Notes under the pieces: model-generated
What the model saw: only the letters and a program-made list of their open reading frames with translations
Databases searched by the model: none
What the model was told of the DNA's origin: nothing
From: Candidatus Iainarchaeum sp.
GTDB taxonomy: Archaea > Iainarchaeota > Iainarchaeia > Iainarchaeales > VGJJ01
Reading direction: 5' to 3'
DNA: 32,000 nucleotides
Assembly (NCBI GenBank): GCA_030688545.1
Contig: JAUYHT010000006.1
Location: 180,001 to 212,000, forward strand
Position numbers and translations under genes: made by a program
In this document: positions 1-32,000 of the stretch, piece by piece
Numbering within the stretch: position 1 is the stretch's first letter
Layout: every line of letters begins with the position of its first letter

Positions 1-1535
1 GCGATGGTCACCTCTTCATTGTCAACGACATCCCCTTTGGCCGCTTCCACGAGGAGTGTTTTTCCGATAGGCACGCGCAGGGTGAAGCTTCCCCCCGCGT
101 CCGCGCGCTGTTCATAAACATAGGGCAGCCACCCCCCTCCCTCCTTCTCCCACACCGTGAACACCGCATCATTAGCGGCCTTCCCATTCGCATGGCTCAC
201 GAACACCACGAGCGTCCCGGATTGCTCGGTGGTGATGGCATTCAGGAAAAGGGCAAGGGTTTTCTTCCCCTCCGAGGCGGGCAAATCATCCCATAATACC
301 GGAGTACGCAATGGGAAATAATTAGGGTGGAAGGCCAGCACCCAATATGCGCGGGTTTGATTCAGCCCAGGGAATTCCGCGTCTCCCGAGAAAGAAGAAG
401 AGAGGTCAGCCAATTTCTGGTTGTTAGCATCCAGAAGAAGAAGTTGCACGTTCGTAAGAGGATTGTTATTCCCCTGATTGCGGGTGGTGACAACAAGTGA
501 AATTCCCCCACTCCCAAGGGAGGCAATGATGGTTTCTTCCTGGTTGCGCAGGGTGAGCCCATTCCCATTGGCGGTATTGGTTGAGAACCCGAGATACCCT
601 TCTTTCTCAACCCGCACCCGAATAACCGTGCCCTTGGGAATGGTTTCAGAATGTTGCCCACTGGATGAAAGGATGTCCGTGTAGGTGGCCCCACTCGCAG
701 CGTCCTCGATGACAATGCGCACATCCCCCAATAGGATTTTGGTTTGCGCATCAATGGCTTTCACCAAAACAGTGCTGGTCCCGCTCCGGGCATCCGCCTT
801 GGGCGAGAGTTCTTTTATTTTGGTATCCGTTCCCGTGAATGTGATGATGTCCACGAGGTCCTCGTAATTGTTGGCTTTCAGGGTGAGGGATATGGCTTTG
901 TTGAGAGGGGCGTTCAATAATGCCACCCCTTCCGCGTTAGTCGTAGTCGTCAATGGAAATTCATTCCCCGTCCACGTGGCAGATACCACGACCCCAGGGA
1001 TAGGCGTCTGCGTCTCCTTGTCCACTATTTTTAATTTACCTACAATGGCTTCGTTATCCCCTTGAAGGATGATGCGTAGCCCGGTGTTGGTGCTGAGCAA
1101 TGTGGCTTCGTTCGACTCATACCCTTGTTTCCGCGCCTGCACGGTAAGCACCGCTTGAGGGGATATTCCTTCTAACAAAATAGTTTGTCCATCCGAAGCC
1201 GTGAGTTCCTTGATAATATTCCCCTGCTCGTCAACGATCTGCAGCGAGGCGTTGCGCAAACTTTCCCCCGTATGGTCGCGGAGTTGAAGGGTAAAAGAAA
1301 TATCCTGCGTCGTGGGAGTAGTGACCAGGTAAGCCAAACCCCCGATCAGCAGAACGAAAAGAGCCAGCGTCACGGGCAATGCGGGAATACCCTTGCTCTC
1401 CAAGGCATCATTGTACGCCCACGGAAAACCGATTCCCTTTTCCTCGAAAAAATCCAGGACACCATAATAGGCATCCTCCAGTTTCACGTAAAGGTTCCCC
1501 AACCCCGCGCTCAAACCCATAGCAATCCCACCCAT
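1..1535 (-). CDS. Membrane-anchored surface protein with tandem carboxypeptidase-regulatory-like (Ig-like beta-sandwich) repeats; C-terminus runs off the window
   Basis: Absent from the ORF track because no stop lies in the window. My reverse-complement translation from ATG 1535 (in-frame ATG also at 1520) stays open to position 1. It reads MGGIAMGLSAGLGNLYVKLEDAYYGVLDFFEEKGIGFPW..IPALPVTLALFVLLIGGLAYLV (one TM helix), then at least 5 repeats of ~85 aa such as GKLKIVDKETQTPIPGVVVSATW..TTNAEGVALL. TATA spacing favours ATG 1520. Confidence 0.75.
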   Translation of the reverse strand, partial: MGGIAMGLSAGLGNLYVKLEDAYYGVLDFFEEKGIGFPWAYNDALESKGIPALPVTLALFVLLIGGLAYLVTTPTTQDISFTLQLRDHTGESLRNASLQIVDEQGNIIKELTASDGQTILLEGISPQAVLTVQARKQGYESNEATLLSTNTGLRIILQGDNEAIVGKLKIVDKETQTPIPGVVVSATWTGNEFPLTTTTNAEGVALLNAPLNKAISLTLKANNYEDLVDIITFTGTDTKIKELSPKADARSGTSTVLVKAIDAQTKILLGDVRIVIEDAASGATYTDILSSSGQHSETIPKGTVIRVRVEKEGYLGFSTNTANGNGLTLRNQEETIIASLGSGGISLVVTTRNQGNNNPLTNVQLLLLDANNQKLADLSSSFSGDAEFPGLNQTRAYWVLAFHPNYFPLRTPVLWDDLPASEGKKTLALFLNAITTEQSGTLVVFVSHANGKAANDAVFTVWEKEGGGWLPYVYEQRADAGGSFTLRVPIGKTLLVEAAKGDVVDNEEVTI

Positions 1536-1548
1536 CAAACCACGGGAA

Positions 1549-1556
1549 TTTATAAA
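1549..1556 (-). promoter_or_regulatory. TATA box (tttataaa, palindromic) upstream of the surface-protein gene
   Basis: Centre lies ~32 nt upstream of ATG 1520 and only ~17 nt from ATG 1535. This implies a near-leaderless transcript using ATG 1520. Confidence 0.5.
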
Positions 1557-1557
1557 G

Positions 1558-1616
1558 GGCCGTTTTCGTCCGGCCGCACCGAGGGACGTGGGAGGTCATT
1601 GACCTCCCAGCGGCCG
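1558..1616 (+). repeat. tRNA-like module A1 (59 nt), first half of dimeric element E1
   Basis: 5' GGCCGTT and 3' AGCGGCC+G can form a 7-bp acceptor-like stem. Inner hairpin is GGGAGGTC-ATT-GACCTCCC. An alternative local hairpin is GGCCG-N8-CGGCC. The 5' end resembles tRNA-Asp (18667-18737). Confidence 0.6.
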
Positions 1617-1655
1617 GAACAATTTGTTTCATTCCAATGTCCACTTTTCAACCAG

Positions 1656-1714
1656 GGCCGTTTTCGACCGGCCGCACCGAGGGACGAGGGGGATTTACAA
1701 TCCCCCGGCGGCCG
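1656..1714 (+). repeat. tRNA-like module A2 (59 nt), second half of dimeric element E1
   Basis: Same 5' GGCCGTTTTCG..CCGGCCGCACCGAGGGACG core as A1. The inner hairpin sequence differs but still pairs (GGGGGAT-TTACA-ATCCCCC). The 3' GGCGGCC+G closes on GGCCGTT. Confidence 0.6.
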
Positions 1715-1749
1715 CTACGACCCATTTATCGCCAAGATAAAGAAAAACA

Positions 1750-1794
1750 CGTTCGCCCGGCCGCACCGAACCCGGGGTATCTACGAAACCCCTG
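1750..1794 (+). repeat. Degenerate module A3
   Basis: CGTTCGCCCGGCCGCACCGA core followed by hairpin GGGGT-N9-ACCCC. It lacks the 5' GGCCG arm. Confidence 0.4.
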
Positions 1795-1814
1795 AAGAAA
1801 AGATATAGATTAAC

Positions 1815-1858
1815 TCGTCCGGCTGCTCCGAAGGATGAGGGGAATTCTGTAAACCTCT
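1815..1858 (+). repeat. Degenerate module A4
   Basis: TCGTCCGGCTGCTCCGAAGGATG is homologous to the A1 core TCGTCCGGCCGCACCGAGGGACG. It is followed by a weak hairpin AGGGG..CCTCT. Confidence 0.35.
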
Positions 1859-1861
1859 GGA

Positions 1862-1963
1862 AATGACTTCCTCCGCGGCCTAAAGGCCGGGGTATCCATG
1901 CAGAGCTAGAACGTCAATCGGCTCGCGTGATCGCTCGCCCAACAATGGGCGACGAATGTCGCC
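1862..1963 (+). repeat. 102-nt direct repeat, copy B1
   Basis: About 93% identical by eye to 2125-2226 (7 differences counted). It contains hairpins CGGCC-TAAA-GGCCG and GGCGAC-GAAT-GTCGCC. Its 5' end (GACTTCCTCCGCGGCC) resembles the 3' end of module A1 (GACCTCCCAGCGGCC). Confidence 0.7.
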
Positions 1964-2077
1964 GGCCAGTTTCGGAACCTTTTTCATAAAAGGTTCATCA
2001 AAAGCATTTTGATCGAACTTTTTTCAAAAGTTCGGCTGGCCGCTGCGATTTTGATCAACCTTTTCTTAAAAGGTTGA
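1964..2077. repeat. 114-nt insertion of four perfect palindromic hairpins, present only in the first copy of the B-C repeat unit
   Basis: Hairpins are 1975-1996 GAACCTTTT/AAAAGGTTC, 1997-2013 ATCAAAA/TTTTGAT, 2014-2034 CGAACTTTT/AAAAGTTCG and 2055-2077 TCAACCTTTT/AAAAGGTTGA. GGCCAG (1964-1969) can pair with CTGGCC (2036-2041) around the first three. Confidence 0.65.
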
Positions 2078-2101
2078 GGGCGAGGTATCCACCTTTTTCG
2101 C

Positions 2102-2124
2102 CGGCCTTTTTTCTAAAAAGGCCG
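2102..2124. repeat. Palindromic T-run hairpin CGGCCTTTTT-TCT-AAAAAGGCCG
   Basis: Perfect 10-bp stem. A truncated copy (TTTTCTAAAAAGGCCGA) recurs at 2347-2363. It belongs to the same NNNCCTTTT..AAAAGGNNN family as 1975-2077 and 18793-18813. Confidence 0.6.
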
Positions 2125-2226
2125 AATGACTTCCTCCGCGGCCTAAAGGCCGGGGTATCCATGTAGAGCTAGAACGTCAATCGGCTCGCGCAATCGCTCG
2201 CCAAAAACTAGGCGACGAATGTCGCC
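2125..2226 (+). repeat. 102-nt direct repeat, copy B2
   Basis: Matches 1862-1963. It is followed by GGGCGAGGCATATCACCTTTTTCGCCGGCC (2232-2261), which repeats 2078-2106. Confidence 0.7.
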
Positions 2227-2274
2227 CTGAAGGGCGAGGCATATCACCTTTTTCGCCGGCCTTCATCGTAAACA

Positions 2275-2310
2275 CCTTTTTCCGCCAACGCTTTTTCCAG
2301 CGGAAAAAGG
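2275..2310. repeat. Long hairpin CCTTTTTCCGC-N14-GCGGAAAAAGG
   Basis: 11-bp perfect stem read directly from the sequence. Confidence 0.5.
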
Positions 2311-2364
2311 GTTGTTACGATGCCCGCAAAACATGGTTTTGCTTGGTTTTCTAAAAAGGCCGAG

Positions 2365-2511
2365 TTAGACCTTCTGGATTAGGCTCACGATAATCAATAG
2401 GATGGCGATGACCAACAGCACGTGGATTATTCCTCCAATACTGGGCAGGCCGATGAATCCTAGGAGCCAGAGAACCAAAATGACGATGGCAATAGTTTGA
2501 AGTGTGTTCAT
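2365..2511 (-). CDS. Small membrane protein, lmo0937/DUF5670-like family
   Basis: MNTLQTIAIVILVLWLLGFIGLPSIGGIIHVLLVIAILLIIVSLIQKV fits the WLLG..GG.IH.LLVIA pattern of this family. A GAGGAGG SD-like motif lies ~10 nt upstream of ATG 2511. The track ORF starts further upstream at 2547. Confidence 0.6.
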   Translation of the reverse strand: MNTLQTIAIVILVLWLLGFIGLPSIGGIIHVLLVIAILLIIVSLIQKV

Positions 2512-2630
2512 AGGAAGAACCTCCTCACCACCCATTCGGTGCTTCAAGAATATATATGGTTACTTTCCCCATTTCCTTATTTGACCTCTTTGGAGGGTTT
2601 TTCAGGTCATTTTCAGGATTTCAACTGTCC

Positions 2631-3173
2631 TCACACCCATCCCTTGGCGTGAACCCTTTTTTTTATCAGGGGGAAATGGATCCATCCGGCATAGATGAGG
2701 GCGAACCCCATGATTAATACGATTCGGAAAAGCACATCATGCGTGAATGTGGCAAACGCCAAAGAGGTGTGTTGGATCTGCATGATGGTGAGGATAATGC
2801 GGGTGAGATTGAGAATGAACAGCAAAGCGATTCCAACCACCAACCCCCTCACACGAGATCCCCATGGTTTCGTAGGCGTCGCGAGAATGGCGGCCCCTAA
2901 CAATATCATTTCGAGCAAGCCTGAGCATAAGGGGGATATTTCAATGAGCGCATTTCCCGAATAGAATTGGATGGGATCCTCCGTCGCCCGGGTGATAATA
3001 CCTAATGATTCCACTCCCCCCCGCGCCAGGTTGGCGAGGAGGGATTGCAGATACATTTCAAATGGCGCGAGGAGAATCCAAAACCCTCCCGCGATAAGTC
3101 CCATTTTTCCAAGGAATGGAAGGGCATCCCTCCACTTAGTTCGATGAGTGTCGGCGGAGGGGGCCTGCATCAT
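2631..3173 (-). CDS. Small exosortase/archaeosortase-family transpeptidase (180 aa)
   Basis: Polytopic membrane protein carrying the ordered family signatures ISPLCSG (Cys), NLTRI (Arg) and FTHD (His). A TATA-like tgatttatc lies ~25 nt upstream of the ATG. Confidence 0.65.
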   Translation of the reverse strand: MMQAPSADTHRTKWRDALPFLGKMGLIAGGFWILLAPFEMYLQSLLANLARGGVESLGIITRATEDPIQFYSGNALIEISPLCSGLLEMILLGAAILATPTKPWGSRVRGLVVGIALLFILNLTRIILTIMQIQHTSLAFATFTHDVLFRIVLIMGFALIYAGWIHFPLIKKRVHAKGWV

Positions 3174-3216
3174 TATAAAGGAAAAGCGATTGCCCTTGAT
3201 AAATCAGGTCGTCCCC

Positions 3217-4248
3217 ATGAAAAAACGAACCACGGCTTTCAAGAATACCAATCACGACTTGCTGTCGCCAGGCGCCATTCTCTTGCGTGCCCTCGGAATT
3301 GCGACGCACATCCCCTTGCTTACCGCGCAAGCCATGATCATCATCCTCACGCTCTTGGCATTAGCCATGTTCACTGTGTTCATGGGTGTCGCCGCGCTCG
3401 GCACAGCATTGGTGTTGGGTTTCCCCGGAGTGGGAGCGGCCGCCATTGGATTAGCGTTAATCATCTGGGTGATAGGAATTATTGGCATCAATGCGTTTGC
3501 CAATGGAATCCAATATCACATCACCATGCAGACCATTTCCAAAAAACCCATTGACATCAGCCTGGCGTGGAAACTATCCTCTGCCCGCGTGGGGGATGCC
3601 TTCGTCCTCCAGAGTATTCTCCTCATCTTCTTCCTAATTCTTTTAGGACTGGCGTTCCTTCCCATCCTGGTGAGCCTTCCATCCATTTCGACTGTTTTGG
3701 CGAATCCCCTCCAAATGGGATTGATGATCGGCCCCCTCTTTCTAGGTCTCTTTGCCGTGCTGATTATTTTATCCCCTTTCCTCATGCTCTTCCTCCCCAT
3801 CGTGTTTTTCGAGGATGCGCATCCCGGGGAAGTCATCGAACGGGCCAGGAAGTACGTGAAAGGGAATTATTGGAGCATTCTCCTGGTGCTCGCTGGCCTG
3901 GTATTCATCAATATCTTCGTTTCCATGATTGCTGATTTCTTCTCGGGAACAATGACCCTTCCCTTTGATAAGAACCAGCGCGTCCTCCTTTTTGTGGGCG
4001 TGGTAATTCTTTCTTTCATTGTTCAAGCTATTGCCACATTGTATGCCACCACCTTCTCAGTGGTAACCCAAACGCTTTTGTACCTCAAAGTGGGAAAACC
4101 CCCAGAGAAAGTCACCTTCATCACCAGGGGCGCGGTATCGTATGCCCTTTCCCGCGTGGCCGGGGATTCCAAATCCACATTTTCCCTACCTGCTTCCTCC
4201 CGGACACCCAAATGGAAAACCCCCAAGCGCAAGACTAAATCGAGATGA
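3217..4248 (+). CDS. Polytopic integral membrane protein, function unknown, with a basic Lys-rich C-terminal tail
   Basis: About 8 hydrophobic segments. ATG 3217 is preferred over the track's GTG 3148, which would overlap the divergent archaeosortase start. Confidence 0.55.
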   Translation: MKKRTTAFKNTNHDLLSPGAILLRALGIATHIPLLTAQAMIIILTLLALAMFTVFMGVAALGTALVLGFPGVGAAAIGLALIIWVIGIIGINAFANGIQYHITMQTISKKPIDISLAWKLSSARVGDAFVLQSILLIFFLILLGLAFLPILVSLPSISTVLANPLQMGLMIGPLFLGLFAVLIILSPFLMLFLPIVFFEDAHPGEVIERARKYVKGNYWSILLVLAGLVFINIFVSMIADFFSGTMTLPFDKNQRVLLFVGVVILSFIVQAIATLYATTFSVVTQTLLYLKVGKPPEKVTFITRGAVSYALSRVAGDSKSTFSLPASSRTPKWKTPKRKTKSR

Positions 4249-4413
4249 AGTTCTTTTTGTCAATTTCCCATTCTGAATTGTCCAGATCGCCGATAAAATC
4301 GATTAATCTAATTCCCCAGTCTTTTTTCACCCATAACCCATTTTAACCCCCGAATGCTTTTCCGGCCGTATGATGGTTAAAAGAGCATCCCGCCCGTTGG
4401 AGGCAGATTCCCT

Positions 4414-6711
4414 ATGAAGATTGGCGGTTTTGAAGTTGGCCCGTACGCGGTGAAGGAGTCCGGGGGAAAGAAGCACCTCATTTATGCGTGCAAGGATTGC
4501 GTGTATGGCGCGTCCCTCGCGGACGATCCGCATTGCCGATTCCACATCTTAACCATTCTTCAGAAAGTCGAAGCCGACCTCATCGTTCTCGCGGATGTGT
4601 ATGAGCGGGTCTATGATGAGAAGCAAACAGTAGAGTGGAAAGAGATCGCCGACCTCATTGGGTATTTCCGTTCCGCGGAGCTGTGGGCCTACTCCCATTT
4701 AGGGGACGCGGACACGGAGAGCGAGGCAGAGTTCGGGGCGCGCCATGATGAAGTGATGCAGATCACGTATGAGGTGCTCTCCTTCGATCCCATCAAGGCC
4801 TATCTCAAACTCCTCGCCGCCGTCAAGCGGGAGACCATGAAAAGCAAGCAGGGGAGCGGTTCCAAGGTATACCTGCAGACCCTCCAGGATATCCGCCAAG
4901 GGTTCGAAAAAACAGCCCTCATCCGGCGCACGAAGGAATATTTAGTCAAACTTGAGAGCATCCCTAATTCCACGGAGTTGTACCGTCATTTCTATGAGGC
5001 GGAGATCAAACCCTCCTTCATTGGCTCGCGCCTCATGTTCGGTCAGGAGATTGAGAATTTCGAGCTGATCGATGAGTATGCGGTGGCCAAATCGAATGTC
5101 CAGATTTTCAACCACCCCCATAAAGTGGCTAAACTCTATTTCGTGAATCCCCCCGAGTATTCTTTATCCCCTGAAAAATATTTTCTTCTCTCCAAGACCA
5201 AAGAAGTGGTCTCCGGCTACAATCCAGGGCGAAGCGGCCTCTCGGACGCGGCGGCGACCCGCACTTATTTCGTACGGGTGTACCAGGCCACCATCCGAGA
5301 TTTGGCCAAACGCAATAACATCCATCTCGCCCCCGAGGAAGTGGAGGAATTGGCGGAAATTGTTTCCAGGTACACCGTGGGGTATGGTATCCTGGAAGTA
5401 CTATTGGGCGACCGGAAGATCACCGACATTTTCTTAGATTCCCCCATCGGGAGCAAACCCGTGTACATTGTGCACGCGGATTATGGGCATTGCTTGACCA
5501 ATATTCTTTACACCGAAAACGAAGCGGAAGCCTTCGTCTCCAAGCTCCGTGCCATGTCTGGAAGGCCCTTCGATGAGGCCCACCCCGTGCTTGATTTCGA
5601 TCTCCAGGGTCAGGAAACCCGTGTCGCGGTTATTGGAAAGCCTTTGGCCCCGGATGGCACGGCCTTCGCATTCCGTCTGCACAAAACAACCCCCTGGACA
5701 CTGGAGCAATACATCGACAACAAATTCATCTCTCCCTTAGCCGCGGGCATGCTCTCATTCTTCATAGATAACAAAGCCACTATGCTCGTGACGGGCTCCC
5801 GGGGGGCGGGAAAAACCTCCCTTTTGGGGGCGATGATGCTTGAGATTTTACCCAATGCCCGCATCATCGTTCAGGAAGACACGCTCGAGCTCCCCGTGCC
5901 CTACATGAAGGACATCGGGTTCAATGTGCAACGGTTGAAAACGCGCTCCCCCATTGGGGTGAGCCAGAGCGACTCCGAGGTGTCCCCGGAGGAGGCCTTG
6001 CGCACCGCCTTACGTTTGGGTGATTCCGCCCTCGTTTTGGGGGAAGTGCGCTCGGAGGAAGCGCGTGTGCTGTATGAGGCCATGCGCGTGGGGGCCGCGG
6101 GCAATACCGTTTTGGGAACCATCCATGCTGATTCTGCATATTCAGTGTGGGATCGCGTGGTGAATGATCTCAAAGTTCCCACCACGAGCTTCAAGGCCAC
6201 CGATTTAGTTGTTGTAGCCCGACCCATACGGTTTTCAGGATCATTGAAATCCCATCGCCGCTTGACTCAAATTACCGAGGTCAAGAAGCACTGGACCAAA
6301 GACCCGGATCAGGAAGGGGGGTTGCTGGACCTCATGCTCTATGATGCGCGCATGGATAACCTGGAACTCCTCGAGGATCATTTGAAGGAGAGCGAGCTCT
6401 TCGAGCGCGTGCGTCGCCTCTCAGGATTGACCCTCAACCAGATGTGGGAAGATATTCGCATGAATGCCAACGCCAAACTGCACATGGTGGAGCTCAAGAA
6501 TAGACATTCCATTCCGGAGCTATTAGAGGCCGAATACACCGCGCCCGCCCGGAGCAAATTAGCTCTAATGAAAGACGAGCAGATTCAGCTCCAGGGGAAG
6601 CCGGATTATCCCAAACTATTAAATGAATGGAAGGAGTGGGTGGAGAAGAACACCGTTACTGCGGTGCTCCGCAAACGCAAGCAGCGCCAAGAGGAACAAG
6701 AGGAGGAATGA
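4414..6711 (+). CDS. Type II/IV secretion-family ATPase (archaeal FlaI/PilB/VirB11-like), 765 aa
   Basis: Walker A GSRGAGKTS, Asp box IIVQEDTLEL, Walker B-like LVLGEVRSEEA, His box GTIHADS. It has an N-terminal Cys/His cluster (CKDC..x11..CRFH) and a ~130-aa C-terminal extension ending in an acidic tail. GGAGG lies 11 nt upstream of the ATG. Confidence 0.9.
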   Translation: MKIGGFEVGPYAVKESGGKKHLIYACKDCVYGASLADDPHCRFHILTILQKVEADLIVLADVYERVYDEKQTVEWKEIADLIGYFRSAELWAYSHLGDADTESEAEFGARHDEVMQITYEVLSFDPIKAYLKLLAAVKRETMKSKQGSGSKVYLQTLQDIRQGFEKTALIRRTKEYLVKLESIPNSTELYRHFYEAEIKPSFIGSRLMFGQEIENFELIDEYAVAKSNVQIFNHPHKVAKLYFVNPPEYSLSPEKYFLLSKTKEVVSGYNPGRSGLSDAAATRTYFVRVYQATIRDLAKRNNIHLAPEEVEELAEIVSRYTVGYGILEVLLGDRKITDIFLDSPIGSKPVYIVHADYGHCLTNILYTENEAEAFVSKLRAMSGRPFDEAHPVLDFDLQGQETRVAVIGKPLAPDGTAFAFRLHKTTPWTLEQYIDNKFISPLAAGMLSFFIDNKATMLVTGSRGAGKTSLLGAMMLEILPNARIIVQEDTLELPVPYMKDIGFNVQRLKTRSPIGVSQSDSEVSPEEALRTALRLGDSALVLGEVRSEEARVLYEAMRVGAAGNTVLGTIHADSAYSVWDRVVNDLKVPTTSFKATDLVVVARPIRFSGSLKSHRRLTQITEVKKHWTKDPDQEGGLLDLMLYDARMDNLELLEDHLKESELFERVRRLSGLTLNQMWEDIRMNANAKLHMVELKNRHSIPELLEAEYTAPARSKLALMKDEQIQLQGKPDYPKLLNEWKEWVEKNTVTAVLRKRKQRQEEQEEE

Positions 6712-6712
6712 T

Positions 6713-7087
6713 ATGGTTCGACCGGGTGGAAAAAGATGGAAGCGTCGGTCCAAAAAAAAACCTACAAAGTACAGTAGCAAAAAAGGCAGAGAACATTTGG
6801 AAGAAAAAGAAAAACGCGCCAGATTAGAAAATTTAGCTGAACAGCGGGAACAAATATCTGAAAGAGGCCGATTACAGAAGATTAGTGAGCTTACCAATAG
6901 ACTTCCACACATTTCTACCATGAACAAAAGAGAATTGGAGAAGGCGCGGCGGCAGTTCATAGCCGATAGGCGGATTCCAATAGAAATACGGGATATATTA
7001 AAAAAAATGACAACTGAAGAATTCAGACCATGGTGGATCCAGCATACTCATAATCGTATCCGGAGGCTTAAGGAATTGAATAACTAA
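6713..7087 (+). CDS. Lys/Arg-rich, probably coiled-coil protein (124 aa), unknown function
   Basis: ATG 6713 follows the ATPase stop (6709-6711) by 1 nt, with AGGAGG at 6701-6706. The sequence is highly basic (MVRPGGKRWKRRSKKKPTKYSSKKGREHLEEKEKRARLE..). Confidence 0.5.
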   Translation: MVRPGGKRWKRRSKKKPTKYSSKKGREHLEEKEKRARLENLAEQREQISERGRLQKISELTNRLPHISTMNKRELEKARRQFIADRRIPIEIRDILKKMTTEEFRPWWIQHTHNRIRRLKELNN

Positions 7088-7120
7088 TTATGTATACAAT
7101 AAATCACCCTAATCGTTTCC

Positions 7121-7128
7121 TATAAATA
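7121..7128 (+). promoter_or_regulatory. TATA box (tataaata) for the platform gene
   Basis: Centre lies ~26 nt upstream of ATG 7150, implying a leaderless mRNA. Confidence 0.55.
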
Positions 7129-7149
7129 CTGCATCCCGGTTCATGGACC

Positions 7150-9480
7150 ATGCCCCCTCGTTTCGCCGCGCGGCATGCTCCGGGCGCCCCTCCCTCTTCC
7201 CAGGCAGCGTTTCGCCCCCCCTCCATCGGCAAGATGTACCGTGACATCCCATCGGCATCGGATGCCCTATTCACCAAGGAAGACTTGTCCATTCCTCCTG
7301 AGCATTGGTTCCTCCGCTTCTGCCGGGACATGTATAAGCGGTTTCCCGGTTTCGGTGCCAATGCTAGTTTCACTCCCCCCTACCAGGAGGCCTTGGATTT
7401 TCTGGGTTGGAAACTGCGTCCGCACGAATTTGCAGCGGCCATCAAAGGGAGTGCCGTTCTCGTGATAGGCGGGGGTTTCATTCTCGCGGTTCTCCTTGGA
7501 CTGGTGTTTGGCACAACTATTGGTCCCCTCTTGGGAGTGGATCCCCTCATCACCATCATCTACCTCTTCATCCCCTTCATCCTCCTCGGTATTTTAGCCG
7601 CGCATGGGGTGCAATCCTTCCCCCTCAAGGAGGCCCAGCGCGAGCAGATGCGCGCCCTCACTTATGTTCCTGATATGGTGGGCTATATGATCATGTCCAT
7701 GAAACTCGTTCCCAATCTCGAGAAAGCCGTTGAGTTCGCGGCCGAACATGGAAAGGGACGCATTTCCTTTGAATTGAGGCGCATCATCTGGAATACGCAG
7801 TTGGGCATCTACAACACCATCGCCGAAGGATTGGATGATCTCGCTTACAAATGGGGAAAATATTCCACCGAATTCAAGCAGGCGTTGATGAATATTCGCG
7901 CGTCAGTATTGGAGAACACCGAGGCCAAGCGCTACCAATTGCTCGACAAGACCATGGAGGATGTCCTTGAAGGGGTGCAGGGAAAGATGGAGCAATATGC
8001 CCGCGAGCTTTCCCAACCGTCCACCGCCCTATTCTATATCGGTGTCCTCCTCCCCCTCATCCTCATCATCATTCTCCCGGTGGGAAGCGCCTTCTCGGGT
8101 TCCCCTTTGGCGCAGCCCTTCATCCTTTTCCTCATCTACAACATCGGCCTCCCTCTGTTAGTTATTTGGTTCGGGATGCAATTGCTGGCTACTCGCCCCC
8201 CCACGTATGTTCCCCCCACGATCCCGGATTCCTATCCGGGTCTTCCTCCCAAGAATATGGTAGAAGTGAACAAATCCCCCATGAACATTTGGGTGGTGGT
8301 TTTAGGCATCCTTCTCGTGGGGGGCGCTATTTCAGGTTACCTCCATTTCTATGGGTTGGGCCTCGGCGATCCCACGGAATCCGGGTCACTCTATTTCCTC
8401 CAGCCCGACAAGACATTGGAAACCGTTCTCTCGGGGGACCGGAAACCATTGGACTGGTTCGAGCCCGGGGGGTCGCGCGAACAGCAGCTAATTGAACAAG
8501 GGTTTTCAGCCGAGCGGGCCACGCAAATAGTCAGCACCGAGAAAGCCCGCTTTTTCGCCCAGGTCGAAAACGATGTCACCCCCACCAATCTTATTTTCGG
8601 TCTGCTCATCACGTTTTCGTTTGCCATTTCTTCTTTCGTGGAATTAACCACGAATGCCAAGCGGCGGATCCAGAAAAAATTCATGGTGATGGAATCCGAA
8701 TTCAAGGACTCATTGTACGTATTGGCCTCCCGCCTCGGGGAAAATAAACCCATCGAGGACGCCCTCCGCCATACGCAGACTTTTCTCCCCAACAATTCCG
8801 TTTCCCAAGAGGTTTTCGGCAAAACGGTGGACAACATTCACGTTTTAGGAATGCCCCTCGAGGCCGCGGTGTTCGACCCCGCCTACGGGAGTTTGAAACA
8901 CAATCCCTCCCGCATGATCACCACCTCGATGAAGATTGCCATCGATTCGGTGCAGTTGGGAGTGGGAGTCGCGGCCCGGACGCTTGTATCATTATCCCGA
9001 CAACTTGCCAATTCCGAGCGCGTGAGCAAGATGCTCACCATTTTGATTAAAGACATCACGGGCACCATGAAGTTGGTTTCGGTGTATATTGCCCCCATCG
9101 TTTTGGGCATCACCACGTCCCTCCAGAGAATCGTGGTCGTTACGCTCGTCAGTATCAACGCCACCTCCGCCGAATCCCAACCCCCTCCCAATCTCGCGGG
9201 AAGCATCCCGGGGTTCGACAGCTTCGGCTCGACGGACATAACCTCTTTTATCAAGCCGGACGTCATCGCCTCACTGGCAACACCGGGGGATTTCATGATC
9301 ATCGTGGCAGTATATGTCATCGAACTGGTGCTCATCATGAACTATTTCATCACCCTCATAGAGGAGAACAATGAACTCTCCGCCCGGCGCCACGCGGCCC
9401 GCGCCCTCCCCATCGCAGTCATCCTCTTCGTGGCGAGCGCCATCCTGTCCAATATATTAGTGGCCGGTAACTTCGGCTAA
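7150..9480 (+). CDS. Type IV pilus/archaellum assembly platform membrane protein (FlaJ/TadC/PilC-like), 776 aa
   Basis: Two T2SS-F-like cytoplasmic helical domains (..YVPDMVGYMIMSMKLVPNLEKAVEFAAEHGKG.. and ..FKDSLYVLASRLGENKPIEDALRHT..) are each followed by TM helices. A Pro-rich insert (TRPPTYVPPTIPDSYPGLPP) and an extra-membrane segment lie between them. The gene follows the ATPase directly. Confidence 0.85.
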   Translation: MPPRFAARHAPGAPPSSQAAFRPPSIGKMYRDIPSASDALFTKEDLSIPPEHWFLRFCRDMYKRFPGFGANASFTPPYQEALDFLGWKLRPHEFAAAIKGSAVLVIGGGFILAVLLGLVFGTTIGPLLGVDPLITIIYLFIPFILLGILAAHGVQSFPLKEAQREQMRALTYVPDMVGYMIMSMKLVPNLEKAVEFAAEHGKGRISFELRRIIWNTQLGIYNTIAEGLDDLAYKWGKYSTEFKQALMNIRASVLENTEAKRYQLLDKTMEDVLEGVQGKMEQYARELSQPSTALFYIGVLLPLILIIILPVGSAFSGSPLAQPFILFLIYNIGLPLLVIWFGMQLLATRPPTYVPPTIPDSYPGLPPKNMVEVNKSPMNIWVVVLGILLVGGAISGYLHFYGLGLGDPTESGSLYFLQPDKTLETVLSGDRKPLDWFEPGGSREQQLIEQGFSAERATQIVSTEKARFFAQVENDVTPTNLIFGLLITFSFAISSFVELTTNAKRRIQKKFMVMESEFKDSLYVLASRLGENKPIEDALRHTQTFLPNNSVSQEVFGKTVDNIHVLGMPLEAAVFDPAYGSLKHNPSRMITTSMKIAIDSVQLGVGVAARTLVSLSRQLANSERVSKMLTILIKDITGTMKLVSVYIAPIVLGITTSLQRIVVVTLVSINATSAESQPPPNLAGSIPGFDSFGSTDITSFIKPDVIASLATPGDFMIIVAVYVIELVLIMNYFITLIEENNELSARRHAARALPIAVILFVASAILSNILVAGNFG

Positions 9481-9501
9481 AACTTTTTGGGAAAAAGTTT
9501 T
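9479..9501. terminator. Palindromic T5 hairpin AAAACTTTTT-GGG-AAAAAGTTTT overlapping the platform stop codon
   Basis: Perfect 10-bp stem with a T5 run on both strands. Oligo-T is the archaeal termination signal. Confidence 0.45.
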
Positions 9502-9678
9502 ATCAAAAAACGAAAAAAAAGAAGGAAAAATGTTTACCAAAAAAAAGGAAGATGCGTGAAAATGCGACCCCGATATCCGTCGACCAATTGGAATACCATA
9601 AATAAAAAGTTTCCTTCATCCGTCAAGAGTACGAAAAGGAATCCAACCAAAACTCCCACATTACCCCACGGCCGAATA

Positions 9679-10152
9679 ATGGGTAACCGGGGGCAAGCCT
9701 TCGAGGCGTACCGCGTGCTCATCGCCGGGGTCATTACCCTCGCGGTGCTCGTGATCATCTTCGGCGCGCTGGGCTATTTCGAATCCCTTCGAGAGGACGC
9801 GAGCTATGAGACGCTGTACACGAGCTGGAAATCCGCCGTGGATTCCCCCAATGGAAAAGTAATCATCGCCTCCAAGCTTGCCTTCACCCAAGGCACTATT
9901 TTCTCCCGCCCTCAATTCGCCAGGCAAGTGAACCTTGAGAACGCATGCATCGCCTTGGAAGCGGAGTCTGCGGCCGGTTATCTTCTCAACGATACCAATC
10001 CCGATGCCCCTTTCATCCAGGTTTCGGGGAATATCCTGGGAAACGTGTATATGCAGTGCCGCCCCGACAATTTCATCTTTACTGACCCCCAGGTGGGATG
10101 CTACGTGTACTGCCTCCTCTCCTTCGGTAAGCCTCTGGCGAATACCCCCTAA
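9679..10152 (+). CDS. Type IV pilin-like protein with class III signal peptide (157 aa)
   Basis: MGNRGQAFEAYRVLIAGVITLAVLVIIFGALGYF has a short basic n-region, an RGQ processing motif and a hydrophobic helix. There are four Cys in the globular part. The track's upstream extension (from 9487) is a Lys-rich translation of an A-rich leader. Confidence 0.65.
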   Translation: MGNRGQAFEAYRVLIAGVITLAVLVIIFGALGYFESLREDASYETLYTSWKSAVDSPNGKVIIASKLAFTQGTIFSRPQFARQVNLENACIALEAESAAGYLLNDTNPDAPFIQVSGNILGNVYMQCRPDNFIFTDPQVGCYVYCLLSFGKPLANTP

Positions 10153-10227
10153 ACGCTGGGTATTCCCCTCTCCCCGGCGGCAACCTTTTTATAGCCAAAA
10201 ACGATGGAAAAGCAGGTGATTGGAGAT

Positions 10228-10746
10228 ATGAATTCCCGAGGACAAACTTTTTCGACGTTTCAGTTGCTTATTTCCGCCATCGTGGCCCTGGCCATTTTGG
10301 TGTTGCTTCTTAATATCCTGGATATAATTCCAAAGCAAGACCAGCAAGTTTCAGTCGAGGCCACTAATCTGATTAAGAGCCAAAATAGTCGCCCCTCTGA
10401 ACTGCGGACCTCATCGAATAAAGTAGTGGTAAAGACCGGTGATTCCCTCAATGCGAAATCGCTCGCGAACCAGTCAGGCTCTCTCACAGAGGAGCAATTA
10501 TGTATTTCAAAAGGAGACTTCGCGAACGTCGATGATTTTGCATTCACAGATGCAGATGGAACCATTCTTCGGTTCAATGGTTCCCAGTTGAGCATAAAGA
10601 TTTCAGTGATTTGCGACACGGGTTCGGAGTTGGAGGGAGATTTACTAACCAACGGAATTTCAGATAACTGGATGGATAGCCCCCAGTGCCAGGATGTTGC
10701 CCAGCTACAACAACAAGGATGTATTGTCGCGTTGCGCTACGCATAA
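10228..10746 (+). CDS. Type IV pilin-like protein with class III signal peptide (172 aa), paralog 1
   Basis: MNSRGQTFSTFQLLISAIVALAILVLLLNIL. GGAG lies 5 nt upstream of ATG 10228. Four conserved Cys are shared with the next gene. Confidence 0.8.
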   Translation: MNSRGQTFSTFQLLISAIVALAILVLLLNILDIIPKQDQQVSVEATNLIKSQNSRPSELRTSSNKVVVKTGDSLNAKSLANQSGSLTEEQLCISKGDFANVDDFAFTDADGTILRFNGSQLSIKISVICDTGSELEGDLLTNGISDNWMDSPQCQDVAQLQQQGCIVALRYA

Positions 10747-10764
10747 TAAAACGAAAGGAGTGAT

Positions 10765-11292
10765 ATGATTATGAATTTCCGAGGACAAGCCTTTTCGACA
10801 TTCCAATTGCTCATCGCGGCCGTGGTGGCGCTCGCCATCTTGGTATTGCTTCTGAATATCATCGGTAGCCTCCCCTTCCTGAGCACCCAAAAACCGTCCA
10901 CTGAATCAGTGAATCTGATCAAATCCCAGGTGAATGAACCCGGGGCCCTACGCACGAGCAACCGTCTCATTTTCGTGAGGGACGATTCCCTGAATACGCG
11001 CGCCATCGCATCTTCTTCAGGAATCCTTACCGAAGCCCAATTGTGTATCTCCAAGGGCGACCATGAAGATACAAGTGAATTCGAGTTCACATCCATCACG
11101 GAAGGGGATGTCCTCCGCTACAATGGCTCCCAATTAGGAGTGAAGATATCCGTCCTCTGCGACACGGGCACCGAACTCCAGGATGATCTCCTCAACAATG
11201 GGATTGATGAGGACTGGTTGGGGAATGAAAAGTGCTCGGACATCTCCCAATTGAACCAAACCGCCTGCGTCATCGTGCTTCGCTTCGCCTGA
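10765..11292 (+). CDS. Type IV pilin-like protein with class III signal peptide, paralog 2 (tandem duplicate)
   Basis: M(IM)NFRGQAFSTFQLLIAAVVALAILVLLLNII. AGGAG lies upstream, and ATG 10771 is equally possible. It is collinear with 10228-10746 (..LTE.QLCISKGD..NGSQL..KISV.CDTG.EL..DLL.NGI..). Confidence 0.8.
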   Translation: MIMNFRGQAFSTFQLLIAAVVALAILVLLLNIIGSLPFLSTQKPSTESVNLIKSQVNEPGALRTSNRLIFVRDDSLNTRAIASSSGILTEAQLCISKGDHEDTSEFEFTSITEGDVLRYNGSQLGVKISVLCDTGTELQDDLLNNGIDEDWLGNEKCSDISQLNQTACVIVLRFA

Positions 11293-11349
11293 CCGCTTTC
11301 GAGCGGTCGTCCCGATGGACGTGGGAGGTCGTTGACCTCCCAGCGGCCG
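11291..11349 (+). repeat. tRNA-like module A5 (59 nt), first half of dimeric element E2; starts inside the pilin stop codon
   Basis: GACCGCTTTCGAGCGGTCGTCCCGATGGACGTGGGAGGTCGTTGACCTCCCAGCGGCCG aligns to A1 without gaps. Paired substitutions keep the 5' hairpin intact (GACCGC/GCGGTC versus GGCCG/CGGCC). Confidence 0.6.
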
Positions 11350-11368
11350 AAATGATTTGTGTTCTAAT

Positions 11369-11390
11369 GGCCGTTTCGTCCAGCGGCACG
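11369..11390 (+). repeat. Fragment A6 resembling the 5' 22 nt of tRNA-Asp
   Basis: GGCCGTTTCGTCCAGCGGCACG versus tRNA-Asp GCCCGTTTCGTCTAGCGGTAGG gives 18 of 22 identical by eye. Confidence 0.5.
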
Positions 11391-11398
11391 CTTTCGAT

Positions 11399-11457
11399 GG
11401 CCGTTTTCGTCCGGCCGCCCCGAGGGACGAAGGAGGGTTACACCCTCCCGGCGGCCT
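11399..11457 (+). repeat. tRNA-like module A7 (59 nt), second half of dimeric element E2
   Basis: GGCCGTTTTCGTCCGGCCGCCCCGAGGGACG core, inner hairpin GGAGGGT-TAC-ACCCTCC, and 3' GGCGGCC closing on GGCCGTT. Confidence 0.6.
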
Positions 11458-11548
11458 TAATATTCAGTTTAATCCGGAGCCACGCGTCCTATTCGAATGG
11501 CAGAACCAAAAAAGAAGTCTTTAATTTCCCGTCAAGCCCCATAAACGC

Positions 11549-11555
11549 TTAATAA
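11549..11555 (+). promoter_or_regulatory. TATA-like box (ttaataa) for the small class III signal-peptide ORF
   Basis: Centre lies ~25 nt upstream of ATG 11577, the same leaderless spacing seen at other genes here. Confidence 0.4.
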
Positions 11556-11576
11556 CTCTGGTTCCGGTGTCAACGC

Positions 11577-11741
11577 ATGAAAAGGTCCCTTTGGGAAGAT
11601 AACATCGGCCAGGGCGAATTCAATTCCCTATACATGATTCTCATCCTCGTCATCGCCGCCCTACTCCTGATCACCGTAGTAAAACCCATGTTCCGACAAT
11701 CCCAGGGACTTTCCACTAAAACCCCTGTCGTGGGTAGCTGA
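11577..11741 (+). CDS. Small class III signal-peptide protein (54 aa), putative minor pilin
   Basis: Below the 60-aa cutoff of the ORF track. Own translation: MKRSLWEDNIGQGEFNSLYMILILVIAALLLITVVKPMFRQSQGLSTKTPVVGS. The GQGEF + hydrophobic helix resembles the archaeal 'Class III signal peptide' family (PF04021-like). Confidence 0.5.
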   Translation: MKRSLWEDNIGQGEFNSLYMILILVIAALLLITVVKPMFRQSQGLSTKTPVVGS

Positions 11742-11789
11742 CCGGCATTTTCCGAAACCTATTTAGTGACCAGATTCCTCCATTTCATC

Positions 11790-12386
11790 ATGCCCGGAAA
11801 GAATCACCCCCTCCCAGTCCCGCCTCCGAGGGTCAGGAGACCCATGCCTACTGTCAAAAATAGAGTTGCCGCAGGGCTCGCCGCCATTGGATTGGGATTA
11901 TTTGCCGGCAGGATGACTTATAGCTATTCCCACGGTAAGTCATTCCACGTCCATTCCAGAGCAATGCAAGCCAGGATAGACCGACACCAAAATCCGACCC
12001 TCCATGATCTGATGCAGGTTTTGAGCAAGCCCGATGCGGATCGAATCGCCGCGTTGTCCGCGTCGCTTTACTTAAAAGCCCAGAAAGATTCAGCCTTGAT
12101 GAATAAAATGGCGAAGCAGGCCACCGAGACAGGAAAATACGACGTCAACCAACTCCCCCTCGACACGATCACATCTTTTTTCACCCCGGCCCAGCAGAGC
12201 GAGTTATCGAAATTAGCCGAAAATTATCCGACGGAACTTGTTAATTGGTCTAAGATTCATTTCCCCAAGCTGATCCAGAAGAGCAGGAAACGGGCGCGAG
12301 ACACCGGAGTCGCCGTCGGGATAATGGTAGGATTATTAGGTTTGGCGATTATCGATGGGGTGTTATCCCAACGAACAGAGAAATAA
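11790..12386 (+). CDS. Hypothetical protein with hydrophobic segments near both termini
   Basis: ATG 11790 sits ~27 nt downstream of TATA-like ctatttag (11759-11766). The track start GTG 11766 is less likely. No family recognised. Confidence 0.45.
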   Translation: MPGKNHPLPVPPPRVRRPMPTVKNRVAAGLAAIGLGLFAGRMTYSYSHGKSFHVHSRAMQARIDRHQNPTLHDLMQVLSKPDADRIAALSASLYLKAQKDSALMNKMAKQATETGKYDVNQLPLDTITSFFTPAQQSELSKLAENYPTELVNWSKIHFPKLIQKSRKRARDTGVAVGIMVGLLGLAIIDGVLSQRTEK

Positions 12387-12461
12387 TTCTCCTTCGACCT
12401 AACTACAGTTTTGGTATCTCATACTAATGATAATAGGATCTTTTCAAACTAAATGTCCGGA

Positions 12462-12977
12462 TCATTTCAGCATGTCCGCGGTGGCCGCGCCGATATTGGC
12501 GAACAATCCCACCATGACGATGAGCTTGGCTGCCCCCAGGATGGATGAGGTTTGCGTGGTGATAACCCCAAGGATGAAGAGCATGATGGCCGTCACGATG
12601 TAAGACACAAGGATCAATGAGAATATGCGGGTGGGAATAATTCCCAAAATCATTTCGTGCTCCACCACCTGGAATTTGGTGAAATAGAGGAGGAGGATGT
12701 TGAATGCCATAGTGGCGGCCACGATGGCGAGCATCTGCAATAAATCAAGCGTCTGGGAAAGCGTCCACACCTCCACCGACACCACAAGAGGCGCGCTCAG
12801 GATCATGGCGCCCACTATCTGCTGGGCGAGGTCATCCCGTACAAACCGGTCGGGGAGCTTCCGGGCCACCTTCTCATGAAGCACGCGAAGGATGCTCCGC
12901 TGTCCCTTTCGAATCTCGGATATTTCCTGCCGGAGCGCGAGCATTCGGTTGTCGGAAATAGATTTTCCTTTGGGCAT
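12462..12977 (-). CDS. Integral membrane protein, DUF2391-like
   Basis: A basic helical N-terminus precedes DLAQQIVGAMILSAPLVVSVEVWTL.. and ~4 TM helices. The family call is from memory of the DUF2391 motif and is tentative. Confidence 0.5.
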   Translation of the reverse strand: MPKGKSISDNRMLALRQEISEIRKGQRSILRVLHEKVARKLPDRFVRDDLAQQIVGAMILSAPLVVSVEVWTLSQTLDLLQMLAIVAATMAFNILLLYFTKFQVVEHEMILGIIPTRIFSLILVSYIVTAIMLFILGVITTQTSSILGAAKLIVMVGLFANIGAATADMLK

Positions 12978-13033
12978 CCTTGGATTGGGGGGAAAGGGCG
13001 CTTTTTAATCCTTATATGCCACTCCCCTCAATT

Positions 13034-13501
13034 TCAATGCCCTTTCTCTGGGGCGAACGCACCCAGGTAATGGAGTGTGAATAGGATGAGACCGATGGAT
13101 AACAAATTCAACCAAACCGTGTTTTGCCCGATGAAGGCGATGGCCCCCACCGGAAGGAAGAAAGCTCCCAGACTGGCGCAGGCGGGGCATTGCGCCACGA
13201 GAAAAATACCCAGTGTCCCCACCCCACTAATCCCACTTCCCGTGACCTTTTGAGGGAGCGCACACGCTTTAGGTTGCCGCCACAGGTATATTTGGTAGGC
13301 GAATGTTATTCCAAAGAGGACAACGAAAACCCCCAGCAAAAAAGCGTGGAGCAAGGGTACATTGTTCATCCAGATGTCCAGGTTTTCCCCCACGAACTGG
13401 ACCTGGGACAGCAAATAGATCCCGAGCATGACCAAAGCCGAGATGACCGCAATGAGCACATAAACGGGCTTCCGCAATACGGTTTGAATTCGCATGGGCA
13501 T
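13034..13501 (-). CDS. Four-TM membrane protein with intramembrane CPAC motif
   Basis: ..GIFLVAQCPACASLGAFFL.., plus a further Cys in the loop (QPKACALP). No family recognised. Confidence 0.55.
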   Translation of the reverse strand: MPMRIQTVLRKPVYVLIAVISALVMLGIYLLSQVQFVGENLDIWMNNVPLLHAFLLGVFVVLFGITFAYQIYLWRQPKACALPQKVTGSGISGVGTLGIFLVAQCPACASLGAFFLPVGAIAFIGQNTVWLNLLSIGLILFTLHYLGAFAPEKGH

Positions 13502-13599
13502 ATGCCAAAAGAGTGAAAACCCGTTCTTAACTGTATTCCCTATTTCAATTTGATTTCGACAAAATCTGATTTGGAGCCCATTGACACCCAGAGCACATG

Positions 13600-13607
13600 T
13601 TTAAAAA
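13600..13607 (+). promoter_or_regulatory. TATA box (tttaaaaa)
   Basis: Centre lies ~26 nt upstream of ATG 13629. Confidence 0.5.
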
Positions 13608-13628
13608 CAAGTAAACGATCCCTCAGGA

Positions 13629-14921
13629 ATGTTGTCCAAAAAGGATTCCCAGAAAGAGTGGTTCCTAGTCGCCATCACCTTCATCCTCATAGCCTTGGTC
13701 GCGGTGGTAATGTTCCAGAATAACTCCACGGCAATGGTTACCCGCAATTACCAAGGGTCAGGTACCCAAGTGACTACCCCTTTAGGGGATATCCCCCCAC
13801 AATTAATGGAGGAGCCAGCCATCGCGACCATGATAGAACCCGATCTAGAATTGCACCTGATTCGTTGCCAGGATCCAAATTGCATTAATACACCGTCTAT
13901 AACGCCCCTCTTTTTGGGACTCGGCCCCTATGACCCTTTCAGGAGTATTAAATTACGAGATAACGGTAACCCGGTCATCCTCTATGATAAACCGGACAAC
14001 ACGGTGTTATTGGATTGCCATGACCCCTTATGCAATACATATACTCAAACCGACATTCCAGAAGTTCTCGGTCGCGATAATGTCAAGTCCTTCATCATTC
14101 CTTCCGACAATAAACCATTTATCGTCATTGGAGAACGAAGTGGAGCGTTTCCTCCAATTACATCCTTAAAAACAATCAAATGTGGGAATCCGACTTGTTC
14201 CTCTGGAAATGTGGTCACAACAATATACCAGATTATTTCATTGATCTATTTTCCTTCTGATATACAAATCGGTTCGGATGGATTCCCGCGGATTGTTTGG
14301 GTTAATCCATCCAGCGGCAGTGAGAATTCCTTAAGGTTTGTTCAATGTTTGAATAGTGCGTGTAGCTCCTTCCAAGAAAAAATTCTTGAGTCAGGTTCAC
14401 CATCGACCTTTTTAATTGAATATTCTTCGGTGGCGTTTGATACAACTTCAGATGGGATTCCAACCATTGTATATCTCGTGAGCAATTCATCGTTAACGAA
14501 TGCCGTCCGCATATTTAGTTGCCTTGATCCTGACTGCGCTAATGGTGGATCGGCGCAATCCCTCAATATTGAAGTGGATAGGAGAGCAAATATAATTATT
14601 CCAGAAGATGACTTACCAGTCATAACCTTTGGAACCCGAAACAGTAGCCCAAGAATGACGCTCATCAAATGTGGAGGTGCCGCATGCAACCCCCTTTTCA
14701 ACTCCAACCCCATCATTTTTGGCAACTACGTAAGGGGCCATGCGTCCCTCATCTCCCCTACGACGGGTTTACCCCTCATTTTTTATCAAATGCGACCGGC
14801 TCAACCCCCATATTCACTACAATTGCGCGTGGCCAGATGCCAGGATCCAGCTTGTACAACCAGGTCCGAATCCATCCTCGACGATAATACAACTATTTAT
14901 CGCATCGGTGCTGACAACTGA
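13629..14921 (+). CDS. Signal-anchored extracellular protein with seven C-x4-C repeats (propeller-like periodicity)
   Basis: An N-terminal TM (WFLVAITFILIALVAVVMF) is followed by CQDPNC, CHDPLC, CGNPTC, CLNSAC, CLDPDC, CGGAAC and CQDPAC at residues 80, 130, 185, 240, 298, 348 and 404. Each is preceded by a hydrophobic strand and followed by a DG.P.I.-type strand. Confidence 0.75.
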   Translation: MLSKKDSQKEWFLVAITFILIALVAVVMFQNNSTAMVTRNYQGSGTQVTTPLGDIPPQLMEEPAIATMIEPDLELHLIRCQDPNCINTPSITPLFLGLGPYDPFRSIKLRDNGNPVILYDKPDNTVLLDCHDPLCNTYTQTDIPEVLGRDNVKSFIIPSDNKPFIVIGERSGAFPPITSLKTIKCGNPTCSSGNVVTTIYQIISLIYFPSDIQIGSDGFPRIVWVNPSSGSENSLRFVQCLNSACSSFQEKILESGSPSTFLIEYSSVAFDTTSDGIPTIVYLVSNSSLTNAVRIFSCLDPDCANGGSAQSLNIEVDRRANIIIPEDDLPVITFGTRNSSPRMTLIKCGGAACNPLFNSNPIIFGNYVRGHASLISPTTGLPLIFYQMRPAQPPYSLQLRVARCQDPACTTRSESILDDNTTIYRIGADN

Positions 14922-14996
14922 AAAAAAGTTATCGAACCATCGAAAGGAAAAAAATTGGTTTACAAAATTGCCACACTCTTTTTTGATACTGGTAAG

Positions 14997-15003
14997 TTTA
15001 TAT
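14997..15003 (+). promoter_or_regulatory. TATA box (tttatat)
   Basis: Centre lies ~29 nt upstream of ATG 15029. Confidence 0.45.
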
Positions 15004-15028
15004 CCCCCTATTTCATTCATCCAGGTAT

Positions 15029-15745
15029 ATGATTTCCTTGAAAGGCAAGGTGGCTATCGTCACGGGGGGCACCAAGGGCATTGGAAAAGGGATCGCTGAT
15101 TCATTATCTTCCTATGGGACCAAAGTGGTCGTGTGCGCCACTTCCAAAAAGCGGACCAAGCACCATTTCATCCAGGCGGATGTGTGCCGTCCGGAGGATG
15201 CCGAGCGCGTGGTAAAAGAAACCCTGAAGAAATTCGGCCGCCTCGACATCCTTGTGAACAACGCGGGCATATACCCCTTCGTCCCCTTTCCCCAGATGAC
15301 ATTCGACCAATGGCAAAAGGTGATGGACACCAACCTCAATGGGGTATTCCATTTCACTAAAGCGGTATTACCGCACATGATGAAAAAGAAATATGGAAAA
15401 ATAATCAACATCGCCTCCATCGCAGGGGTTGTTGTCGGTTTCCCGGCGCTCGTGCACTATTCCACGACCAAAGCGGGGTTGATGGGGTTCACCCGGGCGG
15501 CGGCTCTGGATCTGGCGCCCTACAAAATTAACGTAAACGCCATCGCACCTGGAGCTATTCGCACGCCCGGGGTGAAAAAGGGGTTGGACGCCAAAGCCTT
15601 GGAAAAATTGACCCACATCATCCCTGAGGGAAAACTGGGGGCCGCCGCCGATATCGGGGAAACCGCCGCTTTCCTTGCCGCGGACGCATCCCAATATATC
15701 ACCGGGCAGACCATCATCGTGGATGGCGGATTCACGGATGTGTGA
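15029..15745 (+). CDS. Short-chain dehydrogenase/reductase (FabG-like classical SDR)
   Basis: TGGTKGIGKGIA cofactor motif, NNAG, and catalytic S..YSTTK. Length is 238 aa. Confidence 0.9.
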   Translation: MISLKGKVAIVTGGTKGIGKGIADSLSSYGTKVVVCATSKKRTKHHFIQADVCRPEDAERVVKETLKKFGRLDILVNNAGIYPFVPFPQMTFDQWQKVMDTNLNGVFHFTKAVLPHMMKKKYGKIINIASIAGVVVGFPALVHYSTTKAGLMGFTRAAALDLAPYKINVNAIAPGAIRTPGVKKGLDAKALEKLTHIIPEGKLGAAADIGETAAFLAADASQYITGQTIIVDGGFTDV

Positions 15746-15932
15746 AGGAATAACCTATTTCATTCCCATATCCTCATCCCCATTGTCCAGGATGTGTCCA
15801 GCATATTCATCCATTATGGGTGTCAACACCCCCACGACCTGAATCATTCCTGGCACAACCCTATTTCTTTTTAGATGCTCGGACCCCTTTTTCTCTATCA
15901 GCCCTCTTTAGTTAGGGGAAAAAGAGCCCATT

Positions 15933-17519
15933 ATGGATATCATCATCAAGCACCTCTCCATCAGTATCGGGAAACAGGACCTCTTCCACGACGAAAACGT
16001 GGGCATCGCTCCCGGGGCCAAAGTGGGCATCATTGGCCGAAATGGGGTGGGGAAGAGTACCCTCCTCAAAGCGATTGTGGGAAAAGCGGATTATAATGGA
16101 AAAATCGACTACTCGGGGAAGGTGGGGTACTTCCCCCAGCATGTCGAATTAGATCCGGAGGCCACCTTCCTCCAGGAATTGGAGCGCGGGCTCCCCACTT
16201 CCCACCATGCGACACGTATTCAGGAGATTGAAACCCTCATGGGGGATCCAAAGGTGTATACGGACATGCCCCGCCTCACCGCCCTCACCGAGGAATACAC
16301 CACCCTCCAGACCCGCGTCCAGAAGGAATCCCGCTCCCGCCACGACATGGATGTGCAGGAAGTCTTGTCTAAATTGAAAATTCCCGAATCCATCTTTTCC
16401 CTCAAAACGAAAGAGTTAAGCACGGGCCAGCGTGCCATCCTCGCCCTTGCTAAGATATTCTCCGCGGACTGCGACATCCTCTTATTGGATGAACCCACGA
16501 ACCACTTGGATTTTGACCGGTTGGCCATTTTGGAGGATTACCTGCGTTCCTTCAAAGGCACCGTGCTGGTCGTCACGCACGACCGTTTTCTCCTCAACCG
16601 GGTGGCGGACACCATCCTCAAGATAGAGAATGGGAAGATCCTCAAATTCAATGGAAACTACGACACCTACTTGCGAGCTCGAGTCGACCAATTTTATGCC
16701 CAGCAGAAGGTCTTCGCCAATGAACAGAATTATCGCCGCGTCCAGCTCGAAAAAATCAACCGCATTGGTACTGCGCCCAAGAACGTGCGTCAGAGCGAAT
16801 ACCGCCGGAAAATGTTGGACGCCCGGGAGAAAGTGGCGGCCCCCGACATGGACAAGAGTGCGTTTGCCGTGCGATTCGATTCCAAGCCCATGAAGGCCCC
16901 TTACGTGATGGAGACGAAGGATTTGGACGTGGGATACGAGGAACCCCTCATCCGGCGCGTCACGTTCGCTATCGGGGCGCGTCAACGATTCGTTATTATT
17001 GGCCCTAATGGGTGCGGGAAAACCACGTTCTTGAAAACCATCGCCCGAAAGATCCCCCCGCTCGAGGGAAAAATTACCTTTTCCAGCGAGACCATCATCG
17101 GGTACGCGGATCAGGATCTGCAAGGCTTGAACGAAACTAAAACCCTGTACGAAGAAATCTATGCCCTCCTCCCCGACCAGGCCCTCGCGCGGGCCAACCT
17201 ATCCATGATTGGATTCAAGAGCACCGAAGAGGTGGAGCGCCCCATTTCCTCTCTTTCCATGGGAGAAAAATCCAGGCTCAATTTGCTGAAGATTCTCCTC
17301 CACAAGCCCAACTTCCTCCTATTGGACGAGCCCACCAACCATTTGGACATCGACGCCCGCGAGATCATCGAGAACGCCTTCCTCCATTACAATGGAACCA
17401 TCCTCGCCGTCTCCCACGACCGCTACTTCATCCACAAAGTCGCCAACCGCGTCGTGAAAATAGAAAACAAGCGGTTGATTGATGTGCCCAAGAAATTATC
17501 GCTCTCTTCTTTTACCTGA
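15933..17519 (+). CDS. ABC-F family ATPase (two fused ABC domains, no TM domain)
   Basis: Walker A GRNGVGKST and GPNGCGKTT. Signatures LSTGQRA and LSMGEKS. Walker B LLLDEPTNHLD appears twice. An ~80-aa Arg/Lys-rich interdomain linker is typical of ABC-F. Confidence 0.9.
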   Translation: MDIIIKHLSISIGKQDLFHDENVGIAPGAKVGIIGRNGVGKSTLLKAIVGKADYNGKIDYSGKVGYFPQHVELDPEATFLQELERGLPTSHHATRIQEIETLMGDPKVYTDMPRLTALTEEYTTLQTRVQKESRSRHDMDVQEVLSKLKIPESIFSLKTKELSTGQRAILALAKIFSADCDILLLDEPTNHLDFDRLAILEDYLRSFKGTVLVVTHDRFLLNRVADTILKIENGKILKFNGNYDTYLRARVDQFYAQQKVFANEQNYRRVQLEKINRIGTAPKNVRQSEYRRKMLDAREKVAAPDMDKSAFAVRFDSKPMKAPYVMETKDLDVGYEEPLIRRVTFAIGARQRFVIIGPNGCGKTTFLKTIARKIPPLEGKITFSSETIIGYADQDLQGLNETKTLYEEIYALLPDQALARANLSMIGFKSTEEVERPISSLSMGEKSRLNLLKILLHKPNFLLLDEPTNHLDIDAREIIENAFLHYNGTILAVSHDRYFIHKVANRVVKIENKRLIDVPKKLSLSSFT

Positions 17520-17682
17520 ATATAAAACCATTCACAGGCCCTCTAGATGCCACCTGGGGGTTTGGCCGTAGGAGTGGAACTGCTTCCTATCCCATTTATT
17601 ATTATTCCTATTGTGAGGCTCTTTCTTTATGGAAGGATTTGACAGGATTGCTTGCCATTTTTGAATCTCGTATTGAAGCACG

Positions 17683-17692
17683 TTTAATAATA
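17683..17692 (+). promoter_or_regulatory. TATA box (tttaataata)
   Basis: Centre lies ~25 nt upstream of ATG 17712. Confidence 0.5.
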
Positions 17693-17711
17693 CAAGATTC
17701 TTCCTTCAAAG

Positions 17712-18572
17712 ATGGGCGACCCAACCGTTCCTGTCTCAGTGGCCATCCAAAGGCTGAAAGATTTTGGAATAATCGATTGGATAATGATAAAAGCCATCGG
17801 GCCCCGCGAGACTATCTATGAATCTGAATTGAGGGTCATATTGGCAGCGATCAACAAAATGGGTGCTGAAAACATTAACGAAATTCTTTCGTGCTATACC
17901 AATGCTACTCTTAACCAATATGTGAATCTCACATTATCTAGACAAATTCGGATCAGGAATCCTCGTGATTCATTGTCTATCTTTTCCTTTTTGAGGGTAT
18001 TTTCAACTCCCCTGGGTCGTCTCTTGAAAGACACTCGAATCAGAGGGGGCGGGTTTTCCCTCCGTTATTCGGAACTAGATGCGGACTCACCTTTATTTGG
18101 AGCGCTCGAAATTCTAAAAAAACCCCATCAGAGAGGAAGAGATTCAGTGAAAGTTGCTCGGATGAATTTCGACCTTTTTTTGACCCCGAGTAGGAAACCT
18201 GGTGTGATACTGGGAAATGTGCAAGGGGGATCGGCTCATCTTGTGAAAGAATTCACGCAAAAAAATGGACGGTTGCTCGAGTATTTTTTAAAACGGTTTA
18301 CGGAAACTTTTCCCACACCCGAACAACGACGTGCATTGAATCCTCGTCGTCATCACGGGTATAGGAATCTTGAGCGGGAATATGTCGCCAATTCAATGTT
18401 GGAAAGGGGCAAACTCACTCAAATGGAATATGATGAAGAGAGCCCTGAGATGAAGGCAAAAGTGGCTCGAGAGATGCAACGAATCAAAACGGCCGCCACT
18501 GGAGCCCATAAAAGTGCATTCAAGAAAGCTGGATACCGAAGCTCCAAAAGAAGATACTGGAGATTAAAATAA
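17712..18572 (+). CDS. Hypothetical protein (286 aa), basic C-terminus, no recognisable family
   Basis: Long ORF with a correctly spaced TATA. G+C is visibly lower than in neighbouring genes, and the gene lies next to tRNA-Asp. Confidence 0.55.
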   Translation: MGDPTVPVSVAIQRLKDFGIIDWIMIKAIGPRETIYESELRVILAAINKMGAENINEILSCYTNATLNQYVNLTLSRQIRIRNPRDSLSIFSFLRVFSTPLGRLLKDTRIRGGGFSLRYSELDADSPLFGALEILKKPHQRGRDSVKVARMNFDLFLTPSRKPGVILGNVQGGSAHLVKEFTQKNGRLLEYFLKRFTETFPTPEQRRALNPRRHHGYRNLEREYVANSMLERGKLTQMEYDEESPEMKAKVAREMQRIKTAATGAHKSAFKKAGYRSSKRRYWRLK

Positions 18573-18666
18573 AACGTTAGGTTGACATTAATCCTCAGCA
18601 ATTTTAAACAAAGCCCGTAAGTTGTCAAGGTGTTCTGATATTGAGGGCGTTGAACCCAACATCTTA

Positions 18667-18737
18667 CGCCCGCTCCGGGAATCGAACCCGGGCCTCCACC
18701 GTGACAGGGTGGAATCCTACCGCTAGACGAAACGGGC
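18667..18737 (-). tRNA. tRNA-Asp (anticodon GTC), 71 nt, no intron, CCA not encoded
   Basis: Hand-folded cloverleaf: acceptor GCCCGTT/AGCGGGC, D arm GTCT-AGCGGTA-GGAT, anticodon arm CCACC-CTGTCAC-GGTGG, 4-nt variable region, T arm CCGGG-TTCGATT-CCCGG, discriminator G. Confidence 0.85.
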
Positions 18738-18758
18738 CGCTTTCGATCGGCCGCACCG
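18735..18758 (+). repeat. Module fragment A8 on the opposite strand, overlapping the first 3 nt of tRNA-Asp
   Basis: GGCCGCTTTCGATCGGCCGCACCG contains the module 5' hairpin (GGCCG-N8-CGGCC) plus the GCACCG core. Confidence 0.45.
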
Positions 18759-18792
18759 TGGAACATGGAGAGATTCACGAAGCGTTTTTCGC

Positions 18793-18813
18793 GAGCCTTT
18801 TCCTAAAAGGCTC
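18793..18813. repeat. Palindromic T-run hairpin GAGCCTTTT-CCT-AAAAGGCTC
   Basis: Same hairpin family as 1975-2124. It lies in the tRNA-Asp upstream region. Confidence 0.5.
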
Positions 18814-18864
18814 CTTCGAATCCTCGGTGGGCCGAACGTAACTACAAAGAATCGTGAAAAAAGC

Positions 18865-18872
18865 ATTTAAAA
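18865..18872 (+). promoter_or_regulatory. TATA box (atttaaaa)
   Basis: Centre lies ~26 nt upstream of ATG 18895. Confidence 0.5.
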
Positions 18873-18894
18873 GGCGGTGGGCCGGAAGAAGAGA

Positions 18895-19479
18895 ATGCCA
18901 ACCCCTTCCAACTTGTTCTATGCCCCCGACCGGGATACTTGGAGGAAGTGGCTCCAAAAACACCATGCGACCGCGAAAGAAATCTACTTAGTGTACTACA
19001 AGAAGGGTTCCGGCAAGCCCCGCGTGTCCTATAAAGCGGCCGTGGAGGAGGCCCTCTGCTTCGGGTGGATTGATTCCACGGCAAAAGGTATTGACGATGA
19101 ACAGTACGCGCAGCGCTTCTCCCCAAGAAGAAAAAAATCATTCTGGTCCGAACCCAATCGGGAGCGCGTGCGCATGCTCATGAAACAAAAAAAAATGACT
19201 CCCGCCGGGTTGGCCGTGTTTCCACATCATGAGGATACGACCTCCCACGCTAAGAAATTCAAAGAGAAGCTCGTGATTCCCAAGGATATTGAGAAGGCCC
19301 TCAAAAAGGACCCGGAGACCTGGAAGCACTTTCAATCTTTCGACAAGACCTACAAACGTATTCGTGTGGGTTGGATTGATGCGGCGCGGAAGCGGCCTGA
19401 GATTTTTGCACAGCGTTTGAACTATTTTTTGAAGATGACCAAAAAGGGAAAGCGTTATGAAATGATGGAAAAAAAATAA
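18895..19479 (+). CDS. YdeI/OmpD-associated (OmdA) family protein
   Basis: ..FYAPDRDTWRKWLQKHHATAKEIYLVYYKKGSGKPRVSYKAAVEEALCFGWIDS..RFSPRRKKS.WS..N matches the family pattern. ATG 18895 is preferred to the track's GTG 18877. Confidence 0.75.
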   Translation: MPTPSNLFYAPDRDTWRKWLQKHHATAKEIYLVYYKKGSGKPRVSYKAAVEEALCFGWIDSTAKGIDDEQYAQRFSPRRKKSFWSEPNRERVRMLMKQKKMTPAGLAVFPHHEDTTSHAKKFKEKLVIPKDIEKALKKDPETWKHFQSFDKTYKRIRVGWIDAARKRPEIFAQRLNYFLKMTKKGKRYEMMEKK

Positions 19480-19561
19480 TTCCCTCTCCCCTGCTCCCCA
19501 GGTCCACCCCATTTGGAGGTAATATGCCGGATTTATATAGGGGGGGCGTATAAAGCGTCGG

Positions 19562-20032
19562 ATGAACCTGGATATGGCGAAGAGATTCACCCCGCGTCAA
19601 TTAAAGGCCGCCAAACTCTCCGGAACCTGGGGGGTAATCGTGGGGGCCACCACCTTAATCATCAACGCCGCTCCCTCTACCGCGTTGATCATCCTCGCGA
19701 TCATCATCCCCCTCAGCCTCTTGGTGCCCGTGGTGATTGGTTTTATCACGGCTCGCGACGATTCAAAAAACAAAAAAGTTGGAACGGGGGAAGCCGTCAA
19801 AAGAACGGCGCCGATTGGAGTAGTATACGCGCTGGTGATGATCGCCATCGGATTGTTTTTCACCGTGTTCAATTATATGGTGGCCGCCCTCGTGTGGGGA
19901 GATGGTGACATTCTCATTGAAGGCATTCTCGTCGTGGTTGGAACATTGATTATTGGCCTTCCGGTCATGGCCATCATTGGAGTGCTAGGTGCCGCCATTG
20001 GGGGCGCGATTTATTCAGTCACGAAAAAATAG
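19562..20032 (+). CDS. Integral membrane protein (4 predicted TM), unknown function
   Basis: Hydrophobic, Gly/Ile/Val-rich ORF with no family recognised. Confidence 0.5.
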   Translation: MNLDMAKRFTPRQLKAAKLSGTWGVIVGATTLIINAAPSTALIILAIIIPLSLLVPVVIGFITARDDSKNKKVGTGEAVKRTAPIGVVYALVMIAIGLFFTVFNYMVAALVWGDGDILIEGILVVVGTLIIGLPVMAIIGVLGAAIGGAIYSVTKK

Positions 20033-20050
20033 TTTTTGCAATTTTTCATT

Positions 20051-20875
20051 TTAGCAGCTGCATTCCTGCTCTCCCGTTTCCCAGTTACTGGTGACGTAGC
20101 CACAGGCCGTGCACGTGTAGTTCTGGCATCGGTAGCACCCGCCGCACTGGCTGTCACCCTTGCATTGGACGGTTTTGCACGCTCCCGAACTGCTGCAAAT
20201 GCCGGTTGAACCGCAGTCCGAATCCGTCGAGCATTCTTCTCCTTCGTTGCTCGCACCAGGACCTACAAATTGGCAGTCTTCGAAGCAACTATCCTTCGTC
20301 TCCCAGGGATCGCACACGTTGTTTCCACAATTTGGCCGAAAGGTCTCAAGGGAGCAATCCGAAGGGCAATAGTCCGCGTCCTCTCCCGGCTGGCATGCGT
20401 CGTCGCCGCAGGAGGTACCTAAAATATTTTGCAAGGAGCAATCCTGGGGACAACTCTCATATGATTCCCCACCCTCGCACACCCCATTCGCACATTGAAA
20501 ACCGGCGTACGGGCAATCGCCCGGGCAGGTTTCATAGGCCTCCCCATTGTCACATATTGTATTCCCGCATACTGCCGCCGGCAGAACCGAAGGCCCGCAG
20601 TCCTGCGGACAAGAAGTGCTCGTTTCTCCTGGTTCGCACTCGGTGTTTCCGCAGATGTTCCCAAGTTCATTGACTACGCTGCAGTCCTGCGGGCACGTTT
20701 CACGTGATTCTCCCCCTTCACAGATGTGGTTTCCACACGTGAAGGTTAAGGCTTGGACAGGATTCGTATTGACCGTATTCGTCGCGCCCGGGGTTGTATC
20801 ATACGTGTTATTGTTGAGGCAGCCGCTAACTAACAGTAGGCCAAATAAGAGAACAAAAATAGCATTTGCTTTCAT
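20051..20875 (-). CDS. Cys-rich secreted lipoprotein candidate with six CGN..C..GE....CP.DC modules
   Basis: MKANAIFVLLFGLLLVSGC has a signal peptide with a lipobox-like LVSGC. It is followed by six C-x4-C-x9-C-x3-C modules and a Cys-dense C-terminal knot. ATG 20875 sits ~27 nt downstream of TATA 20898-20906. Confidence 0.75.
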   Translation of the reverse strand: MKANAIFVLLFGLLLVSGCLNNNTYDTTPGATNTVNTNPVQALTFTCGNHICEGGESRETCPQDCSVVNELGNICGNTECEPGETSTSCPQDCGPSVLPAAVCGNTICDNGEAYETCPGDCPYAGFQCANGVCEGGESYESCPQDCSLQNILGTSCGDDACQPGEDADYCPSDCSLETFRPNCGNNVCDPWETKDSCFEDCQFVGPGASNEGEECSTDSDCGSTGICSSSGACKTVQCKGDSQCGGCYRCQNYTCTACGYVTSNWETGEQECSC

Positions 20876-20897
20876 CACGAGCACGAAGCATTATGAA

Positions 20898-20906
20898 TTA
20901 TTTAAA
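20898..20906 (-). promoter_or_regulatory. TATA box (tttaaataa on the minus strand)
   Basis: Spacing to ATG 20875 is ~27 nt. Confidence 0.45.
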
Positions 20907-20930
20907 GGTGTTGTCGGCATCAAAACCAGA

Positions 20931-21398
20931 TCAGGCTTCATCCAAGACTTTCAGCACATCTTCTGCGTGCCCGGCAGGGGATACCTTGGGGAAGACTTTG
21001 AGAATCGTCCCATCTTCATCCAGGACAAATGTGCTCCGAATGATGCCCATGAATTTTTTCCCATATAGGCTTTTCTCTCCCCAAGCCCCATAGGCTTCAA
21101 TAGCGTTTCTTTCAGGATCTGCGAGTAGGATAAAATTCAAATTGTATTTTTGTATAAATTTTTGGTGCGAGGCTTCATCGTCCTTGGAGATGCCTAATAC
21201 AACCGTGTTTTTTCGTTTGATTTTGGGGAGCGCATCTCGAAATTCACAGGCTTCCGTGGTGCACCCGGGCGTGTCGTCGCGCGGGTAAAAGTACAGCACC
21301 ACTTTCTTTCCCTTGAAATCGGAAAGTTTGACGGTTTTTCCGTCGGCATCCTTCAATTCGAAGGCGGGGGCTTTGGTTCCTTCTTTTGGCATGGTCAT
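20931..21398 (-). CDS. bcp: Peroxiredoxin, Bcp/PrxQ type
   Basis: ..[21 protein letters not shown].. has the PxxxTxxC active site with the second Cys five residues on. Length is 155 aa. Confidence 0.9.
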
Positions 21399-21445
21399 GA
21401 GCTATATCCACAAGGATTTTTTTATATGGAATATTCCCCAAAAAA

Positions 21446-21838
21446 TTATGAAAATGATTTCCCGCACCCGCAGCTCCCGTGCACATTGGGGTTGTTCACG
21501 GCGAATCCCGCTCCTTGCAGGGATTCGGAGTAATCGATGGTGCTCCCTTTCAGCATGGGTTCGGACATCTTGTCCACGTACACCGGGACCCCGTGGAATT
21601 CCAGTTTGATATCAGATTCGTGCGGGCTATTTTCAAACGTGAGCGAATAGGTGAATCCCGAGCATCCCCCAGGCAATACCTGCACGCGTAAGCCATACCC
21701 TTCCTTGTTCTCCCTTATCATGAATGCCTTGAGCTTCTCCGCCGCTTGGGGTGTGAGTTCTACGATATGTTGGGTCTTCAGTAACGTATTCGCGCCGACC
21801 GTGGCGCCGCCGGTGGTGGTGCAGGCATCATTCATCAT
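21446..21838 (-). CDS. Iron-sulfur cluster insertion/assembly protein, IscA/HesB (A-type carrier) family
   Basis: ..GLRVQVLPGGCSGFTYSL.. and the C-terminal GSCGCGKSF signature. ATG 21838 is preceded by GGAGGG. The track's upstream extension is unlikely. Confidence 0.85.
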   Translation of the reverse strand: MMNDACTTTGGATVGANTLLKTQHIVELTPQAAEKLKAFMIRENKEGYGLRVQVLPGGCSGFTYSLTFENSPHESDIKLEFHGVPVYVDKMSEPMLKGSTIDYSESLQGAGFAVNNPNVHGSCGCGKSFS

Positions 21839-21964
21839 ATCCCTCCGATATCGTATCCTGGAATAAAGAGTTAAAAAAAGCACTGGATAAAAGGGGCCTG
21901 CGGGATTGCGAGGCAATTCCCGCGAGGTGGTCTTCTGTTCAATCGAATGGTAATTTGGAAATAT

Positions 21965-22132
21965 TTATTTGTTCGACAGATTGTTCTTCTTCACGAAGGC
22001 CCATAACTTCTTGGTCATCTCACTTGGCGGGATAGGCTTGTTCCCCATGATGTCCTCGATTGAGTCATTCCGCCCGGCGAAACTGATACTGTACCCCCCG
22101 AAGGCGGGTTTCTTCTTTGCAAATATAGCCAT
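21965..22132 (-). CDS. 55-aa ORF resembling the N-terminal half of a SWIB/MDM2 domain
   Basis: Below the track cutoff. Own translation: MAIFAKKKPAFGGYSISFAGRNDSIEDIMGNKPIPPSEMTKKLWAFVKKNNLSNK. The G..P.P.SE..KKLW..VKKNNL pattern matches the SWIB helix 1-2 region. GGGAGTGA lies upstream. Confidence 0.45.
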   Translation of the reverse strand: MAIFAKKKPAFGGYSISFAGRNDSIEDIMGNKPIPPSEMTKKLWAFVKKNNLSNK

Positions 22133-22216
22133 GATCCATCACTCCCGCGCCCGTTTAGCGCCACGTACCGCTACTCAATCGCAACAAGAGTTAAAAACCA
22201 CACCCCCTTTTGGGCG

Positions 22217-22756
22217 TTATTCTGTAAGGGGGGAACGGGCGATTTCAGGGTAGGACACTTTTCCTTTCTCCTCCATAGATACCAGAAGAGAAAAAAATCG
22301 GGGGTAAAAAGGGATGTCAACCCCATGCGCGATAGGAATGGGGGGTGGGGGATAATTGGCTTTTTTCCTCCGGAACAACGTGACGTGCGGAATGAATTCT
22401 TTCATATCGTCATAAGGAAGTATGGGTGCGCAAACCGCCCGCAATGATTCCAGGAAACCATTTTCGTCCCGTGCAGGAACATAGCATACGTTCTTTCCGA
22501 AATAATACAATTGCTTCCCCCCAATCCAAATGGGTTGGGTGGAAGGAAATATCGTGCGCGAAAATATCTTGGCAATCATGGGGATGCGCGTGCGGGGAAC
22601 ATCCCCCATGTAATGGAGTGTGAGGTGATAATTTTCTCTTGGAACAGGCTTCCACCCCCCACGTACCATCACATCCCTAAAGGGAGTGGCATACGCCGCC
22701 TCGATATCCTTCCGTATTCCGGAAGGGAATTTCAGGGCAAAGAAAAGGGGGGGCAT
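22217..22756 (-). CDS. 2H phosphoesterase (LigT/ThpR-like RNA 2',3'-cyclic phosphodiesterase / 2'-5' RNA ligase)
   Basis: Two H-x-T-x motifs are present (YHLTLHYMG and IPHVTLFRR). ATG 22756 is ~26 nt downstream of TATA 22779-22786. The track start at 22819 is less likely. Confidence 0.75.
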   Translation of the reverse strand: MPPLFFALKFPSGIRKDIEAAYATPFRDVMVRGGWKPVPRENYHLTLHYMGDVPRTRIPMIAKIFSRTIFPSTQPIWIGGKQLYYFGKNVCYVPARDENGFLESLRAVCAPILPYDDMKEFIPHVTLFRRKKANYPPPPIPIAHGVDIPFYPRFFSLLVSMEEKGKVSYPEIARSPLTE

Positions 22757-22778
22757 CCTATTTTGTTGAACGTCCCGG

Positions 22779-22786
22779 TTTATACA
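22779..22786 (-). promoter_or_regulatory. TATA box (tgtataaa on the minus strand)
   Basis: Spacing to ATG 22756 is ~26 nt. Confidence 0.45.
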
Positions 22787-22881
22787 ATTTTCTGGCAAGA
22801 AACCAAACCTCTTCCTCATTTGTCCTTCCGATCTGGCCCCCGGCCGATTCCTTCTTATTGGTGAAGGGATTTTCCATTCCT

Positions 22882-24186
22882 ATGATTCCCCCCTCCCCAA
22901 TCGTTCCATCCACCGTCCAGCCGGGGAACCATATTCACGTGTTTTGGAAAGGGGAATGGGTGCAGGGCATCGTGCTTCCCTCCCCGGAGGGGGAAACGGA
23001 TTTTCTTCATCTCAAACTGACGAATGGGTATAACACCGGTCTCGCGTGGAAGGAAATAACGGATATGAAAATCCTCCCCACCCCCGCTCCAGTAATTAAA
23101 GAAAAGATTCCCATCCCCCCAGTACCCATTGACAAACCCATCCTTTCCCTCATCGCCGCGGGAGGCACGATTGGGAGCAAAGTGGATTACAAAACCCAGG
23201 GAGTGAGTGCGCTCATGACTCCGGAAGAATTAGTGGCGCTCATCCCTGAAATTGGGTCGTTCGCCACGTTCGGGACAATTATCTCCCCTTTTTCCAAATT
23301 GAGCGAGAACATCAATCCTTCGGATTGGATAAAACTGGCGCAGATGTGCCATGCTGAACTCATCAAGCCAGAGGTGAGGGGGGTGTTAGTTACGCATGGC
23401 ACGGATACCCTGCATTACACGGCCGCGGCCCTCTCATTCATGCTGCGTGATTTAACCAAACCCGTTGTTCTGGTGGGGTCTCAAAGGTCTTCCGACCGTG
23501 GGAGCAGTGATGCCCCCTCCAATCTCATTTGCGCCTCACGCGTGGCCTTGGGGGAAGCGGCAGAGGTGGGAATCTGCATGCATGCCACGACCTCCGATGA
23601 TTATTGTTTTTTCACCCGAGGGACGCGCGTAAGGAAAATGCACAGTTCCAGGCGCGATGCCTTCCGCCCAATCAATGATGTGCCCCTGGCCAAGGTTTTC
23701 ATGGATGGAAAAGTTGAATGGATCGGGAATTTTCAACGAAGGGATAATACCAAGACCCCTATCCTGGATGCGGTGTTTGATACGAACGTGGTGCTCATCA
23801 AGTTCGTCCCGGGAATAAGTCCCGATACCATGGATTACCACCTCTCCCGAGGGGTTAAAGGGTTTCTCATCGAAGGCACGGGATTGGGACATGTTTCAGA
23901 AGAGTGGATTCCGGCCATCCAGCGGGCAACCGACGCCGGGGTACCTGTTTTCGTGACCACGCAAACATTGTATGGGCGCGTCAACCTCAACGTGTATTCG
24001 AATGGGCGTATGATGCAGAAGGCCGGCGCCGTGGGGTTGGAGGATATGCTCCCCGAGGTGGCCTATGTGAAGTTAGGATGGGTCCTCGGCCATACTCATG
24101 AAATGGAGAAGGTGCGCGAGATGATGCACACGGATTACGCGGGGGAAACCTCTTCCTTCAGCCGCGTGGATACCTTTCTCCTCTGA
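22882..24186 (+). CDS. gatD: Glutamyl-tRNA(Gln) amidotransferase subunit D
   Basis: Asparaginase-like core with archaeal GatD signatures: HLKLTNGYNTG, HGTDTLHYTAAALSFML, GSQRSSDRGSSDAPSNL, VRKMHSSRRDAFRPIN, EGTGLGH, LPEVAYVKLGWVLG. The track start TTG 22858 is an alternative. Confidence 0.92.
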   Translation: MIPPSPIVPSTVQPGNHIHVFWKGEWVQGIVLPSPEGETDFLHLKLTNGYNTGLAWKEITDMKILPTPAPVIKEKIPIPPVPIDKPILSLIAAGGTIGSKVDYKTQGVSALMTPEELVALIPEIGSFATFGTIISPFSKLSENINPSDWIKLAQMCHAELIKPEVRGVLVTHGTDTLHYTAAALSFMLRDLTKPVVLVGSQRSSDRGSSDAPSNLICASRVALGEAAEVGICMHATTSDDYCFFTRGTRVRKMHSSRRDAFRPINDVPLAKVFMDGKVEWIGNFQRRDNTKTPILDAVFDTNVVLIKFVPGISPDTMDYHLSRGVKGFLIEGTGLGHVSEEWIPAIQRATDAGVPVFVTTQTLYGRVNLNVYSNGRMMQKAGAVGLEDMLPEVAYVKLGWVLGHTHEMEKVREMMHTDYAGETSSFSRVDTFLL

Positions 24187-24200
24187 CCTTTCCCTTGCTC

Positions 24201-24208
24201 TTTTTATA
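24201..24208 (+). promoter_or_regulatory. TATA box (tttttata)
   Basis: Centre lies ~26 nt upstream of ATG 24231. Confidence 0.5.
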
Positions 24209-24230
24209 GGCCGGATTTTTGGTGGGGTGC

Positions 24231-24902
24231 ATGGTCGATTTAGGTTCGGGGATATGGGCAGTAATAGACGCTTTCTTTGCCCTCTCCTGGGAAGATGTCT
24301 CCTTGTGGGTGTCGTACTCCTTGGCGCTGGTGGCTTATGGGGTGCTCGTCTGGCATTTTTACAGGTTTGTCGCCAAGCGTGATCTTTTTCCCAAGGACTT
24401 GACCTATTATGCCCCCGGCTGGGTGGGGGCTTTCGAGCATGTGGTCTTCGGTCTCCTGCGTTTCATGAAATATGGAATTCTCTTTCCAGTGATGACCTTC
24501 TTCTGGTTCGCCGGATTCACCTTCCTCCTTTTCTTGGTGGCCAAATTCAATACCCTGGAGGAAATTACCCTCATTGCCATCGCGCTCATTTCAGCCATCC
24601 GCATTTTGGCTTACTATAATGAAGAGCAGGCGCGGGATTTTTCCAAGCTCATCCCATTGTTGATGGTGGCCTTCTTCCTCACCGAACCCGATTTCTTCTC
24701 ATTCGATAAGCTCGGCCACCGACTCGAGGATATCCCTCTGCTTTTCGAGACCCTCCTCCAATTCGTCATCTATTTGTCCGCCCTCGAATTAGCCCTACGT
24801 ATTCTTCTCGATATCAAATGGTTGTTCTTTGGAAAAAATCCAGATGAGCTGGCCCAAGACGCCACTGGAAACACCTCGAATCGTACCCAACTGAAGAAAT
24901 AA
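24231..24902 (+). CDS. Integral membrane protein, unknown function
   Basis: About 6 hydrophobic segments. ATG 24231 is preferred to the track's TTG 24219. Confidence 0.55.
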   Translation: MVDLGSGIWAVIDAFFALSWEDVSLWVSYSLALVAYGVLVWHFYRFVAKRDLFPKDLTYYAPGWVGAFEHVVFGLLRFMKYGILFPVMTFFWFAGFTFLLFLVAKFNTLEEITLIAIALISAIRILAYYNEEQARDFSKLIPLLMVAFFLTEPDFFSFDKLGHRLEDIPLLFETLLQFVIYLSALELALRILLDIKWLFFGKNPDELAQDATGNTSNRTQLKK

Positions 24903-24915
24903 CTTTACTATTTTA

Positions 24916-24935
24916 GAAAAAAGATCAATTTTTTC
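24916..24935. terminator. Hairpin GAAAAAA-GATCAA-TTTTTTC with T6 run
   Basis: Lies 14 nt after the stop at 24902, within a T/A-rich tract. Confidence 0.35.
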
Positions 24936-24978
24936 AAAAAAAAGGTTCGTTTTCTCAAAAGAAGGAATGGGGAGAATC

Positions 24979-24986
24979 TTTTTATC
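24979..24986 (+). promoter_or_regulatory. TATA box (tttttatc)
   Basis: Centre lies ~28 nt upstream of ATG 25011. Confidence 0.4.
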
Positions 24987-25010
24987 TTCCATAAAAGGGA
25001 TTTGGGAATT

Positions 25011-26093
25011 ATGATTATTTCCATTGAAAACCCGAAGACCCTGGCCCTCGTTCTCCTCCTGGTGGGGGGAGTCATTGCATTCATCCTCTTATCCAACCCC
25101 CTCAACCTGCCTTATTCCCTCCCGGTTTCATTGGATTCCCCCTACCCCAAAGCCCCTGAACTGCAGGGGATTGCGGGCACGATCAATGCTCCGGATGGAT
25201 TTTCCCTGGCCGATGTGGAAGGGAAGGTTATTCTCGTTGATTTTTGGACCTACTCCTGCATCAATTGTATTCGCACGCAACCCTATCTGAATGCCTGGCA
25301 TGAAAAATATGCCGATAGGGGGTTGGCCATCGTGGGAGTGCATACCCCCGAATTTGCATTCGAGGAAAAGTATGCCAATGTGCTGGCCGCGGTGGAGAAA
25401 GCCGGCATCATGTACCCGGTGGTGCTGGATAATGATTATTCTACGTGGCGCGCGTATGGCAATCACTATTGGCCCCGCAAGTATCTGATCGACGCTCAAG
25501 GATTCATCCGCTACGACCACATTGGAGAAGGGGGATATGCGGAGACGGAAGCCATGATCCAGAGTTTGTTGGCCGAACGCGATGCCCAGCCCTTTTTAGA
25601 GGAAAGCCTATCATCCGAAATAGGAGTCAATAATCCCGATTTCGCCCGCATCAGGACGCCCGAGCTCTACCTCGGGTATGCCTTCGCACGCACCCCTTTG
25701 GGGAATCCTGAAGGTTTTTCGCCCGAGCAGATTATTTCCTATTCCTTCCCTGATCCCTTGGTTTTCACTCCCAACATCGTGTATTTGGAAGGGGAATGGA
25801 AAAATGAATTGGATCATGTAACCCTTGTTTCTTCCACTGGAAAAATAGGCTTGCGGTTCACTGCCAAGCACGTGAACATCGTCGCGGGCGCAGGGGAGAA
25901 TGAGAGTGTGCTCACGGTTGTTTTGTCGGCTCCCCCTGTCCAAAATGGTGGCGATACAAGTATTACGGAAAGGATACTCGTGAAAGAGGAGAAACTCTAT
26001 CCCCTCATTTCCCTCTCGGATTATGGGGAGCAGGAAGTGATTATTGAAGTGGCGGGAGTTGGATTTCAACTCTACACCTTTACCTTTGGGTAA
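25011..26093 (+). CDS. Membrane-anchored thioredoxin-like (redoxin) protein with C-terminal beta-rich domain, like the DipZ C-terminal region
   Basis: N-terminal TM, then VILVDFWTYSCINCIRTQPYL..IVGVHTPEFAFE..WPRKYLID (a CxxC thioredoxin fold), followed by a ~150-aa extension. Confidence 0.8.
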   Translation: MIISIENPKTLALVLLLVGGVIAFILLSNPLNLPYSLPVSLDSPYPKAPELQGIAGTINAPDGFSLADVEGKVILVDFWTYSCINCIRTQPYLNAWHEKYADRGLAIVGVHTPEFAFEEKYANVLAAVEKAGIMYPVVLDNDYSTWRAYGNHYWPRKYLIDAQGFIRYDHIGEGGYAETEAMIQSLLAERDAQPFLEESLSSEIGVNNPDFARIRTPELYLGYAFARTPLGNPEGFSPEQIISYSFPDPLVFTPNIVYLEGEWKNELDHVTLVSSTGKIGLRFTAKHVNIVAGAGENESVLTVVLSAPPVQNGGDTSITERILVKEEKLYPLISLSDYGEQEVIIEVAGVGFQLYTFTFG

Positions 26094-26133
26094 ATACCCT
26101 TACTTTTGGGTATAGGGTTTTAGGGTCGGCTAT

Positions 26134-26853
26134 ATGAATGAAGTCATGATGACCATCCATCGGGCCCAAGACCATTATTCAGATCAGAATTCCTGGTTGA
26201 CTACCCGCTGGCATTTCTCCTTTGGGCATTATGTCGATGAGGCCAACATGAATTGGGGCCCCCTGCGCGTGTTCAATGATGACGAGATCGCCCCCCACTC
26301 GGGATTCCCCTTGCACGCCCACGCCGACATGGAGATCGTGACTTACATTCTGGAAGGAGAACTATCCCATGAGGATGACCTGGGAAACATAGGCACGTTA
26401 ACCTACCCCGAGGTCCAGCGCATGAGCGCGGGCACCGGGATCCGGCATGCCGAATTTAACCCTACGAATGCCCCTCTCAAACTGTTCCAGATGTGGGTGC
26501 TTCCCTCCCAATTGGGATTACCCCCCTCCTGGGAGCAAAAAGGGTTTCCGGATGAAGGGATGAAAAAGAACCAATGGGCCTTAATCTGTTCCCCGGACGG
26601 AAGAAAGGGCTCCCTGACCATCCACCAGGACGCCTATTTGTATGCCACCCGGCTGGGAAAAGGGAATACCTTATCCTATTCATTCAGGTCCCCCTCCCGC
26701 TTGGCCTATATTGTCATAGCGGAAGGAAAAATAGACGTGGAAAAACAAACTCTTTTTCCGCGCGACGCGGCCCGTGTCAAAGGGGTGAATGAACTTGTTT
26801 TCACCGCGACCACGGACGCCCATTTTTTGTTATGGGATCTCCCTGGAAATTGA
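26134..26853 (+). CDS. Pirin-family cupin protein
   Basis: ..GFPLHAHADMEIVTYILEGELSHEDDLGN..VQRMSAGTGIRHAEFN.. is a bicupin with the metal-ligand His pattern. Confidence 0.88.
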   Translation: MNEVMMTIHRAQDHYSDQNSWLTTRWHFSFGHYVDEANMNWGPLRVFNDDEIAPHSGFPLHAHADMEIVTYILEGELSHEDDLGNIGTLTYPEVQRMSAGTGIRHAEFNPTNAPLKLFQMWVLPSQLGLPPSWEQKGFPDEGMKKNQWALICSPDGRKGSLTIHQDAYLYATRLGKGNTLSYSFRSPSRLAYIVIAEGKIDVEKQTLFPRDAARVKGVNELVFTATTDAHFLLWDLPGN

Positions 26854-26921
26854 AAAAAAAGAAGTTTATCTGGTCAGGAAGTGGGGGTCCAACGGATTTA
26901 GGGTACGGCTCTGAGAATACG

Positions 26922-27659
26922 TTAAATCGAAAGGTGAATTTTCCCTAGCCCTACCAGAATCCCCAGCAATAGGGGTTGGTGGATGAAATAGATGACCAGG
27001 GAGTTTCTCCCGATCCAACCCAAGAGTCGCGTAATTGGAGTTCCGTGCGATTGCCCCAACCAAGGATATACAGGATGTCCTCTGGGAAACAAGCGGTGCG
27101 ACGCATACATTCCCAGAAGGAAGACCCCGAACCAAGGGAATAGGGGGAAATAGTCAAATGTGAGGAAAGGAAAGGGGATGATTCCGATGAGGGGGGGCAA
27201 TATCCCATACAATGGGTTCGTGGAGAGGAGAATCCCACCCCCCAGGAAGAAGAGTCCGGCCACCAGGCTCCCCGTTTTTTGTGTCAGGAATGGAATCCCC
27301 AAAATCAAGGCGCTTCCGATGAGGTGGAGCACGCCGAACCATACCGTATATGTGGGAAACACCAACCAAGTGACTAGCGTGATGACCATCCCCAAACCCA
27401 ATATGGCTAATCCCCGTTTGAATAAAGAAGAAAATCCCATTCCTCGGCGATGGGCATACAGCACCATGGACCCCCCCGCCAAACCGACGAACATCGCGGC
27501 CGCTCCACGGGCCAGAATAAACCAAAAGGGTTCATTCAGATCCACGATGGGTTCCACCAAAAAATTCCAGTCGAAGAGGAAATGATACCCCACCATAAGG
27601 AGGATACCCACTCCCCGCAGGGCATCCAGGAGGATAAATCGCGGGCGTTTCCCTTCCAT
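26922..27659 (-). CDS. DUF1624 / heparan-alpha-glucosaminide N-acetyltransferase-like membrane acyltransferase
   Basis: N-terminal signature RFILLDALRGVGILLMVGYHF, followed by ~8 TM helices. Confidence 0.78.
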   Translation of the reverse strand: MEGKRPRFILLDALRGVGILLMVGYHFLFDWNFLVEPIVDLNEPFWFILARGAAAMFVGLAGGSMVLYAHRRGMGFSSLFKRGLAILGLGMVITLVTWLVFPTYTVWFGVLHLIGSALILGIPFLTQKTGSLVAGLFFLGGGILLSTNPLYGILPPLIGIIPFPFLTFDYFPLFPWFGVFLLGMYASHRLFPRGHPVYPWLGQSHGTPITRLLGWIGRNSLVIYFIHQPLLLGILVGLGKIHLSI

Positions 27660-27959
27660 GACTGGAGAAATAATTTCCTCTTCCTAAAAGGACAATGGTC
27701 GGGAGTGGAGGAAAAATAGGGATTTAATATCCGGGGATCAAAGAACCCCTCCTCGTCAAAGCGCGAATAGTTTTTTTTATCATGGTAGAATTCTTTCCCG
27801 TATAAGTCGCCAGGGGGAGTATCGCGGAGTATTGGATGGCTTCCCAAAAAAAAGCCCAAAAGGGGTTGAAAAAGCTTTACGTTCAGGCATATAATGAATG
27901 CTTATTTACTTCTTCGTGCACATTTCTCCTATTAAAAAAACAAAAACGAGGTGATCGGT

Positions 27960-28163
27960 ATGGCAGTTAATGAGCACGGGCGGAATGTTCTTGACAAGGA
28001 CCTCGAGAACGACCTGAAAGCGCACATCCATATGGCGAAAGAATATGCGCGTGAGCAGGATATGCGTTTCAAGTCGGCGGTGGGGGCCCACCCCTATGCA
28101 TTCGTAGCGGGGGCATTTGTCGGGGGCATGCTGGTGGGCGCATTAATGTCCAAGAAGGGGTAA
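27960..28163 (+). CDS. C-tail-anchored small protein, DUF883 (YqjD/ElaB)-like
   Basis: A 67-aa helical N-terminus is followed by ..HPYAFVAGAFVGGMLVGALMSKKG. GAGGTGA lies 6 nt upstream of ATG 27960. Paralog of 31403-31639. Confidence 0.6.
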   Translation: MAVNEHGRNVLDKDLENDLKAHIHMAKEYAREQDMRFKSAVGAHPYAFVAGAFVGGMLVGALMSKKG

Positions 28164-28166
28164 GGG

Positions 28167-28490
28167 ATGCGGATAACCCCCATCATTTCCCAATTCCTGA
28201 AAGGACTTAAAAGTGCCTTCATCGCGGCAGCGGGACTGCGGACCTCCTTTTCAGAGGCCATCGCGGATGGAATTTCCACCGGGTGGGACCGCGTGTCCCC
28301 TCGCCTCATGAAGCAAGTGATTATCGGGGCAGTCCTCGTCACCGGGGTCGTATGGCTGGGCTTCGGTCTCGGAAAGCTGGTTGAATCCCTCCTATGGAAC
28401 ACCCCTGGTTTGGGACATATCCTGGTTGGATTGGTATTCCTCCTGGGGGGAGGGTGGTATTTGGCCACCCAGCCGACCGGGGTAAAGTAA
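28167..28490 (+). CDS. Two-TM small membrane protein, YqjE/'holin-X' (PF07332-like)
   Basis: Starts 3 nt after the previous stop. Two hydrophobic hairpin helices are present (..VIIGAVLVTGVVWLGFGL.. and ..GHILVGLVFLLGGGWYL..). Paralog of 31088-31399. Confidence 0.55.
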   Translation: MRITPIISQFLKGLKSAFIAAAGLRTSFSEAIADGISTGWDRVSPRLMKQVIIGAVLVTGVVWLGFGLGKLVESLLWNTPGLGHILVGLVFLLGGGWYLATQPTGVK

Positions 28491-28495
28491 GCGAG

Positions 28496-29263
28496 ATGGT
28501 AAGAGAGAAAAATTCCGACGGTGACCCCTTGATCCCATTATGGTTTATTGGGAGTTTTTTCATCATTTTATTGGCTTTTTCGACTGGGGCTTGGGCACAA
28601 TCAGAAGAGAACATGGTGTCCATTCCCCCCACGCAGGGGTGTGGTGTTGTTTATGGCGATACGCCTTTAACAATCACGAGTGGATGGCATATTCCCATGT
28701 TCGGGGGAAAAATGGGGGGAATTATTTCATTCGATTCCGATAGAAACAAAGGGATTTTACTCCTCAAGTCGCCCGCCCCCTCATTAGGTCACGATGGTCG
28801 GGCATTCTGTCCCCAGCTAATGGATCAATACGTAGAACACCTGCGCGTGGAAGCCCATATCCAGATGGATGAATCAGAATGGGGGTCGCGCCTATTTTTC
28901 GATTTCAAGGATGGATTCAATTTTTCGGCCGTATACCTGAGTTCACTATTTCAGAAGGTGGGTATTGAATACTGGGAGAATAATACCCACCACTATTTCG
29001 AATCCCCTTACTCTATACAGGAAGGGATACTCTATCCTGTGACCTATGAAGTGGATGGGAATATAGTTACACTCATAATGGATTACAATACGGTGATGCG
29101 TTTCCAAATCCCCTCCCGACGGGTGGGAAGCCTTGGCATCGAAACCTATCGGGGAAAAACCCACATACGAGATTTCAAGGTTTGGATAAACCAACCCCCT
29201 TTCATGCATTTGGGGTGCCGCGTGGTGCCTGGGGTTTTCTTTTCCAGGATGGGGGAAAAATAG
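28496..29263 (+). CDS. Signal-anchored secreted protein, beta-rich, unknown family
   Basis: ATG 28496 gives MVREKNSDGDPLIPLWFIGSFFIILLAFSTGAWAQ, a signal peptide with an AWA-Q site. The track's upstream start overlaps the previous gene. Confidence 0.6.
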   Translation: MVREKNSDGDPLIPLWFIGSFFIILLAFSTGAWAQSEENMVSIPPTQGCGVVYGDTPLTITSGWHIPMFGGKMGGIISFDSDRNKGILLLKSPAPSLGHDGRAFCPQLMDQYVEHLRVEAHIQMDESEWGSRLFFDFKDGFNFSAVYLSSLFQKVGIEYWENNTHHYFESPYSIQEGILYPVTYEVDGNIVTLIMDYNTVMRFQIPSRRVGSLGIETYRGKTHIRDFKVWINQPPFMHLGCRVVPGVFFSRMGEK

Positions 29264-29289
29264 GTTTCGTCGAAGAGGAAAAGAATGGG

Positions 29290-29307
29290 GCGTGCGTCGA
29301 GGCACGC
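29290..29307. terminator. GC hairpin GCGTGC-GTCGAG-GCACGC between convergent genes
   Basis: Perfect 6-bp stem. An A/T-rich tract follows it. Confidence 0.3.
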
Positions 29308-29339
29308 GAGCCATTCGAAAAAATATTATTTCCAAGTTC

Positions 29340-29714
29340 TTATATTTGCACAATTGTCTTGAAACCGCCGAAGGCAAACCGTCTCATGTCCATGACATCG
29401 TTCATTTTTTCCATGTCTTTTTTGGTCATTTGTTTCTTCATTTCCTTCATGACGACTTTGTTCACGTCATCTCGGTGTTTCCGGGACTTGTACACGATGA
29501 ACGAGAAAACCACCGTTTCGTTATTCTTCAGACGGGCCAATTTCTTGAAACCTTGCCCCATTCCTTTCCTGACACGCAGGTCTTCACCCACACACTCATA
29601 ATAATCCAGTGCCCCATGCTTTTTCCACATTTTCTTTCCCATCGTGGCCATCTTCTTATAGGCCGATATTTTGTCTTTCCGAATAGGGATCACAAATCCA
29701 TCCACGTATGTCAT
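29340..29714 (-). CDS. DUF1428 family protein (YbaA-like)
   Basis: MTYVDGFVIPIRKDKISAYKKMA..HGALDYYECVGEDL..ETVVFSFIVYKSRKHRDDVN..FGGFKTIV is collinear with the E. coli YbaA pattern. Confidence 0.85.
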   Translation of the reverse strand: MTYVDGFVIPIRKDKISAYKKMATMGKKMWKKHGALDYYECVGEDLRVRKGMGQGFKKLARLKNNETVVFSFIVYKSRKHRDDVNKVVMKEMKKQMTKKDMEKMNDVMDMRRFAFGGFKTIVQI

Positions 29715-29876
29715 GAACCAATACCTCCTTCCGATGAAATAAACTTTTAGCCAATCCGCCCTTTTTATTTCAACCCTCCTTTAGGGTCCATCCCTATCCT
29801 CGAAGCTTCTTTCGTACGTCCACGCGTGATCTTAGGCCGAGCGTGATTCGTTTTCTCCAACTCCCCCTCAAATTAA

Positions 29877-30380
29877 TCAAGTAAAACCAGGTAATATCCC
29901 AAAAAATATAAGACCAAAGAATAGTATTGCATTTTTGATAATCTCTAATAAAATGGTTCCAATTACAATAATTAATATGATCAGGTTATTCCATATCCCC
30001 TTTTTCATCCATCGATTGGTCTTGATTTTGGCCACTATAAAACCGCCCGCAATCGAGAAAAGTGTTAGAATGATAAAAATAACGGGCCAAAACCATTCGA
30101 CCTTTTTATCGGTACCAAAAATTAGACCAATACGATATCCAATAAAAATCATCCATAATAATAGAATGATCAGAAATAGCGGAATAATATTCTCACCAAT
30201 AGGGGGATGATAATCAGAATCAGACTGCTCCCAAGAAGGATTCGTCCAATTCTCCCAAAAAAAGAATCCATACAATAAAAGAAAGAGAATAGAGAGAATA
30301 ATTAATGCAAAGATCGCGCTTCTTAGTGGGGGTTGACCAAGCCAATTTTCGCCGATAAGAAAACGTTTCAGACCAGTCAC
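29877..30380 (-). CDS. Four-TM membrane protein in AT-rich islet, unknown function
   Basis: GTG start with AAGGTGA 4 nt upstream. Composition is Ile/Leu/Phe-rich, and sampled 60-nt rows are ~28-33% G+C. Confidence 0.5.
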   Translation of the reverse strand: MTGLKRFLIGENWLGQPPLRSAIFALIILSILFLLLYGFFFWENWTNPSWEQSDSDYHPPIGENIIPLFLIILLLWMIFIGYRIGLIFGTDKKVEWFWPVIFIILTLFSIAGGFIVAKIKTNRWMKKGIWNNLIILIIVIGTILLEIIKNAILFFGLIFFGILPGFT

Positions 30381-30852
30381 TCTTTCACCTTTATCGAGAA
30401 GTTGTTAGTAGAATAAAAACTATACTCCCATCTGTAAGGCAAATGATCCCAGGGTCGAGTCTGTGGAATAGAATTAATCCCGCCTCCCGAACTTGCTACC
30501 GCAGTACTTCCATTTTTTACCCGATAGCCCCCGGTAGGCTAAAAATGTTTACTGGCAATTCTATCCAAAAATACGGCACCACGAAAGCAAATAATTGCAA
30601 GTATAAAATATACACTACTCTATACCCTTTGTCAGATCCAGAAGCAACAAACAGAAAAACAAGCGCAAGCAAAAAAAGTACTATTTTGACTATTCTATTT
30701 TCAAGAAATCCTAAAAATCCAATGAGAATAGTAAAGATATTAGATTTAAATATTTATATTGGGTAAAGTGCTTTATCGAAGCCAGTACGGCCCATTCAAA
30801 GCGTATGTTTGGATGTGGCATCGTTTCAAATTTATTGCCACCTTTTTAATTT

Positions 30853-31032
30853 TTAATTTTTTTCGATTGCAAAGTATTCTTTTTTCTTCAGTTTTTCAGG
30901 TTCAATTCGAACTTTGAAAAATTTTATCATTTTTCTTATTGTCAATTCTTTGGTTGGCAGCGCGTGGGCTACTTTGAATATTTCAACTATTCTGTCTTCG
31001 TCGTTGGATAAATCGATTTGTATCTTGACCAT
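30853..31032 (-). CDS. 59-aa ribbon-helix-helix-like protein (DUF2683-like)
   Basis: Below the track cutoff. Own translation: MVKIQIDLSNDEDRIVEIFKVAHALPTKELTIRKMIKFFKVRIEPEKLKKKEYFAIEKN. The strand-helix-helix pattern resembles archaeal DUF2683/CopG-type proteins. Confidence 0.45.
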   Translation of the reverse strand: MVKIQIDLSNDEDRIVEIFKVAHALPTKELTIRKMIKFFKVRIEPEKLKKKEYFAIEKN

Positions 31033-31087
31033 GATTTACCTTGGTATCCGCTCAATACTTTATTAAAATTAAAAATGCATTTTCTCA

Positions 31088-31399
31088 TTATTTTTGCAAA
31101 TTCAAATATAGGTATCCGCTCGCCACAAAAAAGAAACCTATAACTATAAATCCAATCCCGGGGGTCGCGATCAGTGGTTCGAGCCAGGTGGCTAATCCAA
31201 ACCCCACCAAAAGAATTCCCGTTAGAAGGACGGCACCCACTATCATGTTTTTCAAGAGTAGAGGCATCGACCGTGCGATTCCGACTTCTATGCCATCCGA
31301 AATAGAGGAAGAAATAGCTCCCTTTACCGTTTCCGCACGAAGGAGGATGATACTCCCCAGTCCTTTGATGATGGCTCCAATGCTACTCGACAAGCTCAC
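31088..31399 (-). CDS. YqjE/'holin-X'-like two-TM protein, paralog of 28167-28490
   Basis: GTG start 3 nt after the upstream stop, the same spacing as in the other cassette. ..MIVGAVLLTGILLVGFGL..GIGFIVIGFFFVASGYLYL.. aligns with the paralog. Confidence 0.55.
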   Translation of the reverse strand: MSLSSSIGAIIKGLGSIILLRAETVKGAISSSISDGIEVGIARSMPLLLKNMIVGAVLLTGILLVGFGLATWLEPLIATPGIGFIVIGFFFVASGYLYLNLQK

Positions 31400-31402
31400 C
31401 GT

Positions 31403-31639
31403 TTATCCCTTCTTCGAGATGAGCGCCCCGATTAACAAGCCGCCAAGAAATGCTCCAATGACAAATTCAAAGGGACGTTCGCTCACAGCATGTTCAACCA
31501 TGGATTGCTTCTTCTTCACGTATGTGTGCGCGCCATGAACATTTGCATTAATCTGCTTGCGCGCATCATCTAAATTTGAATTAATTTGCTCCTCGAAATG
31601 TTTATCGAGAATACGTCCTTCCACCATTTTTGTAGTCAT
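31403..31639 (-). CDS. DUF883 (YqjD/ElaB)-like C-tail-anchored protein, paralog of 27960-28163
   Basis: ..RPFEFVIGAFLGGLLIGALISKKG compares with ..HPYAFVAGAFVGGMLVGALMSKKG. Both genes have AAAACGAGGT upstream. Confidence 0.6.
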   Translation of the reverse strand: MTTKMVEGRILDKHFEEQINSNLDDARKQINANVHGAHTYVKKKQSMVEHAVSERPFEFVIGAFLGGLLIGALISKKG

Positions 31640-31818
31640 GTTTTTTACCTCGTTTTTTAAATTATTTAGATATTATTTTCCGCTGATGATGCAGCGGAAG
31701 AGGGCGATGATCTTTGATCAGTCGATCACCCGGTGCTGGGCACACTAGTGAAATTCAGTTAACCCAACCCTCTTCTTCTTCGACTATAGGAGGAGGTCAT
31801 TCCCTCCGTGCTCATCTT

Positions 31819-32000
31819 CTATTCGATTCGACCGCCAACTTTGACAGCAGTTGCATCAAACAGGATGTTGAGCAGAACGCTCTCTCCCACGCCTTTCACA
31901 GCAGATTTGGCAAATACCACATCATTCGATAAGATTCCCGTTTCCACCACTAAAGCGGAAATGTTGTTCGAGTTTCCTTCTGTGCGAACTTCTTTGACCT
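31819..32000 (-). CDS. 3' end of an ORF entering from beyond the window (59 codons), unknown product
   Basis: Own translation: ..VKEVRTEGNSNNISALVVETGILSNDVVFAKSAVKGVGESVLLNILFDATAVKVGGRIE*. It is not in the track and no family is assigned with confidence. Confidence 0.3.
   Translation of the reverse strand, partial: VKEVRTEGNSNNISALVVETGILSNDVVFAKSAVKGVGESVLLNILFDATAVKVGGRIE

Follow-up and report, generated by a model that had tools for sequence, protein, structure and literature searches.

Tandem 59-nt Modules in a Candidatus Iainarchaeum Contig Belong to a Lineage-Restricted Family of Two-Hairpin Repeats

Introduction

The genomes of DPANN archaea are small and densely packed, and descriptions of repeat families in them are few. 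The locus considered here raises the question of what kind of element is represented by a tandem series of GC-rich 59-nt modules in such a genome. The window, that is, the whole stretch of DNA that was analysed, comprises 32 kb of a contig of Candidatus Iainarchaeum sp. (JAUYHT010000006.1); a further 2 kb next to it were examined as well. The initial annotation had read the first two modules as derivatives of the local tRNA-Asp that had lost the T arm, and had named a MITE/SINE-like interspersed repeat as a fallback. In this report, we describe the copies of the family, their secondary structure, their relationship to tRNA-Asp and their distribution, and weigh the explanations that have to be considered. 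The modules belong to a repeat family with a recognizable copy structure, which is restricted to its lineage. As to its nature, we regard it as moderately probable that this is a REP/BIME- or MITE-like structured repeat, young, confined to one species of Candidatus Diapherotrites (DPANN) and spreading as a dimer of about 160 nt.

The Repeat Family and Its Copies

Nine copies at three loci within the 32 kb make up the family; the + strand carries eight of them and the − strand one. At locus A, modules A1 (1558–1616, + strand) and A2 (1656–1714, + strand) are genuine copies of a GC-rich two-hairpin repeat in intergenic DNA; both are 59 nt long, start with GGCCGTT and end in AGCGGCCG or GGCGGCCG, just as had been described. 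The full copy A1 (nhmmer E 2e-19; covariance-model score 88.2 bits) is laid out as segment X (GGCCG), a loop (UUUUCGUC), segment Y (CGGCCGC), the core ACCGAGGGACG, hairpin 2 and segment Z (AGCGGCCG). Its hairpin 2, GGGAGGUC-AUU-GACCUCCC, is of type 1, and that of A2, also a full copy (E 4e-18; 85.8 bits), is of type 2, GGGGGAU-UUACA-AUCCCCC; these are the hairpins that had been given, correctly, as GGGAGGTC/GACCTCCC and GGGGGAT/ATCCCCC. The spacer between the two modules (1617–1655, + strand) has a 5' part, GAACAATTTGTTTCATTCCAATG, that is homologous to the spacer of the dimer at locus B. Two decayed copies follow on the same strand. A3 (1749–1794) has retained TTCG, Y and ACCGA together with a weak G/C hairpin. 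In A4 (1813–1881) the core reads TCGTCCGGCTGCTCCGAAGGATG, the hairpin-2 region is enlarged, and a Z-like CCGCGGCC overlaps with the beginning of the repeat family that follows, D1. Both had been proposed as copies and both are real, since none of 2000 shuffles aligned as well, A3 being compared with A1 and A2 (nhmmer E 0.1 for A3; for A4, nhmmer E 1.8e-4 and a covariance-model alignment over 1813–1881 of 18.2 bits).

Five further copies, B1, B1.5, B2, C and D, were found beyond those first noted. At locus B, the TGA stop codon of the gene at 10765–11292 supplies GA as the first two bases of B1 (11291–11349, + strand), a full copy (nhmmer E 8e-18; 81.3 bits) with a type 1 hairpin 2 and with hairpin 1 remodelled to GACCGCU-UUCG-AGCGGUC. 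Next on the + strand come a spacer (11350–11368, AAATGATTTGTGTTCTAAT) homologous to that of dimer A; the fragment B1.5 (11369–11398), which consists of the first ~22 nt of the module only, GGCCGTTTCGTCCAGCGGCAC (p = 0.0005 against A1); and the full copy B2 (11399–11457; nhmmer E 8e-18; 82.5 bits), whose type 2 hairpin, GGAGGGU-UAC-ACCCUCC, is separated from that of A2 by compensatory changes. At the third locus, two partial copies adjoin the 5' end of tRNA-Asp. Copy C (18735–18776, + strand) comprises X, the UUCG loop, Y and the core, without hairpin 2 and Z (nhmmer E 3.4e-6; 28.3 bits with E 0.004 under the covariance model; better than 2000 of 2000 shuffles), and lies head-to-head with the tRNA, the first 3 bp of which are common to both on opposite strands. 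Copy D (18793–18845), the sole one on the − strand, has the core TTACGTTCGGCC-CACCGAGG at about 18841–18822 and then a hairpin GAGCC-TTTT-AGG-AAAA-GGCTC; it was not reported by nhmmer, and its local alignment to A1 was better than 2000 of 2000 shuffles (p = 0.001 to B2). All partial copies retain the internal core, while X and Z, the supposed acceptor strands, are missing from A3, A4 and D. A 23-nt core pattern matched three times against 0.00 expected and a 13-nt core pattern five times against 0.14 expected; together with the nhmmer E values of the four full copies (2e-19 to 8e-18), these counts establish a true repeat family, well beyond chance.

Several other identities were considered and rejected. 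A coding sequence is not indicated, as the open reading frames over locus A (1185–1808) and locus B (11232–11552) read the module in different phases and the substitutions in the stems are compensatory. A CRISPR array is at odds with the irregular module spacing (98, 89 and 62 nt), with 'spacers' that are homologous between loci and with the lack of Cas domains in the window. The template or variable repeat of a diversity-generating retroelement was dismissed, since the differences between A1 and B1 are not adenine-specific and no reverse transcriptase is encoded in the window, and an integron attC site since the ends depart from the R''/R' consensus and no cassettes lie between the units. Inspection of the modules revealed no C (RUGAUGA) or D (CUGA) boxes, which speaks against a C/D-box or H/ACA guide RNA. 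Finally, dimers A and B flank 9.7 kb, and could be taken for the att boundaries of an integrated element; the enclosed cluster, with archaeosortase, pilus-type ATPase and neighbouring genes, is, however, native and syntenic in relatives that are free of the repeat.

Secondary Structure and Covariation

Both hairpins of the module are conserved. The stem of hairpin 2 is 8 bp long and its loop 3 nt, or 5 nt in A2 when the last pair is open; four of the eight pairs are altered on both sides among the four full sequences, so the remark that the hairpin in the position of an anticodon arm covaries was accurate. Wherever the loop of hairpin 1 (X:Y) is present it contains UUCG, and in this hairpin two double changes of B1 are compensatory, at pairs 2:17 and 6:13 (P = 0.0015 for that helix; 0.006 when any of four candidate helices is allowed). 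The acceptor-like closing stem, X:Z, has four invariant pairs, two that vary on one side and one broken by an A-C mismatch in B1; it contains no double change, the power for covariation here being low because there are only four sequences, and the substitution that breaks it is compensated in the rival hairpin 1. Covariation among the four full sequences favours a fold other than the acceptor-like stem.

The same module has also been considered as a structured RNA selected by the host and expressed from the + strand, either cis-acting in a UTR or spacer or as a small RNA, in which the complementary GGCC segments X, Y and Z would form X:Y, Y:Z and X:Z alternatives and act as a switch or a protein platform around the core. 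Covariation in both hairpins, the retained UUCG, a frame that is nearly invariant in A1, A2 and B2, and folding z-scores of −1.0 to −3.3 are all consistent with such a role. The variation in X:Z and Y:Z consists of changes from G-C to G-U, which remain paired on the + strand only, and the preferred closing helix differs from copy to copy with margins of only 0.1–5.7 kcal/mol. Against this, half of the copies are truncated or decayed, the covariation comes from four full sequences and largely from one divergent copy, and the family is missing from all relatives examined, even where proteins are 82% identical. Its orientation relative to flanking transcription is mixed (antisense at locus A, sense at locus B, both strands at the tRNA locus), and no archaeal TATA box is suitably placed upstream of B1, A2 or C. 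We therefore consider this explanation possible, though unlikely. Two observations nevertheless sit uneasily with a mere repeat: the near identity of the A1, A2 and B2 frame, next to a hairpin 2 that changes fast, could be due to purifying selection acting on a functional sequence, and the conserved UUCG loop, with several G-U pairs that form on the + strand only, hints at selection at the RNA level.

Relationship to tRNA-Asp

The tRNA-Asp gene lies, as had been reported, at 18667–18737 on the − strand, with acceptor strands GCCCGTT/AGCGGGC and G as discriminator. The original proposal was that the modules are derivatives of this tRNA without a T arm, serving as tRNA-like RNase P/tRNase Z signals or representing a tRNA-derived SINE/MITE. 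X:Z pairing gives it some encouragement, since 96% of the X:Z cells are paired and this stem is both the minimum-energy fold of isolated A1, A2 and B2 (three of the four 59-mers) and the RNAalifold consensus. The first 13 nt of the module also match the 5' end of tRNA-Asp at 12 positions with one gap, partial copy C adjoins that 5' end, and B1.5 matches tRNA-Asp positions 3–18 at 15 of 16 positions, the best non-self match in 64 kb of both strands. That last alignment scores 27, a value reached by none of 2000 shuffles, and scarcely exceeds the best chance match in the window, which scores 25. Similarity above shuffled sequence, the measure set beforehand, did not materialize for the full modules: local alignments of A1, A2, B1 and B2 to tRNA-Asp score 12–16 and their dinucleotide shuffles average ~15 (p = 0.37–0.97).

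Dedicated searches gave the same picture. At the gathering score, Rfam recognized the true tRNA-Asp alone and matched the modules to no family, and the Rfam tRNA model (RF00005) had no match on the modules at E<=10 in search spaces of 1.2 kb and 0.37 kb. ARAGORN called no tRNA at loci A and B in its default and mitochondrial (-mt) modes; in relaxed mode (ps80-90) its calls fell on mixed strands, were inconsistent and ignored the module boundaries. The supposed anticodon arm has an 8-bp stem and a loop of 3–5 nt instead of 5 bp and 7 nt, and hence could not display an anticodon. Compensatory change is lacking in the acceptor-like stem, and one of its pairs is broken in B1, by the very substitution that is compensated in hairpin 1; A3, A4 and D have neither X nor Z; and C lies on the strand opposite to the tRNA. 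The upstream regions of tRNA-Asp that were aligned in order to place the insertion boundaries of C proved too diverged. With similarity of the full modules at the level of shuffled controls, no tRNA-model match, too short a loop in hairpin 2 and X:Z without compensation, the reading as tRNA-Asp derivatives without a T arm was not upheld, and we judge it very improbable; a distant origin of the family from the tRNA-Asp 5' end is conceivable.

A more elaborate scenario would make the family a prokaryotic counterpart of tRNA-derived SINEs. The 5' acceptor/D region of tRNA-Asp would have seeded it; B1.5 would be the relic that has diverged least, and C would mark the source locus. The segment would then have re-folded as the UUCG hairpin, and the 160-nt dimer would now propagate within the streamlined genome of a DPANN archaeon. 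Its + strand RNA might serve as a regulatory switch by alternating among three GGCC helices that exclude one another. We hold this combination to be quite doubtful.

Distribution among Relatives and Assemblies

Syntenic relatives, with orthologous proteins of 60–82% identity, have short intergenic regions without copies of the family, and those with the same gene order have spacers of 70, 44 and 14 nt, compared with about 830 and 284 nt here. No copy was found in the closer relatives (75% and 82% identity of the AI-2E protein), and eleven related loci searched with an HMM contained none. The truncated surface protein, used as a query for homologues, gave no match. A pattern of 24 nt with 19 specified bases was scanned against 185,579 GTDB species genomes, the JGI metagenomes and IMG/VR; genomes and metagenomes yielded single chance matches only, and the viral contigs of IMG/VR no match. 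Because relatives have no copies and the collections gave chance matches only, the family appears to be a recent, lineage-specific expansion. Locus B, including B1, is identical in the independent assembly L049 and is therefore not an assembly artefact, and Logan short-read contigs of the same organism stop exactly at the repeat loci.

The length of locus A also invites an explanation at the level of DNA, namely that the 20-nt core (the dyad CGGCCG, ACCGAGG and a G-run) is a protein-binding site, either an operator or a site like an origin recognition box (ORB), and that the 830-nt region is regulatory or an origin of replication. The core is retained in all partial copies, its layout of dyad, ~11-nt spacer and G-string presumably resembles that of archaeal ORB elements, and locus A is unusually long as a non-coding region for a compact genome; it holds AT-rich palindromes, and the TATA box of the surface-protein gene adjoins A1. 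An archaeal origin with ORB repeats would, however, call for ORBs in inverted pairs on either side of an AT-rich unwinding element, next to orc1/cdc6. The copies seen here are direct repeats, the window has no orc1/cdc6 or other replication gene, and the GC skew shows no inflection. The region is moreover missing at the syntenic site of relatives, and compensatory changes in hairpins are unexpected for simple duplex binding sites. A DNA-level role of this kind seems to us very unlikely.

Dimers and the Mode of Spread

The unit that is shared between loci A and B is larger than the module. Dimer A and dimer B are homologous over the whole unit of ~160 nt, spacer included, with a column identity of 82%. 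Within this unit, identities form a mosaic. The frame outside hairpin 2 is identical between A1 and A2 at 37 of 38 positions, and hairpin 2 at only 10 of 21; between A1 and B1, hairpin 2 agrees at 20 of 21 positions and the frame at 30 of 38; and among A1, A2 and B2 the frame agrees at 36–37 of 38. This pattern suggests recombination among copies.

By inspection of their ends, dimers A and B have no terminal inverted repeats beyond GGCCG/CGGCC, and their flanks (ATAAAG...CTACGA and GCCT...TTAATA), which come from two dimers only, show neither a target-site duplication nor a common tetranucleotide. No gene for a transposase, RAYT, TnpA or TnpB was found in the 32-kb window, and no Y1 transposase. 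A further candidate explanation is that the modules are remnants of non-autonomous IS200/IS605-type elements (PATE/REPIN-like), with hairpins as sub-terminal binding sites for a transposase that mobilized them in trans as single-stranded DNA. Head-to-tail dimers of hairpin modules on one strand may be reminiscent of the left-end/right-end layout of IS200/IS605, and all nine copies but one share the + strand, a bias that comes from three loci only. The neighbouring D1 repeats match Rfam HgcC weakly, reaching 19 and 15 bits where the gathering score is 50, and the third D1 copy gives no match; a motif of HgcC recurs in the right-end RNAs of IS1341/TnpB and in PATEs (PMC4615843). Since the left flanks of the two dimers have no tetranucleotide in common and tnpA and tnpB are missing from the window, we find an IS200/IS605 ancestry quite unlikely.

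The REP/BIME- or MITE-like repeat remains the preferred reading, and the earlier fallback of an interspersed repeat fits well, given several loci, relatives without the family and short-read assemblies that break at the copies. We infer that the modules spread by duplication or transposition; they may also have an effect at the RNA level. Each full unit begins with hairpin 1, in which GGCCG/CGGCC closes a loop containing UUCG. The conserved core (GCACCGAGGGACG), which is single-stranded, comes next, then hairpin 2, in which sequence changes while pairing is retained, and finally a GCGGCC tail, for which both arms of hairpin 1 are possible partners. The unit copied between loci would be the head-to-tail dimer of ~160 nt, made up of a type 1 module, a spacer and a type 2 module, and later events would include decay (A3, A4, C, D and B1.5) or partial homogenization by gene conversion. 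The element may, like the bacterial REP/BIME or MITE-type elements that come nearest to it, be a selfish or nearly neutral intergenic insertion that has retained stable hairpins. If transcribed, in the 3' UTR of the gene at 10765–11292, B1 and B2 would act at most as stem-loops affecting 3'-end stability or read-through.

The case indicates that selfish or structural repeats can still expand in a compact genome of the DPANN type, since one site, 70 nt long in relatives, has here accommodated a stack of repeats of ~830 nt. The repeats explain why short-read assemblies of this organism are fragmented at these points, and the copies may serve as strain markers. They also provide a caution, in that palindromes based on GGCC can pass for an acceptor stem. 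No long-standing question depends on the family, unless a tRNA origin or an RNA switch is shown later.

Comparison with Known Systems

Compared with tRNAs, arm-less (mitochondrial-type) tRNAs and tRNA-derived SINEs, the modules share a possible 7-bp closing stem followed by G, as well as the 12/13 (one gap) and 15/16 matches of the module 5' end and B1.5 to tRNA-Asp. They differ in having neither a T arm nor a 7-nt anticodon loop, are missed by tRNA covariance models and ARAGORN, resemble tRNA-Asp at the level of shuffles, and covary in favour of another fold. HgcC (RF00062), a GC-rich archaeal ncRNA, is relevant to the D1 repeats and not to the 59-nt modules, which have no Rfam match. D1a and D1b, on the − strand, share with it the 3' hairpin CCCCGGCC-UUUA-GGCCGCGG and a GGAGGAAGUCA tail, whereas the 5' two-thirds are unaligned and the scores are the low ones given above.

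Archaeal MITEs and PATEs (palindrome-associated transposable elements, derived from IS200/IS605) offer a further comparison. The modules differ from these in having no terminal inverted repeats beyond GGCCG, no target-site duplications, no shared flanking target and no cognate transposase in the window. Like them, they form a small non-autonomous repeat, ~160 nt per dimer, that occupies several intergenic loci, is missing in close relatives and breaks short-read assemblies.

REP/BIME elements are bacterial, and REP-like palindromes have been reported computationally in archaea too (PMC3733652, PMC2817692, PMC12306157). In contrast to a REP, which is one imperfect palindrome of 20–40 nt, the module has 59 nt, two hairpins and a 13-nt single-stranded core, and no RAYT gene is found in the window. 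Modules stand head-to-tail (HT) in arrays, an arrangement seldom seen among the dimers of REP families (PMC3733652). The GTAG tag is lacking, and CGTC occurs in A1, B2 and A4 only; an assignment to CGTC-tagged REPs was rejected because the stem and loop geometry departs from their consensus, in which a stem of 8-9 bp begins with A-T pairs and the loop has 4-5 nt (PMC3733652). Nevertheless, the modules are, like REPs and BIMEs, short, GC-rich, hairpin-forming and non-coding; REPs are intergenic and often directly 3' of a stop codon, as B1 is, and occur in clustered composite arrays; and in both, the sequence is lineage-specific while compensatory change preserves the pairing of the stems.

The Repeat Family and Its Copies

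Repetition of the 59-nt module far exceeds chance: within the window, a 23-nt core pattern matches three times (0.00 expected) and a 13-nt one five times (0.14 expected), and the full copies reach E = 2e-19 to 8e-18 with an HMM made from full copies. As the initial annotation described, A1 (1558–1616) and A2 (1656–1714) are both 59 nt long, start with GGCCGTT and end with (A/G)GCGGCCG, and the G-rich/C-rich stem-loop that differs between them (hairpin 2) is present. The two decayed copies proposed at about 1750–1794 and 1815–1858 (A3 and A4) are real, aligning to A1 or A2 better than all 2000 dinucleotide shuffles. The family is, however, larger than was stated there, comprising also a second dimer (11291–11457) and partial copies at the tRNA-Asp gene. 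In the second dimer, B1 (11291–11349) starts within the TGA stop codon of the gene at 10765–11292, and a 30-nt fragment, B1.5 (11369–11398), separates it from B2 (11399–11457). Partial copy C (18735–18776, + strand) lies head-to-head with the tRNA-Asp gene, whose first three base pairs it shares; D, a weaker partial copy on the − strand, lies about 90 nt upstream of that gene. Scanning the entire window with a covariance model, unfiltered, returned no further copies.

Dimer A (A1–spacer–A2) and dimer B (B1–spacer–B2) are 82% identical when the whole ~160 nt is aligned, spacer included. In the frame, i.e., the module outside hairpin 2, A1, A2 and B2 agree at 36–37 of 38 positions, whereas B1 agrees with the other full copies at 30–31; in hairpin 2, A1 and B1 share 20 of 21 positions, and A2 and B2 share 14. 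Because identity is mosaic in this manner, the copied unit appears to be a dimer that combines a type-1 with a type-2 module, with segments later exchanged between copies.

Covariation and Alternative Folds

Covariation was assessed on just the four full copies. Hairpin 2 covaries as proposed, both sides being changed at four of its eight pairs. The acceptor-like stem (1–7 with 52–58) has no pair changed on both sides, and shows two G-U/G-C or A-U/G-U alternations as well as an A-C mismatch in B1. In the local hairpin (1–6 with 13–18; hairpin 1), B1 replaces G2-C17 with A2-U17 and U6/C13 with C6-G13. With B1's eight frame substitutions placed at random, two complementary double changes in one helix have P = 0.0015, or 0.006 over any of four candidate helices. 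In A2, B1 and C, T12 is replaced by A, which disrupts the 'D-arm-like' pairing 10–14/27–31 and forms a U7-A12 pair closing a UUCG tetraloop in hairpin 1.

Three GGCC-based segments, X (1–5), Y (14–20) and Z (53–59), are mutually complementary, so that X:Y, X:Z and Y:Z are each 96–100% paired across the GGCC cores. In favour of the acceptor-like stem, A1, A2 and B2 as isolated 59-mers fold optimally with X:Z by 0.1–3.4 kcal/mol, and B1 favours X:Y by 5.7 kcal/mol; A1 with short flanks adopts Y:Z instead, and RNAalifold chooses X:Z. The initial annotation had left the choice between acceptor-like stem and local hairpin undecided. This stands for thermodynamics, which cannot decide the fold since the optimum shifts with the copy and the flanks; the substitution pattern alone discriminates, and points to the local hairpin.

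Relationship to tRNA-Asp

The sole tRNA of the window is tRNA-Asp(GUC) (18667–18737, − strand), of which the modules had been thought to be T-arm-less derivatives. In local alignment, A1, A2, B1 and B2 score 12–16 against a shuffle mean of about 15 (p = 0.37–0.97), and such shuffle-level similarity is the outcome that the initial annotation had itself named as refuting the derivation. The Rfam tRNA model matches no module, even when hits up to E = 10 are admitted (search spaces of 1.2 kb and 0.37 kb), and ARAGORN, which had been suggested as a check, found nothing in standard or mitochondrial mode; at thresholds lowered to 80–90% its calls conflict with one another, fall on either strand and do not respect the limits of the modules. 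The supposed anticodon-arm analogue fares no better, being an 8-bp stem with a loop of 3–5 nt. Copies C and B1.5 retain hairpin 1 without the 3' strand, and A3, A4 and D retain only the internal core TTCG-NC-CGGCCGC-ACCGAGG and a downstream hairpin; hence the 'acceptor' strands are the least conserved parts of the module.

Fragment B1.5 (GGCCGTTTCGTCCAGCGGCAC) matches tRNA-Asp positions 3–18 at 15 of 16 nucleotides, and is the top non-self tRNA-Asp match in the window, counting either strand, with a score of 27 that is barely over the best chance score of 25. Its similarity to the opening 22 nt of a module (p = 0.0005) is just as high. Given this match and the adjoining of copy C to the tRNA gene, the family may have a distant origin in the tRNA-Asp 5' end, or may have recombined with it. 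We consider it improbable that the family represents either a SINE-like repeat of tRNA-5' origin or an RNA switch with three states in a DPANN genome.

Upstream of the tRNA-Asp gene (18738–18800, − strand), a TATA-like box is absent at −25 to −35, where orthologues in two relatives (L039 and L045) carry TTTAAAAT or TTTTTAAT. Partial module C fills this space, which probably gives the tRNA-Asp transcript of the window a longer 5' leader.

Genomic Context and Neighbouring Repeats

The order of surface protein, archaeosortase and pilus-type ATPase, on to a 175-aa and a 54-aa protein, is common to related genomes; the window also encodes an archaeal GatD, and NCBI annotates the protein beside locus B as coming from a Candidatus Diapherotrites archaeon MAG. 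At locus A, the spacer is 70 nt in relatives versus about 830 nt of non-coding repeats with an adjoining extra 48-aa gene here, and at locus B it is 44 or 14 nt versus 284 nt. Modules occur in none of 11 related loci, among them those of relatives with AI-2E transporters at 75% and 82% identity. In one genome for each GTDB species and in JGI metagenomes, a degenerate 24-nt pattern (19 bases specified) gave only scattered chance matches in GC-rich bacteria, and in IMG/VR it gave none. An independent NCBI assembly carries an identical locus B, and Logan contigs built from short reads of this organism break off precisely at locus A, B1/B2 and a further repeat immediately outside the window, an effect expected of multi-copy sequences. 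Because the interval between the two dimers is native and keeps its synteny in relatives, they do not represent the att sites of an integrated element. The window has no gene for a transposase, integrase, Cas protein, reverse transcriptase or Orc1/Cdc6.

Four successive paralogous genes of ~157–180 aa (9679–11292 and 11844–12386), between which dimer B has been inserted, lack a Pfam match and belong to a family conserved among Diapherotrites relatives (74 homologues). Small membrane proteins (67/78, 107/103 and 59 aa) form two paralogous clusters in inverted orientation, at 27960–28490 (+) and 31088–31639 (−), on either side of an AT-rich stretch (36–44% GC) at 29–32 kb. The pilus-type ATPase (T2SSE) gene of one relative (L045:577–4428) contains a LAGLIDADG-endonuclease intein; the window orthologue has none. 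A palindromic TATA box, TTTATAAA (1548–1555), lies directly between A1 and the surface-protein gene, and its spacing is more compatible with near-leaderless initiation at the second ATG (1520) than at the first (1535).

A second repeat family of about 100 nt, D1, has copies at 1862–1963 and 2125–2226, which are 93% identical, and a more diverged third at L050:1–100, about 2 kb past the right window end; relatives have none. On the − strand, the two in-window copies give weak matches to Rfam HgcC (RF00062) through a CCCCGGCC-UUUA-GGCCGCGG hairpin and a GGAGGAAGUCA tail, at 19 and 15 bits (E 0.08 and 1.1), below the gathering score of 50; the third copy has no HgcC match. HgcC has been connected with IS1341/TnpB right-end RNAs and PATEs (PMC4615843).

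A family of perfect palindromes, each built as [GC clamp]-TTTT(T)-loop-AAAA-[GC clamp], is found at 1975–1996, 2014–2034, 2055–2077, 2102–2124, 9478–9502 and 18793–18813, the first four stacked tandemly at locus A and one lying on the stop codon of a 776-aa gene. Their clamp sequences vary with compensating changes, and they look like bidirectional archaeal terminators, as each gives a T-tract on both strands.

Proposed Nature and Comparison with Known Systems

On balance, we are inclined to regard the family as a young, species-specific, non-coding structured repeat. A ~160-nt head-to-tail dimer would have been inserted into intergenic DNA, and would afterwards have undergone tandem duplication, truncation and partial homogenisation. 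Hairpins 1 and 2 are both maintained, which may reflect a need of the propagation machinery, a mild effect of RNA stem-loops, or both; B1 and B2 would stand as RNA stem-loops in a 3' UTR that begins at the stop codon. The UUCG loop, the G-U alternations, which keep pairing on the + strand only, and the presence of eight of nine copies on that strand hint at + strand RNA as the relevant form. Against such a role, the modules have no constant orientation with respect to neighbouring transcription (antisense at locus A, sense at locus B), and B1, A2 and C have no suitably placed archaeal promoter upstream.

Lineage-specific interspersed hairpin repeats are well known in bacteria, and have been computationally reported in archaea (PMC3733652, PMC12306157). 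The module sequence family has no counterpart in Rfam or in the collections searched, and the repeat would be analogous to REP/BIME or MITE/PATE elements. Considered as REP, MITE, PATE, CRISPR, attC or ORB, it falls outside the formal definitions where these are testable; it behaves like REP, MITE and PATE, yet is assigned to none of them.

Follow-up and report, generated by a model that had tools for sequence, protein, structure and literature searches.

The window analysed, a continuous stretch of 32,000 nucleotides, contains a pilus operon whose genes are listed in Table 1 together with the copies of a structured repeat. The last pilin-like gene (pilin paralog 2) terminates with the TGA codon at 11290-11292. 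Its product carries a class-III-signal-like N-terminus (MNFRGQ/AFSTFQLL) and gave no match in Pfam or NCBIfam, so the designation pilin is derived from this N-terminus and the genomic context. No family match was obtained for the 54-aa membrane protein encoded downstream, either. A TTAATAAC motif lies about 20 nt upstream of its gene and may be its own TATA box, that is, a candidate promoter. In the relatives the genes around the operon are arranged in the same order, and nothing there points to inversion or cassette exchange.

Copies of the repeat in the window

A 59-nt module was found in four intact copies (starting at 1558, 1656, 11291 and 11399), all on the + strand, and in three degenerate copies (about 1755, 1812 and 18735) within 32 kb. 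The 23-nt core pattern gave five matches against 0.00 expected by chance, and the covariance-model E values of the four intact copies ranged from 1e-12 to 1e-17. All the copies lie outside ORFs, except for a 2-nt overlap with a stop codon. This overlap is at the pilin gene, where the element is flush with the stop codon as the initial annotation had described: the G and A of the TGA are the first two bases of module A5 (11291-11292). An ORF running through the dimer of modules at this site (11232-11552) was rejected as coding, as it overlaps the pilin gene in another frame and its sequence is absent from the relatives. A protein search with six-frame translations of the dimers, made for spurious ORF calls over other copies, returned nothing.

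Table 1. Positions of the pilus-locus genes, the repeat copies and their orthologues; positions are those of the window unless a relative is named
Feature	Positions	Strand	Score or remark
Module A1	1558-1616	+	87.7 bits
Spacer of first dimer	1617-1655	+	GAACAATTTGTTTCATTCCAATG...
Module A2	1656-1714	+	84.2 bits
Degenerate copy Y	1755-1800	+	12.9 bits, E 0.32; weak
Degenerate copy Z	1812-1881	+	21.6 bits, E 0.0055
FlaI/PilB-type ATPase of pilus operon	4414-6711		PF00437
Polytopic membrane protein of pilus operon	7150-9480
Last pilin-like gene of pilus operon	10765-11292	+	175 aa; ORF list with translation
Module A5	11291-11349	+	77.9 bits
A5, hairpin H1	11291-11308	+
A5, linker	11309-11322	+
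A5, hairpin H3	11323-11341	+
A5, tail	11342-11349	+	AGCGGCCG
Spacer of second dimer	11350-11398	+	AT-rich part AAATGATTTGTGTTCTAATG, then truncated H1-like fragment 11369-11398
Module A7	11399-11457	+	81.8 and 73.4 bits (two covariance-model searches)
Downstream membrane-protein gene	11577-11741	+	54 aa; conserved, adjoins the pilin gene in relatives too
Degenerate copy X	18735-18798 (18735-18788 in one search)	+	21.7 and 22.4 bits, E 0.0037
Orthologue in L076	1240-1298		exactly 59 nt; first bases are the A and G of TAG
Orthologue in L062	16154-16208		first bases are the AA of TAA; then TTTTATTTT
Orthologue in L064	9058-9120		22 nt past TAG; then TTTT

The alignment of A5 with A1 is free of gaps, with 50 of 59 positions identical, and both of the paired substitutions reported earlier were confirmed: G-C is replaced by A-T at 2:17, and the T/C mismatch at 6:13 becomes C-G. 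Similarly, A7 (H1 GGCCG..CGGCC) corresponds to A2, the TAC loop being carried on GGAGGGT/ACCCTCC in A7 and on GGGGGATT/AATCCCCC in A2; the H3 of A5 reads GGGAGGTC GTT GACCTCCC. The proposed duplication of a composite unit of about 160 nt also holds. The alignment of 11291-11457 with 1558-1714 extends over the initial part of the spacer (ATTTGT..AATG), and the similarity of the dimers ends at the outer module borders. The repeat described earlier is thus real, but comparison with the relatives shows that the pilin element is not just a second copy, the 5' half of A5 being old and orthologous. A5 is a mosaic of two sources: its 5' half shares 22 of 24 nt with the orthologue in L064 and 18 of 26 with A1, and its 3' half shares 32 of 33 with A1. 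New in this genome are the dimer and the dispersed copies.

The remaining copies have different neighbours. A1 starts 4 nt from the TTTATAAA box of a divergent gene for a giant surface protein (ATG at 1522, minus strand), and the H3 of A2 is close to that of the L076 orthologue. Copy Y has kept the core TTCGCCCGGCCGCACCGA and a TAC-loop hairpin and has lost both ends, while copy Z and a minus-strand HgcC-like RNA overlap at the 3' end of the latter. Copy X is head-to-head with tRNA-Asp (18667-18737, minus strand) with a 3-nt overlap at the 5' end of the tRNA, and comparison with L061 placed it within an insertion of about 110 nt between tRNA-Asp and an ancestral promoter motif. A divergent promoter thus has A1 and A2 upstream of it, and X adjoins the 5' end of an opposite-strand tRNA gene. 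Two Logan contigs of this organism (SRR13727534) break off at the element, one within A5 and the other where A7 starts, the calculated end of SRR13727534_7838 being at about window position 11401; the element therefore probably breaks assemblies.

Two hairpins instead of a tRNA-like fold

Each module is built from a GC-rich hairpin H1 (6-8 bp; module positions 1-18), a linker of 12-15 nt, a second hairpin H3 (7-11 bp; positions 33-51) and a short tail, giving 59-63 nt overall. The conservation of the linker motif GCNCCGRNGGAC / GCGCGGAAGTTA is loose. H3 is free in sequence with loops of 3-5 nt, mostly 3 (ATT, GTT, TAC, TTC, GCG, TATA), and the H1 loops are not conserved across the copies (TTTCGA, TTCCGA, AGACCT, ATCCT, TCACCT). 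Both stems are maintained by compensatory substitutions. H1 was paired in 90.5% of cells and shows double changes (G-C to A-U) at 1:18 and 2:17; for H3 the figure is 89%, and 6 of its 8 pairs show double changes. When the pairing partners of H3 were slid by 1-3 columns as a control, only 36-49% of cells were paired, and the observed covariation score was reached by none of 500 shuffles. The minimum free energy (MFE) fold of A5 is the two-hairpin form (-32.9 kcal/mol, z -3.5), and the orthologues in relatives all fold as two hairpins with z values of -3.2 to -4.5.

The H1 stem also takes in stop-codon bases. Addition of the pair U11290.G11309 in A5 puts the whole UGA in an 8-bp stem with a UUCG loop. 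Stop-codon bases of three types were found within the H1 stem and the partners are altered to match in two of three genomes, the exception being L062, where the second A of the stop codon is opposite a C. An archaeal SECIS element was rejected because the UGA is the conserved C-terminal stop and the relatives use TAA or TAG. The Watson-Crick hairpins of the module could form on either strand or in single-stranded DNA; a hint on the strand comes from one G-U pair only (in H3 of L062), which favours RNA of the + strand.

The initial annotation had called the element tRNA-like and had suggested that it punctuates the pilin transcript in the manner of a tRNA. According to this explanation, RNase P and/or tRNase Z would cut the element as in mitochondria or plant t-elements. 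A1, A2 and A7 can form a three-way junction in which a 7-bp stem (GGCCGUU/AGCGGCC) leaves one 3' base unpaired (G in A1 and A2, U in A7), echoing the tRNA-Asp acceptor GCCCGUU/AGCGGGC+G. Copy X lies against tRNA-Asp, and the second spacer holds a tRNA-Asp-like fragment. The identity of 18 of 22 positions reported between 11369-11390 and the 5' end of tRNA-Asp was reproduced, and for the fragment 11369-11398 the core matches at 15 of 16 positions, a score reached by 1 of 2000 shuffles. The modules themselves, however, do not share this resemblance, as the local-alignment scores of A1, A2, A5 and A7 against tRNA-Asp were equalled or beaten by 757-1946 of 2000 shuffles. ARAGORN detected only tRNA-Asp, and neither the Rfam tRNA model nor the viral tRNA-like models matched any module, even at E<=10. 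There is no T-loop or T-arm (7-nt GTTCRANYC) in the modules, in which the H3 loop is variable. The acceptor-like stem and stem 2 were paired in 77.6% and 57% of cells, respectively, and each is broken in L076, L062 and L064. The sole informative compensation in A5 favours the alternative 5' hairpin over the acceptor-like fold, and the MFE structure of A5 is the two-hairpin one. Moreover, an RNase P-type cut immediately before base 1 would take the G and A of the stop codon away from the pilin mRNA, which would thus become a non-stop message. The tRNA-like nature and the punctuation mechanism were thus not borne out, and cleavage of this kind is highly improbable.

Distribution among relatives

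In three relatives (L076, L062 and L064; Table 1) the last pilin gene is followed by an orthologue that comprises a single module. The L076 orthologue scored 26.6 bits with model R1 and 68.7 bits with model R2. A5 and the L064 orthologue have 22 of 24 nt in common in H1 and the linker, while the ATPases are only 81% identical. Relatives with an empty site, which the initial annotation had proposed to look for at the pilin loci, were also found: in L059, L070 and L061 the spacers between the two genes measure only 14-45 nt. In L075 and L067 a pilin homologue is followed by an oligo-T tract (T7/T6) instead of the element. Oligo-T tracts are a known type of archaeal terminator, and with such tracts at the 3' position of the pilin gene the transcript end may well lie there. 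In the window copies the T-run after H3 is TTT or TT, against TTTT in L064 and TTTTATTTT in L062, and a simple terminator scan of 11000-11900 gave 0 sites.

Two relatives carry inverted copies (L064, 2075-2136; L059, 9939-10000) that abut the ATG of the pilus ATPase, with a Shine-Dalgarno sequence in the H1 loop and a conserved TATA-like box upstream of the copies. Placed past such a box and next to the start codon, these copies would provide the operon mRNA with the same hairpins at its 5' end. The L064 operon thus has copies in opposite orientation on its two sides. Pairing of these two copies with each other over a long range (5'-3') was rejected, as their H1 is complementary at only 12 of 18 positions and each stem is kept by its own compensations. 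With R2, loci of relatives totalling about 130 kb were searched (about 157 kb if a contig of the same genome is counted), which gave only five single copies in relatives (L076, L062, two in L064, and L059), the L060 copy being a duplicate of that in L059. Neither the dimer nor the dispersed copies turned up in these 130 kb, and no related family was seen among the repeats inside the relatives' loci. The relatives were sampled around the pilus locus, so the association with this locus may partly be a sampling effect. The likeness by eye of the dimer spacer (ATTTGT..TAATG) to the relatives' spacer downstream of pilin was not above that of shuffles (p about 0.1).

Searches were also made beyond these loci. 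Rfam 15 gave no family match, the best overlapping scores being 8.8-13.4 bits (E about 1-9). A scan of a genome collection with TTCGNNCGGCCGCNCCGNGGRAC returned 54 single matches, nearly all in GC-rich bacteria and all chance-like, of which two archaeal loci reached at most 14.8 bits with R1. The looser 28-nt pattern matched twice in a metagenome collection, both times in GC-rich coding DNA and without a true homologue, and scans of viral contigs gave nothing or GC-rich coding matches without H3. The family is most likely restricted to a lineage, a clade of 'Candidatus Diapherotrites' (DPANN) archaea.

The module may be a small, purely selfish repeat of the MITE, REP or PATE kind, mobile or duplicative and of no use to the host, for which the pilin stop codon is a tolerated site and whose hairpins are what some transposase or recombinase recognises. 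The genome-specific expansion into a dimer with dispersed and degenerate copies, the Logan contigs ending in or at copies, the empty sites, the two orientations in relatives and the mosaic A5 agree with this, and so do the 7-nt inverted termini GGCCGTT/AGCGGCC of window copies. These termini are exact in A1, A2 and A7 only; A5 has one mismatch, and in the orthologues they are absent (L064, L062) or weak (L076). The same site after the last pilin gene is, however, held in four lineages, both stems carry compensatory substitutions, and H1 with the linker is kept at 22 of 24 nt despite protein divergence of about 20%. H3 differs freely among the copies, which is odd for a recognition hairpin. No direct repeat common to the flanks, as expected of a target-site duplication, was present around the single modules or either dimer. 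No transposase or integrase was seen in the translations of window ORFs of 150 aa or more or in a Pfam search of ten of them, including those of unknown function that flank copies. A purely selfish element is accordingly rather unlikely. Integration att scars were rejected as the gene order around the copies is that of the relatives.

Stable small RNAs could also arise from the modules, 3'-UTR-derived or independent, and act in trans or bind a protein, with contact for example via the conserved linker or via an H1 loop that resembles an anti-Shine-Dalgarno sequence in several copies (UCACCU, AGACCU, AUCCU). The linker motif is kept in sequence while both stems vary by compensation only, the tandem arrays adjoin other small-RNA-like genes (HgcC-like) at 1851-2252, and the H1 loops of the inverted L064 and L059 copies are the exact complement of the Shine-Dalgarno sequence. 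On the other hand, no promoter-like box stands at a consistent distance upstream of the modules, the loop sequences differ across copies, no Rfam family matches and no target can be named; independent small RNAs are unlikely on this evidence.

A function at the DNA level is very unlikely, either as a regulator binding site for surface-structure genes or as a recombination site (attC, or inversion of the pilus operon). The copies do occur at gene boundaries of surface clusters (the TATA box of the giant gene, the ATPase start, the site after pilin), the L064 operon lies between inverted copies, and attC sites are resembled in length, in conservation of structure over sequence and in the place after ORFs. 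But the compensatory changes and the free stem sequence argue for a folded single strand and not for a double-stranded operator, and the module lacks the attC cores RYYYAAC and GTTRRRY. Both orientations occur, copies do not follow each gene, no integrase or invertase is encoded among the translated ORFs of at least 150 aa, and the unchanged gene order of the operon gives no indication of inversion or cassette exchange.

Several other identities were tried and rejected. Hammerhead, HDV-like and twister ribozymes lack both core motifs and an Rfam match. A CRISPR array does not fit units of 59 nt that are non-identical and present in only 2-4 copies. For replication-origin ORB boxes there was no match and no cdc6 gene.

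Proposed role and comparison with known systems

The explanation preferred here, with a probability of roughly 0.45, is a REP-like family of structured intergenic repeats in which the pilin copy serves as a cis-acting 3' hairpin element that stabilises, terminates or insulates the pilin mRNA. The copy at 11291-11349 is the old orthologous one and would be transcribed as the 3' untranslated end of the pilin message with H1 in or just past the stop codon. The 35 nt before the element are coding and hold no promoter-like AT-rich box, so the element would be co-transcribed with the pilin gene. Its two stable hairpins and the T-rich stretch would define the 3' end of the pilin mRNA and protect it from 3'-to-5' decay. 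A further effect would be to insulate the gene downstream and its promoter, which would allow the pilin message to outlast or outnumber the downstream RNA. As this role acts via the hairpins, the function would rest on them and not on a tRNA-like shape. The earlier idea of a 3'-end element thus remains plausible as regards a role at the end of the transcript, which the comparative data support, and fails in its tRNA-like mechanism. In this genome the module was duplicated into a dimer and reached at least two other intergenic sites, and copies exchanged segments; such behaviour is that of REP- or MITE-like repeats. A1, A2 and X lie at no 3' end of a + strand gene, and a 3'-end role therefore fails for them unless they are by-products of the spread or the element works independently of orientation.

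In a more elaborate scheme the module is a dedicated RNA device with which this DPANN clade would cap its pilus-operon mRNA at both ends. The last pilin stop codon would be locked in the H1 stem at the 3' end, and at the 5' end the inverted copy would show the Shine-Dalgarno sequence in the H1 loop right before the ATPase start. Ribosomes starting or finishing translation would have to open H1, which would couple translation of the pilus genes to mRNA stability or to termination and read-through into the next gene. The extra copies might then have recruited other surface-related genes and the tRNA gene into the same control. The chance that this scheme is right is slim.

DPANN archaea are uncultured organisms with tiny genomes, and for attachment to their hosts they depend on pili and other surface structures. 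To our knowledge, cis-acting RNA elements and small repeats are almost undescribed in them. A conserved structured module at the end of pilin, with an inverted twin at the ATPase start in relatives, is a candidate for setting pilin expression, and its covariance model can be used for searching other genomes. The analysis also removes the tempting but wrong reading as tRNA-like punctuation. Even if the module were only a selfish repeat, it would matter in practice as a probable breaker of assemblies.

Among known systems, transcription terminators resemble the module in their position between the stop codon and the next promoter, in the TTTT tracts after the hairpins in L062 and L064 and in the plain T7/T6 tract at the same position in the L075/L067 pilin homologue. 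The module differs from archaeal oligo-T and bacterial intrinsic terminators by two hairpins with a conserved linker and a weak T-tract in the window copies, and it also occurs inverted at the 5' end and in dispersed copies. The attC sites ('59-base elements') of about 59 nt are likewise structured rather than conserved in sequence and follow ORFs. Here, in contrast, there are no R''/R' core sites, two separate hairpins stand in place of one long imperfect one, neither a cassette array nor an integrase is present, and both orientations occur.

A tRNA-like structure before haloarchaeal 5S rRNA abuts the gene and defines a transcript end. Plant mitochondrial t-elements and mitochondrial tRNA punctuation are also structured, abut gene ends and define transcript ends (PMC1920247). 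All these differ from the module in being recognisably tRNA-like, with acceptor stem and T-arm, and in being cut by RNase P or RNase Z. An archaeal precedent exists for a same-strand non-coding element that supplies the stop codon of the upstream gene, with 23 cases via the C box RUGAUGA (PMC6009581). The present overlap differs from it, since it is made with a stem and not a box motif, and C, D, C' and D' boxes are missing. A C/D box sRNA was also rejected, neither the C box RUGAUGA nor the D box CUGA being present in any module.

MITEs and PATEs (IS200/IS605-derived) share with the family that they are small, non-coding, multi-copy and present or absent among relatives, form hairpins at their ends and coincide with assembly breaks. 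They differ in that here there is no target-site duplication, terminal inverted repeats occur only in the copies of this genome, no related insertion sequence is known, and one copy is orthologous with compensatory substitutions. REP/BIME elements are known to stabilise upstream mRNA (PMC3184786, a review of small repeats). Genomes typically carry them in tens to hundreds of copies; in the 32 kb of the window there are four intact and three degenerate modules. The present family differs from them in being archaeal (DPANN), in having two different hairpins and a conserved linker and not one palindrome, and in tandem copies that are direct and not alternating; the modules also lack a GTAG head, and no RAYT-type transposase was seen among the window ORFs of at least 150 aa. 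It resembles them as a set of short GC-rich hairpin repeats that are intergenic and often lie just past stop codons, occur singly or clustered, are lineage-specific and exchange segments between copies.

The pilus operon and its repeat

The window derives from a 'Candidatus Diapherotrites' (DPANN) archaeon, as shown by the organism names of identical or near-identical proteins, and its sequence was also found in the NCBI MAG GCA_034375545.1 and in the assembled contigs (Logan) of run SRR13727534. The small proteins of its pilus-like operon gave no Pfam or NCBIfam match, so that "pilin" is used here on the basis of N-terminus and operon context. The pilus ATPases of several relatives (proteins P0008, P0009, P0053 and others; L061 10001-13852) contain an intein that includes a LAGLIDADG homing endonuclease (PF14890, PF14528), which is absent from the window's ATPase.

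Features of the window and of related contigs (L numbers)
Feature	Location	Strand	Remarks
Type IV pilus-like operon (archaeal)	4414-11292		ATPase, membrane protein and three small proteins
FlaI/PilB-type ATPase	pilus operon		PF00437; NCBIfam matches
Polytopic membrane protein	pilus operon		776 aa
Three small proteins	pilus operon		class-III-signal-like N-termini
Last small pilin-like gene	10765-11292		TGA stop at 11290-11292
Module A1	1558-1616	+	intact, 59 nt
Module A2	1656-1714	+	intact, 59 nt
Module A5	11291-11349	+	intact, 59 nt; first base is the G of the pilin stop codon
Module A7	11399-11457	+	intact, 59 nt
Copy Y	1755-1800		degenerate
Copy Z	1812-1881		degenerate
Copy X	18735-18798		degenerate
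L076 module	1240-1298		59 nt; begins at A and G of TAG; then no T-run > TT ahead of TTAATAA motif
L062 module	16154-16208		55 nt; begins at AA of TAA; then TTTTATTTT
L064 module	9058-9120		63 nt; 22 nt past TAG; then TTTT
L064 inverted copy	2075-2136	opposite	R2 39 bits, E 9e-6
L059 inverted copy	9939-10000	opposite	R2 33 bits, E 1e-4
RNA-like copy	1851-1953	-	weak Rfam HgcC match
RNA-like copy	2116-2252	-	weak Rfam HgcC match
RNA-like third copy	L063 1-100		~2 kb past the window's right end, where a Logan contig ends

The four intact modules, all on the plus strand, gave covariance-model E values of 1e-12 to 1e-17, and the 23-nt core pattern was matched five times against 0.00 expected. The duplicated composite unit proposed in the initial annotation was confirmed, as the two dimers (1558-1714 and 11291-11457) align end to end including the start of the spacer, the likeness stopping at their outer edges. 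The alignment of A5 with A1 is gap-free (50/59 identical), and A5 does begin inside the pilin stop codon; the paired substitutions described between them (2:17 G-C to A-T, 6:13 T/C to C-G) were present, as were TAC-loop hairpins in A2 and A7, built on differing stems. The region 1523-2630, with the giant surface-protein gene on one side and the archaeosortase gene on the other, is non-coding, repeat-rich and 1.1 kb long (53-93 nt in relatives), its sole ORF being a 60-aa membrane ORF (2365-2547, minus strand).

Conserved structure and tRNA-likeness

Syntenic loci of related genomes were reached through ATPase and pilin homologues (ATPases 69-81% identical), and in three of them the last pilin gene is followed by one module. 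In a seven-sequence alignment, 90.5% of cells were paired in the 5' hairpin H1 (1-6 with 13-18), with both-sided changes in two of six pairs (1:18, 2:17), and 89% in the 3' hairpin H3, with such changes in six of eight. Their covariation score was equalled by 0/500 shuffles, and sliding the partners by 1-3 columns left only 36-49% of cells paired. Folding gave two hairpins in every orthologue (z-scores -3.2 to -4.5). In the window, the full UGA of the pilin stop codon falls inside the H1 stem, which has 8 bp and a UUCG loop, and in L076 the entire UAG is within the H1 stem.

The modules had been annotated as tRNA-like, and this was not borne out. ARAGORN detected the real tRNA-Asp alone in the window, no Rfam family matched the element (modules searched at the gathering threshold and at E<=10), and none of the modules, when locally aligned to tRNA-Asp, scored above dinucleotide shuffles. 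A1, A2 and A7 can be folded as a three-way junction closed by a 7-bp stem; these copies are 80-83% identical to one another (47-49/59; 92-96% in the 5' half), so the fold gains little independent support. In the same alignment the acceptor-like stem (77.6% of cells paired, both-sided changes in 2/7 pairs) is broken in the orthologues, and stem 2 (57%, no both-sided changes) fails there. The pairing and covariation in the relatives thus reveal that the conserved object is H1, linker, H3 and tail, the cloverleaf being ruled out. The tRNA-Asp-like fragment reported in the A5-A7 spacer stood: 11369-11398 exceeds shuffles (core 15/16; 1/2000 shuffles as high).

Spread, orientation and neighbouring RNA-like genes

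The A5 5' half is 22/24 identical to the L064 module and its 3' half 32/33 identical to A1, which makes A5 a mosaic of the old orthologous copy and the repeat consensus of the window genome. The dimer, A1/A2 and X, Y and Z were seen in the window genome only. L059, L070 and L061 are empty sites, in which a gap of just 14-45 nt separates the pilin gene from its downstream neighbour; a different hairpin occupies the site in L074, and a pilin homologue in L075 and one in L067 are directly followed by a T7 and a T6 tract, respectively. Such oligo-T stretches are a known archaeal terminator type. One Logan contig ends within A5 and a second, by calculation, at about 11401, the A7 start, as would be expected of a multi-copy repeat. 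Two ENA contigs (L068, and L069 3540-5200; coverage label ~0.6) carry the L070 pilin followed by 1.6 kb of frameshifted-looking sequence without the element, probably a poor assembly.

Opposite-strand copies were found using R2, a covariance model based on the two-hairpin structure. The H1 ends of the L064 and L059 copies adjoin the pilus ATPase ATG, and the H1 loop, read in the sense of the gene, consists of the Shine-Dalgarno sequence (GGAGGTGA for L064, AGGTGA for L059); the L059 copy is present again in L060, a second contig with the same ATPase. Both lie downstream of a conserved TATA-like box that L064, L059 and the window share, and so probably belong to the 5' UTR. The L064 operon is flanked by inverted copies with H1 ends pointing inward, whose H1 stems are each kept through compensatory change (GACCGG/CCGGTC vs GACCGC/GCGGTC); this favours hairpins that form locally over pairing of one operon end with the other. 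The H1 end also faces the gene boundary in A1 (4 nt from the giant surface-protein gene TATA box) and X (against base 1 of tRNA-Asp), a pattern which, from few loci, is only a lead. At the site that A1 takes beside this box, L059 (8237-8247) has GACCGCTTCCG, the first 11 nt of the L064 pilin-3' module, and L064 (335-346) has GGCATCCTGCGC, resembling the L062 H1; these pieces, not detected by R2, may be truncated old copies.

The HgcC-like sequence occurs in three copies of ~100-135 nt, the two window copies (102-nt repeat) being 93% identical and scoring 19.1 and 15.0 bits where the gathering score is 50. Each copy has a 3' hairpin resembling that of the others and, after it, a GGAGGAAGUCAU-like motif, which reads GGAGAAAGUCAU in the third copy. 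Palindromic AT-centred CCTTTT-N-AAAAGG motifs (1975-1995, 2103-2123, 2347-2363, 18790-18810) may serve as TATA-box-like promoters in both directions; one of them lies ~30 nt upstream of an HgcC-like RNA. At 18738-18850, ~110 nt made up of copy X, the palindromic sequence GAGCCTTTTCCTAAAAGGCTC and a stretch like TTCGAATCC separate tRNA-Asp from the promoter-like motif CGTGAAAAAAGCATTTAAAA (18852-18873), which in L061 is just 20-37 nt upstream of the gene; with this insertion, transcription of the window tRNA-Asp either uses a new promoter or yields a long structured leader. Between tRNA-Asp and the peroxiredoxin gene, 20051-20884 (minus strand) encodes a 277-aa secreted protein of Cys-rich repeats (CGNxxCExGE..CPxDC), within ~2 kb missing from the corresponding L061 position.

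Proposed role and known systems

The sequence upstream of A5 is coding and has no promoter-like box, which indicates that transcription should include the element as the last part of the pilin mRNA. On one side of it is the pilin stop codon and on the other a TTAATAA-type motif ahead of the next gene; its stems are kept by compensation and its site across four lineages. The best-supported mechanism, as we infer from these features, is a cis-acting 3' hairpin module which would fix and protect the pilin mRNA 3' end and insulate the downstream gene. The 3' end-forming or stabilising role of the initial annotation is retained in this form, its tRNA-like basis is not. Against the 3'-end role stand the weak T-tracts after the window modules, a negative terminator scan of the pilin 3' region, and the placement of A1/A2 and X, none of which lies at the 3' end of a gene on its own strand.

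Scans of genomes (596 Gb), of JGI metagenomes and of viral contigs gave chance matches only, and a protein search with six-frame translations of the dimers gave nothing. Plant t-elements (PMC1920247) come nearest to the tRNA-like idea, yet the module lacks the tRNA features that define them. Closest in kind are hairpin terminators and small repeats of the REP/BIME and MITE-like type; the spread of the module in the window genome is typical of REP- or MITE-like repeats, and REP sequences are generally known to fix and protect mRNA 3' ends in bacteria (small repeats are reviewed in PMC3184786). For the stop-codon overlap, the closest are the Pyrobaculum C/D box sRNA genes, in which the preceding gene takes its stop codon from the C box (PMC6009581).
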